Shown: positions 1-64,000, numbered from the stretch's first letter. The stretch: 64,000 nt of DNA from Penicillus capitatus (GCA_965649825.1 OZ287704.1:236101-300100), one strand, 5' to 3'. A program made the numbers and translations. The notes: generated from the letters alone by a model not told the origin.

Positions 1-1300
1 GCTGGAAAACGGAGCAGAAGTGAATCTTCGTTCGGTCACAAATGAAAGACCGATCATCCACGCGCAAACAGAGAACGATGTCCCTCTTTTAGAACTGCTC
101 GTCCGCTCAGGCGCCGAAATTAATTTCCAAGATGCCGAAGGCAAGAACAATGCATCTCGTGTTTTGATCAGCACGAGAACATGGTGAACAGGAGAGACGC
201 CGTTGCACGAGGCATCTGCCTACGGTGCAACAGAGAACGTCCGTTTCTTGATCGAACGAGGGGCGAATGTATCCGTCAGGGAACAGAACGGACGTACACC
301 AGCAGAGTTTATCTGCAACTGTTTGAGCATTGATGAACGGTTAGCGGCTCCTTGTTTCGATGGAACCTGCACTGAAAAGGACATACGAGCCATTAAACGT
401 GTCTTCCAAGAAGTAAACGTCACATCATGGTCTCCTTAGCTCAGACATCACGCATTCTAGGCCGATCGCAATCGGCGTAGTGCAGAAGACAACGCCACCA
501 CCGTAGAGGATCTGTGGCTGGCGATCGTCCGTCGCTCAGTTAAAGATGTGACGTCGATCTTGGAAACTGGCTCTATTGAGATCCAAGCTGTGACGCAGAG
601 TCAGACGGGCGATTGGGACGAAGGACAGTCCGCTCTGCATCTGGCCATCCTGACGGGCAATATCAAGATCTGTGAGATTCTGCTGGAGAACGGTGCCCGT
701 CCCGCTGCACGTAACGCCATTGGCAACACACCCTTGCATCTGGCAACAGAGAGCAATTCTGTCCCACTCGTTCAACGCATTCTGGACCAGAACGTCACCA
801 TCAATGCACAGAATGACGCTGGCCAGACAGCACTGCACATCGCCTCTTTCAACGGTCTGACAGAGGTGGCACGTTTACTGGTCTCGGCCGGTGCCTCTCA
901 GGATGTTCATGACAATGAAGGGGCCACAGCAGAAGAGATCTTCTGTACGTGTCTGTTGGAGGAGACATGTCATAAAGGGACGTGCTCCAGTACCACCGAT
1001 CTGTTTCATCTGATGGAAGTGCTCAATGTCACAGACAGCAGGACCCAGGAACAGTACAATCAACTGTACTTTCAAAATGCCGGTGGCGGCGATCCAAATG
1101 CTCCATCGATGGATCGTCTGCCGGACGATGACGATGGGGCCTCTTCTTTGGGGTTGTTCGTGGGACTGCTGTTCTCTTTCGCTTTCATGTTTTTTGTGAT
1201 TTATGGCATTGCCGTTTGCCGCATGCAGCAACCGAATAACTCTAATCGCGTTCAAATGATGAACAACCCTCGCCGCTCTCGCCGCCGTGCGATCATTTGA
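1..1300 (+). CDS. Ankyrin-repeat protein with two Ank+Cys-motif modules and a C-terminal transmembrane helix (5' partial)
   Basis: Ankyrin motifs (GETPLHEA, QSALHLA, NTPLHLA, QTALHIA). Introns 141-191 (GC-AG) and 413-460 (GT-AG) restore the frame. Hydrophobic LFVGLLFSFAFMFFVIYGIAVC precedes the TGA at 1298-1300. Confidence 0.85.
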
Positions 1301-1341
1301 ATGCCATCTCGAATTCGAGACATGTCATCAAACTTTCTTTC

Positions 1342-4216
1342 TCACATTGACCGAAAAGATTTTACGAAGGACACAACTTTGAAGCATCGTTTGTGCAGCT
1401 TTCGTTGCTGTTGTGGGGTCATCCAATTGTCACTGCCTTGTCCACGAGATTGGACAATCCATGGCTGAAACTGGTATGTAAGAAAGACCAATAATTTTCG
1501 CGAAAACGCCAGAAGCTTTTCGGAAAGAGCGAGTTTCGCAAATGATTTGAGAAGGGTTTCGGAGGAGGAATAGGCAAGAAACAACTGCGAGAAGAAGATT
1601 CTCCAGAAGAAAAGGCGCTTCTCTGACAACGACAGGGACAGATCTGCACCCTACATCTTCATTTCTCACTCTTTTCACACAGCGGCAGTCTAAACCAACC
1701 TTGAGGATCGCAAGAGCAAGAGATTCTTTGGAGAGTAGATCTGCCAGGAGCTTTGCCAAATGATCGAGCATTCGCACATCCATCTCATCCAGCAACTGCA
1801 AAACAGGATCTCCATTGGCAAAAATTTGCAGAATGGATGAGAGGTCTGTCTCCTTGCCTTGAGTTTGTCGAAGAGGCAGAATTTGAGTGTGATGCCATGA
1901 GATTTTTTGGAAAGGCACAGTCGGGTGGCGACAGCACTGTAGAACGGATTCCATCTCTTTTCTTGCAGACAGCACTCCAGCAACACACGCATAACTTCTC
2001 GATCCTGTTCTCCCTGTTACGCACACCATCGACTGCATCCTGCCCGAAGAGAGATGACAGAAACCTTTAACGGTAATCGTAACAGCTTCTCACAAGCATC
2101 TAAGACATCCTGGGAGCCCATTAGGGTACAGAAGACAGCCTTGCGTACATCTGTGTTCATTCGCTGACGTGCTGCCAGCGAAAGCAATTCGCCATTTACA
2201 GCATCTGCGACACTATCTGACAGCTGCATTCTATCCTCTTGCTTCATGATATCCTGCGCTTCTGGCAGCCACCAATGTCCTAGGTGAAAACAATCTCTGG
2301 TATTGTCACTGCCCTGTTAGTGAGCTGCCTGATTTGTTTGATGATGAGACCTTCTCCCATGTCAAATCCACCAATGCCATGCGAGAAGCTTCGATCTGAG
2401 ACAGCCATTTTGCCAGAGTGGGAGAGAGATTCTTGAAGCTCTCCCTTCTGCCGCTTCGAGCAAGTTTGTTGTTCTTCACATCGATGACCAGATCCAACAT
2501 GATTTCAGCTCTCTGGCTTAGTTCGCCTTTAGTGCATCACGCATGAGTGACGCAATCAGTAGCTGGTACACCGACCTTCACTCGATAACTGAGCAGCTCT
2601 GTTGTGCACTTCCAACACGAACTCTTTCATGGATGCCGGATCATCAGATCGCAGTTTTAAACCACAGGCTTCCAACATCCGGTGAATCATTGATATATCC
2701 AAATCCTGTACCCACGTCAAATCATACCACATTTCCTCAGATCATGGACGCAGTGCCTCAAATCTTGTGGCCAATAGATGAAGAAGTCCGTAAAGAAGAC
2801 GCGATGTGACAATGCCACAAAGATAGAGATGGCACAAGAGGCTGACAGTGTTGAGGGCACCCAATGTGTTCTTCGTTTCGTAGCAGCGCTTCAGTTGTTC
2901 GGCAGAGGATGCGAGAAAGGTGGCAGAGATCTCATGCGCGTTGGTCAAAGTACAGGTGGCAGAGACGGCAGCAGCCGCAATGCCAACAAACTGCTCCGTC
3001 GCTCTTGGGCCTTCTGCCGTAGCCTAATACATAGCAATCGTTCCTGGATTTCAAAATCACTGTGGAAAAATGACGTGCCTTTGTGATCTCCCTTGCAATG
3101 GCTTGACACACAAAGTTGCGGCCCATCGACGCGTACATGTGAACGATATCCTGCACAATCTCTGCCACAGAGATTGAGTGAGATAAATGTGTGAGATATG
3201 GCGGATTCACTCTTGATGTTCTCTTCCGAAAGTCTGTTGAGCAGTCCTCGTATCCGTCGGTCGACGATATCCTTATTGGAATTCGGCATCGTGCGTGCCC
3301 CTATCCGAGCAGCTCTGAGTTGCGGAGGAATATACTTTCCATCTACGCACTCCACACCATCGATTCCAGACCAACAAACAACCTCATACATCATCACCTT
3401 TCTGTTTATCGCGGAGGCTATCGATATTGAAGGCATGATGCTGTTGGCCTCTCTCTTCATCGATTTCTTCGTACTGCTCTTCAGAAGATACCACAGACGA
3501 GCTGGCTTCACCGGACGTTGTGCTGGCGTGCTCCTGCATCTCATGTGATGGTTCCTGCTGAGATGGACTGTAGCAATGGGCGTTACAGATGTTGATGGTA
3601 TTACGTCGGAGTGCATATCTGATGGTGATTCTTGATCCGGAATGCCGTCAACAGGTTCGTCGTCAAACCCATCCAGCAATCCATCCAGATTCAGATCTGC
3701 TTCAACTTCCTGCCCCATCGCAGATTCTCACTCACGAAAGGCTGCTAAAAGAGTGACCTGCTTTGTTCGTTTCAGTTTCTTTGCAAGCATCTCGATGATT
3801 CGCTTCTCTTCTTCATAAGCTTTCGTCAGAGAATCTCTCCTCGGATCATCTTCAGCAGCTTCGACCGTCTCCCTTTGCGAAGCTCTTTCGCGTTTGGCCG
3901 AAAGCTGTGCCACTCGGTCGTCGGATGCGTTTTTTGCTTTTTCTCTCGAGATCGGGCTGCTTACGGATACATCTTTGGCAGATTTACGTTGTGAGTATCG
4001 ATGCCGTTTTCTGTTTTGCAGCCGAACTCGAAAAAGAGCAATGTTTTCGCACTTCTTTCGTTTTTTCTCCCGTCGTGCTGCACAGCGGATCTCTTTTCGA
4101 TTTCTCCCCAGTGCTCCTCTACTGTATGCACCTCCCCTCTTGGCTCTCTGCCCCACATTCCGAGCGACTTCTCCCAACAAACGTTGAGGCAGTCGAGGGC
4201 GACGACACTCCGACAT
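1342..4216 (-). CDS. NOM1: Nucleolar MIF4G/MA3 domain protein (NOM1/Sgd1-like), at least 7 introns
   Basis: IRGLLNRLSEENIK (MIF4G start), LRSDDP, KSGHWWLP, and MNTDVRKAVFCTLMGSQD (MA3). Hand-spliced introns include GC donors at 2756 and 2328. Confidence 0.88.
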
Positions 4217-4308
4217 GTCACAGGCACCTATGTCGTACAATGCCTTGTGGCCTCTGCCTCCACTATCTTCCCCGTTACCTCACATTCCCACGCCGTCGGC
4301 GACAAAAG

Positions 4309-5020
4309 ATGACATCCCATGCTTTTGAACACGTATAGAAGCACAGCTCCTGTCCTCTACTCCGCCGAGATAACACCGAATTAGGCATGCTCTGCGTTAG
4401 ACGCCGTGGAGAGGCGGCCGCAGTTAGTGGTCTTTGACTTGGACTACACTCTGTGGCCGTTTTGGTGTGAGACCATGACGGCACATTCGACTCCTCATCT
4501 CTTTCCCGAAGCCCTGCCCATCATCGACGCCCTGCGGTTCAGAATGCGTCGATTTATGAGAGCTGCCGCATCTCATGTGAAGGTCAAAAGACATTAAGAT
4601 GGCCGTGGCTTCCCGCACACCGACGCCCAAAGTGGCAAACGCTTTTCTAGACAAGCTCGGTAAATCCATTAGCAGCTGATCAGATCACACAACGTCCTTA
4701 GATTTGAGGAGTCGATTTGACAGCATTCAGCTCATCCCAGCGTCGTCCGGCTGGGATCATCATAGTGCCCAGAAGGACACGGCACACTTTCCAAACATTC
4801 AGAAAGAAACCGGAATTCCGTACGCACAAATGCTCTTCTTTGATGACGAGTATCCCAACATCCAAAAAGTGATCACGCTTCTCTCGTCGTTTCCTTCACT
4901 GACTTGACATCCGTTCGTCTGCAGGTCTCAAGATTGGGCGTCACTTCAATTCTCGTAGATTCAGGCGTCTGTTTGAATTCTTTTAGAGAGGGACTGCAGC
5001 GTTTCGCGTCAAAAGTGTGA
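4309..5020 (+). CDS. MDP1: Magnesium-dependent phosphatase 1 (HAD family IIIC), 4 introns
   Basis: LVVFDLDYTLWPFW (motif I), AVASRT and MLFFDDE. First exon MTSHAFEH (4309-4332) is joined by intron 4333-4384. Confidence 0.9.
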
Positions 5021-5082
5021 GAAAGAGTGAGATATCGTTAAATGGCCATCTACGTGTGTTTATCACGTTGCACGTGAACGAA

Positions 5083-6863
5083 TTAGGTTCGGAATGTGTA
5101 AGAAGTCGAGGTCGTTACGTATCGCACCCATCGATGGGGATTGTAGCCCCACTCTTTCTTGGCGATGTGTAAGTACTGCAGATTCAGACGGGAAGCACAG
5201 TATGCAGGAATCGTAAATTTGAGATTCACAGGACCCACTTCTCTTCTGACCATAGCGCCAAATGCCTGCAAGAGCACCACGCGTCGCATTTGGCATTGCT
5301 GCTGCCCGGGGACGACACACTTTGTCTAGCGTGGCTCGAATGGCAAGCACGAATTCTTCTCCTCCTTTGAAAGACTTCATCGTCCACACCACCATATGCG
5401 TCTTTTCATTGAAGTCCCACGTATGCCCTGTCGTTTCAGATGCATGAGCGATGGCAGAAAGGGAGACAGTGGAGTGCCTTTGCCAGAAGATTCGCACAAG
5501 ACACGCGACACGCACTTAGGCATGGGCACTTCAACTTCCACCCCATTCGATGCCTTTTCCTTTGGAATCTCGTTAATGATACGGATCTGCACCAACGCCT
5601 GACCCAATGCCATTCTCAATGAAAGAAACTCGGATCGGCGTTGAGACACGAACCTTGAATGGCGATGATTCGTCCTGGTCGATCGTGGTATAGACTTTGA
5701 ATGGGGGTCGGATGCTCGACGTACAACGGTAGTTCATCAGAGCAAACTCGCCGGTAACTGGCGTGAGAGAGATGGATCGTTCGATGTCGAACTGATCCAA
5801 CTGAGCACTCTCATGAAACTGACAATCGTCTAAGACGACTGGATCATCATAGATCCCTCAACACAATCTCACTCTTTCTCACTCTACTCCAAGGTATATT
5901 CCTCACCGTAAGCCTGATGTCCAATGCAGACATTGTCATTGAGCTTGATTTTGACGCAAGGGTTGCCGTGCAGATAGCTGCGGATCTAGATGCCAAGTGT
6001 GATCTGATGTGACGTATGTGTGAGAGTGCGTGATCTCGTTACTTGAATGGCCCCATCGATTTGACCCGTCTGCATGAAGCCGGTGGAGCTGAAGACGCAC
6101 ACCATCTTCTCAATCACGTCGATGAATATCTCTTCTCTTCTCTTTCCATCCGTCCGATCCGTTTCGAGGACAGATTTGAAAAGCCCTGTCGCGCCTTTCT
6201 GCAATCCAAAGGACACATTGCCCTTTACACTCTGTCCAAGACAGCAATGGTGACATCGATGTAATGGCTGGATTGTACGCACCACTGTGGGAGTGACAGG
6301 CGTCGGTTGGCTCAGAATGAAGGATTTGAGTTCATCTGTCGAGGTGATTTGTGGAAAACCGTAGTCCAGAATCTCGTCGATCAGTTCGTAGATGAGAATG
6401 AAATTCTTGCGAATGGCCTCTTCCCCCACCGCCCCACAGTAATCCTGTATCACGCTCTCACACTCTCTCACACTTTTGACGTGACCTTGATGAGCATGGC
6501 AATGCGTTTGAGGAGTTCCATCACCACAGCAGGCGAGATGTTCTCTTTTGTCGTGGCGACGAGGACCACGCCACCCTCCTGCAGAACAGATGGGATGAGA
6601 GACGGAGTTTGTTCGTTCGGCCAGTTGTCGTTGCCTTGAGGTGGACATACGACACTCCATCGACGAGAAAAACTGGCGGCGCTTCGTCATTCTCTTTCCA
6701 GAACCGGAACTTTCGATAGAACACTTCGCTGCTCGTCTGCACCGTACACAGCTTCCAAGCAGCTTCTTATCGACGATGTGCATACCTGCGCTACATTGCC
6801 GAGGAAATCCCGTCGAATAATGACGTCTCCCCTGGGAGAGAGAACGAAGAACTGAGATAACAT
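5083..6863 (-). CDS. AP4M1: AP-4 adaptor complex mu subunit, 8 introns
   Basis: MLSQFFVLSPRGD N-terminus, RKNFILIYELIDEILDYGFPQ, EIFIDVIE, DDCQFHE, and a C-terminal PHRWVRYVTTSTSY. Confidence 0.92.
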
Positions 6864-7116
6864 TCGTGCATGCAGTAGATGATGACGTGCATCCGTTGAT
6901 TAAGCTCGATGCCGCATGACCGCAGTCACGAACGCGATGAGCGTCACCGACAGCGACACAGACGACGCAGCCGAAGTCCATCTTCAAAACGCAAAAAGCA
7001 AGCAACAGAATAGAGGGACAGGCATAACAGCAGAAACGATGTGACAGCAGAGAGGAGGAAGAAGGACTAGATTCGGGAGAGGAGAAAAAACAACGGCTGC
7101 GTGAACGATTGGCAAA

Positions 7117-8185
7117 ATGGAAGAAACGACAAGTGTGACCACACTGAGAAAACCTCGTTACACTTCTCACTCTTTTTGGCAAAGGGCGTCGAAGAAGAGA
7201 CCAAACTCGATGCGCCAACACTGCCACCGTTCGCCTCTCACTCGCGTTCTGCCACACTTGCGATCTCTGCGGATGACAGGACAAAATGTGATGACGAGGA
7301 AAAGAAAGAGGTTTGCGTTCAGGAACTAGAAGTGCGATCGATGTGACGTGCCGATTCAAAAGAGTGAGAATGTGTCTTAGGTGGATGCATTGGACGCTTT
7401 TATGGCGAACGAAGTGATTCCAGAGGTGAGTGCAGCTGCTCAGGCCGTTCAGACGCAGAAAGAGCAAGAGAAGCTCGCCAAAGCCAAATCCCTGGCGGTT
7501 TGTTCTTTCTACTAAACGTCACATCATCTCACTCTCTATCTTACTTTTCACAAAGGCTGGCAAGAAAGTAAAGCGGCCGAAGTTCCTTGACGAATCCGAT
7601 TCGGAGGACGAAGCCAATCTCGAAGTCGAAATACCGACAAACAAAGTCAAACTCGTTGTCGGTCCAAGCGGCGTCAAGATCAGCGAGATCCAAAAGAAAT
7701 CCAAATGCCGCATTCAGATTCAGAAGAAACCCGAAGATCTCAACCGTGCCTTCGGTTCTGGTCCCGAGCCCACCAAACCTCGCGGCACGTCCAGCAACAG
7801 CACGACGACTCTGCTCATCTACGGCGATCCTAAAGGCGTCGCCGTTGCCAAACGTCTGATTGACGAGGCCATCGAGAACAAAGAGCAAAAACGACAGCAG
7901 CGACAGCGGGAGTACGAGAAGAAACGATCGGCCAAGAATCGCGAACGGCAGATCTACCACCTACGTCATGCACGTGACTACGACGTCCTGGGATTGCCGC
8001 TAGGGGCGAGCAAGACCGAAGCGAAGAAGGCCTATCGTAAACTCGCTGTGCAGTTTCATCCAGACAAGTATACCGGAAGCGATAAAGAAGCTGCCCAGCA
8101 ACGATTTCTCGAAATCCAGCGCGCCTATCAGAGTCTGATGTCGACAGATGAGGATCAGCACATTGAGCAATTAGGCACGGCGTGA
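7117..8185 (+). CDS. KH-domain + C-terminal DnaJ-domain protein, 3 introns
   Basis: KH signature LVVGPSGVKISEIQKKSKCRIQI and J-domain YDVLGL...YRKLAVQFHPDK. The TGA at 8183-8185 overlaps the next ATG. The 5' exons are inferred from GT-AG splicing. Confidence 0.82.
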
Positions 8186-11038
8186 TGACCCATGCGCGTC
8201 TGAGAGACACGTTTACATTTCACTTGAGCTGCGACGTCGATTTGCCGTTTCAAGTGCGCATTGTCTCGTGCCACGGCGTCGAGCCGCAGAGGACGAACTC
8301 GGCGCGAGCGTCAGCAGTGTACGTCTGCGCGTGTGTCTGCGATGACGGCGAAATTATCGGCGCTTCGGAACGCACGCGATATTACGATCGAAATCCGTCG
8401 CAATGTGTGATCGACGAGAATCTCATCTTCTGTATGAAGTTTCGAGATTTGCCAGAAACGGCTCAATTGGCCTTTACAGTAAAGACGCGTATGTCATTCA
8501 GAAGTGTGATAGAGTGAGATTAGGTCTATGAACTCCAAGAGACGAATGGAGAGACATTGCTGGGTGGTGCAACGATGCGACTGTTCAACAAACGTGGCAA
8601 ACTGAAAACGGCGGAGCATCATTTGAGATTGTGGTTGGGGAAGAAGCCAGATTTGAAGATCCCATCCAGCACTCCTGGAAAACGTCCCCTGGCGGAACGC
8701 GGAGAACTTGGCCGTCTCGAAAATCTCATGAAAAAATACGCAAGGCACGCATAACTACTCCTCACCGTGTAGAAGATGTCTCTCGTTACAGGGGTGATAT
8801 TCCGAAGCTCGAATGGTTGGACCGAATGGCATTTAAGAGAATTGAGAAGTTACAGAGTGAATTGGGACGTGAGGATCAGAGTGTGAAGCTCACGATTAAG
8901 CTGCCGCTGTTCCATCATGCTGTTCTCTATCAGAGTTCCCCAGTCGATGCCAAGACCAAAGTGACGAGCAAAGGCGTGATCGAAACGAAGGATCCACTCG
9001 AGAATCTCCTCACGATCCCAGATCCGGAGATTGGCCAGGAGAATCCGATCGACAACAAAGCGCAGAAACTGGCTCGAAATTTCAGACGAGGACGGATCGA
9101 TATGGATCTGAAGCCGAACGGTGAAGAGCGGAAGAGACTGACGGCCGTTTTGAAACTGCCTCCCAACAAAACCATCGCCACACAAGACAAAACCATTCTC
9201 TGGCAATTCAGGCAAGCAGAAACATGATCGAACAAGAAACACACGTATGGATGGATTCAGAGGAACGCTTATTTCTGAGAAAGCAGCGCTGACGAAGTTT
9301 CTAAAGAGTGTGGATTGGTCGGATGCGCGAGAAGCCCGAGAGAGCGAAGAACTCATGGAGAAATGGGCGCCGATTGATATCGCCGATGCCTTGGAGCTTC
9401 TCTCGCCAGATTTCAAAAACCAAAGCGTCCGTGCCCATGCCGTGAAAGTACTGGAGCGGGCCGATGACGATGAGTTGCTCTGCTATCTCTTGCAGCTCGT
9501 GCAAGCATTGAGATATGAAGTCGAAGACCACTCGCAACTGGCCACCTTTCTCGCCTCGCGTGCCGCAGCCAATCCCAAACTCGCCTTCTTTTTTCACTGG
9601 TATCGCGTAGTCCCACTGTGTACGAAATACAGACATGTGTGCTGGCGTTGTGTCTAGGTATCTCTTTACTGAGCGAAACGACAGCGCGTTTGGCAATCGT
9701 GTGGCAGAGGTTCACAGTCTGTTTGAGACGAAATTGGAGGCGATGCCCCACGGAGAAATCGTGTGGGGATTTCTGAAAAGACAGAACGAAATGGTGGCGC
9801 AGCTATCGCGTCTCTGGTAACTCTCATTGTTCTTCCCGCCCTCCTCGTTCGACCACCTCTGCCTGTGCTCAGCAAAGAGATGCACGGGGCCAAATGGAGG
9901 GACCGGAACAAAGTGGAGCATCTGCATAAGCTCCTCAGTGATCAAGGCCTCTGTGCAGAGCTCATGTCGCTGAGGGTGCCTCTCCCGATCGCCCCATCCA
10001 TTCTCCTGACGGGTATCGTTCCACAAGAATGCACCGTCTTCAAGAGCAAGCTCTCTCCCCTTAAGCTCACCTTCAAGGCTGAGCCGAACTCTTTGGATTC
10101 CTTCTTCATGCGCACTCCAGGGACGCCCGGTGTCATGAGTCCAGCAGAGAGCCTTGGCAAACAGAGCCAGGCGCTACCTTACTGCATCCAGGACAACAAC
10201 AAATGTGTTTTGATCTTCAAGAAAGGGGACGATTTGCGACAGGATCAGTTTACCGTAGCCATGTTCGATCTAATGGATCGTCTGCTGAAGAAAGAGAATC
10301 TGGATTTAATGCTGACGATTTATCAGGTGCTGCCCACTTCGCCTGACAGCGGATTTGTAGAATTCGTCAATTCGAAAGCGCTGGCGCAGATTCTGGCACA
10401 GCATCGAACCATTCTGAAGTTTCTGGCGCTACATCATCCGGATCCCAGCAATGTACCCTACGGCATCGAGCAGCAGACACTGCAGACATTCGTGCGCAGC
10501 TGTGCTGGGTACTGTGTCATGACCTACATCCTGGGCGTCGGCGATCGACACCTTGACAATCTCATGCTCACGTCTTCTGGTCGTCTCTTTCACATCGACT
10601 TTGGCTACATCCTTGGTCGAGATCCAAAACCGTTTCCGCCTCCGATGAAGATCTGCAACGAAATGGTCACCCATCTCTCTCCTTTCTTTCTACCCTGTCT
10701 GAGGCATGATGGGACGGATGGTTTAGGTGGAGGCTATGGGTACAACGTCGAGTCCTCACTATGAAGATTTCGTAAAGTACTGTTGCGAGGCCTACAACAT
10801 CATCCGGAAGAATTCGAACCTCGTTCTGAGTCTCTTTCATCTCATGGCTGGATCTTCCATCCCAGATATCAGTATGGATCCCGAAAAGGCCATGCTCAAA
10901 ATCCAAGAACGTCTGGAATTGGACCTTGATGATGGCATGGCTGTTCAGAAAATGAAGCATCTCATTAACGAATCGGCCAACGCACTGATGCCGCAGATTA
11001 TGGAGACGACCCACCGATGGGCACAATACTGGAAATGA
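8185..11038 (+). CDS. VPS34: Phosphatidylinositol 3-kinase class III (Vps34), 6 introns
   Basis: C2-region FHLSCDVDLP, helical EKAALTKFL, kinase motifs KKGDDLRQDQ, GVGDRHLDN and HIDFGYILG, and the HRWAQYWK C-terminus. Confidence 0.95.
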
Positions 11039-11082
11039 TGTGACATCTCATCCCTTCCACCCCGCGTCCATCAGGAGGCGTA

Positions 11083-11087
11083 TGTAA
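11083..11087 (+). promoter_or_regulatory. TGTAA poly(A)-signal candidate for VPS34 (and possibly KH-DnaJ)
   Basis: TGTAA 44 nt after the VPS34 stop. TGTAA is the known chlorophyte near-upstream element. Confidence 0.55.
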
Positions 11088-11158
11088 GTCATTCACTTGA
11101 CGTGTCTCCTCTTACTCGAGCGCGTTGTCCCGTAGCGCCTCTTTGTTTACAAAGCAGA

Positions 11159-14013
11159 ATGCGGTGCGGCTGTGTTCCGCGAATTTTTCGACGTCCCAGT
11201 CCGTCGCCGCGGATTTTGACAGAGTCCGTTCCTTCACCATCAGCGACGACAGCGACAGAGCCGAGCCGAAGCAATACACCCCTGCTGACACGCGAGGTCT
11301 GCTCAGAGCGTCTGCCACGTCTATCGTCGTCGTCTTCATTTCTCAAAGAAGAGAGCGACAGTGACGACGGTGGTCCAAATGCGACGCTCTCGGAGGCAAT
11401 CCAGAATGAAGAGGAAGAGAATCACGAGACCTCGTCCCGAGCAGCAGTGGTCGCTTTCGACGATGAAGCGACGGCGAAAGAGAGCAGCGAAGAAAAACCA
11501 TTAGCTGCTATGGGGAATCAACACCACCCCTCATCTGAAAAGAAGTCCTTTACAGCGCGACGCGGAGGGGGTCTCTTTCTTAGAAGCTTCTTCAAGGCGC
11601 CGAATCCGATAGATGATACCACGTCCGTATGGGTCCGTTGCGAATGTCTTGTGGACGATGTGCTCGGGACAGTCCGATTGGTCTTGCGTCTCGAGGAAGA
11701 CTCCGCAAGCGCATTACATCATCGAACGAACAAATCTGGAAGCATTCAGTCACTTTTTCGCATTAGAGGGCGGAAGACGAAGGAGGAGAGTGAGATGACA
11801 GACCTCATCCGAGCACGGCATCCCTCATCAACCTCAGCCAAGACAGGCGATGAAACGGAAGATGAGGAGCAGCAGCAGCCCGTCGATGTGGCACGGCCAA
11901 AAGAGCGATCTGGGTTTTGCTTTGGATGGGGACTGACAGGTGTGAACAATGACGATGACGATGAAGCTATCACGCAGTCGGAGTTCATGACCGAAGCACC
12001 GCCAGGATTGGTGGGACTCATGAATCTAGGCAATACCTGTTTTCTGAATGCGGCCCTGCAATGTCTACGATGCACCCCAGGCTTCGCGACGCTGGTGGTG
12101 CCTGAACTAAGTCAAGGATTTGAAAGTGTGACCAACAATGACACAGGAAAACCGCATTCACAGAACACCATCATCCCTCAACCGCAACACAAGTATCAAG
12201 GACAACAGATAAGACGGACACTAAAGCGACAAAGGAGTCATTCACACAGTCTGAGTTCTTCATTTCCCCGTTCCGTACATCTCGACATGGACTGTAGCGT
12301 CCTGTCGAGGACAAGTTCATTGCCAGATCCATTACCGTATGAGATAGGGAGCCGACTGAAGGGGGAGACGGGGTTGGCCGGAGGATCGGTGCTGAGACTG
12401 TCCAGCGCACCAAACTTGTTGTACAAGGAGGAGGCGGCGTCTGCTGCATCGCCTGCCTCCACGACTGTCGCCGCCGTGTCGTGTCTCGACAAAGAAGTGT
12501 CTTTTCATATCAGCCGTGAGATTCCAGCCATCAAGGATCCAGCTGAAGATCTCAAGTCACTCGATGGAATCCACGATGGTTGTCATTACAAGACCAGCAT
12601 TACACAGCCTATTATTGATAAGCAGGCAGCCGTGGCTAACGAAACAGCTGCCGGAGATCGCGATCACCTCGAAATGACAAGCGGCACTGATGTAGCATTG
12701 TCAGTGCCTTTGGCAAAGAATGACGATACATCGCCGGCATCTGATAAAAAAGAGAGTGAAATAATTGAAGATCGGGGGATAAAGAAAGGGACAGAATCTG
12801 CAGCGAAAACTGCGGAAGTTGAGTTATCTGTGGATTTCATTTCCGCTTTCCAAAAACTGGTCATGGATGTTTGCCTTGGAGAGGCAGAGCATCATCGTAG
12901 CCCACGTGACCTCTACCTTCAGCTCAAGAAACTTCCACAAGGAGAGTGGTTTTGCGATGGCGGCCAGCACGATTGTCAAGAGATCTTCAAGGTGCTGCAC
13001 TGTCCTTCTGTCGCCGCTCAGGTGTGATGTGTGTCCTCTCATGTCGCCGGCAGGTATTGCTGGACGCCATTCATGCCAGTTATGCGGAACAGAGTGTCCA
13101 AACGGAACCGCAGTTTGGGCGATGCATCAGCGATGTCTCTACGACAGAGCGCGATGTCTTACAGGAGATTGAGCTCGAAAACCTCAAAGCCAACAGCCTA
13201 TGGCGGAACTACTTATCCCACGATGCCAGCCCGATCACTGACGTCTTTGCTGGCCAATTACAGATCGTCCGGGTTTGTCAGAAATGCCATTGCCGCAGCA
13301 CCACCTACGAGCCATTTTGGGATCTCTCGCTATCTCTCTCCCGGGAAAGAGTGAGTTGGTTCAATCCTGGACGCATGTCTGGCTCACTGGATGATCTTAT
13401 GCGCGCCTTCACTGCTGCCGAAGTATTGCAAGGAGACGAAGCTCCATACTGCGATTGCTGCGAACAAAAATCTCCAACCACACGGAGAATTCTGATTCAT
13501 CGATTTCCCAAAGTACTGGTGATTAATATCAAACGATTTAAGTACACCAAAGATGGCAGAGAAAAACTCACATCCAACATCACCTTCCCTTCCCGGGCGC
13601 TTCGACTCCACGTAAGAATCGAATCCAACACCGCCGTCGCCGCCAACGCATCTGATAAGATCTTCTTCCCTGTGACAGAACTTTGCATCCAAGGAGCACC
13701 AGCATGAAGGGATTTCAGAGATCTATGACTTGTATGCTGTCAGCAATCATTACGGTACGCTTGGAGGAGGGCACTACACCGCCTTCTGCAAGGTATACCC
13801 TCGACGACGGACCCACCGTGGGGCATCTCTGACAGGAGCAAGCGTGTGCAGGTGAAAGATTCCTGTGGGAAGGATGGATGGTACTCGTTCAATGACAAGA
13901 TTGTGACGAAGATCAGTGAAAACATGGTTGTGACACCGAATGCTTACATTCTCTTTTATGCGATGCGTCTCTCCTCGGAATCTTCTCACACATCCAACAC
14001 AATGCATGCGTGA
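11159..14013 (+). CDS. Ubiquitin-specific protease (peptidase C19), 3 introns
   Basis: Cys box [24 protein letters not shown], and His box [14 protein letters not shown], followed by WYSFND and NAYILFY. The start codon is uncertain. Confidence 0.88.
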
Positions 14014-14640
14014 AGCAGTTTGTCCTGAAATCAACAGATGGTGATAATTGAGGTTTCGATCTGTGAGCGATTGTCTTCGCCTGTGGATGACTGCTTCTTC
14101 TTCCCTATGGGTTCCTTTTGCTTGTTTATTCTCCCTCTTTCACTTGCTTATTCCATCCATCATTGTTTTTGCTAAATTTTGAAGTCAGGAGTCGTCACGA
14201 TCGACGAAAATCTCATCCAAAAACAATGCGCTTTGACCACTGTATTGTCAGGGGCATCTCTCATTTTATCGCGTTCTAGTGATCTGTGAAATAATCTCCC
14301 GCAAGCAACGGATTGTGCTAGTTTATGAAAATGATGTCTTCCGATGGGCTGTGTGGTTGAACTGTGGATTTCGATGTCCTCATCTTTTCGTATCGTGTCA
14401 TGACCCCGATGGATTTGCCCATCGATGAACGTCTCTTCATTTCTTTGCTGACAGGACGGACGGTGAAGCGACATTCCTCTCCTCGTCGGTGTATCCAATC
14501 TATGTGACGTTGGACTAGAAAGCGCTGGGATACAAATGACTGGACACCGATGCATGTGTTTTTTCCTTTTTGGACCATTCCTTGCTAAATCGTTCAACAA
14601 CGGATGAAACCAAAGAGAGATGTTCACTGGACCCCTTCTA

Positions 14641-17111
14641 CTACATCTCTTTGAAAATAGCGAATTCAATCACCCCCTTGATCTTGGGGAACTGCATCAG
14701 AACCTACACGTCCACAGGATGCCATAATGGGCTTTCTCGTCTGCAATTGCAATAAAACCTCGCGGCTGGGTTCTTCATCGATACCAATTGCCATCAGGGC
14801 CTCTTCTCCTCGTCTACCAGGTCGACAGACCGTCATGAAGCTCACATTGACGCCCGCCTCGCTCAGCAGAGCAGCACAACTGGTAATGATACCTGGCTGG
14901 TCGATCTGCAGGCAAGATGTGGACCTCTTTGACGGAAGAGATGCTCAAGTCACCTGTCTTAGTAGAAGAATGGAGCCCTCCAGTGCCAGATCCACATCAA
15001 AGGAACCAACTTTTGTCAAATGTGGATTGGTGTACTTAACACAACCTTCCATGTAAAGACGATTGTACTTATCCAAGGCGGCGGAGAATTTGGTTTCGGA
15101 TGTCTTCATTGAGATGGACATCGAAGACAAGACATCTCTGCACGCACACCATCCGTTCTGCCACCAGACGATCGTGATCTCTCGGACCTTCCTTCAGATC
15201 GGACAGTGATCTCGGAAATGTGGAGTCCTCTGTTCTCGGCGAGCAAGTCGGCGTTGACCATGTTGACTTTAACTTCCGAGATCTGCTCCAGGATGCCTTT
15301 GATTACATTGGCACGGAGGAGACGCGTGTCGAGGTCGTCTCCTCGGGGAGATGAGTAGCAGATACTGATGTCTGTAGAGCCGCTGTCAGCTACCAACTGA
15401 ATCGCAGCTTTGCCGAGTCTTTCTGCCAGTTGAATGTATGGACGCAGTTCTTTCTGAATCTCTGGTGGGACCATCGGCGCGTTGACAGCTGTGGACACCA
15501 GCTCCCCTAGACACCACGACACGATGCACGCCGTCAACCAACCCTCTGCCGACAATGACCTTTCAGCGCTGCAGCCACGGCCTCCACGATCTCGATCGCG
15601 ACTCCTTCTTGTGCTTCGGAGGTCGAAGCACCCAGGTGAGGTGTACAGATCACCTAAGCCATTCAAACGATGCCTCGTATAGAGATAGATGTTCGCGAAA
15701 GGGACGAGAGACTTGTGGGTGCTTGACGAGTGGATGATCAGGAGGCGGCGGCTCCGATTCAAACACATCCAAAGCCGCTTGTGCCACCGTGCCTAGGAAC
15801 ACGTGAAGACAGGACGGCCAGTTTCGTGCTGTACCTACCATCATCCAGTGCTTCCAGCAAAGCTTCATCGTCGATGACGCCTCCACGGGCCACATTAACG
15901 ATACGGACACCTAAAGAACGTGCACATCTTTGCCAGCGATCCCTTTGACAATCTTTCTTTACCCTTCTTCATTTTGCTGAAGGCAGATTTGTCGAGCATC
16001 TTCTTAGTTCCTGCCGTCAGCGGCATGTGCAAAGACAAGAAATCTGCAGACTTCATTGCCTCATCAAAGTGCACCAGTTTCACACCTACGCTTTCAGAAG
16101 TCCACAGAGAACCTTGCGACACAAATCGAGACCAATGGCCCTGGCTTTTTCGTCTGAAGCGTAGGGATCATGACCAATAACATTCATACCGAGACCCTTG
16201 GCTCTCCTTGCTACTTCAGATCCAACCTAAAGAGTGAGATTTGAAAAGACAGTTGAGAGAGAGAGGTGTGTGTGTTGTTTATTGAGCTTTACTTTTCCGA
16301 ATCCCATGACAGCCAGTGTCTTGCCCACGAGACTCGTCCCCACGAACTCACTTCGATTCCACTGTCCGTTCTTCATCGAAGCATCGGCTGCCGGAATATT
16401 CCGTGACATACTGCAGAGTAAAGCGATTCCATGTTCAGCTGCTGCCACTGTGTTGGCCGTAGGTGCGTTCACAACCAAACACCCTGCCTGTCACATCACC
16501 ACCTCAGGTGCATTCCGCGGACTCAGCTAGACACACTTCGGTGGCGGCAGCTAGATCGACATTATCCACACCCACTCCTGCACGACCCACCACTTTCAAT
16601 CGTCCGTTTGCTGCCTCGAACACGGCTCTTGTGACTTTTGTCGCCGATCGGATGATTAAGGCATCCGCCTGAGCTGCCTTTTCTTTGAGCTCTTCTTCGG
16701 ACAGACCATAGGAACAGTCAATGACAGCCAACTCGCTCAGAATCTTCACCCCTGCAGAATGGGAAACTTCTGATCCTTCTTTTTTCGTTGCTTTGTGGAC
16801 AGACCTGCATCTCCCAACTTTTCCGTAATCAACACAGTGGGTGCCGTGTCTGGGAGTGTCTCTGAACGCAGTATCGTGTTTCAGAAGAGTGAGTCTGTAG
16901 ACGGTGTGACATACCGGATTTGATCGTTTCTTGTACTGTGGCGGCTGAGATCACTTTGGTCCTAGGCCTCAGTTTAACGTAATTCGCTGAGATCCCCTAT
17001 AGATCCGACACCAGACTCAGCGTCGACGCATCCGCACATACACACGCCTACCATTCGGCAGACTGTCGTCGCGTTGCGTCGCGTCATGTTCGCGCGTCGT
17101 CGCGTATCCAT
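14641..17111 (-). CDS. PGDH: D-3-phosphoglycerate dehydrogenase, plastid-type, about 13 introns
   Basis: [41 protein letters not shown] and a C-terminal ACT domain (DQPG...MAIGIDE). The N-terminus is transit-peptide-like. Confidence 0.93.
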
Positions 17112-17279
17112 GCGTCGCGCATTCCGCGCCGTCGTCTTCCAACATCCGAGACGTTTCGTCTCCGTTACCCATCCACGATGCTGCGACAGAAGAGCTCCAA
17201 CGGATGTCATCGTTCAATTGGGTCCCACGTGTGTACGTTCGTTCACATACGCACTGATTGCCGCACAATTGCCTTGGAA

Positions 17280-18059
17280 ATGAATCAGCATGCGTCATCC
17301 GCACTCGAGGTTATTACGGTATTGTGCCCAGTGAGTTCACGACGAGGTCGATTCGTGACATCTTTGTGTACCGCCATACAAGAAACCACCATTTCTATTG
17401 AATCTTCTCAACTGGCGTCTTCTGTAGCAACGGCGAGCCCTTCTGTCTTGAGCGGACATCGAGCCGAAGTCGTTGACTTACGTTCTTTGGCGCTGGACGC
17501 TTCACAGATGCAGCCGCAGAATATCCCCAACGAACGAACGGTTGTCGAATCCTGCCTCTCCTGTTTGACATGCCTCGTCTGCTGGAGTTGCTGGAAGGAT
17601 GTTTTTTGGGCATTGGTTGGCAGTGGCTCGGACGGATTCGGTCGATATGTACCGCCAGGTTCCGACATTCCCGTTGCCCAAGCAGCACCGCAGATGCATC
17701 CGCGGATAGAAGAACAGCAACATCTACTAGAGAGTCCAGGAAAGTATCCCTTAGGAGAGTTCAGTCGTTTAGAAGAGCACGAAGATCCGAAAACTCTATT
17801 GTACAAGGCAGGAGTACCGCGATTTCCAGACATACACAAACAGGTTCCGCGTTGCCTGGATCCGACCAGCAAAAAAGGCAGCTTTCAGGATCTCGGAGAA
17901 TTCTGCCCAACGTGTTTAGACCCGTACACTCCGGAGAATCCAAAAATCGTCACCAAGTGTGGACATCATTTCCACCTGGGCTGCATCTTTTCGTGGTTGG
18001 AACGGTCCAATACGTGTCCAGTGTGTTCACGGCCAATGAGCTTCGAAGAATTTGAATGA
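17280..18059 (+). CDS. RING-H2 E3 ubiquitin ligase (RHB1A/At3g02290-like C-terminal RING)
   Basis: CPTCLDPYTPENPKIVTKCGHHFHLGCIFSWLERSNTCPVC. The start codon is uncertain (17280 or later). Confidence 0.85.
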   Translation: MNQHASSALEVITVLCPVSSRRGRFVTSLCTAIQETTISIESSQLASSVATASPSVLSGHRAEVVDLRSLALDASQMQPQNIPNERTVVESCLSCLTCLVCWSCWKDVFWALVGSGSDGFGRYVPPGSDIPVAQAAPQMHPRIEEQQHLLESPGKYPLGEFSRLEEHEDPKTLLYKAGVPRFPDIHKQVPRCLDPTSKKGSFQDLGEFCPTCLDPYTPENPKIVTKCGHHFHLGCIFSWLERSNTCPVCSRPMSFEEFE

Positions 18060-19042
18060 GGCAGATGACCTCTTTTGTGTGATAATCTGGTTGCAGACAA
18101 AAGCACCCTGATATACTTTGTATCCTACTACGGTGAAACTGTATTGCCCAGGACAGTCCGTCTGGTTGTACGACATAGCTGTATGTTATGACTCGGCGAA
18201 CAGCGATTTCAAAAAATAGGGTTTCTCAATCAATTATTCAATAAAACCCGGCAGTTTTGCATCTGCTCATCAGCTGTTCGTTTTTTATTCGACGTCCTGT
18301 GACGCCTGTGAACAAGAAGGGTCGCTGAGTGGGGCTTTGCAGAGAATGAAGTCGCGGAAGGCCGTTTTGATCAAGAGACTCTTTTTCTCCTCCCTCCGGG
18401 AAACCTGTCCTTAGTTAGCGGTTCCAAACAACGCGTTCTTATCAATGAACGCGTTGTGGCACGGTGACATGCTTATTGTCGATCTTTGCTCTTGGTCGTC
18501 GTACATCTGCACGCACATTCAGCCAAGGGTCATGTACTTGCATATGCAGGTGGTGCGTTTGATCGAGCAAGAACGATGGATTGGATATCGAAACGCCGGG
18601 ATGCCTTTGCTCTGGTGAACCTGACAGACACAAAAATGTATCCGTGTAATGCAATCCCTGTGAGGTCTCGTCCAGACGGCTTCTCGACGTGTCATCAATG
18701 ACATCGTATATCACCATCTCTATCGTCTTTGTCAGCAAGGCACAAACGCTGGCAGCACGAAGGCGATGTGCTGAGTTCTGAAGAGTGAGATTGTACGACT
18801 TCAGGAGTAACGGAGGTACTCGACTTGAAAGACGTGACGAACGCATAGCTTGGCCGAATGCTTGACGCGGCTCTGTTTCCAGCCGTACGTTGTCCGTCTC
18901 TCATGTGGTCTGATATTTAAAATCCTGCTGTACTGCAGAGATGGTTAACGCAGCATCACTCGTCTGTCCCCTTGCATTCCGCGGAGTTGTTTTGTGGCGA
19001 ACGCAGTGTTCCGAACTCGGCAAGATTCGTCTGTGAATAGAC

Positions 19043-20760
19043 ATGGAAATCGATGCTCCACGCAACGCAGCTGCGGCACAGCACTCGACCGAGCTACGGA
19101 AATGCGAAAACCCCAAAGGAATATTCTTTTTACTGACACTTTTATTCACGTGGACGCTCGTGGACAGAGGTGATGACACGATGTCTCTGGAGGAGTCCTC
19201 CAAGCTGTACTTATTTTCGCAGGCATCATTGCTTCAAACACGATAAACGGCAGCGACGATGACGGGAACTACAACGGAATACGCGTGAGTTCGTTCTTTC
19301 TTCAAGTTGAAGAATCCTTGTCGACTTCTGTTTGCAGGACGACATCGAGATGTCGAACTTCGAAAACGGCCTTCTGTCATCAGCGCTGTCGGCTGGAATC
19401 ATCGCGTGCTCTCTGTTTCTCGCACGAATCGCCTTTCGCTTTCCGCCGATGGTCATCGTGGGCGCCGGACTACTGCTCTGGTGTGTTGCTGCTGCGGCTT
19501 CTGGTCTGGCTAACAGTTTCTATGCACTGTTCACGTGTCGCTTTCTCATGGGCGTGGGCGAGTATCCGATCTTTTCACTCGGATCCATCGTCATCGGTGC
19601 GTGTAGTTATCAGTGCGCAAACAATGCTTACAGAAAGTGTGATGGCAGATGATGTGGCACCGAGTAGGAGTACAGCTTTTTGGCTGGCCGTATTCTACAC
19701 AGCAGGTCCTGTCGGCGTCGCCTGCGGCTTCTTCATCGGTTCAGTACTGGGCAGCAACATGTCATGGCGATACGTCTTCCTCTTTGAAGCGTCCGTTGCT
19801 CTTCCATTCGTCCTATGGTGCTTCGCAACAAAACCTTTCGACATCCAAAGAGATTGCGAGACGTCCAACGGTGCTGTCGCTGAGGGCCAAGAGGCGGTGA
19901 ACGGCGGATCTTCCGCGTGGCGTGACCTGAAACGCCTGATGAAGCATGTGATCTTCGATTTGAGTGTCTCCGGAGATCTGTTGCATTTTGGTTTCCTTAC
20001 CATTTTTGAGTACTGGGGAGGTCGAATCGTTGCAGCGGTTTTCGACAACGATCAGACGGACATCTACTTCGGAGGAGCTGTTGTCATCGGTTGCATCCTT
20101 GGCGGGTTAATTGGCGGCATCGTCCTGGATACCATTGGTGCGTCGTCCTCATAACGATACGCTCCTCATCGATGTACACACTATGTGCAGGATCTTCTGT
20201 CAGGAATGCCCTGTCACTCTCCTGTGTCGCCTGCTTTGTCACAGGAATCATCGTTGTTCCGGCCATCCTCTTGCTGGAAAACTTCTACGTCGCTGTGGCG
20301 TGCATTCTTGTCTGCTTTGCTGTCGCATCACTCCCACAGGTCGATTGTACTCCGGATCAAAGAAACGGTTCACATGTTGTCGTGTGCTCAGGGACCGTTG
20401 GCAGGCGTCGCGTTGTGGACAGTTCCCCTCGACTTACGTCCACTGAGCCGCAATGTCCAAACTGTCCTGGATTACGGAATCGGATCATTTCCAGCTACGG
20501 CTCTCTACGGCCTCGCCGTGGATCTGTTGAAAAAGAACCACAGCGAGGAAACTTCCTTTCGTTATGCGACGGCCGGTGCATGTCTTATCGTGATCTCGGC
20601 AGGGGCGATTCTTCTTCTCGGTGCTTTCATGAGCACCAATGAATCTGACTACAGAGTTCGATCCGGTACAGCGGCTGATGCCGACGTTTCTTCCGCGAAC
20701 TCGGAAAGCGACGAGGAACTGCTTCAACCACCGCTTGAAGACAACTTAGAAGAAGTCTAG
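19043..20760 (+). CDS. Spinster-like MFS transporter, copy 1 (5 introns)
   Basis: VDRGIIASN, NFENGLLSSA, CRFLMGVG, DDVAP...WLAVFY and TVPLDLRPLS motifs, as in plant spinster homologues. The frame is intact after splicing. Confidence 0.85.
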
Positions 20761-22399
20761 ACGTCGCTGCCGATACTATCGTGCATTTTTTGAGCAGTCT
20801 GGGTTGGTACTGCGTAAAACGATCACACGCTTTTCATCGATTCGAACATACAATACTTTCCCCTTCTCCATCATTATTGTTCACTGTTCTTTGCGTTTAT
20901 GTTAGGTTTCGATCACGTTTTTTTACCAACGACGAGATTCATGAGTATGAATATACTCTAAGTAAGATGTCTTTCGGATGCGAGCCTTCTAAGAAAGCAA
21001 GGAGGCTCTAGCTGTCTAGATTGGGTCATTTGTCATGATGGTCATTTCCTTTGACTTCTACACTTCTTACATTCCAATGCATTGCAAGTATCGTAATCTT
21101 AGCCATCTAAATACATCTTACGCTTCTTTTCCTTTCCTAGCAGGAGCATGATGCTCCTGGAGTCGTATCTGTCATTTCAAACATAACCATTTCACTCTCT
21201 AAAGCTTGCCATTTTTCATTCGACTAATATGGGATAGGATTCTCGCGGCATAAAGGACAGAATGCTTTTTGCGCGGACAGACATAGGTTTAGCAGCCGAC
21301 ACAGTTCGGTATTTCGGTATTTCGGTGTTTCCTTTCCTGATCATATCTAGCAATGTATACTTTTCCACGAGGACCTATATCTGACGCAAATGTTAACGAC
21401 GGTTCACGATTCCATGTTTAAACGAGGGATGATGATACGAAACGAGAAAAGACGAAATACTCATGGATTGATTGGACTCAAATGAACCCCATGTCACGGG
21501 CAATGAGCTGCCTGTAAAGCAGAGGGTTTTTATCGAATAGACATCGTCGAGCTTTAGCTGAGCCAAGTCAGAAACAAATGATCTGTTATGTGCGAGGTCT
21601 CTATGTTTGAATTAATAAGGTCAAAACACATCGAGGTATAAAGGTTACCGTACAAACCTCCTCTCGTACAAAACTAATCTGGCAGGGATAATAGTCCAAT
21701 GTTGTTGCTCATCAAGCAAAAATGGCAGCGGTTGGCCTGTCGTGTCATTTTATAACATTTGACATGAATCATTAATTTGTTACCTGAACTCCCCTTTTAA
21801 TCCGTGTTTGCATTTAGCTTGACGAGTCTCTTTCTGCGCTCTTAGCAACTCGCTGGTCGGTAGCATAGCCAACTTGTCATGCGTACGACCGCGGCTGCTG
21901 CACCAGCATTTGACGAACTATGACGCCATATACTGGACGTGTGATACTCGTTACCTCTTCAGAGTGTATGTACCCTTCAATAATCGTTCTTTTCTGTTAC
22001 CTTAACTTCTTACACTTTGGTCTGAAGTTCTTGCTTATCTTTTTGAATGAATGATAGAAAGTCGGATCCATTGTTCGTGTTGCAAGATAAAAAGCTCATT
22101 CTGAAAACGAAAGGTCGACGTTCACATGCATGATACACGTACCTCACACAGGCAAGTGCGTCGGGAGTTTAAGTTTTAACATGTCTAAGCACTCATCGAC
22201 GACACGCTTTTCTGCGAAACAGACCCAGCCGGCCTGCCAAAACGTGCCGCCAAGATTCTGCAAGGAGACTTCGCATCCGGGCATCTTCATCAAGCCTACA
22301 TCATATAAACAAGCTCAACGACGGTATCAACACCTTTCAAGTCTTCCCTGACTCAAACGTGTCCCTGTACCAATGTTCTGAGTAAACTTTATAGGCCAC

Positions 22400-25300
22400 A
22401 ATATAGCTGAAAATTGTCCACGTGGACCACCAGTCGTTGACCAGAATCAAGGCTTTGTGACTAGACGAGCTGTCCTGAGAGAGCTTCAATTACTCTGTAT
22501 GGACTTTTCCAGAATGGGGGAAACTTCTCATCGAGCTATGATGCGTGCAAAGGTATACATATACCCACACCAATTGGCTACAATAGGTACAAACAAAATA
22601 CCTCACGTCCTTTTGTTGCGAATGTTGTCTCTGACACGTCATTCAGTCGACGGCCTTCTTTCTGTGTCGTTTAACTCATCTGTGGATGCTTGGCTTCCAT
22701 CCATGTTGTCCCAAAATATAAGTATGTCGGATAAAGGCCAGTAACTCTATGTTTCGTCCATTCGCTAAAATCTTTCTCAGAGAACTTCTTTGCAAGAGAG
22801 TTTCTTTGGTCCATCAACCATCATGTTTTGTAGTCTTTCTATCAGCTTTTCTCGACACCTCTCACACAAACAATTGTTTGTTATGATGTGCATCTGGCGA
22901 TTAATTACAATTTCGATGTTCTTGACCGATAATGGGTTGTTGGTATTTGGCGAACTAAAACGTGGCTTATCGAACAAAGAGGATCCGTCTTAGGTGCTCA
23001 TAGTCCTCAATCTGTTGGATATTTTTATTCGTATTCTCTCTTTTGGGCTTCGTGCAAAACATTACCAATCATAACCGAGACAGAGAATCCACTAGCCTGC
23101 AAATGTAACGCACTCTAATGGAGCAGCTTAAGTTGGACCGGTGAAATCCATGAAAACGAACTTGCCCACCTTTTCAATATCTGGCAAGTGACCGAGAAGA
23201 ACTGATGGTACTTTTCACTTAAACTGCTGGCAGAACTGGCACATCCGGATATACTCCTCAACCTTACTTCTTTCCACAATATGATCCATCCTTCGTAAGA
23301 GCAAAAGTGTTCCTATGTTGCGTTCCGTACTGTATAATATGGACCTCACATAAGATGTCTTTCGTAATGACGCCAAGACGGCAGCTTGCTTTCCACTGTC
23401 CATCTACAATGGCTTCGATCGTCGCGACAAGAATTCGGGTAGAACATTTGTCTTTCCGGGAACAAAATGAACATTCGGGGAGATGTCGAGTATCTTATCT
23501 TGTCCAAACGGCATTTTCTAAATTAACTGTAGTTATACGAATTGACTAGAGTCTACATAAACGAATTATCTGTAAATAGAGTAACCTTCGCAGCAAACAA
23601 CCAAAGTGTAAATCGTTTCAGTGCACGGACAACGGCTTCTACTTCCAATCTGTTTGACACTTAATGGGCTGTAGCGATACGACTAAAATCCTATTGTGCA
23701 GCACATGACATGTTGTTCTTATGTCGAACAAGCTCCAAGTTCAAACGCACTAGCGTCTACCTCAAGATCCAACTTATCAACGCCAAGTGGATGCACAACC
23801 CTAATCGTATGAGTCTTAAGACGACTTACGAACAGAAACCAATCTTCAGATGTACCAGTCTCCACTGCCTTATGCAGCACTTCGTGGACGCCTCGCCGCA
23901 TCAAAAATGGACGATCTGTGAAAACCGTTCTCTCACTGAACGCCGTTCAGAACGTGTTAATGGATCGGAACGGCCTGCAGACGATTGATTAGATAAAGTT
24001 TTAGCCTTTTGGGGTGACGATGTGGCCTAAGAAAAGAAGCTTCTGCGCAAAGAAATGCATTATCCGGACGAAGCCTCTATCCATCATTTTGGGGTGTCTG
24101 GAACATCGCATGAAAGTTCGACTTGTGCTGCTCTTCCGATAGCGACAGAACTGAAGGTGGAATGAGATGCAAAGTGATTGACTATGTGTGACAAGATTGT
24201 GTGGGAGCTGCAGGCAATCGATCGGCTTCGAGAACTGGAGGAAAAGATCATTCAAGCAGCCGAACAGACGTCGCTCTTCTCGCAGCTCATCCATTGACAA
24301 CCGCGTTGCACATTGTGGATATCTACAGACATGTGAACGAATGCCGATCGACGTTCGTGGCAAATCTCTTTGAACTTGCGAAAACTAGCGATGACCGTTG
24401 CCGCAAAACAGCTCAGAGAAAAGCCTTTGTTTCGATGCTTTTCGCTTGGATGTTTTGTCTTTCAAATCTACCACGATTGGCGGAAGTTATCACACGTGTT
24501 GGTCCACTTCCGCATCTCAAACAGTTGGCATTCTCTCATTCGGCACAGATTTTGAACGTTCCATCTGGATTCGCGTTGATGAAGGCATCATTTCTCTGTT
24601 TCATTCCCCTGGATGCAAATGCTTTTTGACTTGCCTGCTTTGTGTTTGCGAGAAGGAACCGAACACAATCTCCTATTGAAAAGTACCAAATCCACCTCCA
24701 ATCGTTCTTTTCTCAGAGAGTATGTGCTGTCTTTTCCTATTGCGACGAACTAAACAGCAGAGCCGCACTCATCGCTCCGATATTCGATGGCAGTCAAAAA
24801 GCAGAAAATCCCGCTGCTGCTTGAAAGTATGGCCAACGCTCTGCCATTGATGCACATTAATGGACAGATTCGATAGGAGCCTAAAAAGTTGATGGATTGC
24901 TGAAGGTCTCAGGTTTCGTCTATGGCAAGGGACATTTCGAAAGCAAGAGTCTCGCGTTCGTAACCTTGTTTGGCGTTTTGAGATCGTCTTGTGTTTGGGC
25001 CATCATTCCTTGTGTCGTGGATGACACATCGCGATACGGCGTCGATCGATGACGCTTCACTGCTTCGCGCTTCTACGTCTAACCCATCTTCCGCGTGATT
25101 CGATGCCTGGTGTTTCGAACGGTTTCTTCGTAGCAGTCGAGTCCCACAGGTGTCACTGAAACGCGCAAAGAAACGTCGCGTTCTCAAATTCCCGTTCCTG
25201 TTTCTTCAACACATCAGTTCCTTCAATCTCTCCATCGTTTTCCCTACCGTCCTGCAATTGGCAACAGGTATAGCCATAATGTGCTTGCTTTCAAAAAAGA

Positions 25301-26100
25301 GAGTCCTGTGAACGGACAACGATCGCATCGATCTCTGTCGTGGTAGATTATGCGCAAGTCTTCCACGATATGTTTCTGTACATAGCTAGCGCTAACCGAT
25401 CGCTCATCATTCGATAAAAAAGCTACAGCAAATCTGATAGATTTGATTCACCGGTCCGAAAGCAACGCGCATTTTCTTAAGAAGTGTGCTCTAACAAACA
25501 TCCGCTTCACAATCGGCGAGCAGTTCTGTTTGCTCTTTCGTTTGCTAGCTACAGGCTCATACAGCCGGCGATAGGGATGTATCAACCAACGAACCCTACT
25601 TACGATCCATTCGTAAGAGTATCTATAATCCCACGGGAAATTCCGGTATCAATAAAGTACTCAGGTCCTTTGTGTTTCCTGGGATTGTCTGAGGTTTTTC
25701 GTGAGGTGCTAAGAATCTCACTCTCCTTTGAGTGCGACCAACGAATCAATGTCGCACTGTCGGTCGTCGCCGATCAAGAAGACGGGTCGAGAATCTTTCG
25801 ATTAACGATAGCATTGTGATTGATTCCCATGTCTTCAAATCTTATAACACATTCCGCTGAACCGCTTTTCAGTGCGACGTTTCCGCGACGGTCGACGTTG
25901 ATCGGTTTTCCGACAATGTTGATTGTGGCTATCTCTCTCCCAACTTCAATAAACGTCAATCGCAACATAATACCATCGAAAACGCAAATATCGATCGAGC
26001 AATCAATCATGTTCGATGTCGATCCGTCCGATAAGATGTTTCGTTCTTGATCTTGGCTCTCTAACGATATTAAACAGATAATAGAGATGTTAGAAAACGT
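22400..26100 (-). mobile_element. Decayed Ty3/Gypsy LTR-retrotransposon pol region (protease-RT-RNaseH-integrase order)
   Basis: Minus-strand remnants: IDCS protease-like motif near 26000, PDGTFKICAE* near 24570 (RT), KLLFLGHIVTPKG near 24010, LEVDASAFELGA and EAVVRALKRF...TLFTDN (RNase H), CQFCQQFK and FMDFTGP (integrase), and FWKSPYRV near 22500. Multiple stops and frameshifts. The ends are approximate. Confidence 0.8.
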
Positions 26101-27429
26101 GTTAGCTTTTTAAAGCTTTCGGAGAATCCATTTGCGTAGCATTTTTCTTAGCTCCCTACAAGCGATCAGTCCAACGCCAGGTCATTCTTTTCTGGTTCCG
26201 CGATTCTCGAAGACATTTGATCAATGACCAACATGATGTAGCACATTGTGCGTCAACACAAGCCACGGCATATAATAGGGATAGCACGATAACGTAAAGG
26301 CGTTTCCACTGTATAATGTGTGTCTCGAACCTTGCGTCACCTTGCACAACTGACAAGTGCGTTCTACAACCGAGAGGCACAAGTTCCAACCATCAAACAG
26401 TTAGTTAGTTCCAAAAATGGTCGATTTTACAAGGATGGAGATGTTCTAAAAACCGAGCGTAATATTCTCTTCCTTGCGGAAATACACTTTAAAGAACCAA
26501 GGTAGTATTATTACATCAAACATGAACAGGTTTTCTGCATCAACGTTTTCATTCAAATCTTCTTAGCTTCGATGTCTTAATAGATCGCTTTGCGGAACAA
26601 CTCTCGGGCAGGACAGCCAAAGTGGATCGATCTATTAGTCTTCTCAAAGCTCAGTCCCTCAACTTCGATCATTTATCGCCTTTATTTCAATCACAAAAAT
26701 GCTTCGATATTACTTAAAAAATCTTTACAAGACACAGGAGAAAAGTGTTCATAGAACTAAGGTTCTCTAGCGCACATATCACTACATTATAACTAACTAA
26801 CTAACCAACCGTTTGTTTTACGGTGAACGCCAATGCCAACCAAGTCACTAACACTTTCGACTAGCATGCTACACAAGCATTCGGATTGTTTTGTTTGTAG
26901 CTTTCTGTCACACGATCTGTTCGTCGATCTTGGGTTTGGCGATTTATGCTATGGCGCCGAATTGGTGCTTTACAAGAAGACGGATGTTACAATCATAACA
27001 GGGCTATGAATATTATTATACCACAAGCTTCCACTACGTTTATTTTCCATATCCAAACAGTTTAGTGATAATAAAGAATTCAAAAATTAGCCCTTTCTCC
27101 AAAAATTCCGATATCAAAATTGACCAAACACTATCAAATCAACACTTCTGAGCCACGAAAATGAGCACGTTTACGGTCGCGATAAACTAAAAGTGATCTA
27201 TCTGCCCGCAGTCCGGATTCGTCTTCTGTCACACTGAAATTAACATTTTTCTGTTTTTTGGCAACATTTTGAGTGATGTGGGTCTGATGGGGTCTCAATC
27301 ACAGAAGGAGAAAAGACTGTTCGATAGTCCGATCGATCAGAGTCGATCATAATGCAATCGTAAATGTTGTTTCCTATCTGTCGCACTGTCGACGGACAAC
27401 GGGTAACGACGAAGGCTTATAGGTTACAA

Positions 27430-29300
27430 AGATTGTTGAATCTATTACAATCCGGATTATATACGCGTCGAACGTACGCAAACGTCACATCAACGCGTCT
27501 CCGTCGTCAGCTGCACGAAGGTGGACAGCTGTTCACTGACACTATCTTCCTTTCGATGCTCACAGTACCGCACCACCTAGATGTCATTTTCTTTGACCAT
27601 TTTTATGTAGAGTTCCATATCCACATCAATTTGCCTTGCTTTAAGTCGCTCTTTGGAAGATTCTCTCTGCGGGTGCATTGGTTTCGAAAGTTCACGTTTT
27701 GATCCACAGCATTCCATCGTCGGGCTAGAACTGTCGGCAGTCGCATTAAGCCGGACTGACGATTTCTGCTTTCTGAGGCAGATTGACAGACACCCTCGTT
27801 CGCGACCACCGAAGCAATTCTCTCTAGTCTTGGACGGTGTCCATCAGCATGTCGCTGGTTGATATTTGTGTGACTCGGTGTAAAGCAGTACAAGGTTGCA
27901 TTTCAATCTCAGGCAAAAGAGAAGCCCATCGATCCTCGGCTGAGCATCATCTTCTCAGCCTTTAAAAAATTTTTGATTTATGCGTTCACAATCTTTATTG
28001 CACTGTTAACTATAGTCAGGGATTTCACGGCGTCGAATTTTCTGTTCAGTGAGCCATTCGGTCAGATGCCGGGAAGTCAGAGGTCTTGAGTTATCACGGA
28101 TAATATAAGTCGGGAAGCCAAACTGCCTAGACCATCGATCGAGAGCCCGACTCACTGCCAAACTAGACGTCTCTGTGCAGACAATCGGCATCGGATGCCT
28201 CGTATACAGGTCAATTGCCACTAAGATGTATCGCTGTCGTCCGGCCTTTAGCATCGGTCCAATGAAGTCAACAGCCAATGCTCCATTGAACTCCATTCGG
28301 GTCTTGACGGGTTTGGTTGTATAGCTTATTCTTTTGTAGGCGTTGTTGGCAAACGACACATGTTGCCACATGGCTCCGAATATCCTGTCTGAGTTCAGGG
28401 TCAATACGCAAACTCTTGTGCTATTCTTTGTCTTCTAAGATCACTACGGGCCGAGCCCAGGACTCCTTTTTCCCCTCGAATGAAGGAACAAACATCGATA
28501 TCAATCAGGCCTTTTACGTGGACAGTCCCATCTCTAAGGTCCATAGCCGGAGTTACACCGACAGGGTCACCCGTACACGATTGTTAACCGACCTTGGGGT
28601 GATTGATCTGAATGCCACAGAAAGCCATTCTCGTCGTCAAATATCTTAGGACACCGGATTTATTTTCTTTTTTCCTCTTTAAGAAGTTTGCATGAAAGAT
28701 TAAATTCGAAGAAACGAGATATAAGGAGAAAAATGGCACACGAAAAAAAATGCGCCCGAACACAAAAAACTAGAATTTAAATGACAGTCATTGTCAGACG
28801 TTAATCCCGCACCATAAGGACCAGCTAACCTTTCATCGTCGACGGAAACTGCTAGAACAGTTGTATAGAGATCAGAAAATCAAATAGCTACAATGCACCG
28901 TAAGATGATAAACACAGTATACTTTGGTAAAGAAACATCCTTTAATCTGATTCGTCTTAAGAGAACCTTTGATGCAAACAATGGCAGCTTATTTGTCGTG
29001 GTCAAGAACACAATGATTCTCATCGAAAACAAGAAAGTATGCCTGTCTCTCCTCTTGCCTGACTTTTGGATGTTCATAGTCGTCAATGAAGGTGAGATCG
29101 TAACTACATTTGAACACCAACAGAACCCCAATTGGCCAGCAGCTCCGGTCACATCGTTTCGTCAGACTCTTGAGATAACATACGAGATGGTGTGAGATGA
29201 TATGTTCGGTTCGGTCAATCTCTAAAATGAAACCGATGGATGCGTGTGAATTTTGAGGCTTCATGACGATAACAGCATCGTGCATCTAAATGGTCGAATG
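27430..29300 (-). mobile_element. Second decayed Ty3/Gypsy pol fragment (RNaseH remnant + integrase)
   Basis: Integrase core LAVDFIGP...YILVAIDLYTR...FGFPTYIIRDN in ORF 28006-28404, and KMTSRWCGTV resembling the integrase C-terminal motif near 27570. The ends are approximate. Confidence 0.8.
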
Positions 29301-29492
29301 ATTAGTTACGGAGCCATTATCCTCGACAGCATTGGAAGTTGTTCGACAGTGATGACACGTGCTTTTTAACGAGAACCATATAAGACTGCCAATTGCGCAT
29401 TTTTCCGCCATACCTTCGTTGTTTTTTTACAGAACTCTTCCTTCGTAATTACAGCATAGATAAGTCGGCAACACTCGTCTGTTAGTAAACAA

Positions 29493-31171
29493 ATGGAAAC
29501 CACCGCTTCTCGAGAGAGGCCTGAGGGACAGCGCTCGAGCAGGCTACGAAAATGCGATAAGCCGAGAAGAATCTTCTTTCTGTTGACACTTTTATTTATG
29601 TGGATGCTTGTGGACAGAGGTACGGATGTGACAGCTCCACAATCTTCTAAGGCGTACTTGTTTTCGCAGGCATCATTGCTTCAAACACGATAAACGGCAG
29701 CGACGATGACGGGAACTACAACGGAATACGCGTGAGTTCGTTCTTTCTTCAAGTTGAAGAATCCTTGTCGACTTCTGTTTGCAGGACGACATCGAGATGT
29801 CGAACTTCGAAAACGGCCTTCTGTCATCAGCGCTGTCGGCTGGAATCATCGCGTGCTCTCTGTTTCTCGCACGAATCGCCTTTCGCTTTCCGCCGATGGT
29901 CATCGTAGGCGCCGGACTACTGCTCTGGTGTGTTGCTGCTGCGGCTTCTGGTCTGGCTAACAGTTTCTATGCACTGTTCACGTGTCGCTTTCTCATGGGC
30001 GTGGGCGAGTATCCGATCTTTTCACTCGGATCCATCGTCATCGGTGCGTGTAGATACCAGTGCGCAAACAATGCTTACAGAAAATGTGATGACAGATGAT
30101 GTGGCACCCAGGAGCAGTACAACTTGTTGGCTGGCCATATTCTACACAGCAGGTCCTGTCGGCGTCGCCTGCGGCTTCTTCCTCGGTTCGGTACTGGGCA
30201 GCAACATGTCATGGCGATACGTCTTCCTCTTTGAAGCGTCAGTTGCTCTTCCTTTCGTCCTATGGTGCTTCGTAACAAAACCTTTCGACATCCAAAGAGA
30301 TTGCGAGACGTCCAACGGTGCTGTCGCTGAGGGCCAAGGGGCGGAAAACGGTGGATCTTCCGTGTGGCGTGACCTGAAACGCCTGCTGAAACATGTCGTC
30401 TATGATTTGAGTATATCAGGAGAACTCTTGCAGTTCGCCTTCCTCACTCTTTGCGAATACTGGGGAGGTCGAATGGCTGCAGCAGTTTTCAACAGCAATC
30501 AATCGGATATCGTCTTTGGAGCAGTAATCGTCGTCGGTTGTATCATTGGTGGGGTGCTCGGCGGTGTCATTCTGGATGCTATCGGTAATTCCCATGACAA
30601 TACGCTCCTGATCGATGCGTGTTTTTTTCTGTAGGATCTTCTGTCAGGAATGCCCTGTTGCTCTCCAGTGTTGCCTGCTTTGCCACTGGAATTGTCCTGG
30701 CGCCAGCGATCCTCTTGTTGGAAGATCTCTACGTGTTTATGCTTTGTTTACTGATCTGTTTTGTTGTCGTCTCACTAACTCAGGTGAAACCTTGTCTTTG
30801 CTAAAAGATTTATCCACATATCGTCGTGCGTTCAGGGCCCCTTGGCAGGAGTGACGTTGTGGACAGTTCCCCTCGACTTACGTCCACTGAGCCGCAATGT
30901 TCAAGCTGTTCTTGAGTATGGAATCGGGTCACTTCCAGCTCCGGCTCTCTACGGTCTCGCCGTGGATCTGTTGAAAAAGAACCACAGCGAGGAAACTTCC
31001 TTTCGTTATGCGACGGCCGGAGCTTGTCTTATCGTGATCTCTGCAGGGGCGATCCTCCTTCTCGGCACCTACGTAAGTACAGATAAATCGGACTACAGAA
31101 TTCGATCCGACACAACAGCTGACGCTATCGTCATCTGTGATGGTTCTCTCAGGCAACAAGATGGCGGGTGA
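29493..31171 (+). CDS. Spinster-like MFS transporter, copy 2 (5 introns)
   Basis: Same exon/intron structure and motifs as 19043-20760. The frame appears intact. Confidence 0.85.
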
Positions 31172-31343
31172 TCCACGTTTGATAACGATCTAGACTCAGG
31201 CATTATTTCTCTTCGCTAGCAGACATCGTTTCGAACACTGAACTAGTATTGCCGTGATAGATCAGCCGATTTTCATTGACCGAGGATAGTTTTTTTTTTA
31301 ATTTTGTGCAATCGGCTTGCAGTTATATTGTTGGTTAGCTACT

Positions 31344-32103
31344 TCAATGGAGGACTGTCATTCTGCCTTGCAGCGAACGAATGGTATAATACTGTACATG
31401 TATTGGAATCAGTTTTGGTAGATCAAGTCTCCAAGAAGAAACGGGGTGTTTATTGATGTTTGGAACGAAGCGTTCGTCAATGACGTTCATTTCTTCGGCC
31501 ACTTGCACTCCATGTATTCTGTCTGTTTTTGTTGCTAACACTTCTGACTCTCTGTACTCATTTGATCTTGCGTCAATCTTGCTAGTCTGTTTGCGCTAAG
31601 AGTCTTTTCTGCATTTGCAACCGTAACCATCTTTCATTCGTAGAACCCAGAATTCCTTTTCGATGAATAATAGATGCCGATGGCAGATGTGAAAGAATAA
31701 AGGATTTCTCTAAGAAGGCATACATTATCGACACTTTGCGTTCGCTTTGCACATATTTTGGCATTTTTTCGTTATCATTGAGATCTTTGTTTATCATTTC
31801 TACCAATGTGCCATTTTCCACGGGAGTTTTCTCAACGCTATCATAAGTCCTCGATCGCAAGAGAGCAATAAATATGGTCTTTACGATCGATGACTATTCA
31901 GAGAAAGAGAATGAAACTCGAGGGGCCACACTGAAAGGACGGACATGCTGGCCAAAACAAATGAGTTGTTGAGTAATACTCCCCATACATCTGTTGCTTA
32001 GAGTCATTAAATGCGGCCCAGTGAACAATAAGTGTTCGATCGCTATCGATCCTCGAAACGTCTTGTCGCGCGTTTGAGGTCGGCTGCCGAACGCACGGCG
32101 CAT
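31344..32103 (-). CDS. Putative orphan gene (at least 3 exons), unknown function
   Basis: Three ORFs (31894-32103, 31582-31860, 31344-31541) join in frame through two canonical short GT-AG introns (about 31894-31944 and 31582-31627). I recognise no homology. Confidence 0.4.
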
Positions 32104-32184
32104 TCGACCTCCAAATTAAAACTGAAAGAAGAGCAGAGGTTTTCTGACAGCGGCAGGAAGAGGTTCGAAAAACGCAACGCGCGT

Positions 32185-32977
32185 TTAACCGAAACGCCAC
32201 CATCTCTTTTCGGAACTCCAGTCTGTTGTATGACTCAAATGTCCGTATTTCTGCGCCATCCTCTGGCTCAGTCTCTTGGCAGACGCACTCGACTCCACAT
32301 TGAGCGCGCCTCGTCCGATCGAACTTCGAATCTTGCTCAGGTCTGGTCTTCGACGGCTTGCCGTGCTTTCGAATGGTTCAAAGTCGGTCTCGGAATCGCA
32401 ACAGCACAGCAAAAGCAAAGAGAGAAGAAATCCAAAGAACTCGACTGCACAGGAATGCCATTTCGCGGCTACTGGCTCTCATACGGCACACTTACGCAAC
32501 AGGACGACAAGGAATGGCCACTTCGTTTTTTCTAGGACGTCTATCGCTTTCCTCTTTTCCTTCGAGTTCGATGCCATATGATCGATCATAGGTTCGAGCG
32601 AAATGAAAACGAATAGCAACCCCACGGCCTGCACAACGAGACGACGGTTTTCGGTCCCTCGCGGTGAATGACAGAGCGTAACCTGGAGGGTCAATGCCGC
32701 AGACGACAGGATGAGATAGGTTTTCAGACAGCATTCTGCTCGAAAAGATCCGCAGAGACCGAAAATGGCGGAGACGAGTGTCCAGACGCCGACAGCCACC
32801 AAAGTCAACGACAAAGCCGACGACGGCGAAGCGTCCAGAGCAAAACCCAGTCCAACCAAGAATCCTCCTGTCCATAGCCGATGACCGATGTTGCTCGCTT
32901 TTCTCGATTGTACCTGTCAGGAGAAATGACGACAGGAGGGCTCGGATCGCCAAGCCGACGCGTCGATTCCAGAACAT
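32185..32977 (-). CDS. Tetraspanin-like membrane protein (TOM2A/tetraspanin-19-like), 3 introns
   Basis: Four hydrophobic segments, FGLCG...CCLKTY, and a C-terminal RMAQKYG motif. Confidence 0.65.
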
Positions 32978-33062
32978 CGTCGCCGAATTGCGTCAACGTT
33001 TTGTCAAAGCATTCATGTAACGCTCTCTTATTGAAAGCCCTGTGTCTCTGTGTTGTGTATTA

Positions 33063-33067
33063 TTACA
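33063..33067 (-). promoter_or_regulatory. TGTAA poly(A)-signal candidate for CDA
   Basis: TTACA on the + strand, 7 nt past the CDA stop. Confidence 0.5.
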
Positions 33068-33074
33068 GCAGCGT

Positions 33075-34284
33075 TCAATCACATTGTTCGAAACTCAGTA
33101 CAACGACCGTCGCTTCTTTAGATATTCTTTTGACGATCGATCTTACGGCAGCAGCTTGTGACACTTGTGGCATCTCGCCGAGCTCCGCCAAGATGACAAA
33201 AGAGATCTGAGACGATACGACGTCGCCATCGCCGAGAGATGAGGAATGCGTGCGTACTTCAGTATAGGCTGGCAGTTTTCCGTGAGCGATGGCGGAGATG
33301 ATGGCGGACTGAAAGGGTGCTAACGTCGGGTTATAGGCACAGTTCTCGATGGTCCCGCCACTGAAGACATCTCCATCCTTCGTGATGATGGACACTGCCG
33401 ACGGACACTGGCTGTACGGTACATAACTCTACATCCAATCCTATGCTCAGAATCTGAGAGCCAGGCAAGGAGAGAGCCTTCTTTACCCTCGATGCCGCTT
33501 CCAATGCATCCTTAACGCCCTTGTTCAGCAAAGGCGTGCCCTTGTGGCGTTGGATTTCATCGATTGCCTCTTTGGTCCATCGCAGAGAGAGTGGACGGCT
33601 GGGAGACATGATCCCACAGGAGGACTTCTCTCCCAAGACGTCCTGTGGCTTAAACCGCATAGGCAAGAGATCCTCTAGACGCCACTCGGTGGTCGGAATA
33701 TCTTTGAACACGAGCTTCAACTGATCCTGCAACCAGACTCACGACCAGCAATGCTTAGGACCATGTCCTCACAGCATGGTGTAACTCTGAGAGAAACTGA
33801 CGGCAGTGACCACATGGAACGGCATTGACAGCAAGGAACAATAGCTGGGTCTCTCTGTGATGCAAAGCATTTGCCACGACGAACTGCTCGGCATGGACCT
33901 TTTGACAGACACACGATCATCATCGACGTTCTCTGCTCTCTTAAGGTTACCGTGTTATAGAGAGGGACTCCCTCGAACTCGAGATTCATGCCAAGATACA
34001 CCGCCCCAGACTTTCCCAGTCCTGCTGCACTGTACCAAACCACTGCTTTTTTGAATCTCGAACGGCAGCATGGCATGTCAGACCCGACATGGAATTTTGA
34101 GAGCGGTGGTCGTGCGAGTTCCGCCACTTCGGTGACGAGACTAAGCAACAACTCCCTCTCTTGCATTCCCTTCTTCTGCATCAGTGCCTTGACGGTCTCG
34201 GGACTGAGATAAAGCGCCGCCTCTGGGCCCTAGAAGTGCATTGTGCTCGTCGCGATTTCCATTCCGTGTGGACGAAGAGACCAT
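33075..34284 (-). CDS. CDA: Cytidine deaminase (plant/bacterial two-domain type), 6 introns
   Basis: ARPPLSKFHVG, HAEQF, PCGHCRQF, SYVPYSQCP and IENCAYNPT. The first coding exon is inferred as ATG only (34282-34284), with intron 34230-34281. Confidence 0.9.
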
Positions 34285-34335
34285 GAACACGTCTTCGAGT
34301 GCCGGAATGATGCGAATGGTTCCATTCGGAAGACG

Positions 34336-36004
34336 ATGTCTGTCGTGCGTGCGCGTCTGGTCCCATGTGCGTCGTACGTTTGGGCAGATCTGTGGCGAAG
34401 GGCGCGCGGGCACGAATGTCGGCGACGGTTGGGCAAAGCCCTTTGCTCCACGGCGACACCGTTGGAGCTGGACGCTTCGACTGACGTTGAAGCGCCTCCT
34501 TTCAATGCCTTCCTCGACTTCAAATTCGTGCAAGAGAATCTCGATCTCGTTCGAGAGAATTGCCGAAAAAGGAAGGCGCCAGCAGATCCCGATGCTGTGG
34601 CCCGACTCTACTCTGAATACATCGCAGCAAAACTGAAGAGTGAGAAACTCAGAGCGGAACGTAACGAAAATGGAAAGGCCATGAAAGTGAGAACAGTCAT
34701 TGAATGTTCTGGCGAGACCTCACTGGGGACGTTCAGGGAAAACTGGACGCCGAAGAACGACAGAGACGCATTGCGATGGGATCTCAGCTCAAATCGGAGA
34801 TCTCGGCGGTGGAAGTGGAATTGGAGTCTCTGCAGAATCGATTACAGCGCGAAGGACAACGATTGCCAAATCTCACACATCCGGCAGTGCCCGATGGAGA
34901 TGAAGACAGTGCCATTGTGATCAAGACAGTAAACAGAGATGTCTTTTCATGCCGCCTCGGTTACATCTTGTGATCGGCAAGGTGGGCGAGAAACGCGTGT
35001 TCGATTTCGAAGTGCGAGATCATGTCACACTTGGAGAGGCGTTGGATTTGGTTGACTTTACCAATGCGGCTATGGTAACGGGTTCAAAGTTCTGTTACCT
35101 GAAGAATGCAGCTGCAATGTTGGAAATGGCGCTGATCAATTGGACTTTTCAATTCGTCGTGGCAAAGGGATTTACACCTATCATGACACCGGACTTGATT
35201 CGTGAGTCCGTTCTAGAAAAGTGTGGATTTCAACCACGACGTCAGAATACACAGGTGATGAAGAATCGACATAAATATCATGCTGCCGATGAGAAGATGG
35301 GTGTTCAAGGTCTATAGCATTAAGGACAGTGATCTGGCTTTAGCTGGTACAGCAGAGGTGCCTCTAGGCGGACTGTACATGGATCAAATTTTGGACGAAG
35401 GAGAGCTTCCTATAAAGATGGTGGCATTTGGCCATTGTTTCCGAACAGAAGCTGGATCTCTTGGGACGGCATCTAAAGGACTCTATCGGCTACATCAGTT
35501 TAGTAAGATTGAGATGTTTGTGATCTCCACTCCTCGACAGAGTGAAGCTCTTTTGGAAGAGCTGGTTGCAATCGAAGAGGAGCTTTTCACACAACTCGGC
35601 CTTCATTTCAAAGTATGACGGCGTGCTTAATCTCGGCGATGCATACACAAGAGCGTGGTTGATAGATTATGGACATGCCGACAGCGGATCTTGGTGCCCC
35701 GGCCTATCGAAAGTATGACATCGAAGCATGGATGCCCGGATTGCAACGCTACGGAGAGATTTCAAGCGCATCGAATTGCACAGACTACCAGAGTCGGCGT
35801 CTCAATATTCGATTTCGACCCAAACTGCAGGGATCATCAAAGAGAGGGCAGAATATTTTCGTGCATACATTGAATGCCACAGCCTGTGCTGTCCCAAGGC
35901 TGTTGGTTTCAATTCTCGAAAACTTTCAAAATGCAGACGGGACAATCTCTGTTCCGCATGTCCTGCAGCCTTATCTGGGAGGAATGTCTCTCATTTCAAA
36001 ATAA
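34336..36004 (+). CDS. SerRS: Organellar seryl-tRNA synthetase, 4 introns
   Basis: [63 protein letters not shown] and [12 protein letters not shown]. Arg/Ala-rich N-terminal extension. Confidence 0.93.
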
Positions 36005-36090
36005 ACAGGAACAAGAATCGTTGAATAGAAAAACGGATTTTTTGATCATGCTTGTGTATAACAGTCGATTAAGGCAGAACATGTTTCTCA

Positions 36091-36095
36091 TGTAA
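36091..36095 (+). promoter_or_regulatory. TGTAA poly(A)-signal candidate for SerRS
   Basis: TGTAA 86 nt after the stop. Confidence 0.5.
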
Positions 36096-37217
36096 ATTCG
36101 GGGAAGCTTGGCCGCCATAAATCGCATGAGTTCGTTGGCCTTTTTCTTCCGGCTCTCGAATTGTGGACCTAAAGTTCATGGTATTGTTTATCGACAGCCC
36201 GCGCAATACTGCTGACAAAATCTTATGGATTCCAAGGATTGAAAAGACTGAAAAACTTGTCCGATCCTAGAGAACTGACGAGGAGTGATGGAGTGCGTCT
36301 GTTTTTTCGGAGGATCTGATAACGAACGTCTCATCCGAAATATACCTGGCTGGCCAAAAAACACACAAACAGTTCGAATTGGACATCGCCACTTTTCAGC
36401 CGCTTTTTGCAATGCTAAAGGCTCTTGCAACAAAAACAGAAGGGGTGGAAGGCAATCGAGCGAATCTATTGAGTCGATCGCGAAACGCATTTGCAGAGGT
36501 GTTCGAAACGAGATAAGCCATCCAACCTCGCCGAGGGAGTCGTCGTCACACACATAAGAATTCGCTTGTCATGGCGCAAACGAACAACTCCTTCGTCCTT
36601 TCGAGCCGTTTATTCAAAATTGGGTGACCGGAAGATCTCTGGAGAAATTTCTTCCTTCGTCCTCTCAATTGGTGGCTAACAGGAATTCAACGCATACCTC
36701 TCAGAAGATCGCGCTCTGCGTGAAATCGATGATTGGAATGAACCCTGATTCTCTGTTGCTCCTGGCAAACAATTCTATATCACCTTACGGAGCCGTCCTT
36801 GCGCAAGAAACGATTGCTGGATGCCTCGATCATAGGCGCAATCTGTTAACAAACGACAGCATCAACCAACTCTGTTCTCGCAGCAGACGGCTCAGTCCGC
36901 GGGCATTCCAACCGTGATGTGCGCCGCCTGAGCACAGCACGCTCTTTTTGGAAGCCCGTTTTCAAAGAAACGGTTCGTGTGGACGCGATCGACCGCCGCC
37001 GAGCGAATGTAGCAACTGAGCTCGTCAAAAATTTGTTAACAGCCGTATGGCAATCCTTAGACAGAGAGGTTGTTGCACAACCTACAGTCAAAAGACTTCA
37101 CGTCGGTGTCCATTCAACCATCAATCAAGCTAACAGCAGATTCTTCAATCACAGAATGCCCCAGAGACGATCGACAGTCACGAAAACCGAAAAATCGTAA
37201 GTGAATTGAATAATAGC

Positions 37218-38992
37218 CTACTCCAACATGATGCAGGCAAACTTAGTTGTGATGGTGCACTCGACATTGCGGCAGATCTCTTGTTCCACACACATTGTAG
37301 CGTAGGAACATTTTGTGTCTCCACAAGGCTGGAGAGGTGGAACTTCGCAATTCCCTTTGATGGTTCCGCAAACTCTCTCATAGGTCACCGTGCACGCATC
37401 TTTGGCCACCCTCTTGCATGGCCCTTGACCTTTCTTAACAACGTCCTTGCATTCTTCGACGTCTGTAAAATCGCATTTTGGTTCCTCTATGGTATCGCAT
37501 ACTTCCTTATCCACAGTCTTGCAGTCGTCTCGCTGGACCTTTTGGCAGACCTCTTTCTGGGTCTTCTTGCAGACTTCCTTCTCTTCAGTAGTGCACTTCT
37601 TGTTCGCGACATCCTTACAGTCCTGTACGGTCGTGCACTGCGTTTCTTCGGTTGTGGTGCAAGTCACAGCATCTGTGGTGGAGCACTTCACTTTGTCCAC
37701 GAGGTTGCATTCTTCGACCTCGCTCGTGACACACTGCTCTTTCTCCACATCAACGCAGACTTTCTTATCGACCGTCTCGCACACGACTTCGTCAAAATAC
37801 TCACACTTCAGTCCGTTGGCGGTTTCACATTTCTCGCCATCTTTGCAATCGGCGGCTTCGGTATCATCGTCGCACTCTCCATGAGTAACTTTTTCACAAA
37901 CCTTCTTGAGGATGTTCTTGCACACTTCTTTTTTCCCAATTACACAATCGCCGCCTCCTTCAGGGCAGATCTTCTTCGATACTTTCTCGCAAACCTTCTC
38001 TGGCACATCTCTGCAGCCAAATGTGAAAAGGCGTCGTTCTTTCTGCTATGGCACTTACATGCAGTGCTCTTTGCATTTGGGTTTGTTCTCACACCTCTTC
38101 TTCGTGATCGTTTTGCATTTCTTATCCGGCACCACATTGCATTCAGGCACCGTCTTTTTCTCACACTTCTTCTGTGGAGTTTTCTTGCATTCACGGACTT
38201 TCTCAGTGGGACAGTCCTTTTGTGCCTCCGTCTTGCACACTTTACGTGGCACTTTCTCACACTTTTCCACGGGTTTACACACACGATCGGATGCATTTGT
38301 GCAAACAGTGCTCGGAATTTTCGTGCACTCTTCCTGAGGCTCTGTACGGCAAACCTTATCATCGACTTTCTCACACACTTTCTCCGGCTCCTTGCGGCAA
38401 TTGACTTTCTTCGAGACGAGTTTACACTCCTTGCGAGGAACAATGTTACATTCTCTCACTCTTAGATCTTCGCACTGCTGCTCATCCACTTTATCGCACA
38501 CCTTTCTCGGTTTGTCCACACACACGTCGATGCCCGCGCACACTGGTAATGGCGGATCCGGATCTACTCGCAATGAACCCGCTATCCAGATGGTGGATGA
38601 TACGACGTCGTGGCTTACTCGGAACGCAAACGGGTTTCTTTTCGCAAACTCTTTGGTCATTTGCGTTGGCGCCTTCTGTCGAGAAGAGACTCAGATAAGA
38701 CTCGTGCCGTTTTGAATCGGCGTCTCACTTGGACAGGACTTAAAAATGCGAGGCTGACAGACATACCCAGGCGAACATACGTTACATCCTTCTGCCGGCC
38801 ATCACAACACACGTTTACTTACCCATGAACCTGAAAGGAAGCGAGACGAACCCGGGACGAGGGCACCACAGTGAACGGCAGGAGCCAAAGCCTACAGTGC
38901 AGTCACGTCGTTAGACAAAGAGAACAGCCGGCTGTCATCTTTCTGCTTACGAGCAACAGGGCAACGATGATGAGGTTAGGGGTGAAGTTCAT
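37218..38992 (-). CDS. Secreted Cys-rich repeat protein (about 8-residue C-x7 period), 5 introns
   Basis: Signal-peptide-like MNFTPNLIIVALLL|ALAPAVHC followed by dozens of C-x7 repeats (e.g. KVCEKVPRKVCKTEAQKDC). All introns restore the frame. Confidence 0.8.
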
Positions 38993-39467
38993 CTTTGTCA
39001 GTCGGTGCCCTCTGAGCGAAGCAAACAGAGAAGACAACGGAGCCGGGACAGAAAATGGGACTATGAGTTCGTCGAGCTCGTTTCGCTTCGTTTTTGAGTT
39101 GCGCCAAAACAACGAACTGCTTACAGATAACAACGAACTTCTCAATGCGAAGAACTTCGCGATTCCACGTCAATCACCTCTTCACGAGGCACCTCTAATT
39201 ATGTCACAACGTTTGTGGACCTTACAGCAACAACAGTCAGCAGATTGGCATGCGAGACACAGGGTCCAATTGCAAAGCGGTTGATAACAGCCGTTGTCGC
39301 GCGCGTTTTCGAGACAGACCTTCCAAACAAAGAATGATAGCAATCTCAGTCTCGGTGTCATCCAAGTCGATCAGCGTCTAGAGAGAGCCGCAACGGCCGT
39401 CTGTACACCGAAAATCACCCAACCCAAAAGCAACGACTATCGACCCATAACACATCTGACTGAGGGA

Positions 39468-41235
39468 TTAGATCACTGTACCATCGGGGATGACGGCTCC
39501 CTTCAATACCACCACAATTCCGCTGCGGATGATGTAGCCCTCTTCTTCGCAGATCTTCTCTTCGACATTGTCTTTGTTCGTGATGTGCACGTTCTTTCCA
39601 ACTCTGGCGTTTTTGTCGATGATGCAGTTACGGAGCACCGTCCCTTCTCCGATGCCCATGGGCACCTCGCCCTTCTCGATCCTTTCTTGACGGACTTCTT
39701 CTTTTTCATAGAAATCGGCACCCATGACCATGGCGTCTTGGATATCGCTACCAGCGCCGATAATGGATCTCAATCCAATCACGGCATGATGAATAGTGGA
39801 CTTCTCGATGTGACATCCATGGCTCACGAGAGATTTCGTGACCTTTGAGTCTTGAATGGAAGACGGATGCAGTCCACGAGGTGATGTGTAGATCGGATAC
39901 TCTGGATCATAAAATTCAAAGTTAGATGGATCTTCCGTCAGAGCCAGATTGGCGTCAAAGAACGAACGAACGGTTCCGATATCTTCCCAGTATCCATCAA
40001 AGAGATAAGCACTGAGATAGTAGCCTTCGTTGTTGGCTCCCGGAATAATCTCACTGCCGAAATCATTGGCATCCATGAACAAATCGTTCAGCAAATTGAG
40101 CAAGACGTCTTTCTTGAAGATGTAGACGCCCATCGAGGCAATGTATGGCTGCTCAGCTGCTTTGACAGAATCTAGACCCAGTACTGTGGTATCGACCTTC
40201 ATTGCCTCCAGATCGGCCCCTTTGGGCTTCTCTGCAAAGTCTGTAATGCGTCCCTTGTCATCGATCTTCATCAGACCAAAGTCTGAGGCGCGTTGATCAT
40301 CGCATGGAATGCAGGCGATCGTGACATCTGCGTTCTTCTCCACGTGGTTCAGCACAAACTTCATGTAGTCCATACGATACCTGACAACAACACATTGAAA
40401 AGTGTGACCTTTCAAAAAGCTGAGTAGGTCACACAAGTGATCGCCGGAAAGGACGACGATGTGTTGGATCTTGCGGTTGCGGACATCGTCCAGGATCCAA
40501 CTGTAACGCCGCACGGCGTCTGCTGTCCCTTGAAACCATTCCTGTGGATTCGTAGGGGACAGTGTCGCTGCAAGGACCTCGACAAACCCTGTCATCATCA
40601 CACTTGTCACACATTTCTTGTTCATTTCGCTCCACCCACCTGCATTGCGTTTTCCGGCAAAGGTAACACCTCGGTTGTACGTGCGGCCCACATGTCTGTT
40701 CAGAGAGGTCGAATTATACTGCGTCAGCACATAGATTTTGTTGACGCCGCTGTTAATGCAGTTGCTGATAGGAATATCGACGAGGCGATAGGCTCCACCG
40801 ATCGATACAGCTGGTTTTGCTCGAGACTTCGTCAAGGGATAGAGACGCGATCCGGCACCGCCTCCCAATATCACCGCTACGAACATACGTCCATGCCACC
40901 TACTCGGCGACGCGAAAGATCACCGCAGACGGTATTGGAAATAAAACGCTCGACATTCGATTCCTGTCGCGCAGTCTCACTGAAAAGCGGTGCGCGGATC
41001 ACAGCCTGGATCTTTGCTGCTCTGGACGATCTGCACGTGTCAACATTTTGTCTTACATCGTCAACGAGCTTTGCTGCACCTACCCCTTCGGCACCGATTT
41101 CTTCGTCGTTCTCGCCACGAGTCGCGTTCCGCGAAACGTCGAGGTGTTCCATTTTCCAAGACGTCTTCTGAGAGGTGTCTGTGCTGCGCCGCGTGTGGCG
41201 AGTCTCGTCGATGGCAGACGGCCTTGCATCAACAT
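39468..41235 (-). CDS. APL: ADP-glucose pyrophosphorylase, probably the large subunit (STA1-like), plastid-targeted, 4 introns
   Basis: [48 protein letters not shown] and YWEDIGT. The IGGAYRL and NSTSLNRH variants resemble large subunits. Confidence 0.92.
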
Positions 41236-41353
41236 CTTGCCGTCGAGTGGTGGTCGCTTTCCGCTCTATCGAACGTACGCACGTCTCATCATGCCTTGCC
41301 TGTCATTTCGTGCGGCCGCTCCAGTGTCCCATTTTGTTTTCCAGACGAGGAGG

Positions 41354-44300
41354 ATGCCGACCGCGAAATGTGAAGCACCCGTGTTCCGTCCGTCAAAAGA
41401 AGCGTTCGAGAACCCGTTTGACTTCATTGAGTCGATCCGAGCAGAAGCGGAGCCCTTTGGAATTTGCCGTATCATTCCACCACCCTGTTGGAAACCGCAG
41501 TTTTCTCTCGACCTCAAGACATTCAAATTCCCGACGCGTGTCCAGTCGATTCACCAACTCTACAAGCGCGATGCCGCGGATGAGACGAAGGATAGTTGGT
41601 GGGAGAGCTACGTTGCGTTTCAGCTGTCCGAGAATAGAAAACAGAGAACGCGAAACCCCATACTTGGTGGGAAGGAATTGGAACTCAGGCGACTGTACAG
41701 CGCCGTGGAGAAACGCGGCGGATATCACAACGTCTGTCGTCACAAGCTGTGGAAAGACGTGGCCAAGTGTTTACAGGTAATAGAGAACCTGACTGACGCA
41801 TGATTGAACGCAGAAGTGCAAGTGACGACGTGGTCTTCGAACGTGTGGATATTTAGGTGCATTTGTCGAATGGAAATACGACGTACAGTTTGCGCAATGT
41901 CTACGAGAAGTACCTCAAGGAGTTTGAGGAACGTAACCTGGGGAAGGGGTATGTTCGTTCGGATAAAGGGTCGTCGTCGTCGGCCATGAGAGAAGAGACG
42001 CATATGGAGGCAATGGTGAAAAGGATGAAACAGGAGAAGCAGGAAGAACCGACACAGCAGCAGAGAAGAAGGGTACGTGCGTTTGTTGGCGGAGAGAATC
42101 GAAAAGTGTAAGAAATAGTGTGATGCGGTGCAGAGACGTAGCAGTCGTCGAGTGCCGAGTAATCTGGAAGCATTGCTCTGCGAGCACTGTGGTGGTGGCC
42201 AGTTCGAAAGTTGCATCATTTTGTGTGACAACTGTCCAACGAACGAGACAAAGGGATATCACACTTTCTGTTGCTCCCCACCGAGGGACAAAATCCCAGA
42301 TGGGAACTTTTACTGTCCAGAATGCAGCGCGACGCTCTTCGGACGAGATTGCTTTGCAGCAGGCCCAGATACAACGTACGAAGAATTCACCTCCTACGCC
42401 GAGGAGTTTGAAGCCAATTACGATACGTCCAAGTCCTCACACGAAGAACTGGAGAGTGATTTCTGGCGCATTGTTGAGAATGGAGACGAGGCGATTGAAG
42501 TTTTGTATGGAGCAGATATTCCGACAGGTACTTATGGATCCGGCTTCCCAACAACGCTTAAGGATCCTGATGCCTCGCATCCCATGAATTTAAACAACTT
42601 GCCGCGATCCCCTGCATCTCTATTGAGTCTGATTTCAGATGACATTCCGGGGGTCATCGTGCCGTGGCTTTATATGGGGATGAAGTATTCTGCCTTCTGT
42701 TGGCATGTGGAAGATCATCTGTTCTATTCCATCAACTATTTGCATAAAGGAGCTGGAAAGAAGTGGTATGGTATCTCATCGGAGCAAGCGGAGGCTTTTG
42801 AGACATTGCTGCGAACAAACATACTGAGAGATCAACTGAGGGAACAGCCAGATCTGCTCTTTCACATCACCACCATGGTGGCACCCGATCGACTGCGGGA
42901 ACATGGCATTCATGTGTGTGAGACACTGCAAGCGGAGGGAGAATTTGTGGTGACATTTCCGATGGCCTACCATGGCGGTTTCAATATGGGATTGAATATT
43001 GCAGAAGCCGTCAATTTTGCACCGATTCATTGGCTGAAATTCCGCCGACATGCTTCCATGCGATACATCAACCACAGAAAACCACAAGTACGGACCACCC
43101 GATTCCGCATACCCCATACAGAGGATGGATGGATGCTCTGTTGCAGGTCATTTCAGTCGAAGAGCTCATTCTTAAGGCGGCTCTCGAGTCAGGAGACGCT
43201 TTCAAGGGACATTATCTATACGAAGAAATCAATAAACTGGCTCAAGAGGAAGAACTTCATCGTCTCACCCTTTGGAATCAAGGTACCGCCGCCGTTGTCT
43301 ATGAAGTTTCGATGTTGCCGTGGTTCAGGCGTGGTAAAGAGTATGAAGATTTCCAGCAGTCATGGATTGAAAGCAGGGGATACAGAAGATATCTGCTGTG
43401 TCATCTGCCGTGACTATCTTCATGTCTCAGCCGCCGTCTGTTCCTGCTGCCATCGTCCTGTCTGCGTCCGTCACGTCAATCAGCAATGCGAATGTCCAAT
43501 GTCTTCCAGAACACTGCTCTACCGTTTCACTCTTGCTGAACTGTACGACATTCGAGACCAGTCCAATGACACGTCACATCAGCCAATAGATATCGACAGA
43601 CCCTCGAAAGGCACCAAAAGAGGTGTCCATACAGACCTATGTGAGAGTCAAGGCCTGACGAAGTTTGTCGCGTTTTTGGATCAGTGGAAGCAAAGAGCCG
43701 AAGCGGTCTTGGATGCCGACGATGTCAATTCCTCAGAAATGGATACGCTGCTGTACGAGGCGATGCAGTTCTTATGGGGCGGGCACGAAGTCGATCCCCT
43801 GCGCTGTCTGTACGCGCGTCTGAGAGATTCGATCGATTGGTACAATGGTCTAAATCGACTGGGACACGGATCCGAAGCCAAGATCACTGTCGAGGAGCTC
43901 AATGCATTGATCAACAAAACGCCGCATCCCAGTGACCATCCAGGCGTCCAGAGACTAAAGGAGATGCGTAAAGAAGTCCAGGACTGGATCTTGGAGACGG
44001 AACGCGTTTTGCATCCGAGTGGAGACATTGAACTCGAAATGCTGACCGCCTTCTATGATAAAGGACAGAAGATGAATGTTCTGTTGCCTGGACTCAACCT
44101 CATCAAGGAACGTGTGGCAGACGCTTGTGCTTTGCAGCAGAGCATTCGTGCTGTCTTCCATCCAACACCTTCCACACCTTTGCAGGATGTGGATGAACTC
44201 AAGATGCTGCATCGACGAACCAGAGATCTGAAGATTTGTTTTGACGACTGCCGCCAACTGGAGGCATTTTTGTCTATGATTGACGAATGGATTGAGATGG

Positions 44301-47300
44301 CATCCTCCAAACAAGATTCAACACTGACTCTGGATGCGTTACGTGGTCTCCTTAATGAGGTGAGCTGCTGCTGCTGCTGTTGTTCATAGAGAGGGTCTGG
44401 AGGATGACATTGTCTGTGGGTAGGTTGGATGCGTTGCTGCCAATATTCCGATGCTTCTGGCCCTGCGCCAGCGGTTGAGAGATGCCGAGGCATGGAACAT
44501 TCGAGCCAAGGAAGCCGTCCAACACTGCGATTCGATTCCAGCCATGCAAGCTCTGTTGGAACACGGTCGCACTTTGAACGTGATCTTTCCTGAAATGACA
44601 ATGTATGAGATGAAACTGGCTCAGTTAGAATGGAAAGAGAGAGCAAGAGAAGAGCTCGAAAAACCGCAGCTCACGATGGATGTCTTGACCGATTTACTGG
44701 CACAAGGCAAACAATGCGGCGGACAGGACACAGATTTCTTCAAAGATCTCGACAACCGTATTCAGACAGCGCGTTCGTGGCAGGCCAGGGCGGAGTCACT
44801 GTTGAAGAGGATCAAGGATCCGTGCTTGGAAGGAGACAAAGTTTCATTCCACACTCTACATGTTCTCATGGAAGATCCAGCCATTTCGACCGTTTTCTTG
44901 CCCGAGGTTCAGGAATGCAAAGAGGTCTTTCAGAACATCCAGCCACTGGCGTCCATCATCGAACAGACGATGACAGGCATGCAGAGTGGCCAATCTCTCA
45001 AGTCATGGGAAGTGGCACCTGTTGTGGCACAAGCCGAAAGCGTTGCTGTCTATTTTGAACATCTGGCTGAACTGAAGCGGCGCATTACTCTTGCCGAGAG
45101 CTTCTCAAACAAGGCCAAGAACATGTTGACCATCGGTCTGCAGCTGCGCCATCTAGATGAACTGAAAGATTTCTTGAAGATGGGAGACGCTTTTGTTTTG
45201 GAACATGGATTCAAGATCGCCGAAATGGATATTCTGTTGGAATGGGATACGAGATTGCGTCTGGAATGGCTGATGCATCGCTTACTATGTGATCCCGAAG
45301 AGGAAGAGGAAACAGAGCAATCGGGTCTGCCACTCGACACGGTTCCATTTTCGCCGTTGGAGATTCTTCGACACCGTTTCTCCGAAGCTGTCCAACGGCA
45401 GAAGACAGAACCGGCACGCAATCGCGATGAGAGGCCGCAGTTGGACGCCGTCTCTGCTGTGCTGGAACAGGCGAAATGCGTCAACGCCAATTTTCAACTC
45501 ATCAGCCGATTGGAGCGTGCCTACGCTGGCGGACTGAGATGGACAGAGTACACACAGGAAACCTTGCTTGGCAATCGCAAGCTGAAACCCATCGAGATCC
45601 TGAATCTGCTACAGTTTGGCAAAGACAACAGTTTCAAGCTCGAAGGCATCGATCAGCTCGAAAGTCTCTTAACAGCTTACTCTCAGTGGACAGAGGATGT
45701 GCAGAAGAAGCTTGCTGCTTTGGAGAAAGCGCGTCTGCCGTTGGAAGATGTGCAGAAGCTGCTGGTGGAGATTCAGCGTTCGTCTGTTATTCCTGACGAT
45801 GAAGTGGTCGACAAGCTGAAATCTGTTGTCCAGCCAGCGATGGAACTGAGAGATTCTCTTCAGAAGGAGCTGCACGGAACACTCGATTCGCTGTATGTCA
45901 CGGTGCAGAAGGTGGCTTCTGTGCTCCAGTGTCGAGACTGGAAACTGGCAGGCTTCAATGGCTGCTACTGTGGACAGCTACAAGGACTGGAGCCGCTCTT
46001 GACCTGTGCTAAATGTGGACATTGGTATCATGCCTCCTGTATTCCGACCGTCACAAAGTCTTCCCGTCGCTGGCTCTGCAATGGATGCAAGAGTGCAGCA
46101 CACAGACTGGAGACCCCCACCTGTTTAACCCTACAGAATCATCTGGCTGCCTATCGCCTGCTAAAAGTATCCATGTCTGAAGAGCGCGTTCTGGAGGCGA
46201 TGCTTTACCACTATCAGCTCTGGTTGAACAAAGTGGAGGAATTGTTAACAAGACATGAAGCAAATCAGACAGCAGATAGAGACCCTGCTGCCGTTCTGGA
46301 TGTCTCTGAGCTGTCATGCATCTGGAAACAGTCCATGGTCATTGGCATTCAGAGCAAAGATGTGACCGAACGGGCCATTCGTGCCATCAAAGTGACACAG
46401 TGTCGTTCCATCATCCAGGAACATCTTCAGGACAGGGGACTCACGTCCTTCGACATTCCTCGATGCAGAAAGGAAGAGATTCCATTGCACATCATTGACA
46501 AAAAACCTCAAGTTGAGATCGTGCGCATGTTTGTTGAGAATTCTGTCCAAACAGAGGATCCTGAAAAGATGGATCCTCTGGTCCAGGCTGCCAAAGCAGC
46601 GCTAGCCGTTGTGTATCAGTGGGAAGCAGAATGTCAGGAATTGACGGCATTGCTGAACCGACACAGAGGTGAACCGATTGAGCAAGTGCCTAAAGAGCTC
46701 TTAAGGCGTACGAGCGAACACATTGACAAAGCAACGACCATCCGTGTCCAAGTCAATCGTGATGCTCTGGAGCATCTCATCTTTCAGAGCACAGCCTACT
46801 GCATCTGCCGTCAGACGAATGATTCTGAGCGGCCGATGCTGGCATGCGAGGAAGAAGATGAGTGTCCGATTCTCTGGTTCCATCATAGGTGGCCTTGTTT
46901 TGACGCATACGTCGCATAGATGATCATTTTGATCTGTGCTGTAGATGCGTGGGATTGAATGAGAACGAAGCGCCGCCACCTGGTTATCGATGTCCACATT
47001 GCTGTTTGCGCAAGAGTCAGCAGTATCCCTATGCCCTTCCTCGGGGGTCAGCTATGGAACTGGCCCGTCAGATTGGTGCCACACAGCATCGTACATCTCT
47101 TCCCGTACCCACACAGACACAACAGCCTCCTGTGTCCTCGTGCGATCCGGGACAGCAGATTACGATGCATGGAATGGACATTGCCTCGCTCTTCTCAGAT
47201 GTGGCATCGCGTTGGGGTCAGTGGACGGATATAGAGCGGTTAAGAGTCCTAGAACATGTGGGCGAATGCGTCCGAGAAGAATCTCGTAGAATTCACGAAC

Positions 47301-47329
47301 AGCAACAAAGGGCAATACACTATCGATGA
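41354..47329 (+). CDS. KDM5: KDM5/JARID1-type histone H3K4 demethylase (JmjN-ARID-PHD-JmjC-C5HC2-PLU1-PHD-PHD), 6 introns
   Basis: APVFRPSKEAF (JmjN), LRRLYSAVEKRGG (ARID), CEHC...CDNC (PHD), WHVEDH...GEFVVTFPMAYHGGFN (JmjC), CVICRDYL...CVRH, and terminal PHDs. An alternative start lies at 41291. Confidence 0.93.
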
Positions 47330-47449
47330 ACAACACAGTGCGACTCTTGAAATTGGACACAGCGTGTTTGACATTGACCAGAAAGAATATCGATTTAAAT
47401 GATCCGTTGGCGTTTTTCTTGAGTGACAGGGTAAGGATCAAGATTCCTG

Positions 47450-47454
47450 TTACA
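47450..47454 (-). promoter_or_regulatory. TGTAA poly(A)-signal candidate for the MED15-like gene
   Basis: TTACA on the + strand, about 130 nt past the stop. Confidence 0.4.
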
Positions 47455-47585
47455 CTCAGAACAGGGCAGCTGCAAACAAGCATCTAGACAGAAATTTTGT
47501 TCTTCGGCCAACAGTAGCGCGATACACGCACAATGCGCCGTCCATTGGCAACAGAGGCGTGCACAGCGTCACCGTATCTACAAAA

Positions 47586-50500
47586 TTAAGGCAGGTCGTC
47601 CGTACAAGTGTCTACAAGCCACACGCGCAGGATGTCTTTCAATGAAACCAAAAGCATGTCATTGATTCTCCTAAGGAAACGATTCCTGATAAAAGCCAGT
47701 CTCTTGCTGTCAGGCAGGTGTGTAAATGAAATAGTGGGGGCCGTAGATGGGTAAGAACGGCTAATGATCAGCTTGATAGACTTCTCTGTATCCACAACAA
47801 CATTGTTGCCGTCGACATCCTCATCCTCCTCTTTATTCTTGAACGCTTTATATTCGACGGTCATACCCTCGTTGCCTTGTCCAGACGTGATGTGGAACGT
47901 CTGCGTCATATTCAATTCTTCTTGCAGATCTGCACACTCTTCTTGAATGACAGCATACAGTGGATCGTGATCCATATCCATCTCATTCATTTCTTGAGGC
48001 AATAGCGATGCCTTCATGGGTTTATCAGGCAATGCTACGTGCCATCATTCAGTCATACAGCAACAGAGGAGTCGGCATCGGCCTACTGTGAGCGAGCGGC
48101 AGATGACTTGGCTTGAAAGCCATTTGGGGAATGGACTCGCGAATTCTGGACGGAGAACATGGAGAAGGCTCCGTCGATGCCAGTGTCTCCAAGAATCGCC
48201 TGTCGTAGATGGAGGCATCGTCCTCATCGAGAAGCACATCACACAGCGAATCATGCGAATCGCCGACCCCTTGCTGACATCCATCAAGCTGCGCCAACAG
48301 AGAATCGATTTCGGCGAGTCTCGGTATATCACCCTCCACGGACTAAAACAGATACCCTTTCTTGAGCACACATACAGCATTGGAGGGGGAGAGGTTACGA
48401 TGTCGTCGTCATTGCTTGCGGCACATTCGAGTGGAGGGGTCACATCACCACGGATCTCTCGACCGTTGTTGGATGCCGTTTGATGGACATCAAAGGCCTG
48501 CACCTTGTGATCCCTGTTAGGTACAGTGGCAGCTGCTGGATTCAACTTCCGTCGAATATCTCTCGATCGAGGCGATGTTGCGACGTCAGTTGTGTAGCCT
48601 CTTTCTGGCGAAACCAGCTCTCGCTTTCGTCGCATGTCATGATGCGCCGCCGGGTTCGAGAGTGGCGGCTGAGTTTTGATCCCTGGATGAGGCAGCGGGT
48701 CATTTCCAAGCCGTGGCTGCAGCTGGAAGGCGATTGGAGATTTTGGACCTCTCTGTCTATGAAGGTGCTCCTTTTGACGCCTGACATCATCGGCATCATC
48801 CGCATTGTCAAGCACGATCACTTCATCGCGGTTCCCTACACAACAGGTTTCTGCACAGATCTCGATATCCTTCTGGATCAGACCTATATTCCCTGCTCGC
48901 GTTTCTCGCTCTTTCATATGCGATTTGCTACTTGAGATAACAGGAGGGGGCACCCTCTGATGACCAGCTGCTGCAGCTGTATAGTTTATTCTCCGACGCG
49001 ACGGAATTCTGGACGCTGGTTCGGAAAGACACGGAATCTCCTCTTGCTCCTCCAGCGCTGCATTGGCTGTCGAGTTTATGCTCTGTGGCGATTCCAGCTG
49101 CTCTCTGATCTGCTTGGTCTCGCCGATTAAGCTAAACATTCTCTTTTGGATCTTCGTCATCACGTCGTGCATTTCTTCTTGACGTGGCCAAGAATTGCGG
49201 CCGCTGAACATTCCCTTAATCGCCTGAATCGTTTTTCGAATATGCGCGGCACACGCTCCTGCTCTTCGATTCTGATGCGTCTCGTATGCTTTAGTGCAGA
49301 AAGCGTAGCACTCCTCAAGTTCGTGAAAGAGCGGAGAAATGTATTTCCTGCCCATCTCCTTCTCAGGACTCGGAAATCTCCTCTGCGGTACTCTTTCCAT
49401 CCGTGTGTGCATCATCGAGCCACTGTCACGTGCATAAACCGCTCCCGGTCGCATTCCTGTCAATGACGGATGGTAATCGTACGGATTGCCTGGGACAGCT
49501 CTTGTTCTCTGCTGCGGTGCAATCGGCTGCTGAGAAGGCATCACGGTTCTTGGCACATCATACTCTTGACGGTGAGATGGATGGAGTCTGCCTATGCATT
49601 CTGCGTATCCAGGATCATAGGGTGCTGGCACACCATGCGATACCATACCCCCATGCCTTGTTGTAGTTTGTTGGGTTGGCCAATTGGCATGCTTGTTTGA
49701 GTAGGAAGGTTGTCTCGATTTTCCTTCTGTGTGCTGAACTGGGTGAAGCATTGGCTGAGCTTGATCCGGACGAGAGGATGCAAAGAAACCTTCGATTCCT
49801 GATCCGACACGCATTGCATGGTCTGCACGTGTCGGAGCCGGTATGGCTTGAGCACTGAGATAATTAGCCGATCCATTGCTGTAGATCTGTTGGTGTTGCA
49901 TACGCGCTGAACTGGGATGATTGCGTGCGTGGTTGCCAGCGCTGTTCATAAACGACGGGGGAGAATACGATGCCTGTGATGGGAAAGATGGTCGCTCGGG
50001 GCCGTTGAGGGATCCCCTTCCTACTATTCTGCTTTCCGTTCCGTTAGCTACATATCCCCATGGTTCTGTCTGTGACATAACGAACTCAGCGGGCAGCTGT
50101 CTCTGATGATGGCCAAGACCTTCCATCCCATACAATACTCCGCCGCCACCGCCGCCGCCACTACCACCATTCTCAATTCCGTATCCCCCTTCCTGAAAAC
50201 ACTTCTCACACAAGAATGTGTGAGAAGATGATGTGACTTTAGCTGAGCAGTTGGAAAAATTCGGCGCATAGTTTGGATGCAGTTCGGTTGGGACTTGAGG
50301 GTAGGGATGATAACGGTTAGGCAATGTGGGATCAGCATGGAGAAATGGCGTGCCATTGACACTTCGTCGTTGCTGTTGCTGTTGCTGTTGCTGCACGAAC
50401 ATACCCCCTTCTTCCCTTGCATCCCTTCCCAGCATCCTTACCGCAAGTCGGCGTTGCTGCTCAAGGGACATGACGCCGCCATACTCCATAGGTTGCTGTG

Positions 50501-50640
50501 GATAGGAACGCAACGATGCCGTTCCGTTGTGCGGCATTGACGCTGCTGTCGCCGCCTCCTACAACGCACGTTCGCCATTGCGACGTCCCGACCGCGAACA
50601 CAACCTCACGCACCATTCCTTGCTGTGGGTTCATGCAAAT
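47586..50640 (-). CDS. Mediator subunit 15-like protein (Q/P-rich, C-terminal MED15-type domain)
   Basis: Long Q/P/H-rich region, a helical segment (RKYISPLFHELEECY...) reminiscent of plant MED15a, and C-terminal KLIISRSYPSTAP...SLKDILRVW. The start and internal splicing are unresolved. Confidence 0.45.
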
Positions 50641-51044
50641 CGGACGTTGTTGAGGGTCATGGGGCAACAGCGACGAGCGCGGCGTTTTCCGGCGTTCCGT
50701 TGTTGTTGGATAGTCCGACGTCGAATGCATCGCCCGTGTTTCGCTTCGGTGAACCCGACCAAAATTCGAGCTGCTGTCGTGCTCACTCACGAGGGTTATC
50801 GCGGCCGAACCCGACGAAGTTGGGAACGTCGTCGACGATAGATGACGGACTGGGCGACAAGAGGAAGAGAAAACAATCAACAAATGCGTCGACAAATGCA
50901 ACGGCAATGGATGTGCCGTAAAATGTGCGTTGCGCTGCGTGCGTTTCTTAGCGACAGAGAAACAACACGTCGCTCTTGGAACACGAAGTACGGCGACATC
51001 ATTCTGCGTTATCGTTTCAGCGCAAATTGTACGACAACACATCG

Positions 51045-52192
51045 ATGGCAGTGTCTGGAACGGCAGGTGGACGTATTGCACCGGGTGTTGGCGCAAATCT
51101 CATTGGACAACATGCACAGGACAGAAACCAAGATGCCACGATCTACGTCGGCAACCTCGACCCATCCGTCACATCGAATCCTTCACGAGGGAGACCGTGG
51201 AAAAGGGCGTGCTCATAGGTAACAGAGGAGATGGTGTGGGAGCTCTTTACTCAGGCGGGGCCCGTCGTGAATGTCTATCTGCCAAAAGACAGAGTGACGA
51301 ATGCCCATCAGGGGTATGGATTCGTGGAGTTTCGTGGAGAGGAGGATGCAGATTATGCCATTAAAGTACTGAACATGATCAAAGTCTTTGCAAAACCGAT
51401 ACGCGTCAACAAAGCTTCGCAAGACAAGAAGATCCTCGACGTCGGAGCCAATCTCTTCATCGGCAATCTCGACGCAGATGTCGATGAGAAGGTAAAGAGT
51501 GAACGTGTTGAGAAATGTGTGACGGATAAGTTAGCTGCTCTATGATACGTTCGGTGCATTCGGCGTGATCATTGCGACGCCCAAGATCATGCGCGATCCG
51601 GATAATGGAAACTCAAGAGGGTTTGGATTCGTCAGCTATGATTGCTTCGAAGCGGCGGACAGTGCGATCGAAGCGATGAATGGGCAGTTCCTCTGCAATC
51701 GACCGATCTCTGTGTCTTACGCTTTCAAGAAGGATACCAAAGGCATGAGACGTGACCCACTGCTAGAAAAAGCTGAATGTGTGTATGCGAGCAGGTGAAC
51801 GGCATGGGACGCCGGCTGAACGATTGCTGGCGGCACAGCAACGTGTGAAGATGGCGCAAATGAATCGTCCGCATACTCTGTTTGCCGCCGGTCCTCGAGA
51901 CCAAGAGGCAATGTTAGCGGCACAACAGGCGACATCTGTCAACAGCTATGCTGCTGCTGGTTATCAAGATCCTACGACAGCCATGACAGCGACCCAGTGG
52001 CCCGGGGCTCATCAAGGATACTATGCTCCCGGCGCTGATGCATCGATGGCAATGTGGAATGCCAACGGGAGCCATGCGATGCAAGGGGGAGGGGGATGGC
52101 AACAAGGCATGCAGGCAGCGCCGCCACCCAACATGCCTCCGCCGCCAATGGCACCACGTCCAATGCAGTCGATGACACAGAATCACCCTTAA
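51045..52192 (+). CDS. SF3B4: Splicing factor 3B subunit 4 (SAP49), 3 introns
   Basis: [60 protein letters not shown]|GERHG, and a Pro-rich tail. Confidence 0.95.
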
Positions 52193-52232
52193 GCTTTGTC
52201 AAGCGAGCAAACAGCGGATGGATAGATCTCTC

Positions 52233-52237
52233 TGTAA
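52233..52237 (+). promoter_or_regulatory. TGTAA poly(A)-signal candidate for SF3B4
   Basis: TGTAA 40 nt after the stop. Confidence 0.55.
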
Positions 52238-52428
52238 AACGGAAAGGAGATTTAACATGGATGTATGTCTAAGTATGCGTGCACACAGTGCTGCTTTCCA
52301 TATTCGATACTTGAGTGAGTCACAGCACACATGTTAACTTCTCCTCTTCTTAGTATGGCTGCCCATCTGTCTTTTGCAGTAACTGCAAATCATCAACGTC
52401 CGCAACAAAACTATGCGCAGCAAACAAG

Positions 52429-55400
52429 TCAGGATTGCAGATCGTGTATGGAGTTGATGGGACGATCCAGGTACTGCTCGATGAACAACCTTGACTGAGC
52501 CAAGATCTGATTTCGTTTGTGTGCCGCTTTCCTGAGCTTCTCATTCTCTTCCTCCAAACGACTGGCATGACGTTTGAGATGATTATATCGCTCGTCTCCA
52601 TGCGAGGACGATGACAAATCCACGGAACTGGCTGACCTCTCGGTCTCCATTGCCTTCAACTGAGCACGTAACCGTTGGATTTCACTTAAGGCTGACTCCT
52701 CTGCAGCCAGAGACTGCGAAAGACGTTTACTCATGGCGATCAGTTCATTCTGTGCCGTTGTATCTGGCGCCGCCTTGACCTGCTGCTCTGCTGCTTCTCT
52801 CTCGATCTCTTTCAAATCCGAGATCTGCTGCTTGAGGATCACCATCTCGGCCTCCAACTTCGCCGAGAGATTCAATGCGTTGCAGGACGATTCCTGTTCC
52901 CTGAGCAGCTCTGCCTCCAATGAGGCAACGCGTTCAAGCAGCTCCATCTCTCGAGATGCCGCGCCATTGAGCTCTGTCAATGACTCCTCCTCTTCAAGAT
53001 TCTCCTGAACGCTCTCGGATATCGATTCAGCCTTGGCTAAGATCTTGGCCGCCTCTTCGATCTCCGCAGCCGCCGCTTCCTTGGCAGCCTTGACATCCGC
53101 AGTCGCCTGTTGCAACTGCGCTTTCAGTTCTGTGCATTCTGCCTTAGACTGTTCATAGAGGTCTTGCGATGCCTTCACCTTCTCCGTCTCGCCCGTCAAC
53201 TGCGATTCCAGATTTGACACCTTCTCCTCGAGACCTTGCTTCTCTTCGAAGAAGCTCTCCACTAATCCCTCTTGCTGTTTTGAGTACTCCTCCAATGACT
53301 CAATCTGTTTGCTGAATTGATCCATGCTCTGTTTTCCTTTGGATTCCAGATCTGAAACCGTCTTCGTCAATGCATCAATGCTCTTCTGTTTCTCGTCGCA
53401 CTCGCTCTTCAGTTCGTGCAGCTGTGCGTTCATTTTCGATGCAACATTGTCCGTCTCAGTCATTTCGACTTCCATCTCTCTGTTCAATGTCTGCATAGAT
53501 GTCACTTGTCCTCTCAACGCCTCCACTCTTTCATTCGCTAATCGCGCATCGTCCTTGAGAGTGAGGATCTCTTGGTCACGAACCGAAATGATGCGTTGAC
53601 GTTGGGAAAGCTCATTCTGCAATTTCGTCATTTCCTTCTTAATATTCTGCACCTCGGTCTCAGCTGTCTGCACCGCATCGTTCGATTGCTGGAGCTCTCT
53701 CTTCAAAACGGCGATTTCTGTGATGCGCTCTTGCTGCGATGCATCAGAAGAGTCTTTCAGTGTGGCAAGCTTCGATTTGAGATTCTCATACTCTTCCTTA
53801 GCAGCCAAAATATCGACCTCCTTCGTCTTGATCGTATCCTTTGCTTCCTCCAACTGCGTTCGAATTTCTTCCATCTCTTGCGTCTTTGCATTCAACGACT
53901 GTTCCATCTCACTCTTTTTTGCCTCCAGCTGCTGAGTGAGATCATGAACCGTCGTTTTCAGCTCACGGTTTTCGTTCTTGTGCTCCTGATGATACACAAT
54001 GATCCTCTGCGCTTCCTGCTGACGATCGACGATCGACAGAAGCTCCTCGTGATATTGTCGCTGGTACTCACGTTTTTCTTCTTCTCCTTTTAGCAGCTGC
54101 GCCTTCAACTTCTCCATTTCTTTCTCGAGTGCCATCCTTTGCTGATTGAGAGAGGCTGCTTCCCGTTGCTGCCGTTCAGCTTCGGCCTTCAACGTTCTCT
54201 TCTCTTTGTGCGATGCCATCAGTCGATTTGACTTCTCTTCCATCGATCCCTGCAGAATCGTCGCGCGCTGCTCTAACTGTAGACACTTGCGCTCGCTGCG
54301 CACATAATCCTTCTCCAATGACTGGTACTGTTGCTCTGCCTTCTTCCGCTGTTCCGTCATCTCATCGATTTCTGCCTCGAGCACCGGAACGCGAACTTGA
54401 AACCGCGTCAGCTGAGTTTTGACATGAGTAAAGGCGTGTTCATCCGCCGACCCTCCTCTGTTCTTCAACTTCTCCTCCAGCATCGCATTGATCGACTTCA
54501 ACTCGGCACACTCTCTCTTCAATTCCGCCAGGCGACGCTGCGTTTCATCCAGATCCGATTTCATTGTTTCAAAGGACGATGTGAGCGTGTTCAGTTTCCG
54601 TTCTTTTGTGGCCAGGGTGAACTCAAGACCCACAGATTCCTCCTTGAGTTGTTCTCTCTCCTGTCGAATCGACTGCACATCTTTTGTCCATTCAAGCTCC
54701 TTCTCGGCATAGAGAATCTGCAATTGGCTCAATTCCTTCGCCAGGAGTTCCTGATCTTGCTGCAGCTGTTTCTGCGTTCGCTCGATCTCATCCGCTCTCC
54801 GCTTTGCCTCCCGTGCTGTCTCCTCTGCCTTAACCTTCTCTTCCGTTGCCTGCTTCAGCGATGCCGATACATTCTGCAATACAGCATTTTGCTGCTGCAC
54901 AATTTCTGAGAGCTTTCCCACGTCGACGGGTCCCGACGATCCCTCTCTCGACTGAAAACTCTCCGAATGGTTGCGGAGCTCCGATTCCGCATGAGCCAAT
55001 GCGTCTTCGAGTTCTCGATAGCGCTCCATCGAGGTCGTCACATCGGCATCTCGATCTTGCTGCAGTCGCTGCATCTCTTCTTTGAGGCCATGAACTTCTT
55101 GACTCCGTTTCTCCAGCTGCATTTCTGTTTTAGACTGTTGCTCTCGTGCCTCATTCAGCAACGCTGATGTTTTCGCCAGCTGATCCTCGACGATCCCTAA
55201 TTCGCGTGTCTTGTCCGTTATCGTCACGTGGAGCTCCTCAACGAAGGACACCAAATGACGCCCGTGATGTCGAAGACCGCTGAGCCAACCCTCCGACTTT
55301 GTCTCTGCTGACTCGAGCAGTCTGGCAAATTCGCCACAATGCGCCGTCGGATCTCTGCTTTCAGTCGTCGAAGGCCTTGTCTCAGCGCGACAAGGTCCAT

Positions 55401-55569
55401 GACGGGCGAGACGGCGCAGGCGGAAGTGAGGGCGCAAAGAGGTCGTTGCAAGTTTGGAACGCGCGATGAAATGCGGCTTCGTTATGGAGAGACAGATGTA
55501 AGGTACTGCGGCATTTTTGGCAACACTATGTCGCGCCGAGGGTCTAACACTATGCATGAAGGTCAACAT
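52429..55569 (-). CDS. Large (about 1040 aa) coiled-coil protein with a transit-peptide-like N-terminus, apparently single exon
   Basis: Continuous E/K/Q/L heptad-rich ORF. The N-terminus (MLTFMHSVRPSARHS...RHGPCRA) is S/R/A-rich and lacks acidic residues. Confidence 0.75.
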   Translation of the reverse strand: MLTFMHSVRPSARHSVAKNAAVPYICLSITKPHFIARSKLATTSLRPHFRLRRLARHGPCRAETRPSTTESRDPTAHCGEFARLLESAETKSEGWLSGLRHHGRHLVSFVEELHVTITDKTRELGIVEDQLAKTSALLNEAREQQSKTEMQLEKRSQEVHGLKEEMQRLQQDRDADVTTSMERYRELEDALAHAESELRNHSESFQSREGSSGPVDVGKLSEIVQQQNAVLQNVSASLKQATEEKVKAEETAREAKRRADEIERTQKQLQQDQELLAKELSQLQILYAEKELEWTKDVQSIRQEREQLKEESVGLEFTLATKERKLNTLTSSFETMKSDLDETQRRLAELKRECAELKSINAMLEEKLKNRGGSADEHAFTHVKTQLTRFQVRVPVLEAEIDEMTEQRKKAEQQYQSLEKDYVRSERKCLQLEQRATILQGSMEEKSNRLMASHKEKRTLKAEAERQQREAASLNQQRMALEKEMEKLKAQLLKGEEEKREYQRQYHEELLSIVDRQQEAQRIIVYHQEHKNENRELKTTVHDLTQQLEAKKSEMEQSLNAKTQEMEEIRTQLEEAKDTIKTKEVDILAAKEEYENLKSKLATLKDSSDASQQERITEIAVLKRELQQSNDAVQTAETEVQNIKKEMTKLQNELSQRQRIISVRDQEILTLKDDARLANERVEALRGQVTSMQTLNREMEVEMTETDNVASKMNAQLHELKSECDEKQKSIDALTKTVSDLESKGKQSMDQFSKQIESLEEYSKQQEGLVESFFEEKQGLEEKVSNLESQLTGETEKVKASQDLYEQSKAECTELKAQLQQATADVKAAKEAAAAEIEEAAKILAKAESISESVQENLEEEESLTELNGAASREMELLERVASLEAELLREQESSCNALNLSAKLEAEMVILKQQISDLKEIEREAAEQQVKAAPDTTAQNELIAMSKRLSQSLAAEESALSEIQRLRAQLKAMETERSASSVDLSSSSHGDERYNHLKRHASRLEEENEKLRKAAHKRNQILAQSRLFIEQYLDRPINSIHDLQS

Positions 55570-55664
55570 CGCTCCAGGGTTCTCGAAGATCTGAAAAGCG
55601 CAGAGGTGGGGGGGTGACAGTGGTGTCGTACGACAGAAGTTGACGTCGGCTTCCGTGGCGCACG

Positions 55665-56760
55665 ATGTAAGCGAACGAGCCACATCGGTCCAGTCGGATG
55701 CAGATGATGGAGTATGTTTGTGCAGGCACTGTCGACTGCTGAAGGCACGTGTCAAGCACGAGACCCATAGGCGCCGGAACATCTCCAACAGAAGCCGTCA
55801 TCACATACCGAAGAGATTCAGATGCCCGAGGATATGGGCCACCGTGCGTCCCATTGAGAAACTGGGAGAGCTGCGGGCGAAGCTCAAGGCGGAAGCACCA
55901 CGTCCCATCGATACTGTACTCGATGAAAAGGTCACAGCACCTGTTCCTTCTTCCCGGCGATATGGAAGTGACGGCAGGCTCTCTTGGCCGGAAGCAGTTT
56001 TCCCATCAAGCCAGAGGATCTGATTGAACGGGCGAAAGAGATTTTGATCGAACAGAGTCTCGATTTCTTGTCGAATCCCGAGACGGTGGACACCAAGATG
56101 TTTGTGTTCAAATCGCCAGTGATGGGACCGCTCACTTATGCAGAGCTACGACGAATCTACACGTCTTTCTCCTTGCCCGAGGCTTTTCCTGGATTCTTCC
56201 CTTGTTACCACAACTTTTGGGTTGATCCTTATGAACCATCTCGCGTTTGGTTCACCGTCAGGTCTCTCCTCTTTATCTTTCAGACATCGAAAGGCAACGA
56301 CGACGCGTGTAGATCGTATATGAAGAATACAGGACCACTTCTGGGCCATTCCCCTACAAACAAGGCATGTATGGCACGTGAGATCACGTTTGGGACGGGG
56401 ATCTCTGTTCTAGACAGTGGACGAGACGCCTTGCATGCACTCTTTGGTGTTCAATGCCGAAGGAAAGATCGTCAAGGCCACTGTTGGTTATCCAATGGAC
56501 AGAGTCTCGCTCCAAAAGGCCTCTTGCGCCGATGATGTGACGTGTGTTGATAGGACTTGGGAAACACGGGTGGACTGGGTAGTGTGTTTGGATCTTTCTA
56601 CGCCATTGGCAAACCATTCCCCTTCCCAGAAGCGCAACCCCACAAACCGAGCCTCGGCTTCAGGGTATACACACTCATCCCTTCGCATCAAAGCTGCCGT
56701 CACTGTGTCCAGATCTTTGCATTGGTGAACAACATCTCAGGCTTCTTCAAGCATAATTAA
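55665..56760 (+). CDS. Uncharacterised plastid-type protein, tandem paralogue A (possible NTF2/SnoaL-like fold), 6 introns
   Basis: Motifs shared by all three copies: HNFWVDPYEPSRVW, GYPMDR|DLGNTGG and PFPEAQP. The start codon is split by intron 55667-55725. Confidence 0.75.
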
Positions 56761-57073
56761 TCAGACAATGGAGTTTGTACAGAACACGCCGACTCCATGA
56801 AAGGATCGTTGTTGGACGGGCAGAAAGCCATGGGTAGATGAATGCCTTCTTTCATGTATGCTTAGTGAGAACTGTCAGTGTCCGAATGCGGCAGTTGGGA
56901 ACCGTTTCGGACATGAACGTGTCGTTGCATAGATGCTGCAATGTATGATCCATTACAGTAACACCGTCTGACGCATCCGATCTGCAGATTCGACTCGGAT
57001 GCGTTGCGCAATTAGTAAATGGGTCCATGACGTCAACATCAGCGCAACGGATCAGACGCAATGGTCTGTGAAA

Positions 57074-58127
57074 ATGTGTAGCGTCACTGTCTCTGCGCGC
57101 TTAGGTAAAGGGTGTCCTCTCGTGAGATCACCTGCTCGTCTTGGCATCTCTCGTCATGTTCAACGCCGTACACGTCGTGCCGTCGCTGCAGCGATTGATG
57201 AGACCGACCGTTTGACGACGGCGGAGGAACAGCTCAAAGCGGAAGCCTCGCGTCCAGTCGGAAAGTTTCTCGACGAAAACGTGAGATCATCCGGTTACCC
57301 AGCCAATTTCGAACGCGTGTCCTTCTCAGGCCATTTTAGCCAAGAGCTCGTTTCCCATTCCTCCGGCTGAGTTAATCGCCCGTGCCAAGGATTTGCTGGC
57401 GAAAAACGAGCCAGATTTCCTGGCCGATCCCAACGATGTGGATGTAGAGAGTTTTGCATTCAAGGCTCCGTTTGTCGGACCCCTCAGCTATGCCGAAATG
57501 CGCAAAGCGCTTAAAGGCTTCGATCTATCTGGTGCCTTTGAACTTATTCCTTGCCATCACAACTTCTGGGTCGATCCTTATGAACCTTCTCGCGTCTGGT
57601 ACACATCCAGGTTGCCACTCTTCGTAGAACGTCGATGGATATCTCTATTCACATTTGGGAGATGTGCAGGCCATATGGTAGGCATATAGGTCCCGTAATG
57701 GGCAAACCACCCACATACAAGGTAGGTGTTCGACAAAATTGTGTCAGGTGATGGGCAGCGAGTGCAGGTGATAGATCAGACACCCTCAACGAACTCCTTT
57801 GTGTTCAATGAAGAGGGTAAAGTCGTCAAAGTAACGATTGGCTATCCAATGGACAGAGTACACGCTTCAACGCTGTTGCGCTCTGTACAACTATGTAAGC
57901 GATTTCTGCAGGATCTTGGAAATAGTGGAGGGATGAGTGCTGTCTTTGGACTGCTGTATGCTGTCGGCCAGGGGCTTCCTTTTCCAGAAGCGCGACCTTA
58001 CGAACCAAGCCTCCAATTCAAAGCAAAACAACTCCATAGACTCCCGCTCTTGACCAATAGTAGCACCATGCTCTAGGTTCTCTCTTTCATTCGAAAAATT
58101 ACCAAAGGTTTCAAGAAACAGGCCTAA
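57074..58127 (+). CDS. Uncharacterised plastid-type protein, tandem paralogue B, 5 introns
   Basis: Same motifs and intron positions as paralogue A. The last intron is GC-AG (58023-58076). Confidence 0.75.
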
Positions 58128-58335
58128 GCAAAGACCGTATATGCTTTCGTACTTATTTTAATCATTTTTCGCATGCCTTATACAATACTCGAAAAAGATA
58201 CCCCACAATGAACCAGAGCGCAGAATTGAGAAGAGAGTAAGAGGTGACGTAACAAACGCATGCACAGACACAGCGCCGTGCTGTACGAAAAGGTCTTCAC
58301 ATTCGTTTCATTACACATCAGGGGCGCGTTCGACG

Positions 58336-59440
58336 ATGTGATGACCGACGTCTGTGTGGACCCACGCATTCAACAGCGTCTGTTTTGCAGGTCTCGCCTG
58401 GTGTCGGCCGCGGGGTACGCAACGGCATGTCCACAAGCCTCGTTGCCACACAGGGCGTTGCGTATTTCGAGCAGCCGTGTGCGTCGCTCTTTGACAATTG
58501 TCCACAGCAGCAGCGTCGAGAAGGTAGATGAATCAATGGAGAAGCTCAAAGCCGAGGCCCCACGCCCAATCGGTTTCATCTTGGACGAAGAGGTGATCAT
58601 CGCCGATCAGGCGTCTTCGGTGTTACAGATCACCCATTGTAGGCTATCCTATCTAAGAGTTCCTTCCCCATCAAACCAGCAGATCTCATTGCTCGAGCCA
58701 AAGAGGTTTTGGCGAACGACAAAGGGGGTTTCCTGTCCGATGCAGAAGATGTCGACACAGAGGCCTTTGTGTTTATGTCGTCCATCTTTGGGCCTCTGAA
58801 CTATGCACAAGTGCGCGAAATTTCCAAGTCCTCTAAGATGAGAGAGGCTTCTCCTGTCTCCTTTCCGTGTTACCACCACTTCTGGGTGGATCCTTCTGAA
58901 CCCAGTCGCGTGTGGTACACTGTCAGGTATCGCCCTTAATGCATCAGACAATCAACTAAACAGAGCTCAATATCGCCAGGATGTACACGAAGAACACAGG
59001 CCCGATTATGGGTCAGCCTGCCACAAACAAGGCATCTCCATCCCATCGGAGAACGACTCGACAGAGAGAGATCCTGTATGTACCATAGGTCGTCGATGCA
59101 ACGCCTTGTATGCACTCTCTTGTGTTCAACGAAAAGGGGAAAGTCATAAAAGCCACTACCGGCTATGTCATGGACAGGGTGCGTGTTACGGCAGATAACG
59201 GTGATTGTGATCTGTGAGTGAGCTCGCAAGCAGGATCTGGGCAATACAGGAGGACTGAGTGACATCCTTGGGTACCGTTATGCTATTGGAAGACCTTTGC
59301 CCGTTCCCGAAGGTCGACCCTATCAACGCAGCTTTGCCTTCCGCGTAAGAAACCTCTCCCTTCCGTATCGTGTGTGTGAAATTTGTGCCCAGGTGTTTAA
59401 CTTCATAACTACTGTGGCGCAAACCTTCAAGAAAGGATGA
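58336..59440 (+). CDS. Uncharacterised plastid-type protein, tandem paralogue C, 6 introns
   Basis: Same motifs and intron positions as paralogue A. The start codon is split by intron 58338-58390. Confidence 0.75.
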
Positions 59441-59700
59441 GGACCACTCCCATCATACCATTCCCACATTCTCAGCCCCAACAATACATTCTTTGTTTCC
59501 ATAAGGTGGCGCGTTTTCGTGTCAATCTGCATTGCATCCAGTCTACGGACTACCTGAGCGACGACGATCGAGCTTCGATCTCGATTGCGCGGCACGTAGG
59601 GTGATTCACTTCGTCATGCGCGATGGGACACGTGATGTGACAGCTTTCGCAGACGATGGGATCGTGACAGTTCACCGGTGAAGGCGTTCGATTGACGGCA

Positions 59701-60984
59701 ATGGCGTCCTACGACCTGACCTCGCGTATTTCGCCTTTCCTCGACCGTCATCTCGTTTTCCCTCTCCTTGAATTTCTTCAAGGACAGGAACTCTACTCCC
59801 AGCGCGACATCTTCGAAGCCAAAATCGAACTGCTGAAGAAAACGAACATGGTCGATTTTGCCATGGACATCTACCGCGCCCTAAACGACACCGAGGATGT
59901 GCCGGATGAAATGATGACCATTCGCGCGGATGTCGTTGCCACACTGCGTAAACTCGAAGCCGATGCCAGAACCATTATGCATTTCCTACAAGACCCAAAC
60001 AACGTCAAAAATCTGCGGCAGGACAAAGCCTTGAATCAGAAATTCCTGGAGGAGTCGTATAAGATCGGTCCGGCGCAGATCGATGCTCTCAGTCGATTTG
60101 CCAAATGCCAATTCCAGTGCGGAAACTACGGATCTGCATCGGAGCTCTTACAGAGCTACCGTCTGCTCTGCACAGATCCCAAGAAAAGTCTAAGTGCTTT
60201 GTGGGGGCGCTTTGCTGCGGATATCCTTCTACAGAATTTTGATTCGGCTCTGGAGGATCTTGGCAAACTGAAAGAAGCGTTCGATGCGACGCAATCTGTC
60301 ACATCACCGCTGATGCAGCTTCAACAGCGAACTTGGCTCATGCACTGGGGACTGTTCGTTTTCTGGAATCATAAAAACGGAATGCATGCTCTTATCGATC
60401 TATTCCTTCAGGATGATCGATATCTCAGCGCACTGCAAACGAACGCACCACATCTTCTGCGTTACGTCGCGGCCGCAGCCATTGTCAGCGTTCGTCAGCG
60501 CTCTGTCGTTAAGGACCTTGTCAAAGTTATCGAACAGGAGAAGTATCAGTACTCCGACGTGGTTACCGAATTCCTGGAGTGTCTCTATCTGCACTACGAC
60601 TTCGATAGCGCCCAAAAAAAGCTTGAGGAATGCCACGATCTGCTGGAGAATGATTATTTCTTAGCTGGGTACAAAGAAGACTTCGTTGCCAATGCACGAC
60701 TGGCAATCTTCGAGACGTACTGCCGTCTGCACAAGTGCATCGATATTAAGACGATATCCGCAAAGCTCGATATGGACATCGAGACGGCCGAAAGATGGAT
60801 CGTCAATTTGATCCGCAGTGAGAAGCTGGACGCGCATGTCGACGAGAGAGCAGGGACCATTGTCATGGGTGCTTCGTCCAATCCGTCCATTTTCGATCAG
60901 ATCGTCGATCGGACACGAGATCTATCGATCCGTACTTTCCGTCTCGCTAATGAAGCCGTTGCTGACATTCCTGCGGCATTGTGA
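59701..60984 (+). CDS. EIF3E: Translation initiation factor 3 subunit E, intronless
   Basis: YDLTSRISPFLDRHLVFPLLEFL, TNMVDFAMDIY, LQQRTWLMHWGLFVFWN, and a PCI domain (AERWIVNLIR). Confidence 0.95.
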   Translation: MASYDLTSRISPFLDRHLVFPLLEFLQGQELYSQRDIFEAKIELLKKTNMVDFAMDIYRALNDTEDVPDEMMTIRADVVATLRKLEADARTIMHFLQDPNNVKNLRQDKALNQKFLEESYKIGPAQIDALSRFAKCQFQCGNYGSASELLQSYRLLCTDPKKSLSALWGRFAADILLQNFDSALEDLGKLKEAFDATQSVTSPLMQLQQRTWLMHWGLFVFWNHKNGMHALIDLFLQDDRYLSALQTNAPHLLRYVAAAAIVSVRQRSVVKDLVKVIEQEKYQYSDVVTEFLECLYLHYDFDSAQKKLEECHDLLENDYFLAGYKEDFVANARLAIFETYCRLHKCIDIKTISAKLDMDIETAERWIVNLIRSEKLDAHVDERAGTIVMGASSNPSIFDQIVDRTRDLSIRTFRLANEAVADIPAAL

Positions 60985-61040
60985 GAATGATCGGATGTTG
61001 GGCGGGGATCTGTGCGCTTTGGCAAGGTAGCTGTCACATC

Positions 61041-61628
61041 ATGGACGACCATAAACTCCGACTGCGCTTCGAAAACGGACTGAGCACTTCGCGAGGGGAG
61101 AATGCCGTGCGACGCGTGTACAAGAGAGTCAGGGCAATGCTCAGCAGCTCGTCCCCCGAAGAGCGCCTCGATGCCGCACACGGGCTGCTACGCGACCAAG
61201 AGACGCTGAGAGAACAGCTGCTCGTTCAGCAGTTTCGAGCTCAAAAATTCGCAAAACGTCGCGTCGAGGGCACAACAGAAAACGTAGAAAAGCGCCGCAT
61301 CGATCTCGAAGCCGAACTGGAAGAACGACGTAACACGTATCACGATTTGAAAACACGTTTTCCCAAGACCGAGACAAAAGGGCGACAAGAATCGCGTGAC
61401 CTCCTGCTGCCTGCCTCGACATGCGAAACGCAACTGGCTCAGCTGCGAAAGAGAGAAGAAGAACTCGACCGTCTGATTCATCAACAGCGTCGAGATTTTG
61501 AAAAGTGGAAAGAAATGGCCGTCCTTGTGGAGGACGTCCTGCGTGAACTGCCATCGACGGAGGACCTCCAGACCAAATCCAAATCAACCGACTCACCCGC
61601 AAGCGATGTCGAACCGAGAATAAAGTAA
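61041..61628 (+). CDS. Coiled-coil protein resembling THO complex subunit 7
   Basis: N-terminal KLRLRF...SRGENAVRRVYKRV resembles plant THO7 (RGEPPLKKLQKKF), followed by a coiled coil. An in-frame ATG also occurs at 60987. Confidence 0.5.
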   Translation: MDDHKLRLRFENGLSTSRGENAVRRVYKRVRAMLSSSSPEERLDAAHGLLRDQETLREQLLVQQFRAQKFAKRRVEGTTENVEKRRIDLEAELEERRNTYHDLKTRFPKTETKGRQESRDLLLPASTCETQLAQLRKREEELDRLIHQQRRDFEKWKEMAVLVEDVLRELPSTEDLQTKSKSTDSPASDVEPRIK

Positions 61629-61728
61629 CGACGACTCTGCCGCCATCTCTGTGGACACGTGATGTGTATAGAGTACGGAAGAAAGATATGGATGCCTAAA
61701 TGAGCGGGGTCGAGTCTAGAGGGGTTGG

Positions 61729-61733
61729 TTACA
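61729..61733 (-). promoter_or_regulatory. TGTAA poly(A)-signal candidate for the EbfC-like gene
   Basis: TTACA on the + strand, 26 nt past the stop. Confidence 0.55.
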
Positions 61734-61759
61734 CGTGTGTCCTGTCGATGCGTGCAAAA

Positions 61760-62435
61760 TCATTGCTGCGGTGGCATAGGAAACCCTAGATCGGAATAGA
61801 GTTGCCGCATACGGTCCTTCATTCCCTGGATCAGACAGAAACGCTTTTCGGCATCTTCTGGGAAGAGAGAGTCATGACCATCATGCTCTTGGAATGTGCC
61901 TCCTTCATCGCTTGGATTAAGTGTTCCTGGATATCGTCCAGTTCAAGTTCGAGGACAGATTCTGTAAGTTCCACGGATTTCGGCTCCTGATTTCCTGTAA
62001 CGACCACGCGGACCAGTTCGTCTTCATCATAGCCCTCAAATTCGACTCTAGAGGCAGAATGCTGAAAAGGGATCTTCGTGAAATCGGGCGATGGTACTGG
62101 GAGAGCTCTTCTTGTACTTTCTGTGCCTCGACAGATGCGCGAGCTTTGGCATCTTGTGCCGTTTTCAGCAGTTCCGAGAAATTAGAGAATGGATTCTACA
62201 GAACACGGCATGAGATGACATCCCTTCAGATGCCACCTCGACGTTGTCGCACTTTATCCGCATCGCCATTCGTTTCTTTAGAATTCCCTTCTCCAAAAAT
62301 GCTATGCGTTCGACGGGGCAAGCGCGTTGCACCTCTGCCGCCGAGATCTCTATCAAGAAGTACGTTTGTGCGGGTGGTTGGTCGAGTGTGAGACGGACCG
62401 TCGTTTCAGACGCGTCACACACCGAATCTGAGCAT
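61760..62435 (-). CDS. Plastid YbaB/EbfC-family (STIC2-like) protein, 4 introns
   Basis: Spliced VEFEGYDEDELVRVVVTGNQEP...AMKEAHSKSMM|GMKDRMRQLYSDLGFP matches the plant YbaB/EbfC pattern. It is not visible in the ORF track because the exons are short. Confidence 0.85.
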
Positions 62436-62545
62436 GGCGGATGTGTCCGCAGCGTCCCAGAGCGACGCGTGAGCGGACCATCGTCGAAGAAGCGCCCAAC
62501 CAAATCGAAGCCGTTTCGTCAAACGATCATCCCATTTTCGACAAA

Positions 62546-64000
62546 ATGGATGCGAAACCCGATGCCTTCGCTCCCGCCTTGCAATTCGAAGTCGGCCTTC
62601 CCTTCACAGTCACACTATGTGACATAGTATGTGTCGCCAGAGTGCCTACTATGCAAGGAAACTCTTTCCTCTGGTGGAACGACTCGGCTCGGAGTTCGAA
62701 GACGAGTGGCGCCTGCAGGTCAAGGACGTGGGTCTGTTCTTCAAACAACTGACCGGATTTCTCGAAACGGCCTTTGGCAGAAACGTATGTCCTTGCTGGC
62801 GAGACCCCGATGGAGGTGTGTTCGTTCGTTCGGTTCGTTTAGTCGACGGAGAGACGCTTTCCAAAACTCCCGGCGCACTTGCTCCGAGACACCTCCATCC
62901 ACGGAAGCGTGCTTTTCATACTAAAGACCTACCATACCTATCTCAAAGACAAAGGCATCGGTCCAATTGATTTTGAAAATACAGCTTGTCGTGAACAGGT
63001 ACACTGCATCTCCTTGAATCGCTGTCAATGGCGGCGGCGATTGTGCTTGAACAGAATCTGCAATTTCTGTCACATCTACGACGGACTTTGCTTGAGTGTG
63101 GATGGATGAAAATCCCTGTGGTCTATGTGGATCCCACGACGGGACAGAGCAGAGAGGAACTCGAAGCGATCGTGCATTCTTTGGGAGGACGCGTCAGTTC
63201 TTCGCCCAACGATCCGTCTATCACACACATGGTCTATCCCTTTGGACCGGAGGGCGACCCGGACGATGGCGTACAGTACCTCAGATCTCTCGAAACGAGG
63301 TTGGCAGAGAGATGGCGCAATAAAAGTGTGATAAGTGTGATGTAGACCGGGAGAATTCTTTGTGCATTACTGGTATTATCCGGACAGCTACGACAACTGG
63401 ATGCCAGCGGATGTGGCACCAGAGAACTTGGAACCGGATCGAAAACCGATTGGTCCCTGGAAAATCTACACACGGTTCATGCAGCCGCCCATTCACTGAA
63501 ACTTGCACCATGAACGGAGGCGTGTCTCTCGTGTGCGAAGGTGGTTGACAGACTCACAGAAGTTCAACGAGTGGATGAATCCAATCGATTACGAGACAGA
63601 AGAGTTTCAGGATGAACAGGAGGTGCTGCAGGAGCAACAAGACCAAGGAGAAGACACCAAAAGTATGGGATCTGTTGCTCCCGTGGCTCGGCTGATCTAT
63701 CGCTGTCAGCAATTGATGAGGAAGAGGAAGAAGAGGAGGAGGAGTCCAATGGTCTCAATTCGGATGAAGACGTCGATTCTGTGATGACGGATGACAAGAC
63801 GCAGCACAAACGAAAGAGAGATGCCCTCAATGAATTCCTCATATCGACCACTCCGCCGGCAGCCGAGACGAATGCCGTTGACAGTGTTCGTCGATTGAGA
63901 AGCGACAGTCATCGTCCGGAAGTGGATGAGACCGCCGCTGTCAAAGTGGCACCGAACGTGACCAAACACAAACCTCTGGACGTCTCCAAAGACGCCTTCA
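62546..64000 (+). CDS. SMARCC: SWI/SNF subunit SMARCC/SWI3 (BAF155/170-type N-terminus), 3' partial
   Basis: QLTGFLETAFG, FPKLPA, THMVYP, VHYWYYPDSYDNW and RWLTDSQKFNEWMNPIDYE align with the BAF155 N-terminal module. An alternative start lies at 62441. Confidence 0.85.

Follow-up and report, generated by a model that had tools for sequence, protein, structure and literature searches.

A one-nucleotide stop/start overlap between a KH-DnaJ gene and Vps34 in a compact green-algal nuclear genome: possible overlapping transcription units

Two conserved genes of the green alga Penicillus capitatus share a single nucleotide. In the 64,000-nt stretch of DNA analyzed here (GCA_965649825.1 OZ287704.1:236101-300100; hereafter the window), the pentamer TGATG at 8183-8187 on the plus strand contains the TGA (8183-8185) that closes the frame of a gene encoding a chaperone with KH and J domains (KH-DnaJ) and the ATG (8185-8187) that opens the frame of Vps34, the class III PI3-kinase (MTHARLRDTFTFHLSCDVDLP), base 8185 being common to both codons. 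Within a clade of siphonous green algae (Bryopsidales-related), this junction would be where genome compaction reaches its extreme, the spacer having been wholly lost. Its loss deprives KH-DnaJ of a separate 3'-end signal before Vps34, and Vps34 of upstream non-coding DNA, and genes so tightly joined must share transcribed DNA. With moderate confidence, the gene sequences are read as pointing to overlapping transcription units, in which the Vps34 transcription start would lie in the last KH-DnaJ exon and KH-DnaJ RNA would run through Vps34.

The KH-DnaJ gene (6909..8185, plus strand) encodes 348 amino acids in five exons (6909-6997, 7048-7132, 7185-7310, 7381-7497 and 7556-8185) separated by introns of 50-70 nt, the first of the GC-AG type. 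The sequence-only reading had placed its start at 7117; the coding sequence opens instead at 6909 with MPHDR, as in homologue P0121, and both this N-terminus and the C-terminal EQLGTA preceding the stop match homologues. Pfam domains KH_1 and DnaJ were found at residues 161-242 and 281-337, respectively, and the protein shows the traits of its family, namely a basic/acidic N-terminal region, the DALDAFM motif, a KH domain and a J domain that ends the protein. Homologues numbered 143 at E <= 1e-5, the best matches having an identical architecture. The Vps34 gene (8185..11038, plus strand) encodes 845 amino acids in an ORF of 2,538 nt, with exons at 8185-8478, 8524-8744, 8792-9211, 9261-9599, 9658-9816, 9873-10665 and 10727-11038 and introns of 45-61 nt, of which introns 2 and 3 are GC-AG. 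Its N-terminus aligns with homologues, it is 60% identical to Bryopsis Vps34 across 100% of its length, and it belongs to the class III PI3-kinases by this full-length similarity and by its Pfam domains PI3K_C2, PI3Ka and PI3_PI4_kinase. A search of the protein collection yielded neither Vps34 nor KH-DnaJ of the clade in RNA-derived form (intron-free, full-length), and the related loci recovered were all intron-containing or metagenomic DNA.

Both codons of the overlap are backed by the termini of homologues. KH-DnaJ homologues across green algae all terminate 1-4 residues beyond EQ[LI]G or the equivalent motif, and Vps34 orthologues in six related loci start with M[TSA]HARLRDTFTF. A TGA in the Vps34 reading frame at 8164-8166 (plus strand), seven codons 5' of the Vps34 ATG, leaves the ATG at 8185 as the sole Vps34 start available in the exon; the sequence-only reading had described it as the only ATG ahead of the conserved N-terminal motif. 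The arrangement recurs in related assemblies: TGATG is found again at 9999-10003 in L009 (ENA ERZ26696514), a 4-nt overlap, ATGA, is found in L005 (JGI metagenome), and in L003 (Logan SRR33785045) the two genes are joined by TAA, 17 nt and ATG. A sequencing or assembly error, or a mis-modeled exon, that shifted one of the codons into a false overlap is for practical purposes ruled out by this recurrence; L009 is an independent contig of 1.6 Mb, 87.5% identical to the window across the locus, the junctions in L003 and L005 are equivalent, and both protein ends match homologues.

The tight KH-DnaJ/Vps34 pair is thus present in four independent siphonous green-algal assemblies, with distances of -4, -1, -1 and +17 nt, which span at least three lineages with saturated synonymous sites. 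In all four (the window, L009, L003 and L005), Vps34 lies in the -1 frame relative to KH-DnaJ, and no AUG at or after the KH-DnaJ stop comes before that of Vps34. In two other relatives the genes are separated by spacers of 114 and 157 nt, containing TGTAA 39 and 62 nt past the KH-DnaJ stop, and in a Caulerpa-like alga, Bryopsis and Ostreobium they are separate, unlinked genes. Tight and spaced states are both present among lineages that are ~75-83% identical in KH-DnaJ, and a neighbor-joining tree nests the spaced lineage within the tight ones, with bootstrap support of 6-24%. In loci L006 and L012, upstream ATGs lie 15-18 nt 5' of the Vps34 ATG. These comparisons of sequences strengthen the case for the arrangement being real, old and tolerated.

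Short spacings are also found between the neighboring genes. The start codon of an AP-complex mu subunit gene (AP-mu) lies at 6861-6863 on the minus strand (reverse complement MLSQFFVLSPRGDVIIRRDF; Pfam Adap_comp_sub in orthologous loci), and the distance between the divergent start codons of AP-mu and KH-DnaJ is 45 nt in the window, 49 nt in L009, 62 nt in L003 and 5 nt in L007. The next tandem gene, encoding a ubiquitin C-terminal hydrolase (UCH; 11159..14013, plus strand; N-terminus conserved in L003 and L004, Pfam UCH in orthologous loci), has its ATG 120 nt past the Vps34 stop in the window and gives a 'normal' tandem spacing for comparison. Vps34-UCH spacers measure 120, 121 and 123 nt, with a TGTAA in L003 that ends 17 nt before the UCH ATG, and the spacer of the window is 92% identical to that of L009, compared with 53-84% for introns. 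Between eIF3e and a coiled-coil (CC) gene the spacers are 56, 54 and 69 nt, and a TGTAA overlaps the eIF3e stop in L015. Only spacers flanked by conserved protein ends were counted, a raw scan for stop/ATG proximity having yielded mostly chance ORFs and introns with a stop inside their GTGAGA-type donors; spacers of 22-27 nt, divergent and convergent, returned by an ORF caller for L015 were dropped, as the called termini disagree with conserved protein ends. Very short intergenic regions characterize both divergent and tandem pairs, as in compacted genomes, and promoters and 3' ends within neighboring genes would be the rule in the surrounding compact genome. Since divergent genes cannot be co-transcribed, their short spacings count for compaction over a bicistron. 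The short spacers contain upstream ATGs, three in AP-mu/KH-DnaJ and two in eIF3e-CC, and these, like the ones ahead of Vps34 in L006 and L012, suggest very short leaders.

No TGTAA occurs on the plus strand of the window from 6260 to 11083. The first one, at 11083-11087, 45 nt past the Vps34 stop, is a candidate poly(A) signal, both for Vps34 and for whatever KH-DnaJ RNA reads through. It is kept in L009 (12897), and the Vps34-UCH spacer of L003 also has its TGTAA (5657); the only earlier TGTAAs in L003 and L009 are one in a Vps34 intron and one in a Vps34 coding exon. The L005 contig, which ends inside Vps34, has none in its remaining 2.5 kb. KH-DnaJ orthologues followed by a spacer all have TGTAA 39-70 nt beyond the stop. 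Interpretation of the spacer TGTAA as a GTAA-type intron donor was rejected, there being no room for an intron in L003. The absence of TGTAA from the plus strand up to 11083, as described in the sequence-only reading, holds, but its weight as evidence is low because TGTAA is generally depleted on sense strands, because the neighboring UCH gene also lacks a TGTAA past its stop, and because the close relative L009 has one within the Vps34 coding exon. A missing poly(A) signal between ORFs is in any case trivial where spacer length is zero.

With divergent starts 5-62 nt apart and other tandem pairs separated by 54-123 nt, promoters in neighboring coding sequences would be normal here. RNA polymerase II would start Vps34 transcripts within the last KH-DnaJ exon, probably within ~35 nt of the ATG and 3' of the last upstream ATG at 8149, yielding a very short leader. 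KH-DnaJ transcripts, unable to end earlier, would enter Vps34 and probably continue to the TGTAA at 11083. An RNA with both ORFs probably exists, most Vps34 protein would be made from the shorter RNA, and reinitiation at the overlapping AUG may add some. Where relatives have 114- and 157-nt spacers, a separate Vps34 promoter presumably exists, most of it inside the KH-DnaJ 3' coding region; coexistence of tight and spaced states would be easy with the promoter already internal.

No dedicated reinitiation element was found at the junction, which counts for overlapping units. The 160 nt that precede the junction (8025-8185) contain no TURBS-like UGGGA, as judged by a search for the motif itself; the nearest TGGGA falls within LGLP codons ~190 nt upstream and is not kept in L003 or L005. 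In a codon-aware comparison of six orthologues, synonymous identity at the 3' end of KH-DnaJ (0.26-0.41) did not exceed that elsewhere. Upstream of the junction no conserved RNA structure was detected (RNAalifold consensus of -5.97 kcal/mol, 16 pairs), and the single-sequence z-score of the window, +0.60, gave no unusually stable fold. Between 8123 and 8201 the window and L009 show two differences where ~6-7 would be expected, which, as a post hoc observation, hints weakly that the junction is under extra constraint. No promoter motif was identified: TGACGT, present upstream of KH-DnaJ and UCH and absent upstream of Vps34, shows no enrichment across the window, with 36 sites against ~31 expected. 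A scan for bacterial-type promoters and terminators was set aside as irrelevant for this organism. The lack of an identified promoter motif and the hint of constraint at the junction sit uneasily with overlapping units.

Other explanations were weighed for the same junction. Vps34-only mRNA could be derived from a two-gene transcript under a shared promoter, by a cis- or trans-spliced leader or by cleavage, which we consider improbable. An AG in acceptor-like context does lie 9-13 nt 5' of the Vps34 ATG in the tight loci (TTAG/G in the window and L009, TTAG/A in L005, AAAG/C in L003), spaced relatives have acceptor-like TTTTAG and TTTCCAG, and, in our reading, joining the KH-DnaJ exon 1 donor (6997/6998) to 8174/8175 would preserve the Vps34 frame in the window. 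However, the equivalent splice would break the frame in L003, chance alone often places an AG in a span of 6-8 nt, the pattern was a post hoc observation, and neither a donor nor a leader exon was identified. We know of no spliced-leader trans-splicing in green algae, and the window had no match to an SL RNA family. Synthesis of a single fused protein by -1 ribosomal frameshifting or stop-codon bypass would agree with the -1 frame of Vps34 in all four tight loci and with an A-run exactly at the junction of L005 (GAT AAA AAA TGA), but it is most improbable, as the window lacks a slippery heptamer and its stop at 8164-8166 leaves 18 nt for any shift, the 17-nt spacer of L003 is unconserved, no stimulatory structure lies downstream, and both proteins have normal conserved termini and are encoded by separate unlinked genes in Bryopsis, Ostreobium and the Caulerpa-like alga. 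Frameshift fusion and splicing from exon 1 to the junction each suit one species and fail in another.

An obligate bicistron, with a promoter upstream of 6909, a poly(A) site after 11083 and a single mRNA on which a fraction of terminating 40S subunits reinitiates at the AUG at 8185, is on the sequence data possible but doubtful. It would account for the persistence of the overlap or near-overlap in the four assemblies with their saturated synonymous sites, for the constant position of the Vps34 AUG as the first after the stop, and for the lack of space for a KH-DnaJ 3' end, with TGTAA only past Vps34 in the window and 39-70 nt past the stop where a spacer exists. Translation of ORF2 would also shield the RNA from nonsense-mediated decay; in overlapping units, six Vps34 introns and 2.5 kb of 3' sequence would follow the KH-DnaJ stop in its mRNA and should make it prone to such decay, which is awkward unless ORF2 is translated. 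Against a bicistron, reinitiation after a long ORF is inefficient whereas Vps34 is essential, there is no conserved sequence or structure 5' of the junction, and the relatives with 114-157-nt spacers containing TGTAA imply that Vps34 can be expressed alone from this position. Moreover, compaction is genome-wide and includes divergent pairs incapable of being bicistronic, so that a simpler common explanation is at hand. Leaky scanning to Vps34 is excluded by the spliced KH-DnaJ ORF (1,047 nt), which contains 13 ATG triplets past its start codon, several with a purine at -3. The sequence-only reading had made the same argument with a count of about 10; the argument stands and the count does not. 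The base at -3 of the KH-DnaJ start itself varies (T in the window, C in L003, G in L007), and these few starts define no genome-specific consensus.

Termination-reinitiation is known from viruses, as in the TURBS of caliciviruses, the UAAUG of influenza B M1/BM2 and the AUGA of victoriviruses with its upstream pseudoknot. The viral cases need an upstream element, either an 18S-complementary UGGGA motif plus structure or a pseudoknot. The algal junction resembles them in the UGAUG/AUGA overlap of closely placed stop and start codons between two long ORFs, but no conserved motif, structure or synonymous constraint was found. In plants, CDC26/TTM3 is a two-ORF nuclear transcript conserved in Viridiplantae; its tiny upstream ORF, for which leaky scanning is enough, is not comparable to the 348-codon ORF1 described here.

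Polycistronic nuclear mRNAs are in use in green algae (PMC7896298), which favors a bicistron. In the reported loci the upstream ORF has a median of 444-600 nt, the downstream one ~850-880 nt and the inter-ORF distance a median of 212-260 nt (Gallaher et al. 2021, PMC7896298; 2025 PNAS follow-up, PMC11892635), with a weak Kozak context of ORF1, AUG depletion upstream of ORF2 and leaky scanning shown experimentally (PMC11892635). KH-DnaJ/Vps34 is similar in being nuclear, with two complete ORFs on one strand in different frames, a tiny inter-ORF distance and no intervening poly(A) motif. It thus shows the short distance without a poly(A) signal used as a criterion by Gallaher et al. (2021) but not the small ORFs of green-algal polycistronic loci, and it lacks the depletion of AUGs in 5' UTR, ORF1 and inter-ORF sequence that marks the leaky-scanning class. 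Unlike all characterized green-algal bicistrons, with their short ORF1, it combines an ORF1 of 1,047 nt and 13 further ATGs with an ORF2 of 2,538 nt and a 1-nt overlap. In one-promoter vectors of Chlamydomonas, a short unstructured junction of stop, 6-10 nt and ATG after ORFs of up to 654 codons suffices for expression of a second cistron, at reduced efficiency and presumably by post-termination reinitiation (Onishi and Pringle 2016, PMC5144980). Their ORF1 is long and their spacings correspond in range to the -4 to +17 nt of the tight loci, although they are engineered and kept under drug selection whereas this is a natural locus with an essential kinase. That the tight junctions (-4, -1, -1 and +17 nt) all fall within the working range of post-termination reinitiation counts against overlapping units.

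Overlapping units have their own precedent in compact microsporidian genomes, where RNAs start inside upstream genes or end inside downstream ones and 5' UTRs rank among the shortest on record (PMC3629993). Overlap of transcription in the compact microsporidian and nucleomorph genomes was described by Williams et al. (2005; cited by PMC3629993 and PMC6009652). The similarity consists of spacers of tens of nt or fewer, with very short leaders and overlapping transcripts being features of those genomes and likely ones here; the difference is that theirs are parasite- or endosymbiont-derived whereas this is a free nuclear green-algal genome, in which a spacer lost entirely, with a nucleotide shared by two large conserved genes, is extreme. 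The sequence-only reading had offered two possibilities, a bicistronic mRNA with reinitiation and a Vps34 promoter concealed within the KH-DnaJ coding sequence. Both stay the leading explanations, but the bicistron that it headlined is not the better supported of the two, given genome compaction and the lack of a reinitiation element.

If transcription units do overlap as favored here, the locus would illustrate the degree to which regulatory DNA can be squeezed in a free-living algal nuclear genome, with a promoter and transcription start inside a conserved J-domain coding sequence and an upstream gene devoid of its own terminator. If instead Vps34 had no promoter and were made only by reinitiation after the 348-codon ORF1, which on these sequences we regard as a tentative prospect, the pair would be a natural cellular termination-reinitiation bicistron, distinct in mechanism from the leaky-scanning ones and perhaps one of many in ultra-compact genomes. 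Cells would then offer a natural example of a mechanism elsewhere recorded chiefly from RNA viruses and engineered algal vectors, and green-algal polycistrony would gain a second mechanism beside leaky scanning. In either case, the junction series of 157, 114, 17, -1 and -4 nt in relatives constitutes a natural experiment, and gene finders that demand intergenic space will mis-model such pairs.

The stop codon of the KH-DnaJ gene and the start codon of the Vps34 gene, both on the forward strand, share one nucleotide in the pentanucleotide TGATG at 8183–8187. The KH-DnaJ frame, ending ...SLMSTDEDQHIEQLGTA, is closed by TGA (8183–8185), and the Vps34 frame, MTHARLRDTFTFHLSCDVDLP, is opened by ATG (8185–8187). 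Sequence and frame translation thus bore out the overlap reported in a sequence-only reading. The Vps34 frame carries a TGA at 8164–8166, upstream of this ATG, so that no alternative in-frame ATG is available in the exon, and ATG 8185 is, as had been claimed, the sole usable one.

Both gene models were supported by homology. KH-DnaJ extends over five exons from ATG 6909 to the stop at 8183–8185 and encodes 348 amino acids with KH_1 and DnaJ domains; an earlier placement of its start at 7117 was in the wrong frame (the protein begins MPHDRSHER..., compared with MPHDRHRR in protein P0121). The family is widespread in green algae (a cutoff of E ≤ 1e-5 gave 143 homologues), and all homologues inspected end 1–4 residues past an EQ[LI]G motif or its equivalent, so the stop at 8183 is the ancestral one. 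The Vps34 gene (8185–11038) was modelled with seven exons, introns of 45–61 nt and a product of 845 amino acids containing PI3K_C2, PI3Ka and kinase domains. Aligned end to end, this product shares 60% identity with Vps34 of Bryopsis sp., and its identity to Ostreobium Vps34 is 58%. Its start lies, as in homologues, 9–14 residues ahead of an FTF[HY]LSCD motif. Introns of the two genes measure 45–70 nt, and three of the ten are of the GC-AG type, an unusually high share: 6998–7047, 8745–8791 and 9212–9260 (+), with donors AG/GCAAGC, AG/GCACGC and AG/GCAAGC, respectively. Protein homology backs their exon joins. The GC donors recur in L009, a 1.6-Mb ENA contig that runs colinear to 18.5 kb of the window, the two being 87.5% identical.

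Related loci were found using the KH-DnaJ and Vps34 exon-1 proteins, and the Vps34 N-terminus M[TSA]HARLRDTFTF was present in all six that span the junction, the window included. The check for TGATG in related algae returned the same pentanucleotide, with its 1-nt overlap, in L009 (ERZ26696514). In L005, a JGI metagenome contig, the stop of ...AAA AAA TGA is preceded one base earlier by the ATG, giving ATGA and a 4-nt overlap, and in L003 (Logan SRR33785045) TAA and ATG are separated by 17 nt. Two metagenomic relatives are spaced: L006 (ENA) has TAA, 114 nt and ATG, with a TGTAA 39 nt past the stop, and L012 (Tara) has TGA, 157 nt and ATG, with a TGTAA 62 nt past the stop. The clade therefore presents two junction states, essentially no spacer or a short spacer with TGTAA. 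Bootstrap values for the branching order of tight and spaced lineages in the KH-DnaJ tree were only 6–24%, so neither state can be assigned as ancestral. Another metagenomic contig, L007, stops 220 nt beyond the KH-DnaJ stop, short of any Vps34; its positions 1–2590 are devoid of all window KH-DnaJ introns and, in the covered part, of AP-mu introns, reflecting either an intron-poor species or a cDNA-derived contig.

Top protein matches for both genes were in Bryopsidales. GC content of the window is about 50%, versus 40% in Caulerpa lentillifera (PMC6476727), which excludes that species as its source, and in the KH-DnaJ tree the window clusters with several metagenomic or other assemblies, as sister to a Caulerpa-like pair. 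Downstream of KH-DnaJ, the Caulerpa-like contig L004 has a TGTAA at +70, then a minus-strand gene and then UCH, the ubiquitin C-terminal hydrolase gene; no trace of Vps34 was found in this contig. The minus-strand gene (L004 1888–3181) fills the Vps34 slot in a KH-DnaJ, UCH and RING neighbourhood that is otherwise syntenic, implying that Vps34 was either inserted there or removed. Since KH-DnaJ and Vps34 are also unlinked in Bryopsis and Ostreobium, their adjacency is specific to one clade.

Where a spacer follows KH-DnaJ, as it does in three orthologues, TGTAA lies 39–70 nt past the stop, so that, as among other chlorophytes, it plausibly acts as a poly(A) signal. It is neither universal nor sufficient, however: none occurs between the UCH stop (14011–14013) and the next gene, L009 carries TGT AAC within a Vps34 coding exon, and L003 has a TGTAA within a Vps34 intron. 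The motif is scarcer than expected on both strands of the window (26 on the plus and 53 on the minus strand versus about 63 per strand). The absence of TGTAA from 7117 to 11083 on the plus strand, previously put forward in support of coupling, is correct, the motif occurring at 6260 and next at 11083, but it carries little weight given the UCH gene and the L009 exon; a TGTAA-free 6909–11083 is expected of any sense-strand gene pair, and a spacer of zero length could not hold the motif in any case. The logical consequence is a more limited one. With no spacer, any 3′ end of KH-DnaJ RNA falls downstream of the Vps34 ATG, and KH-DnaJ transcripts necessarily include the start of Vps34; most simply, they would contain all of it.

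Compaction extends beyond this junction and is extreme, as judged from gene pairs bounded by conserved protein ends. AP-mu, the minus-strand gene for an AP-complex mu subunit, diverges from KH-DnaJ with ATG-to-ATG gaps of 45 nt in the window (6864–6908), 49 in L009, 62 in L003 and 5 in L007 (1382–1386). Divergent genes cannot have a common RNA, and gaps of 5–62 nt therefore imply core promoters within adjacent coding sequence and very short leaders; on these distances, the promoters and transcription starts of AP-mu and KH-DnaJ must lie inside the opposite gene or in a few bases. Upstream ATGs also occur in these short spacers and point the same way, fitting very short leaders. The tandem Vps34–UCH spacers measure 120, 121 and 123 nt and each contain a TGTAA, the end of which is 17 nt from the UCH ATG in L003. 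In the window, this spacer (11039–11158), with TGTAA at 11083 and a TGACGTG motif, is 92% identical to that of L009, as conserved as exons (introns, 53–84%), and hence packed with function. The eIF3e gene (59701–60984, stop 60982–60984) is followed in tandem by a conserved coiled-coil gene of unassigned function (61041–61628, 195 amino acids) after 56 nt, including two upstream ATGs, or after 54 nt in L013 and 69 nt in L015. Four homologues confirm the MDDHK start of the coiled-coil gene, which we regard as real. TGTAA is absent from this spacer in the window and L013, and overlaps the eIF3e stop in L015. Spacer lengths show putative internal promoters to be the usual arrangement in the clade.

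Mobile elements were observed at two places. In L014 (1–2308), another contig from the same ENA assembly, the eIF3e–coiled-coil region adjoins a non-LTR retrotransposon ORF (Exo_endo_phos_2, RVT_1); L014 could represent a haplotype or else a duplicate carrying an inserted retroelement. Window positions ~21000–32000 have low GC (0.42–0.46) and few long ORFs, enclose a retroviral-type integrase core fragment (28009–28404, minus strand) and are flanked by MFS transporter ORFs (19285–20760 and 29930–30631), which points to a decayed retroelement insertion, a local duplication or both.

No dedicated junction element was found. Synonymous codon comparison of six KH-DnaJ orthologues revealed no raised identity at the 3′ end of the gene, where the last 60–100 codons scored 0.26–0.41 in the three tight lineages, not above the rest of the exon. 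RNAalifold gave only −5.97 kcal/mol for the four tight loci, folding of the window junction was no better than that of shuffles (z = +0.60), and UGGGA was absent from the ~160 nt preceding it. Synonymous differences between the window and L009 numbered 7, 5, 8, 8, 9, 5 and 3 per 90 nt approaching the junction, with just two differences in 8123–8201, at most a weak, post hoc hint of constraint. In the whole 64-kb window, no tRNA gene or Rfam family reached threshold.

Leaky scanning, the demonstrated mechanism of green-algal bicistrons (PMC11892635; PMC7896298), is excluded because 13 ATG triplets beyond the start codon intervene in spliced KH-DnaJ; the sequence-only reading had argued likewise from an estimate of about ten. 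Its two proposals, reinitiation or a hidden promoter, both stand, with the bicistron now rated lower. We give an even chance to overlapping transcription units, in which Vps34 transcription would begin within KH-DnaJ exon 5 and KH-DnaJ RNA would read on through Vps34. This arrangement requires no special RNA element, and none was seen; it has precedent in compact microsporidian genomes (PMC3629993). The spaced relatives show, as far as gene layout can, that Vps34 would be expressible independently from this position, most of its promoter necessarily lying within KH-DnaJ, and an internal promoter would make switching between spaced and tight states easy.

An obligate bicistron, with Vps34 translated by termination–reinitiation, is possible but doubtful. 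All four tight junctions lie inside the working range of reinitiation, each with the Vps34 AUG as the first one available, and in Chlamydomonas ORFs as long as 654 codons still permit expression of a second cistron via 6–10-nt junctions (PMC5144980). Translation of Vps34 would, moreover, shield read-through KH-DnaJ mRNA from nonsense-mediated decay. Overlapping units and reinitiation are compatible with each other, since either way an RNA carrying the two ORFs probably exists. Processing of a Vps34 mRNA from a shared transcript is improbable, and a frameshift fusion of the two ORFs, like an artefact, is highly improbable.

Characterised green-algal bicistrons are defined by AUG depletion and small ORFs, neither of which is found at this locus, and viral reinitiation depends on elements that it lacks. 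Its closest likeness is to compacted genomes with overlapping gene expression. By its layout, the locus behaves most like an extreme case of such expression, in the nuclear genome of a free-living alga and involving two large, widely conserved genes. The surrounding compaction makes the overlap less surprising than it would be in isolation; the overlap is nonetheless real and conserved, and the relatives form a natural series from overlapping to spaced junctions.
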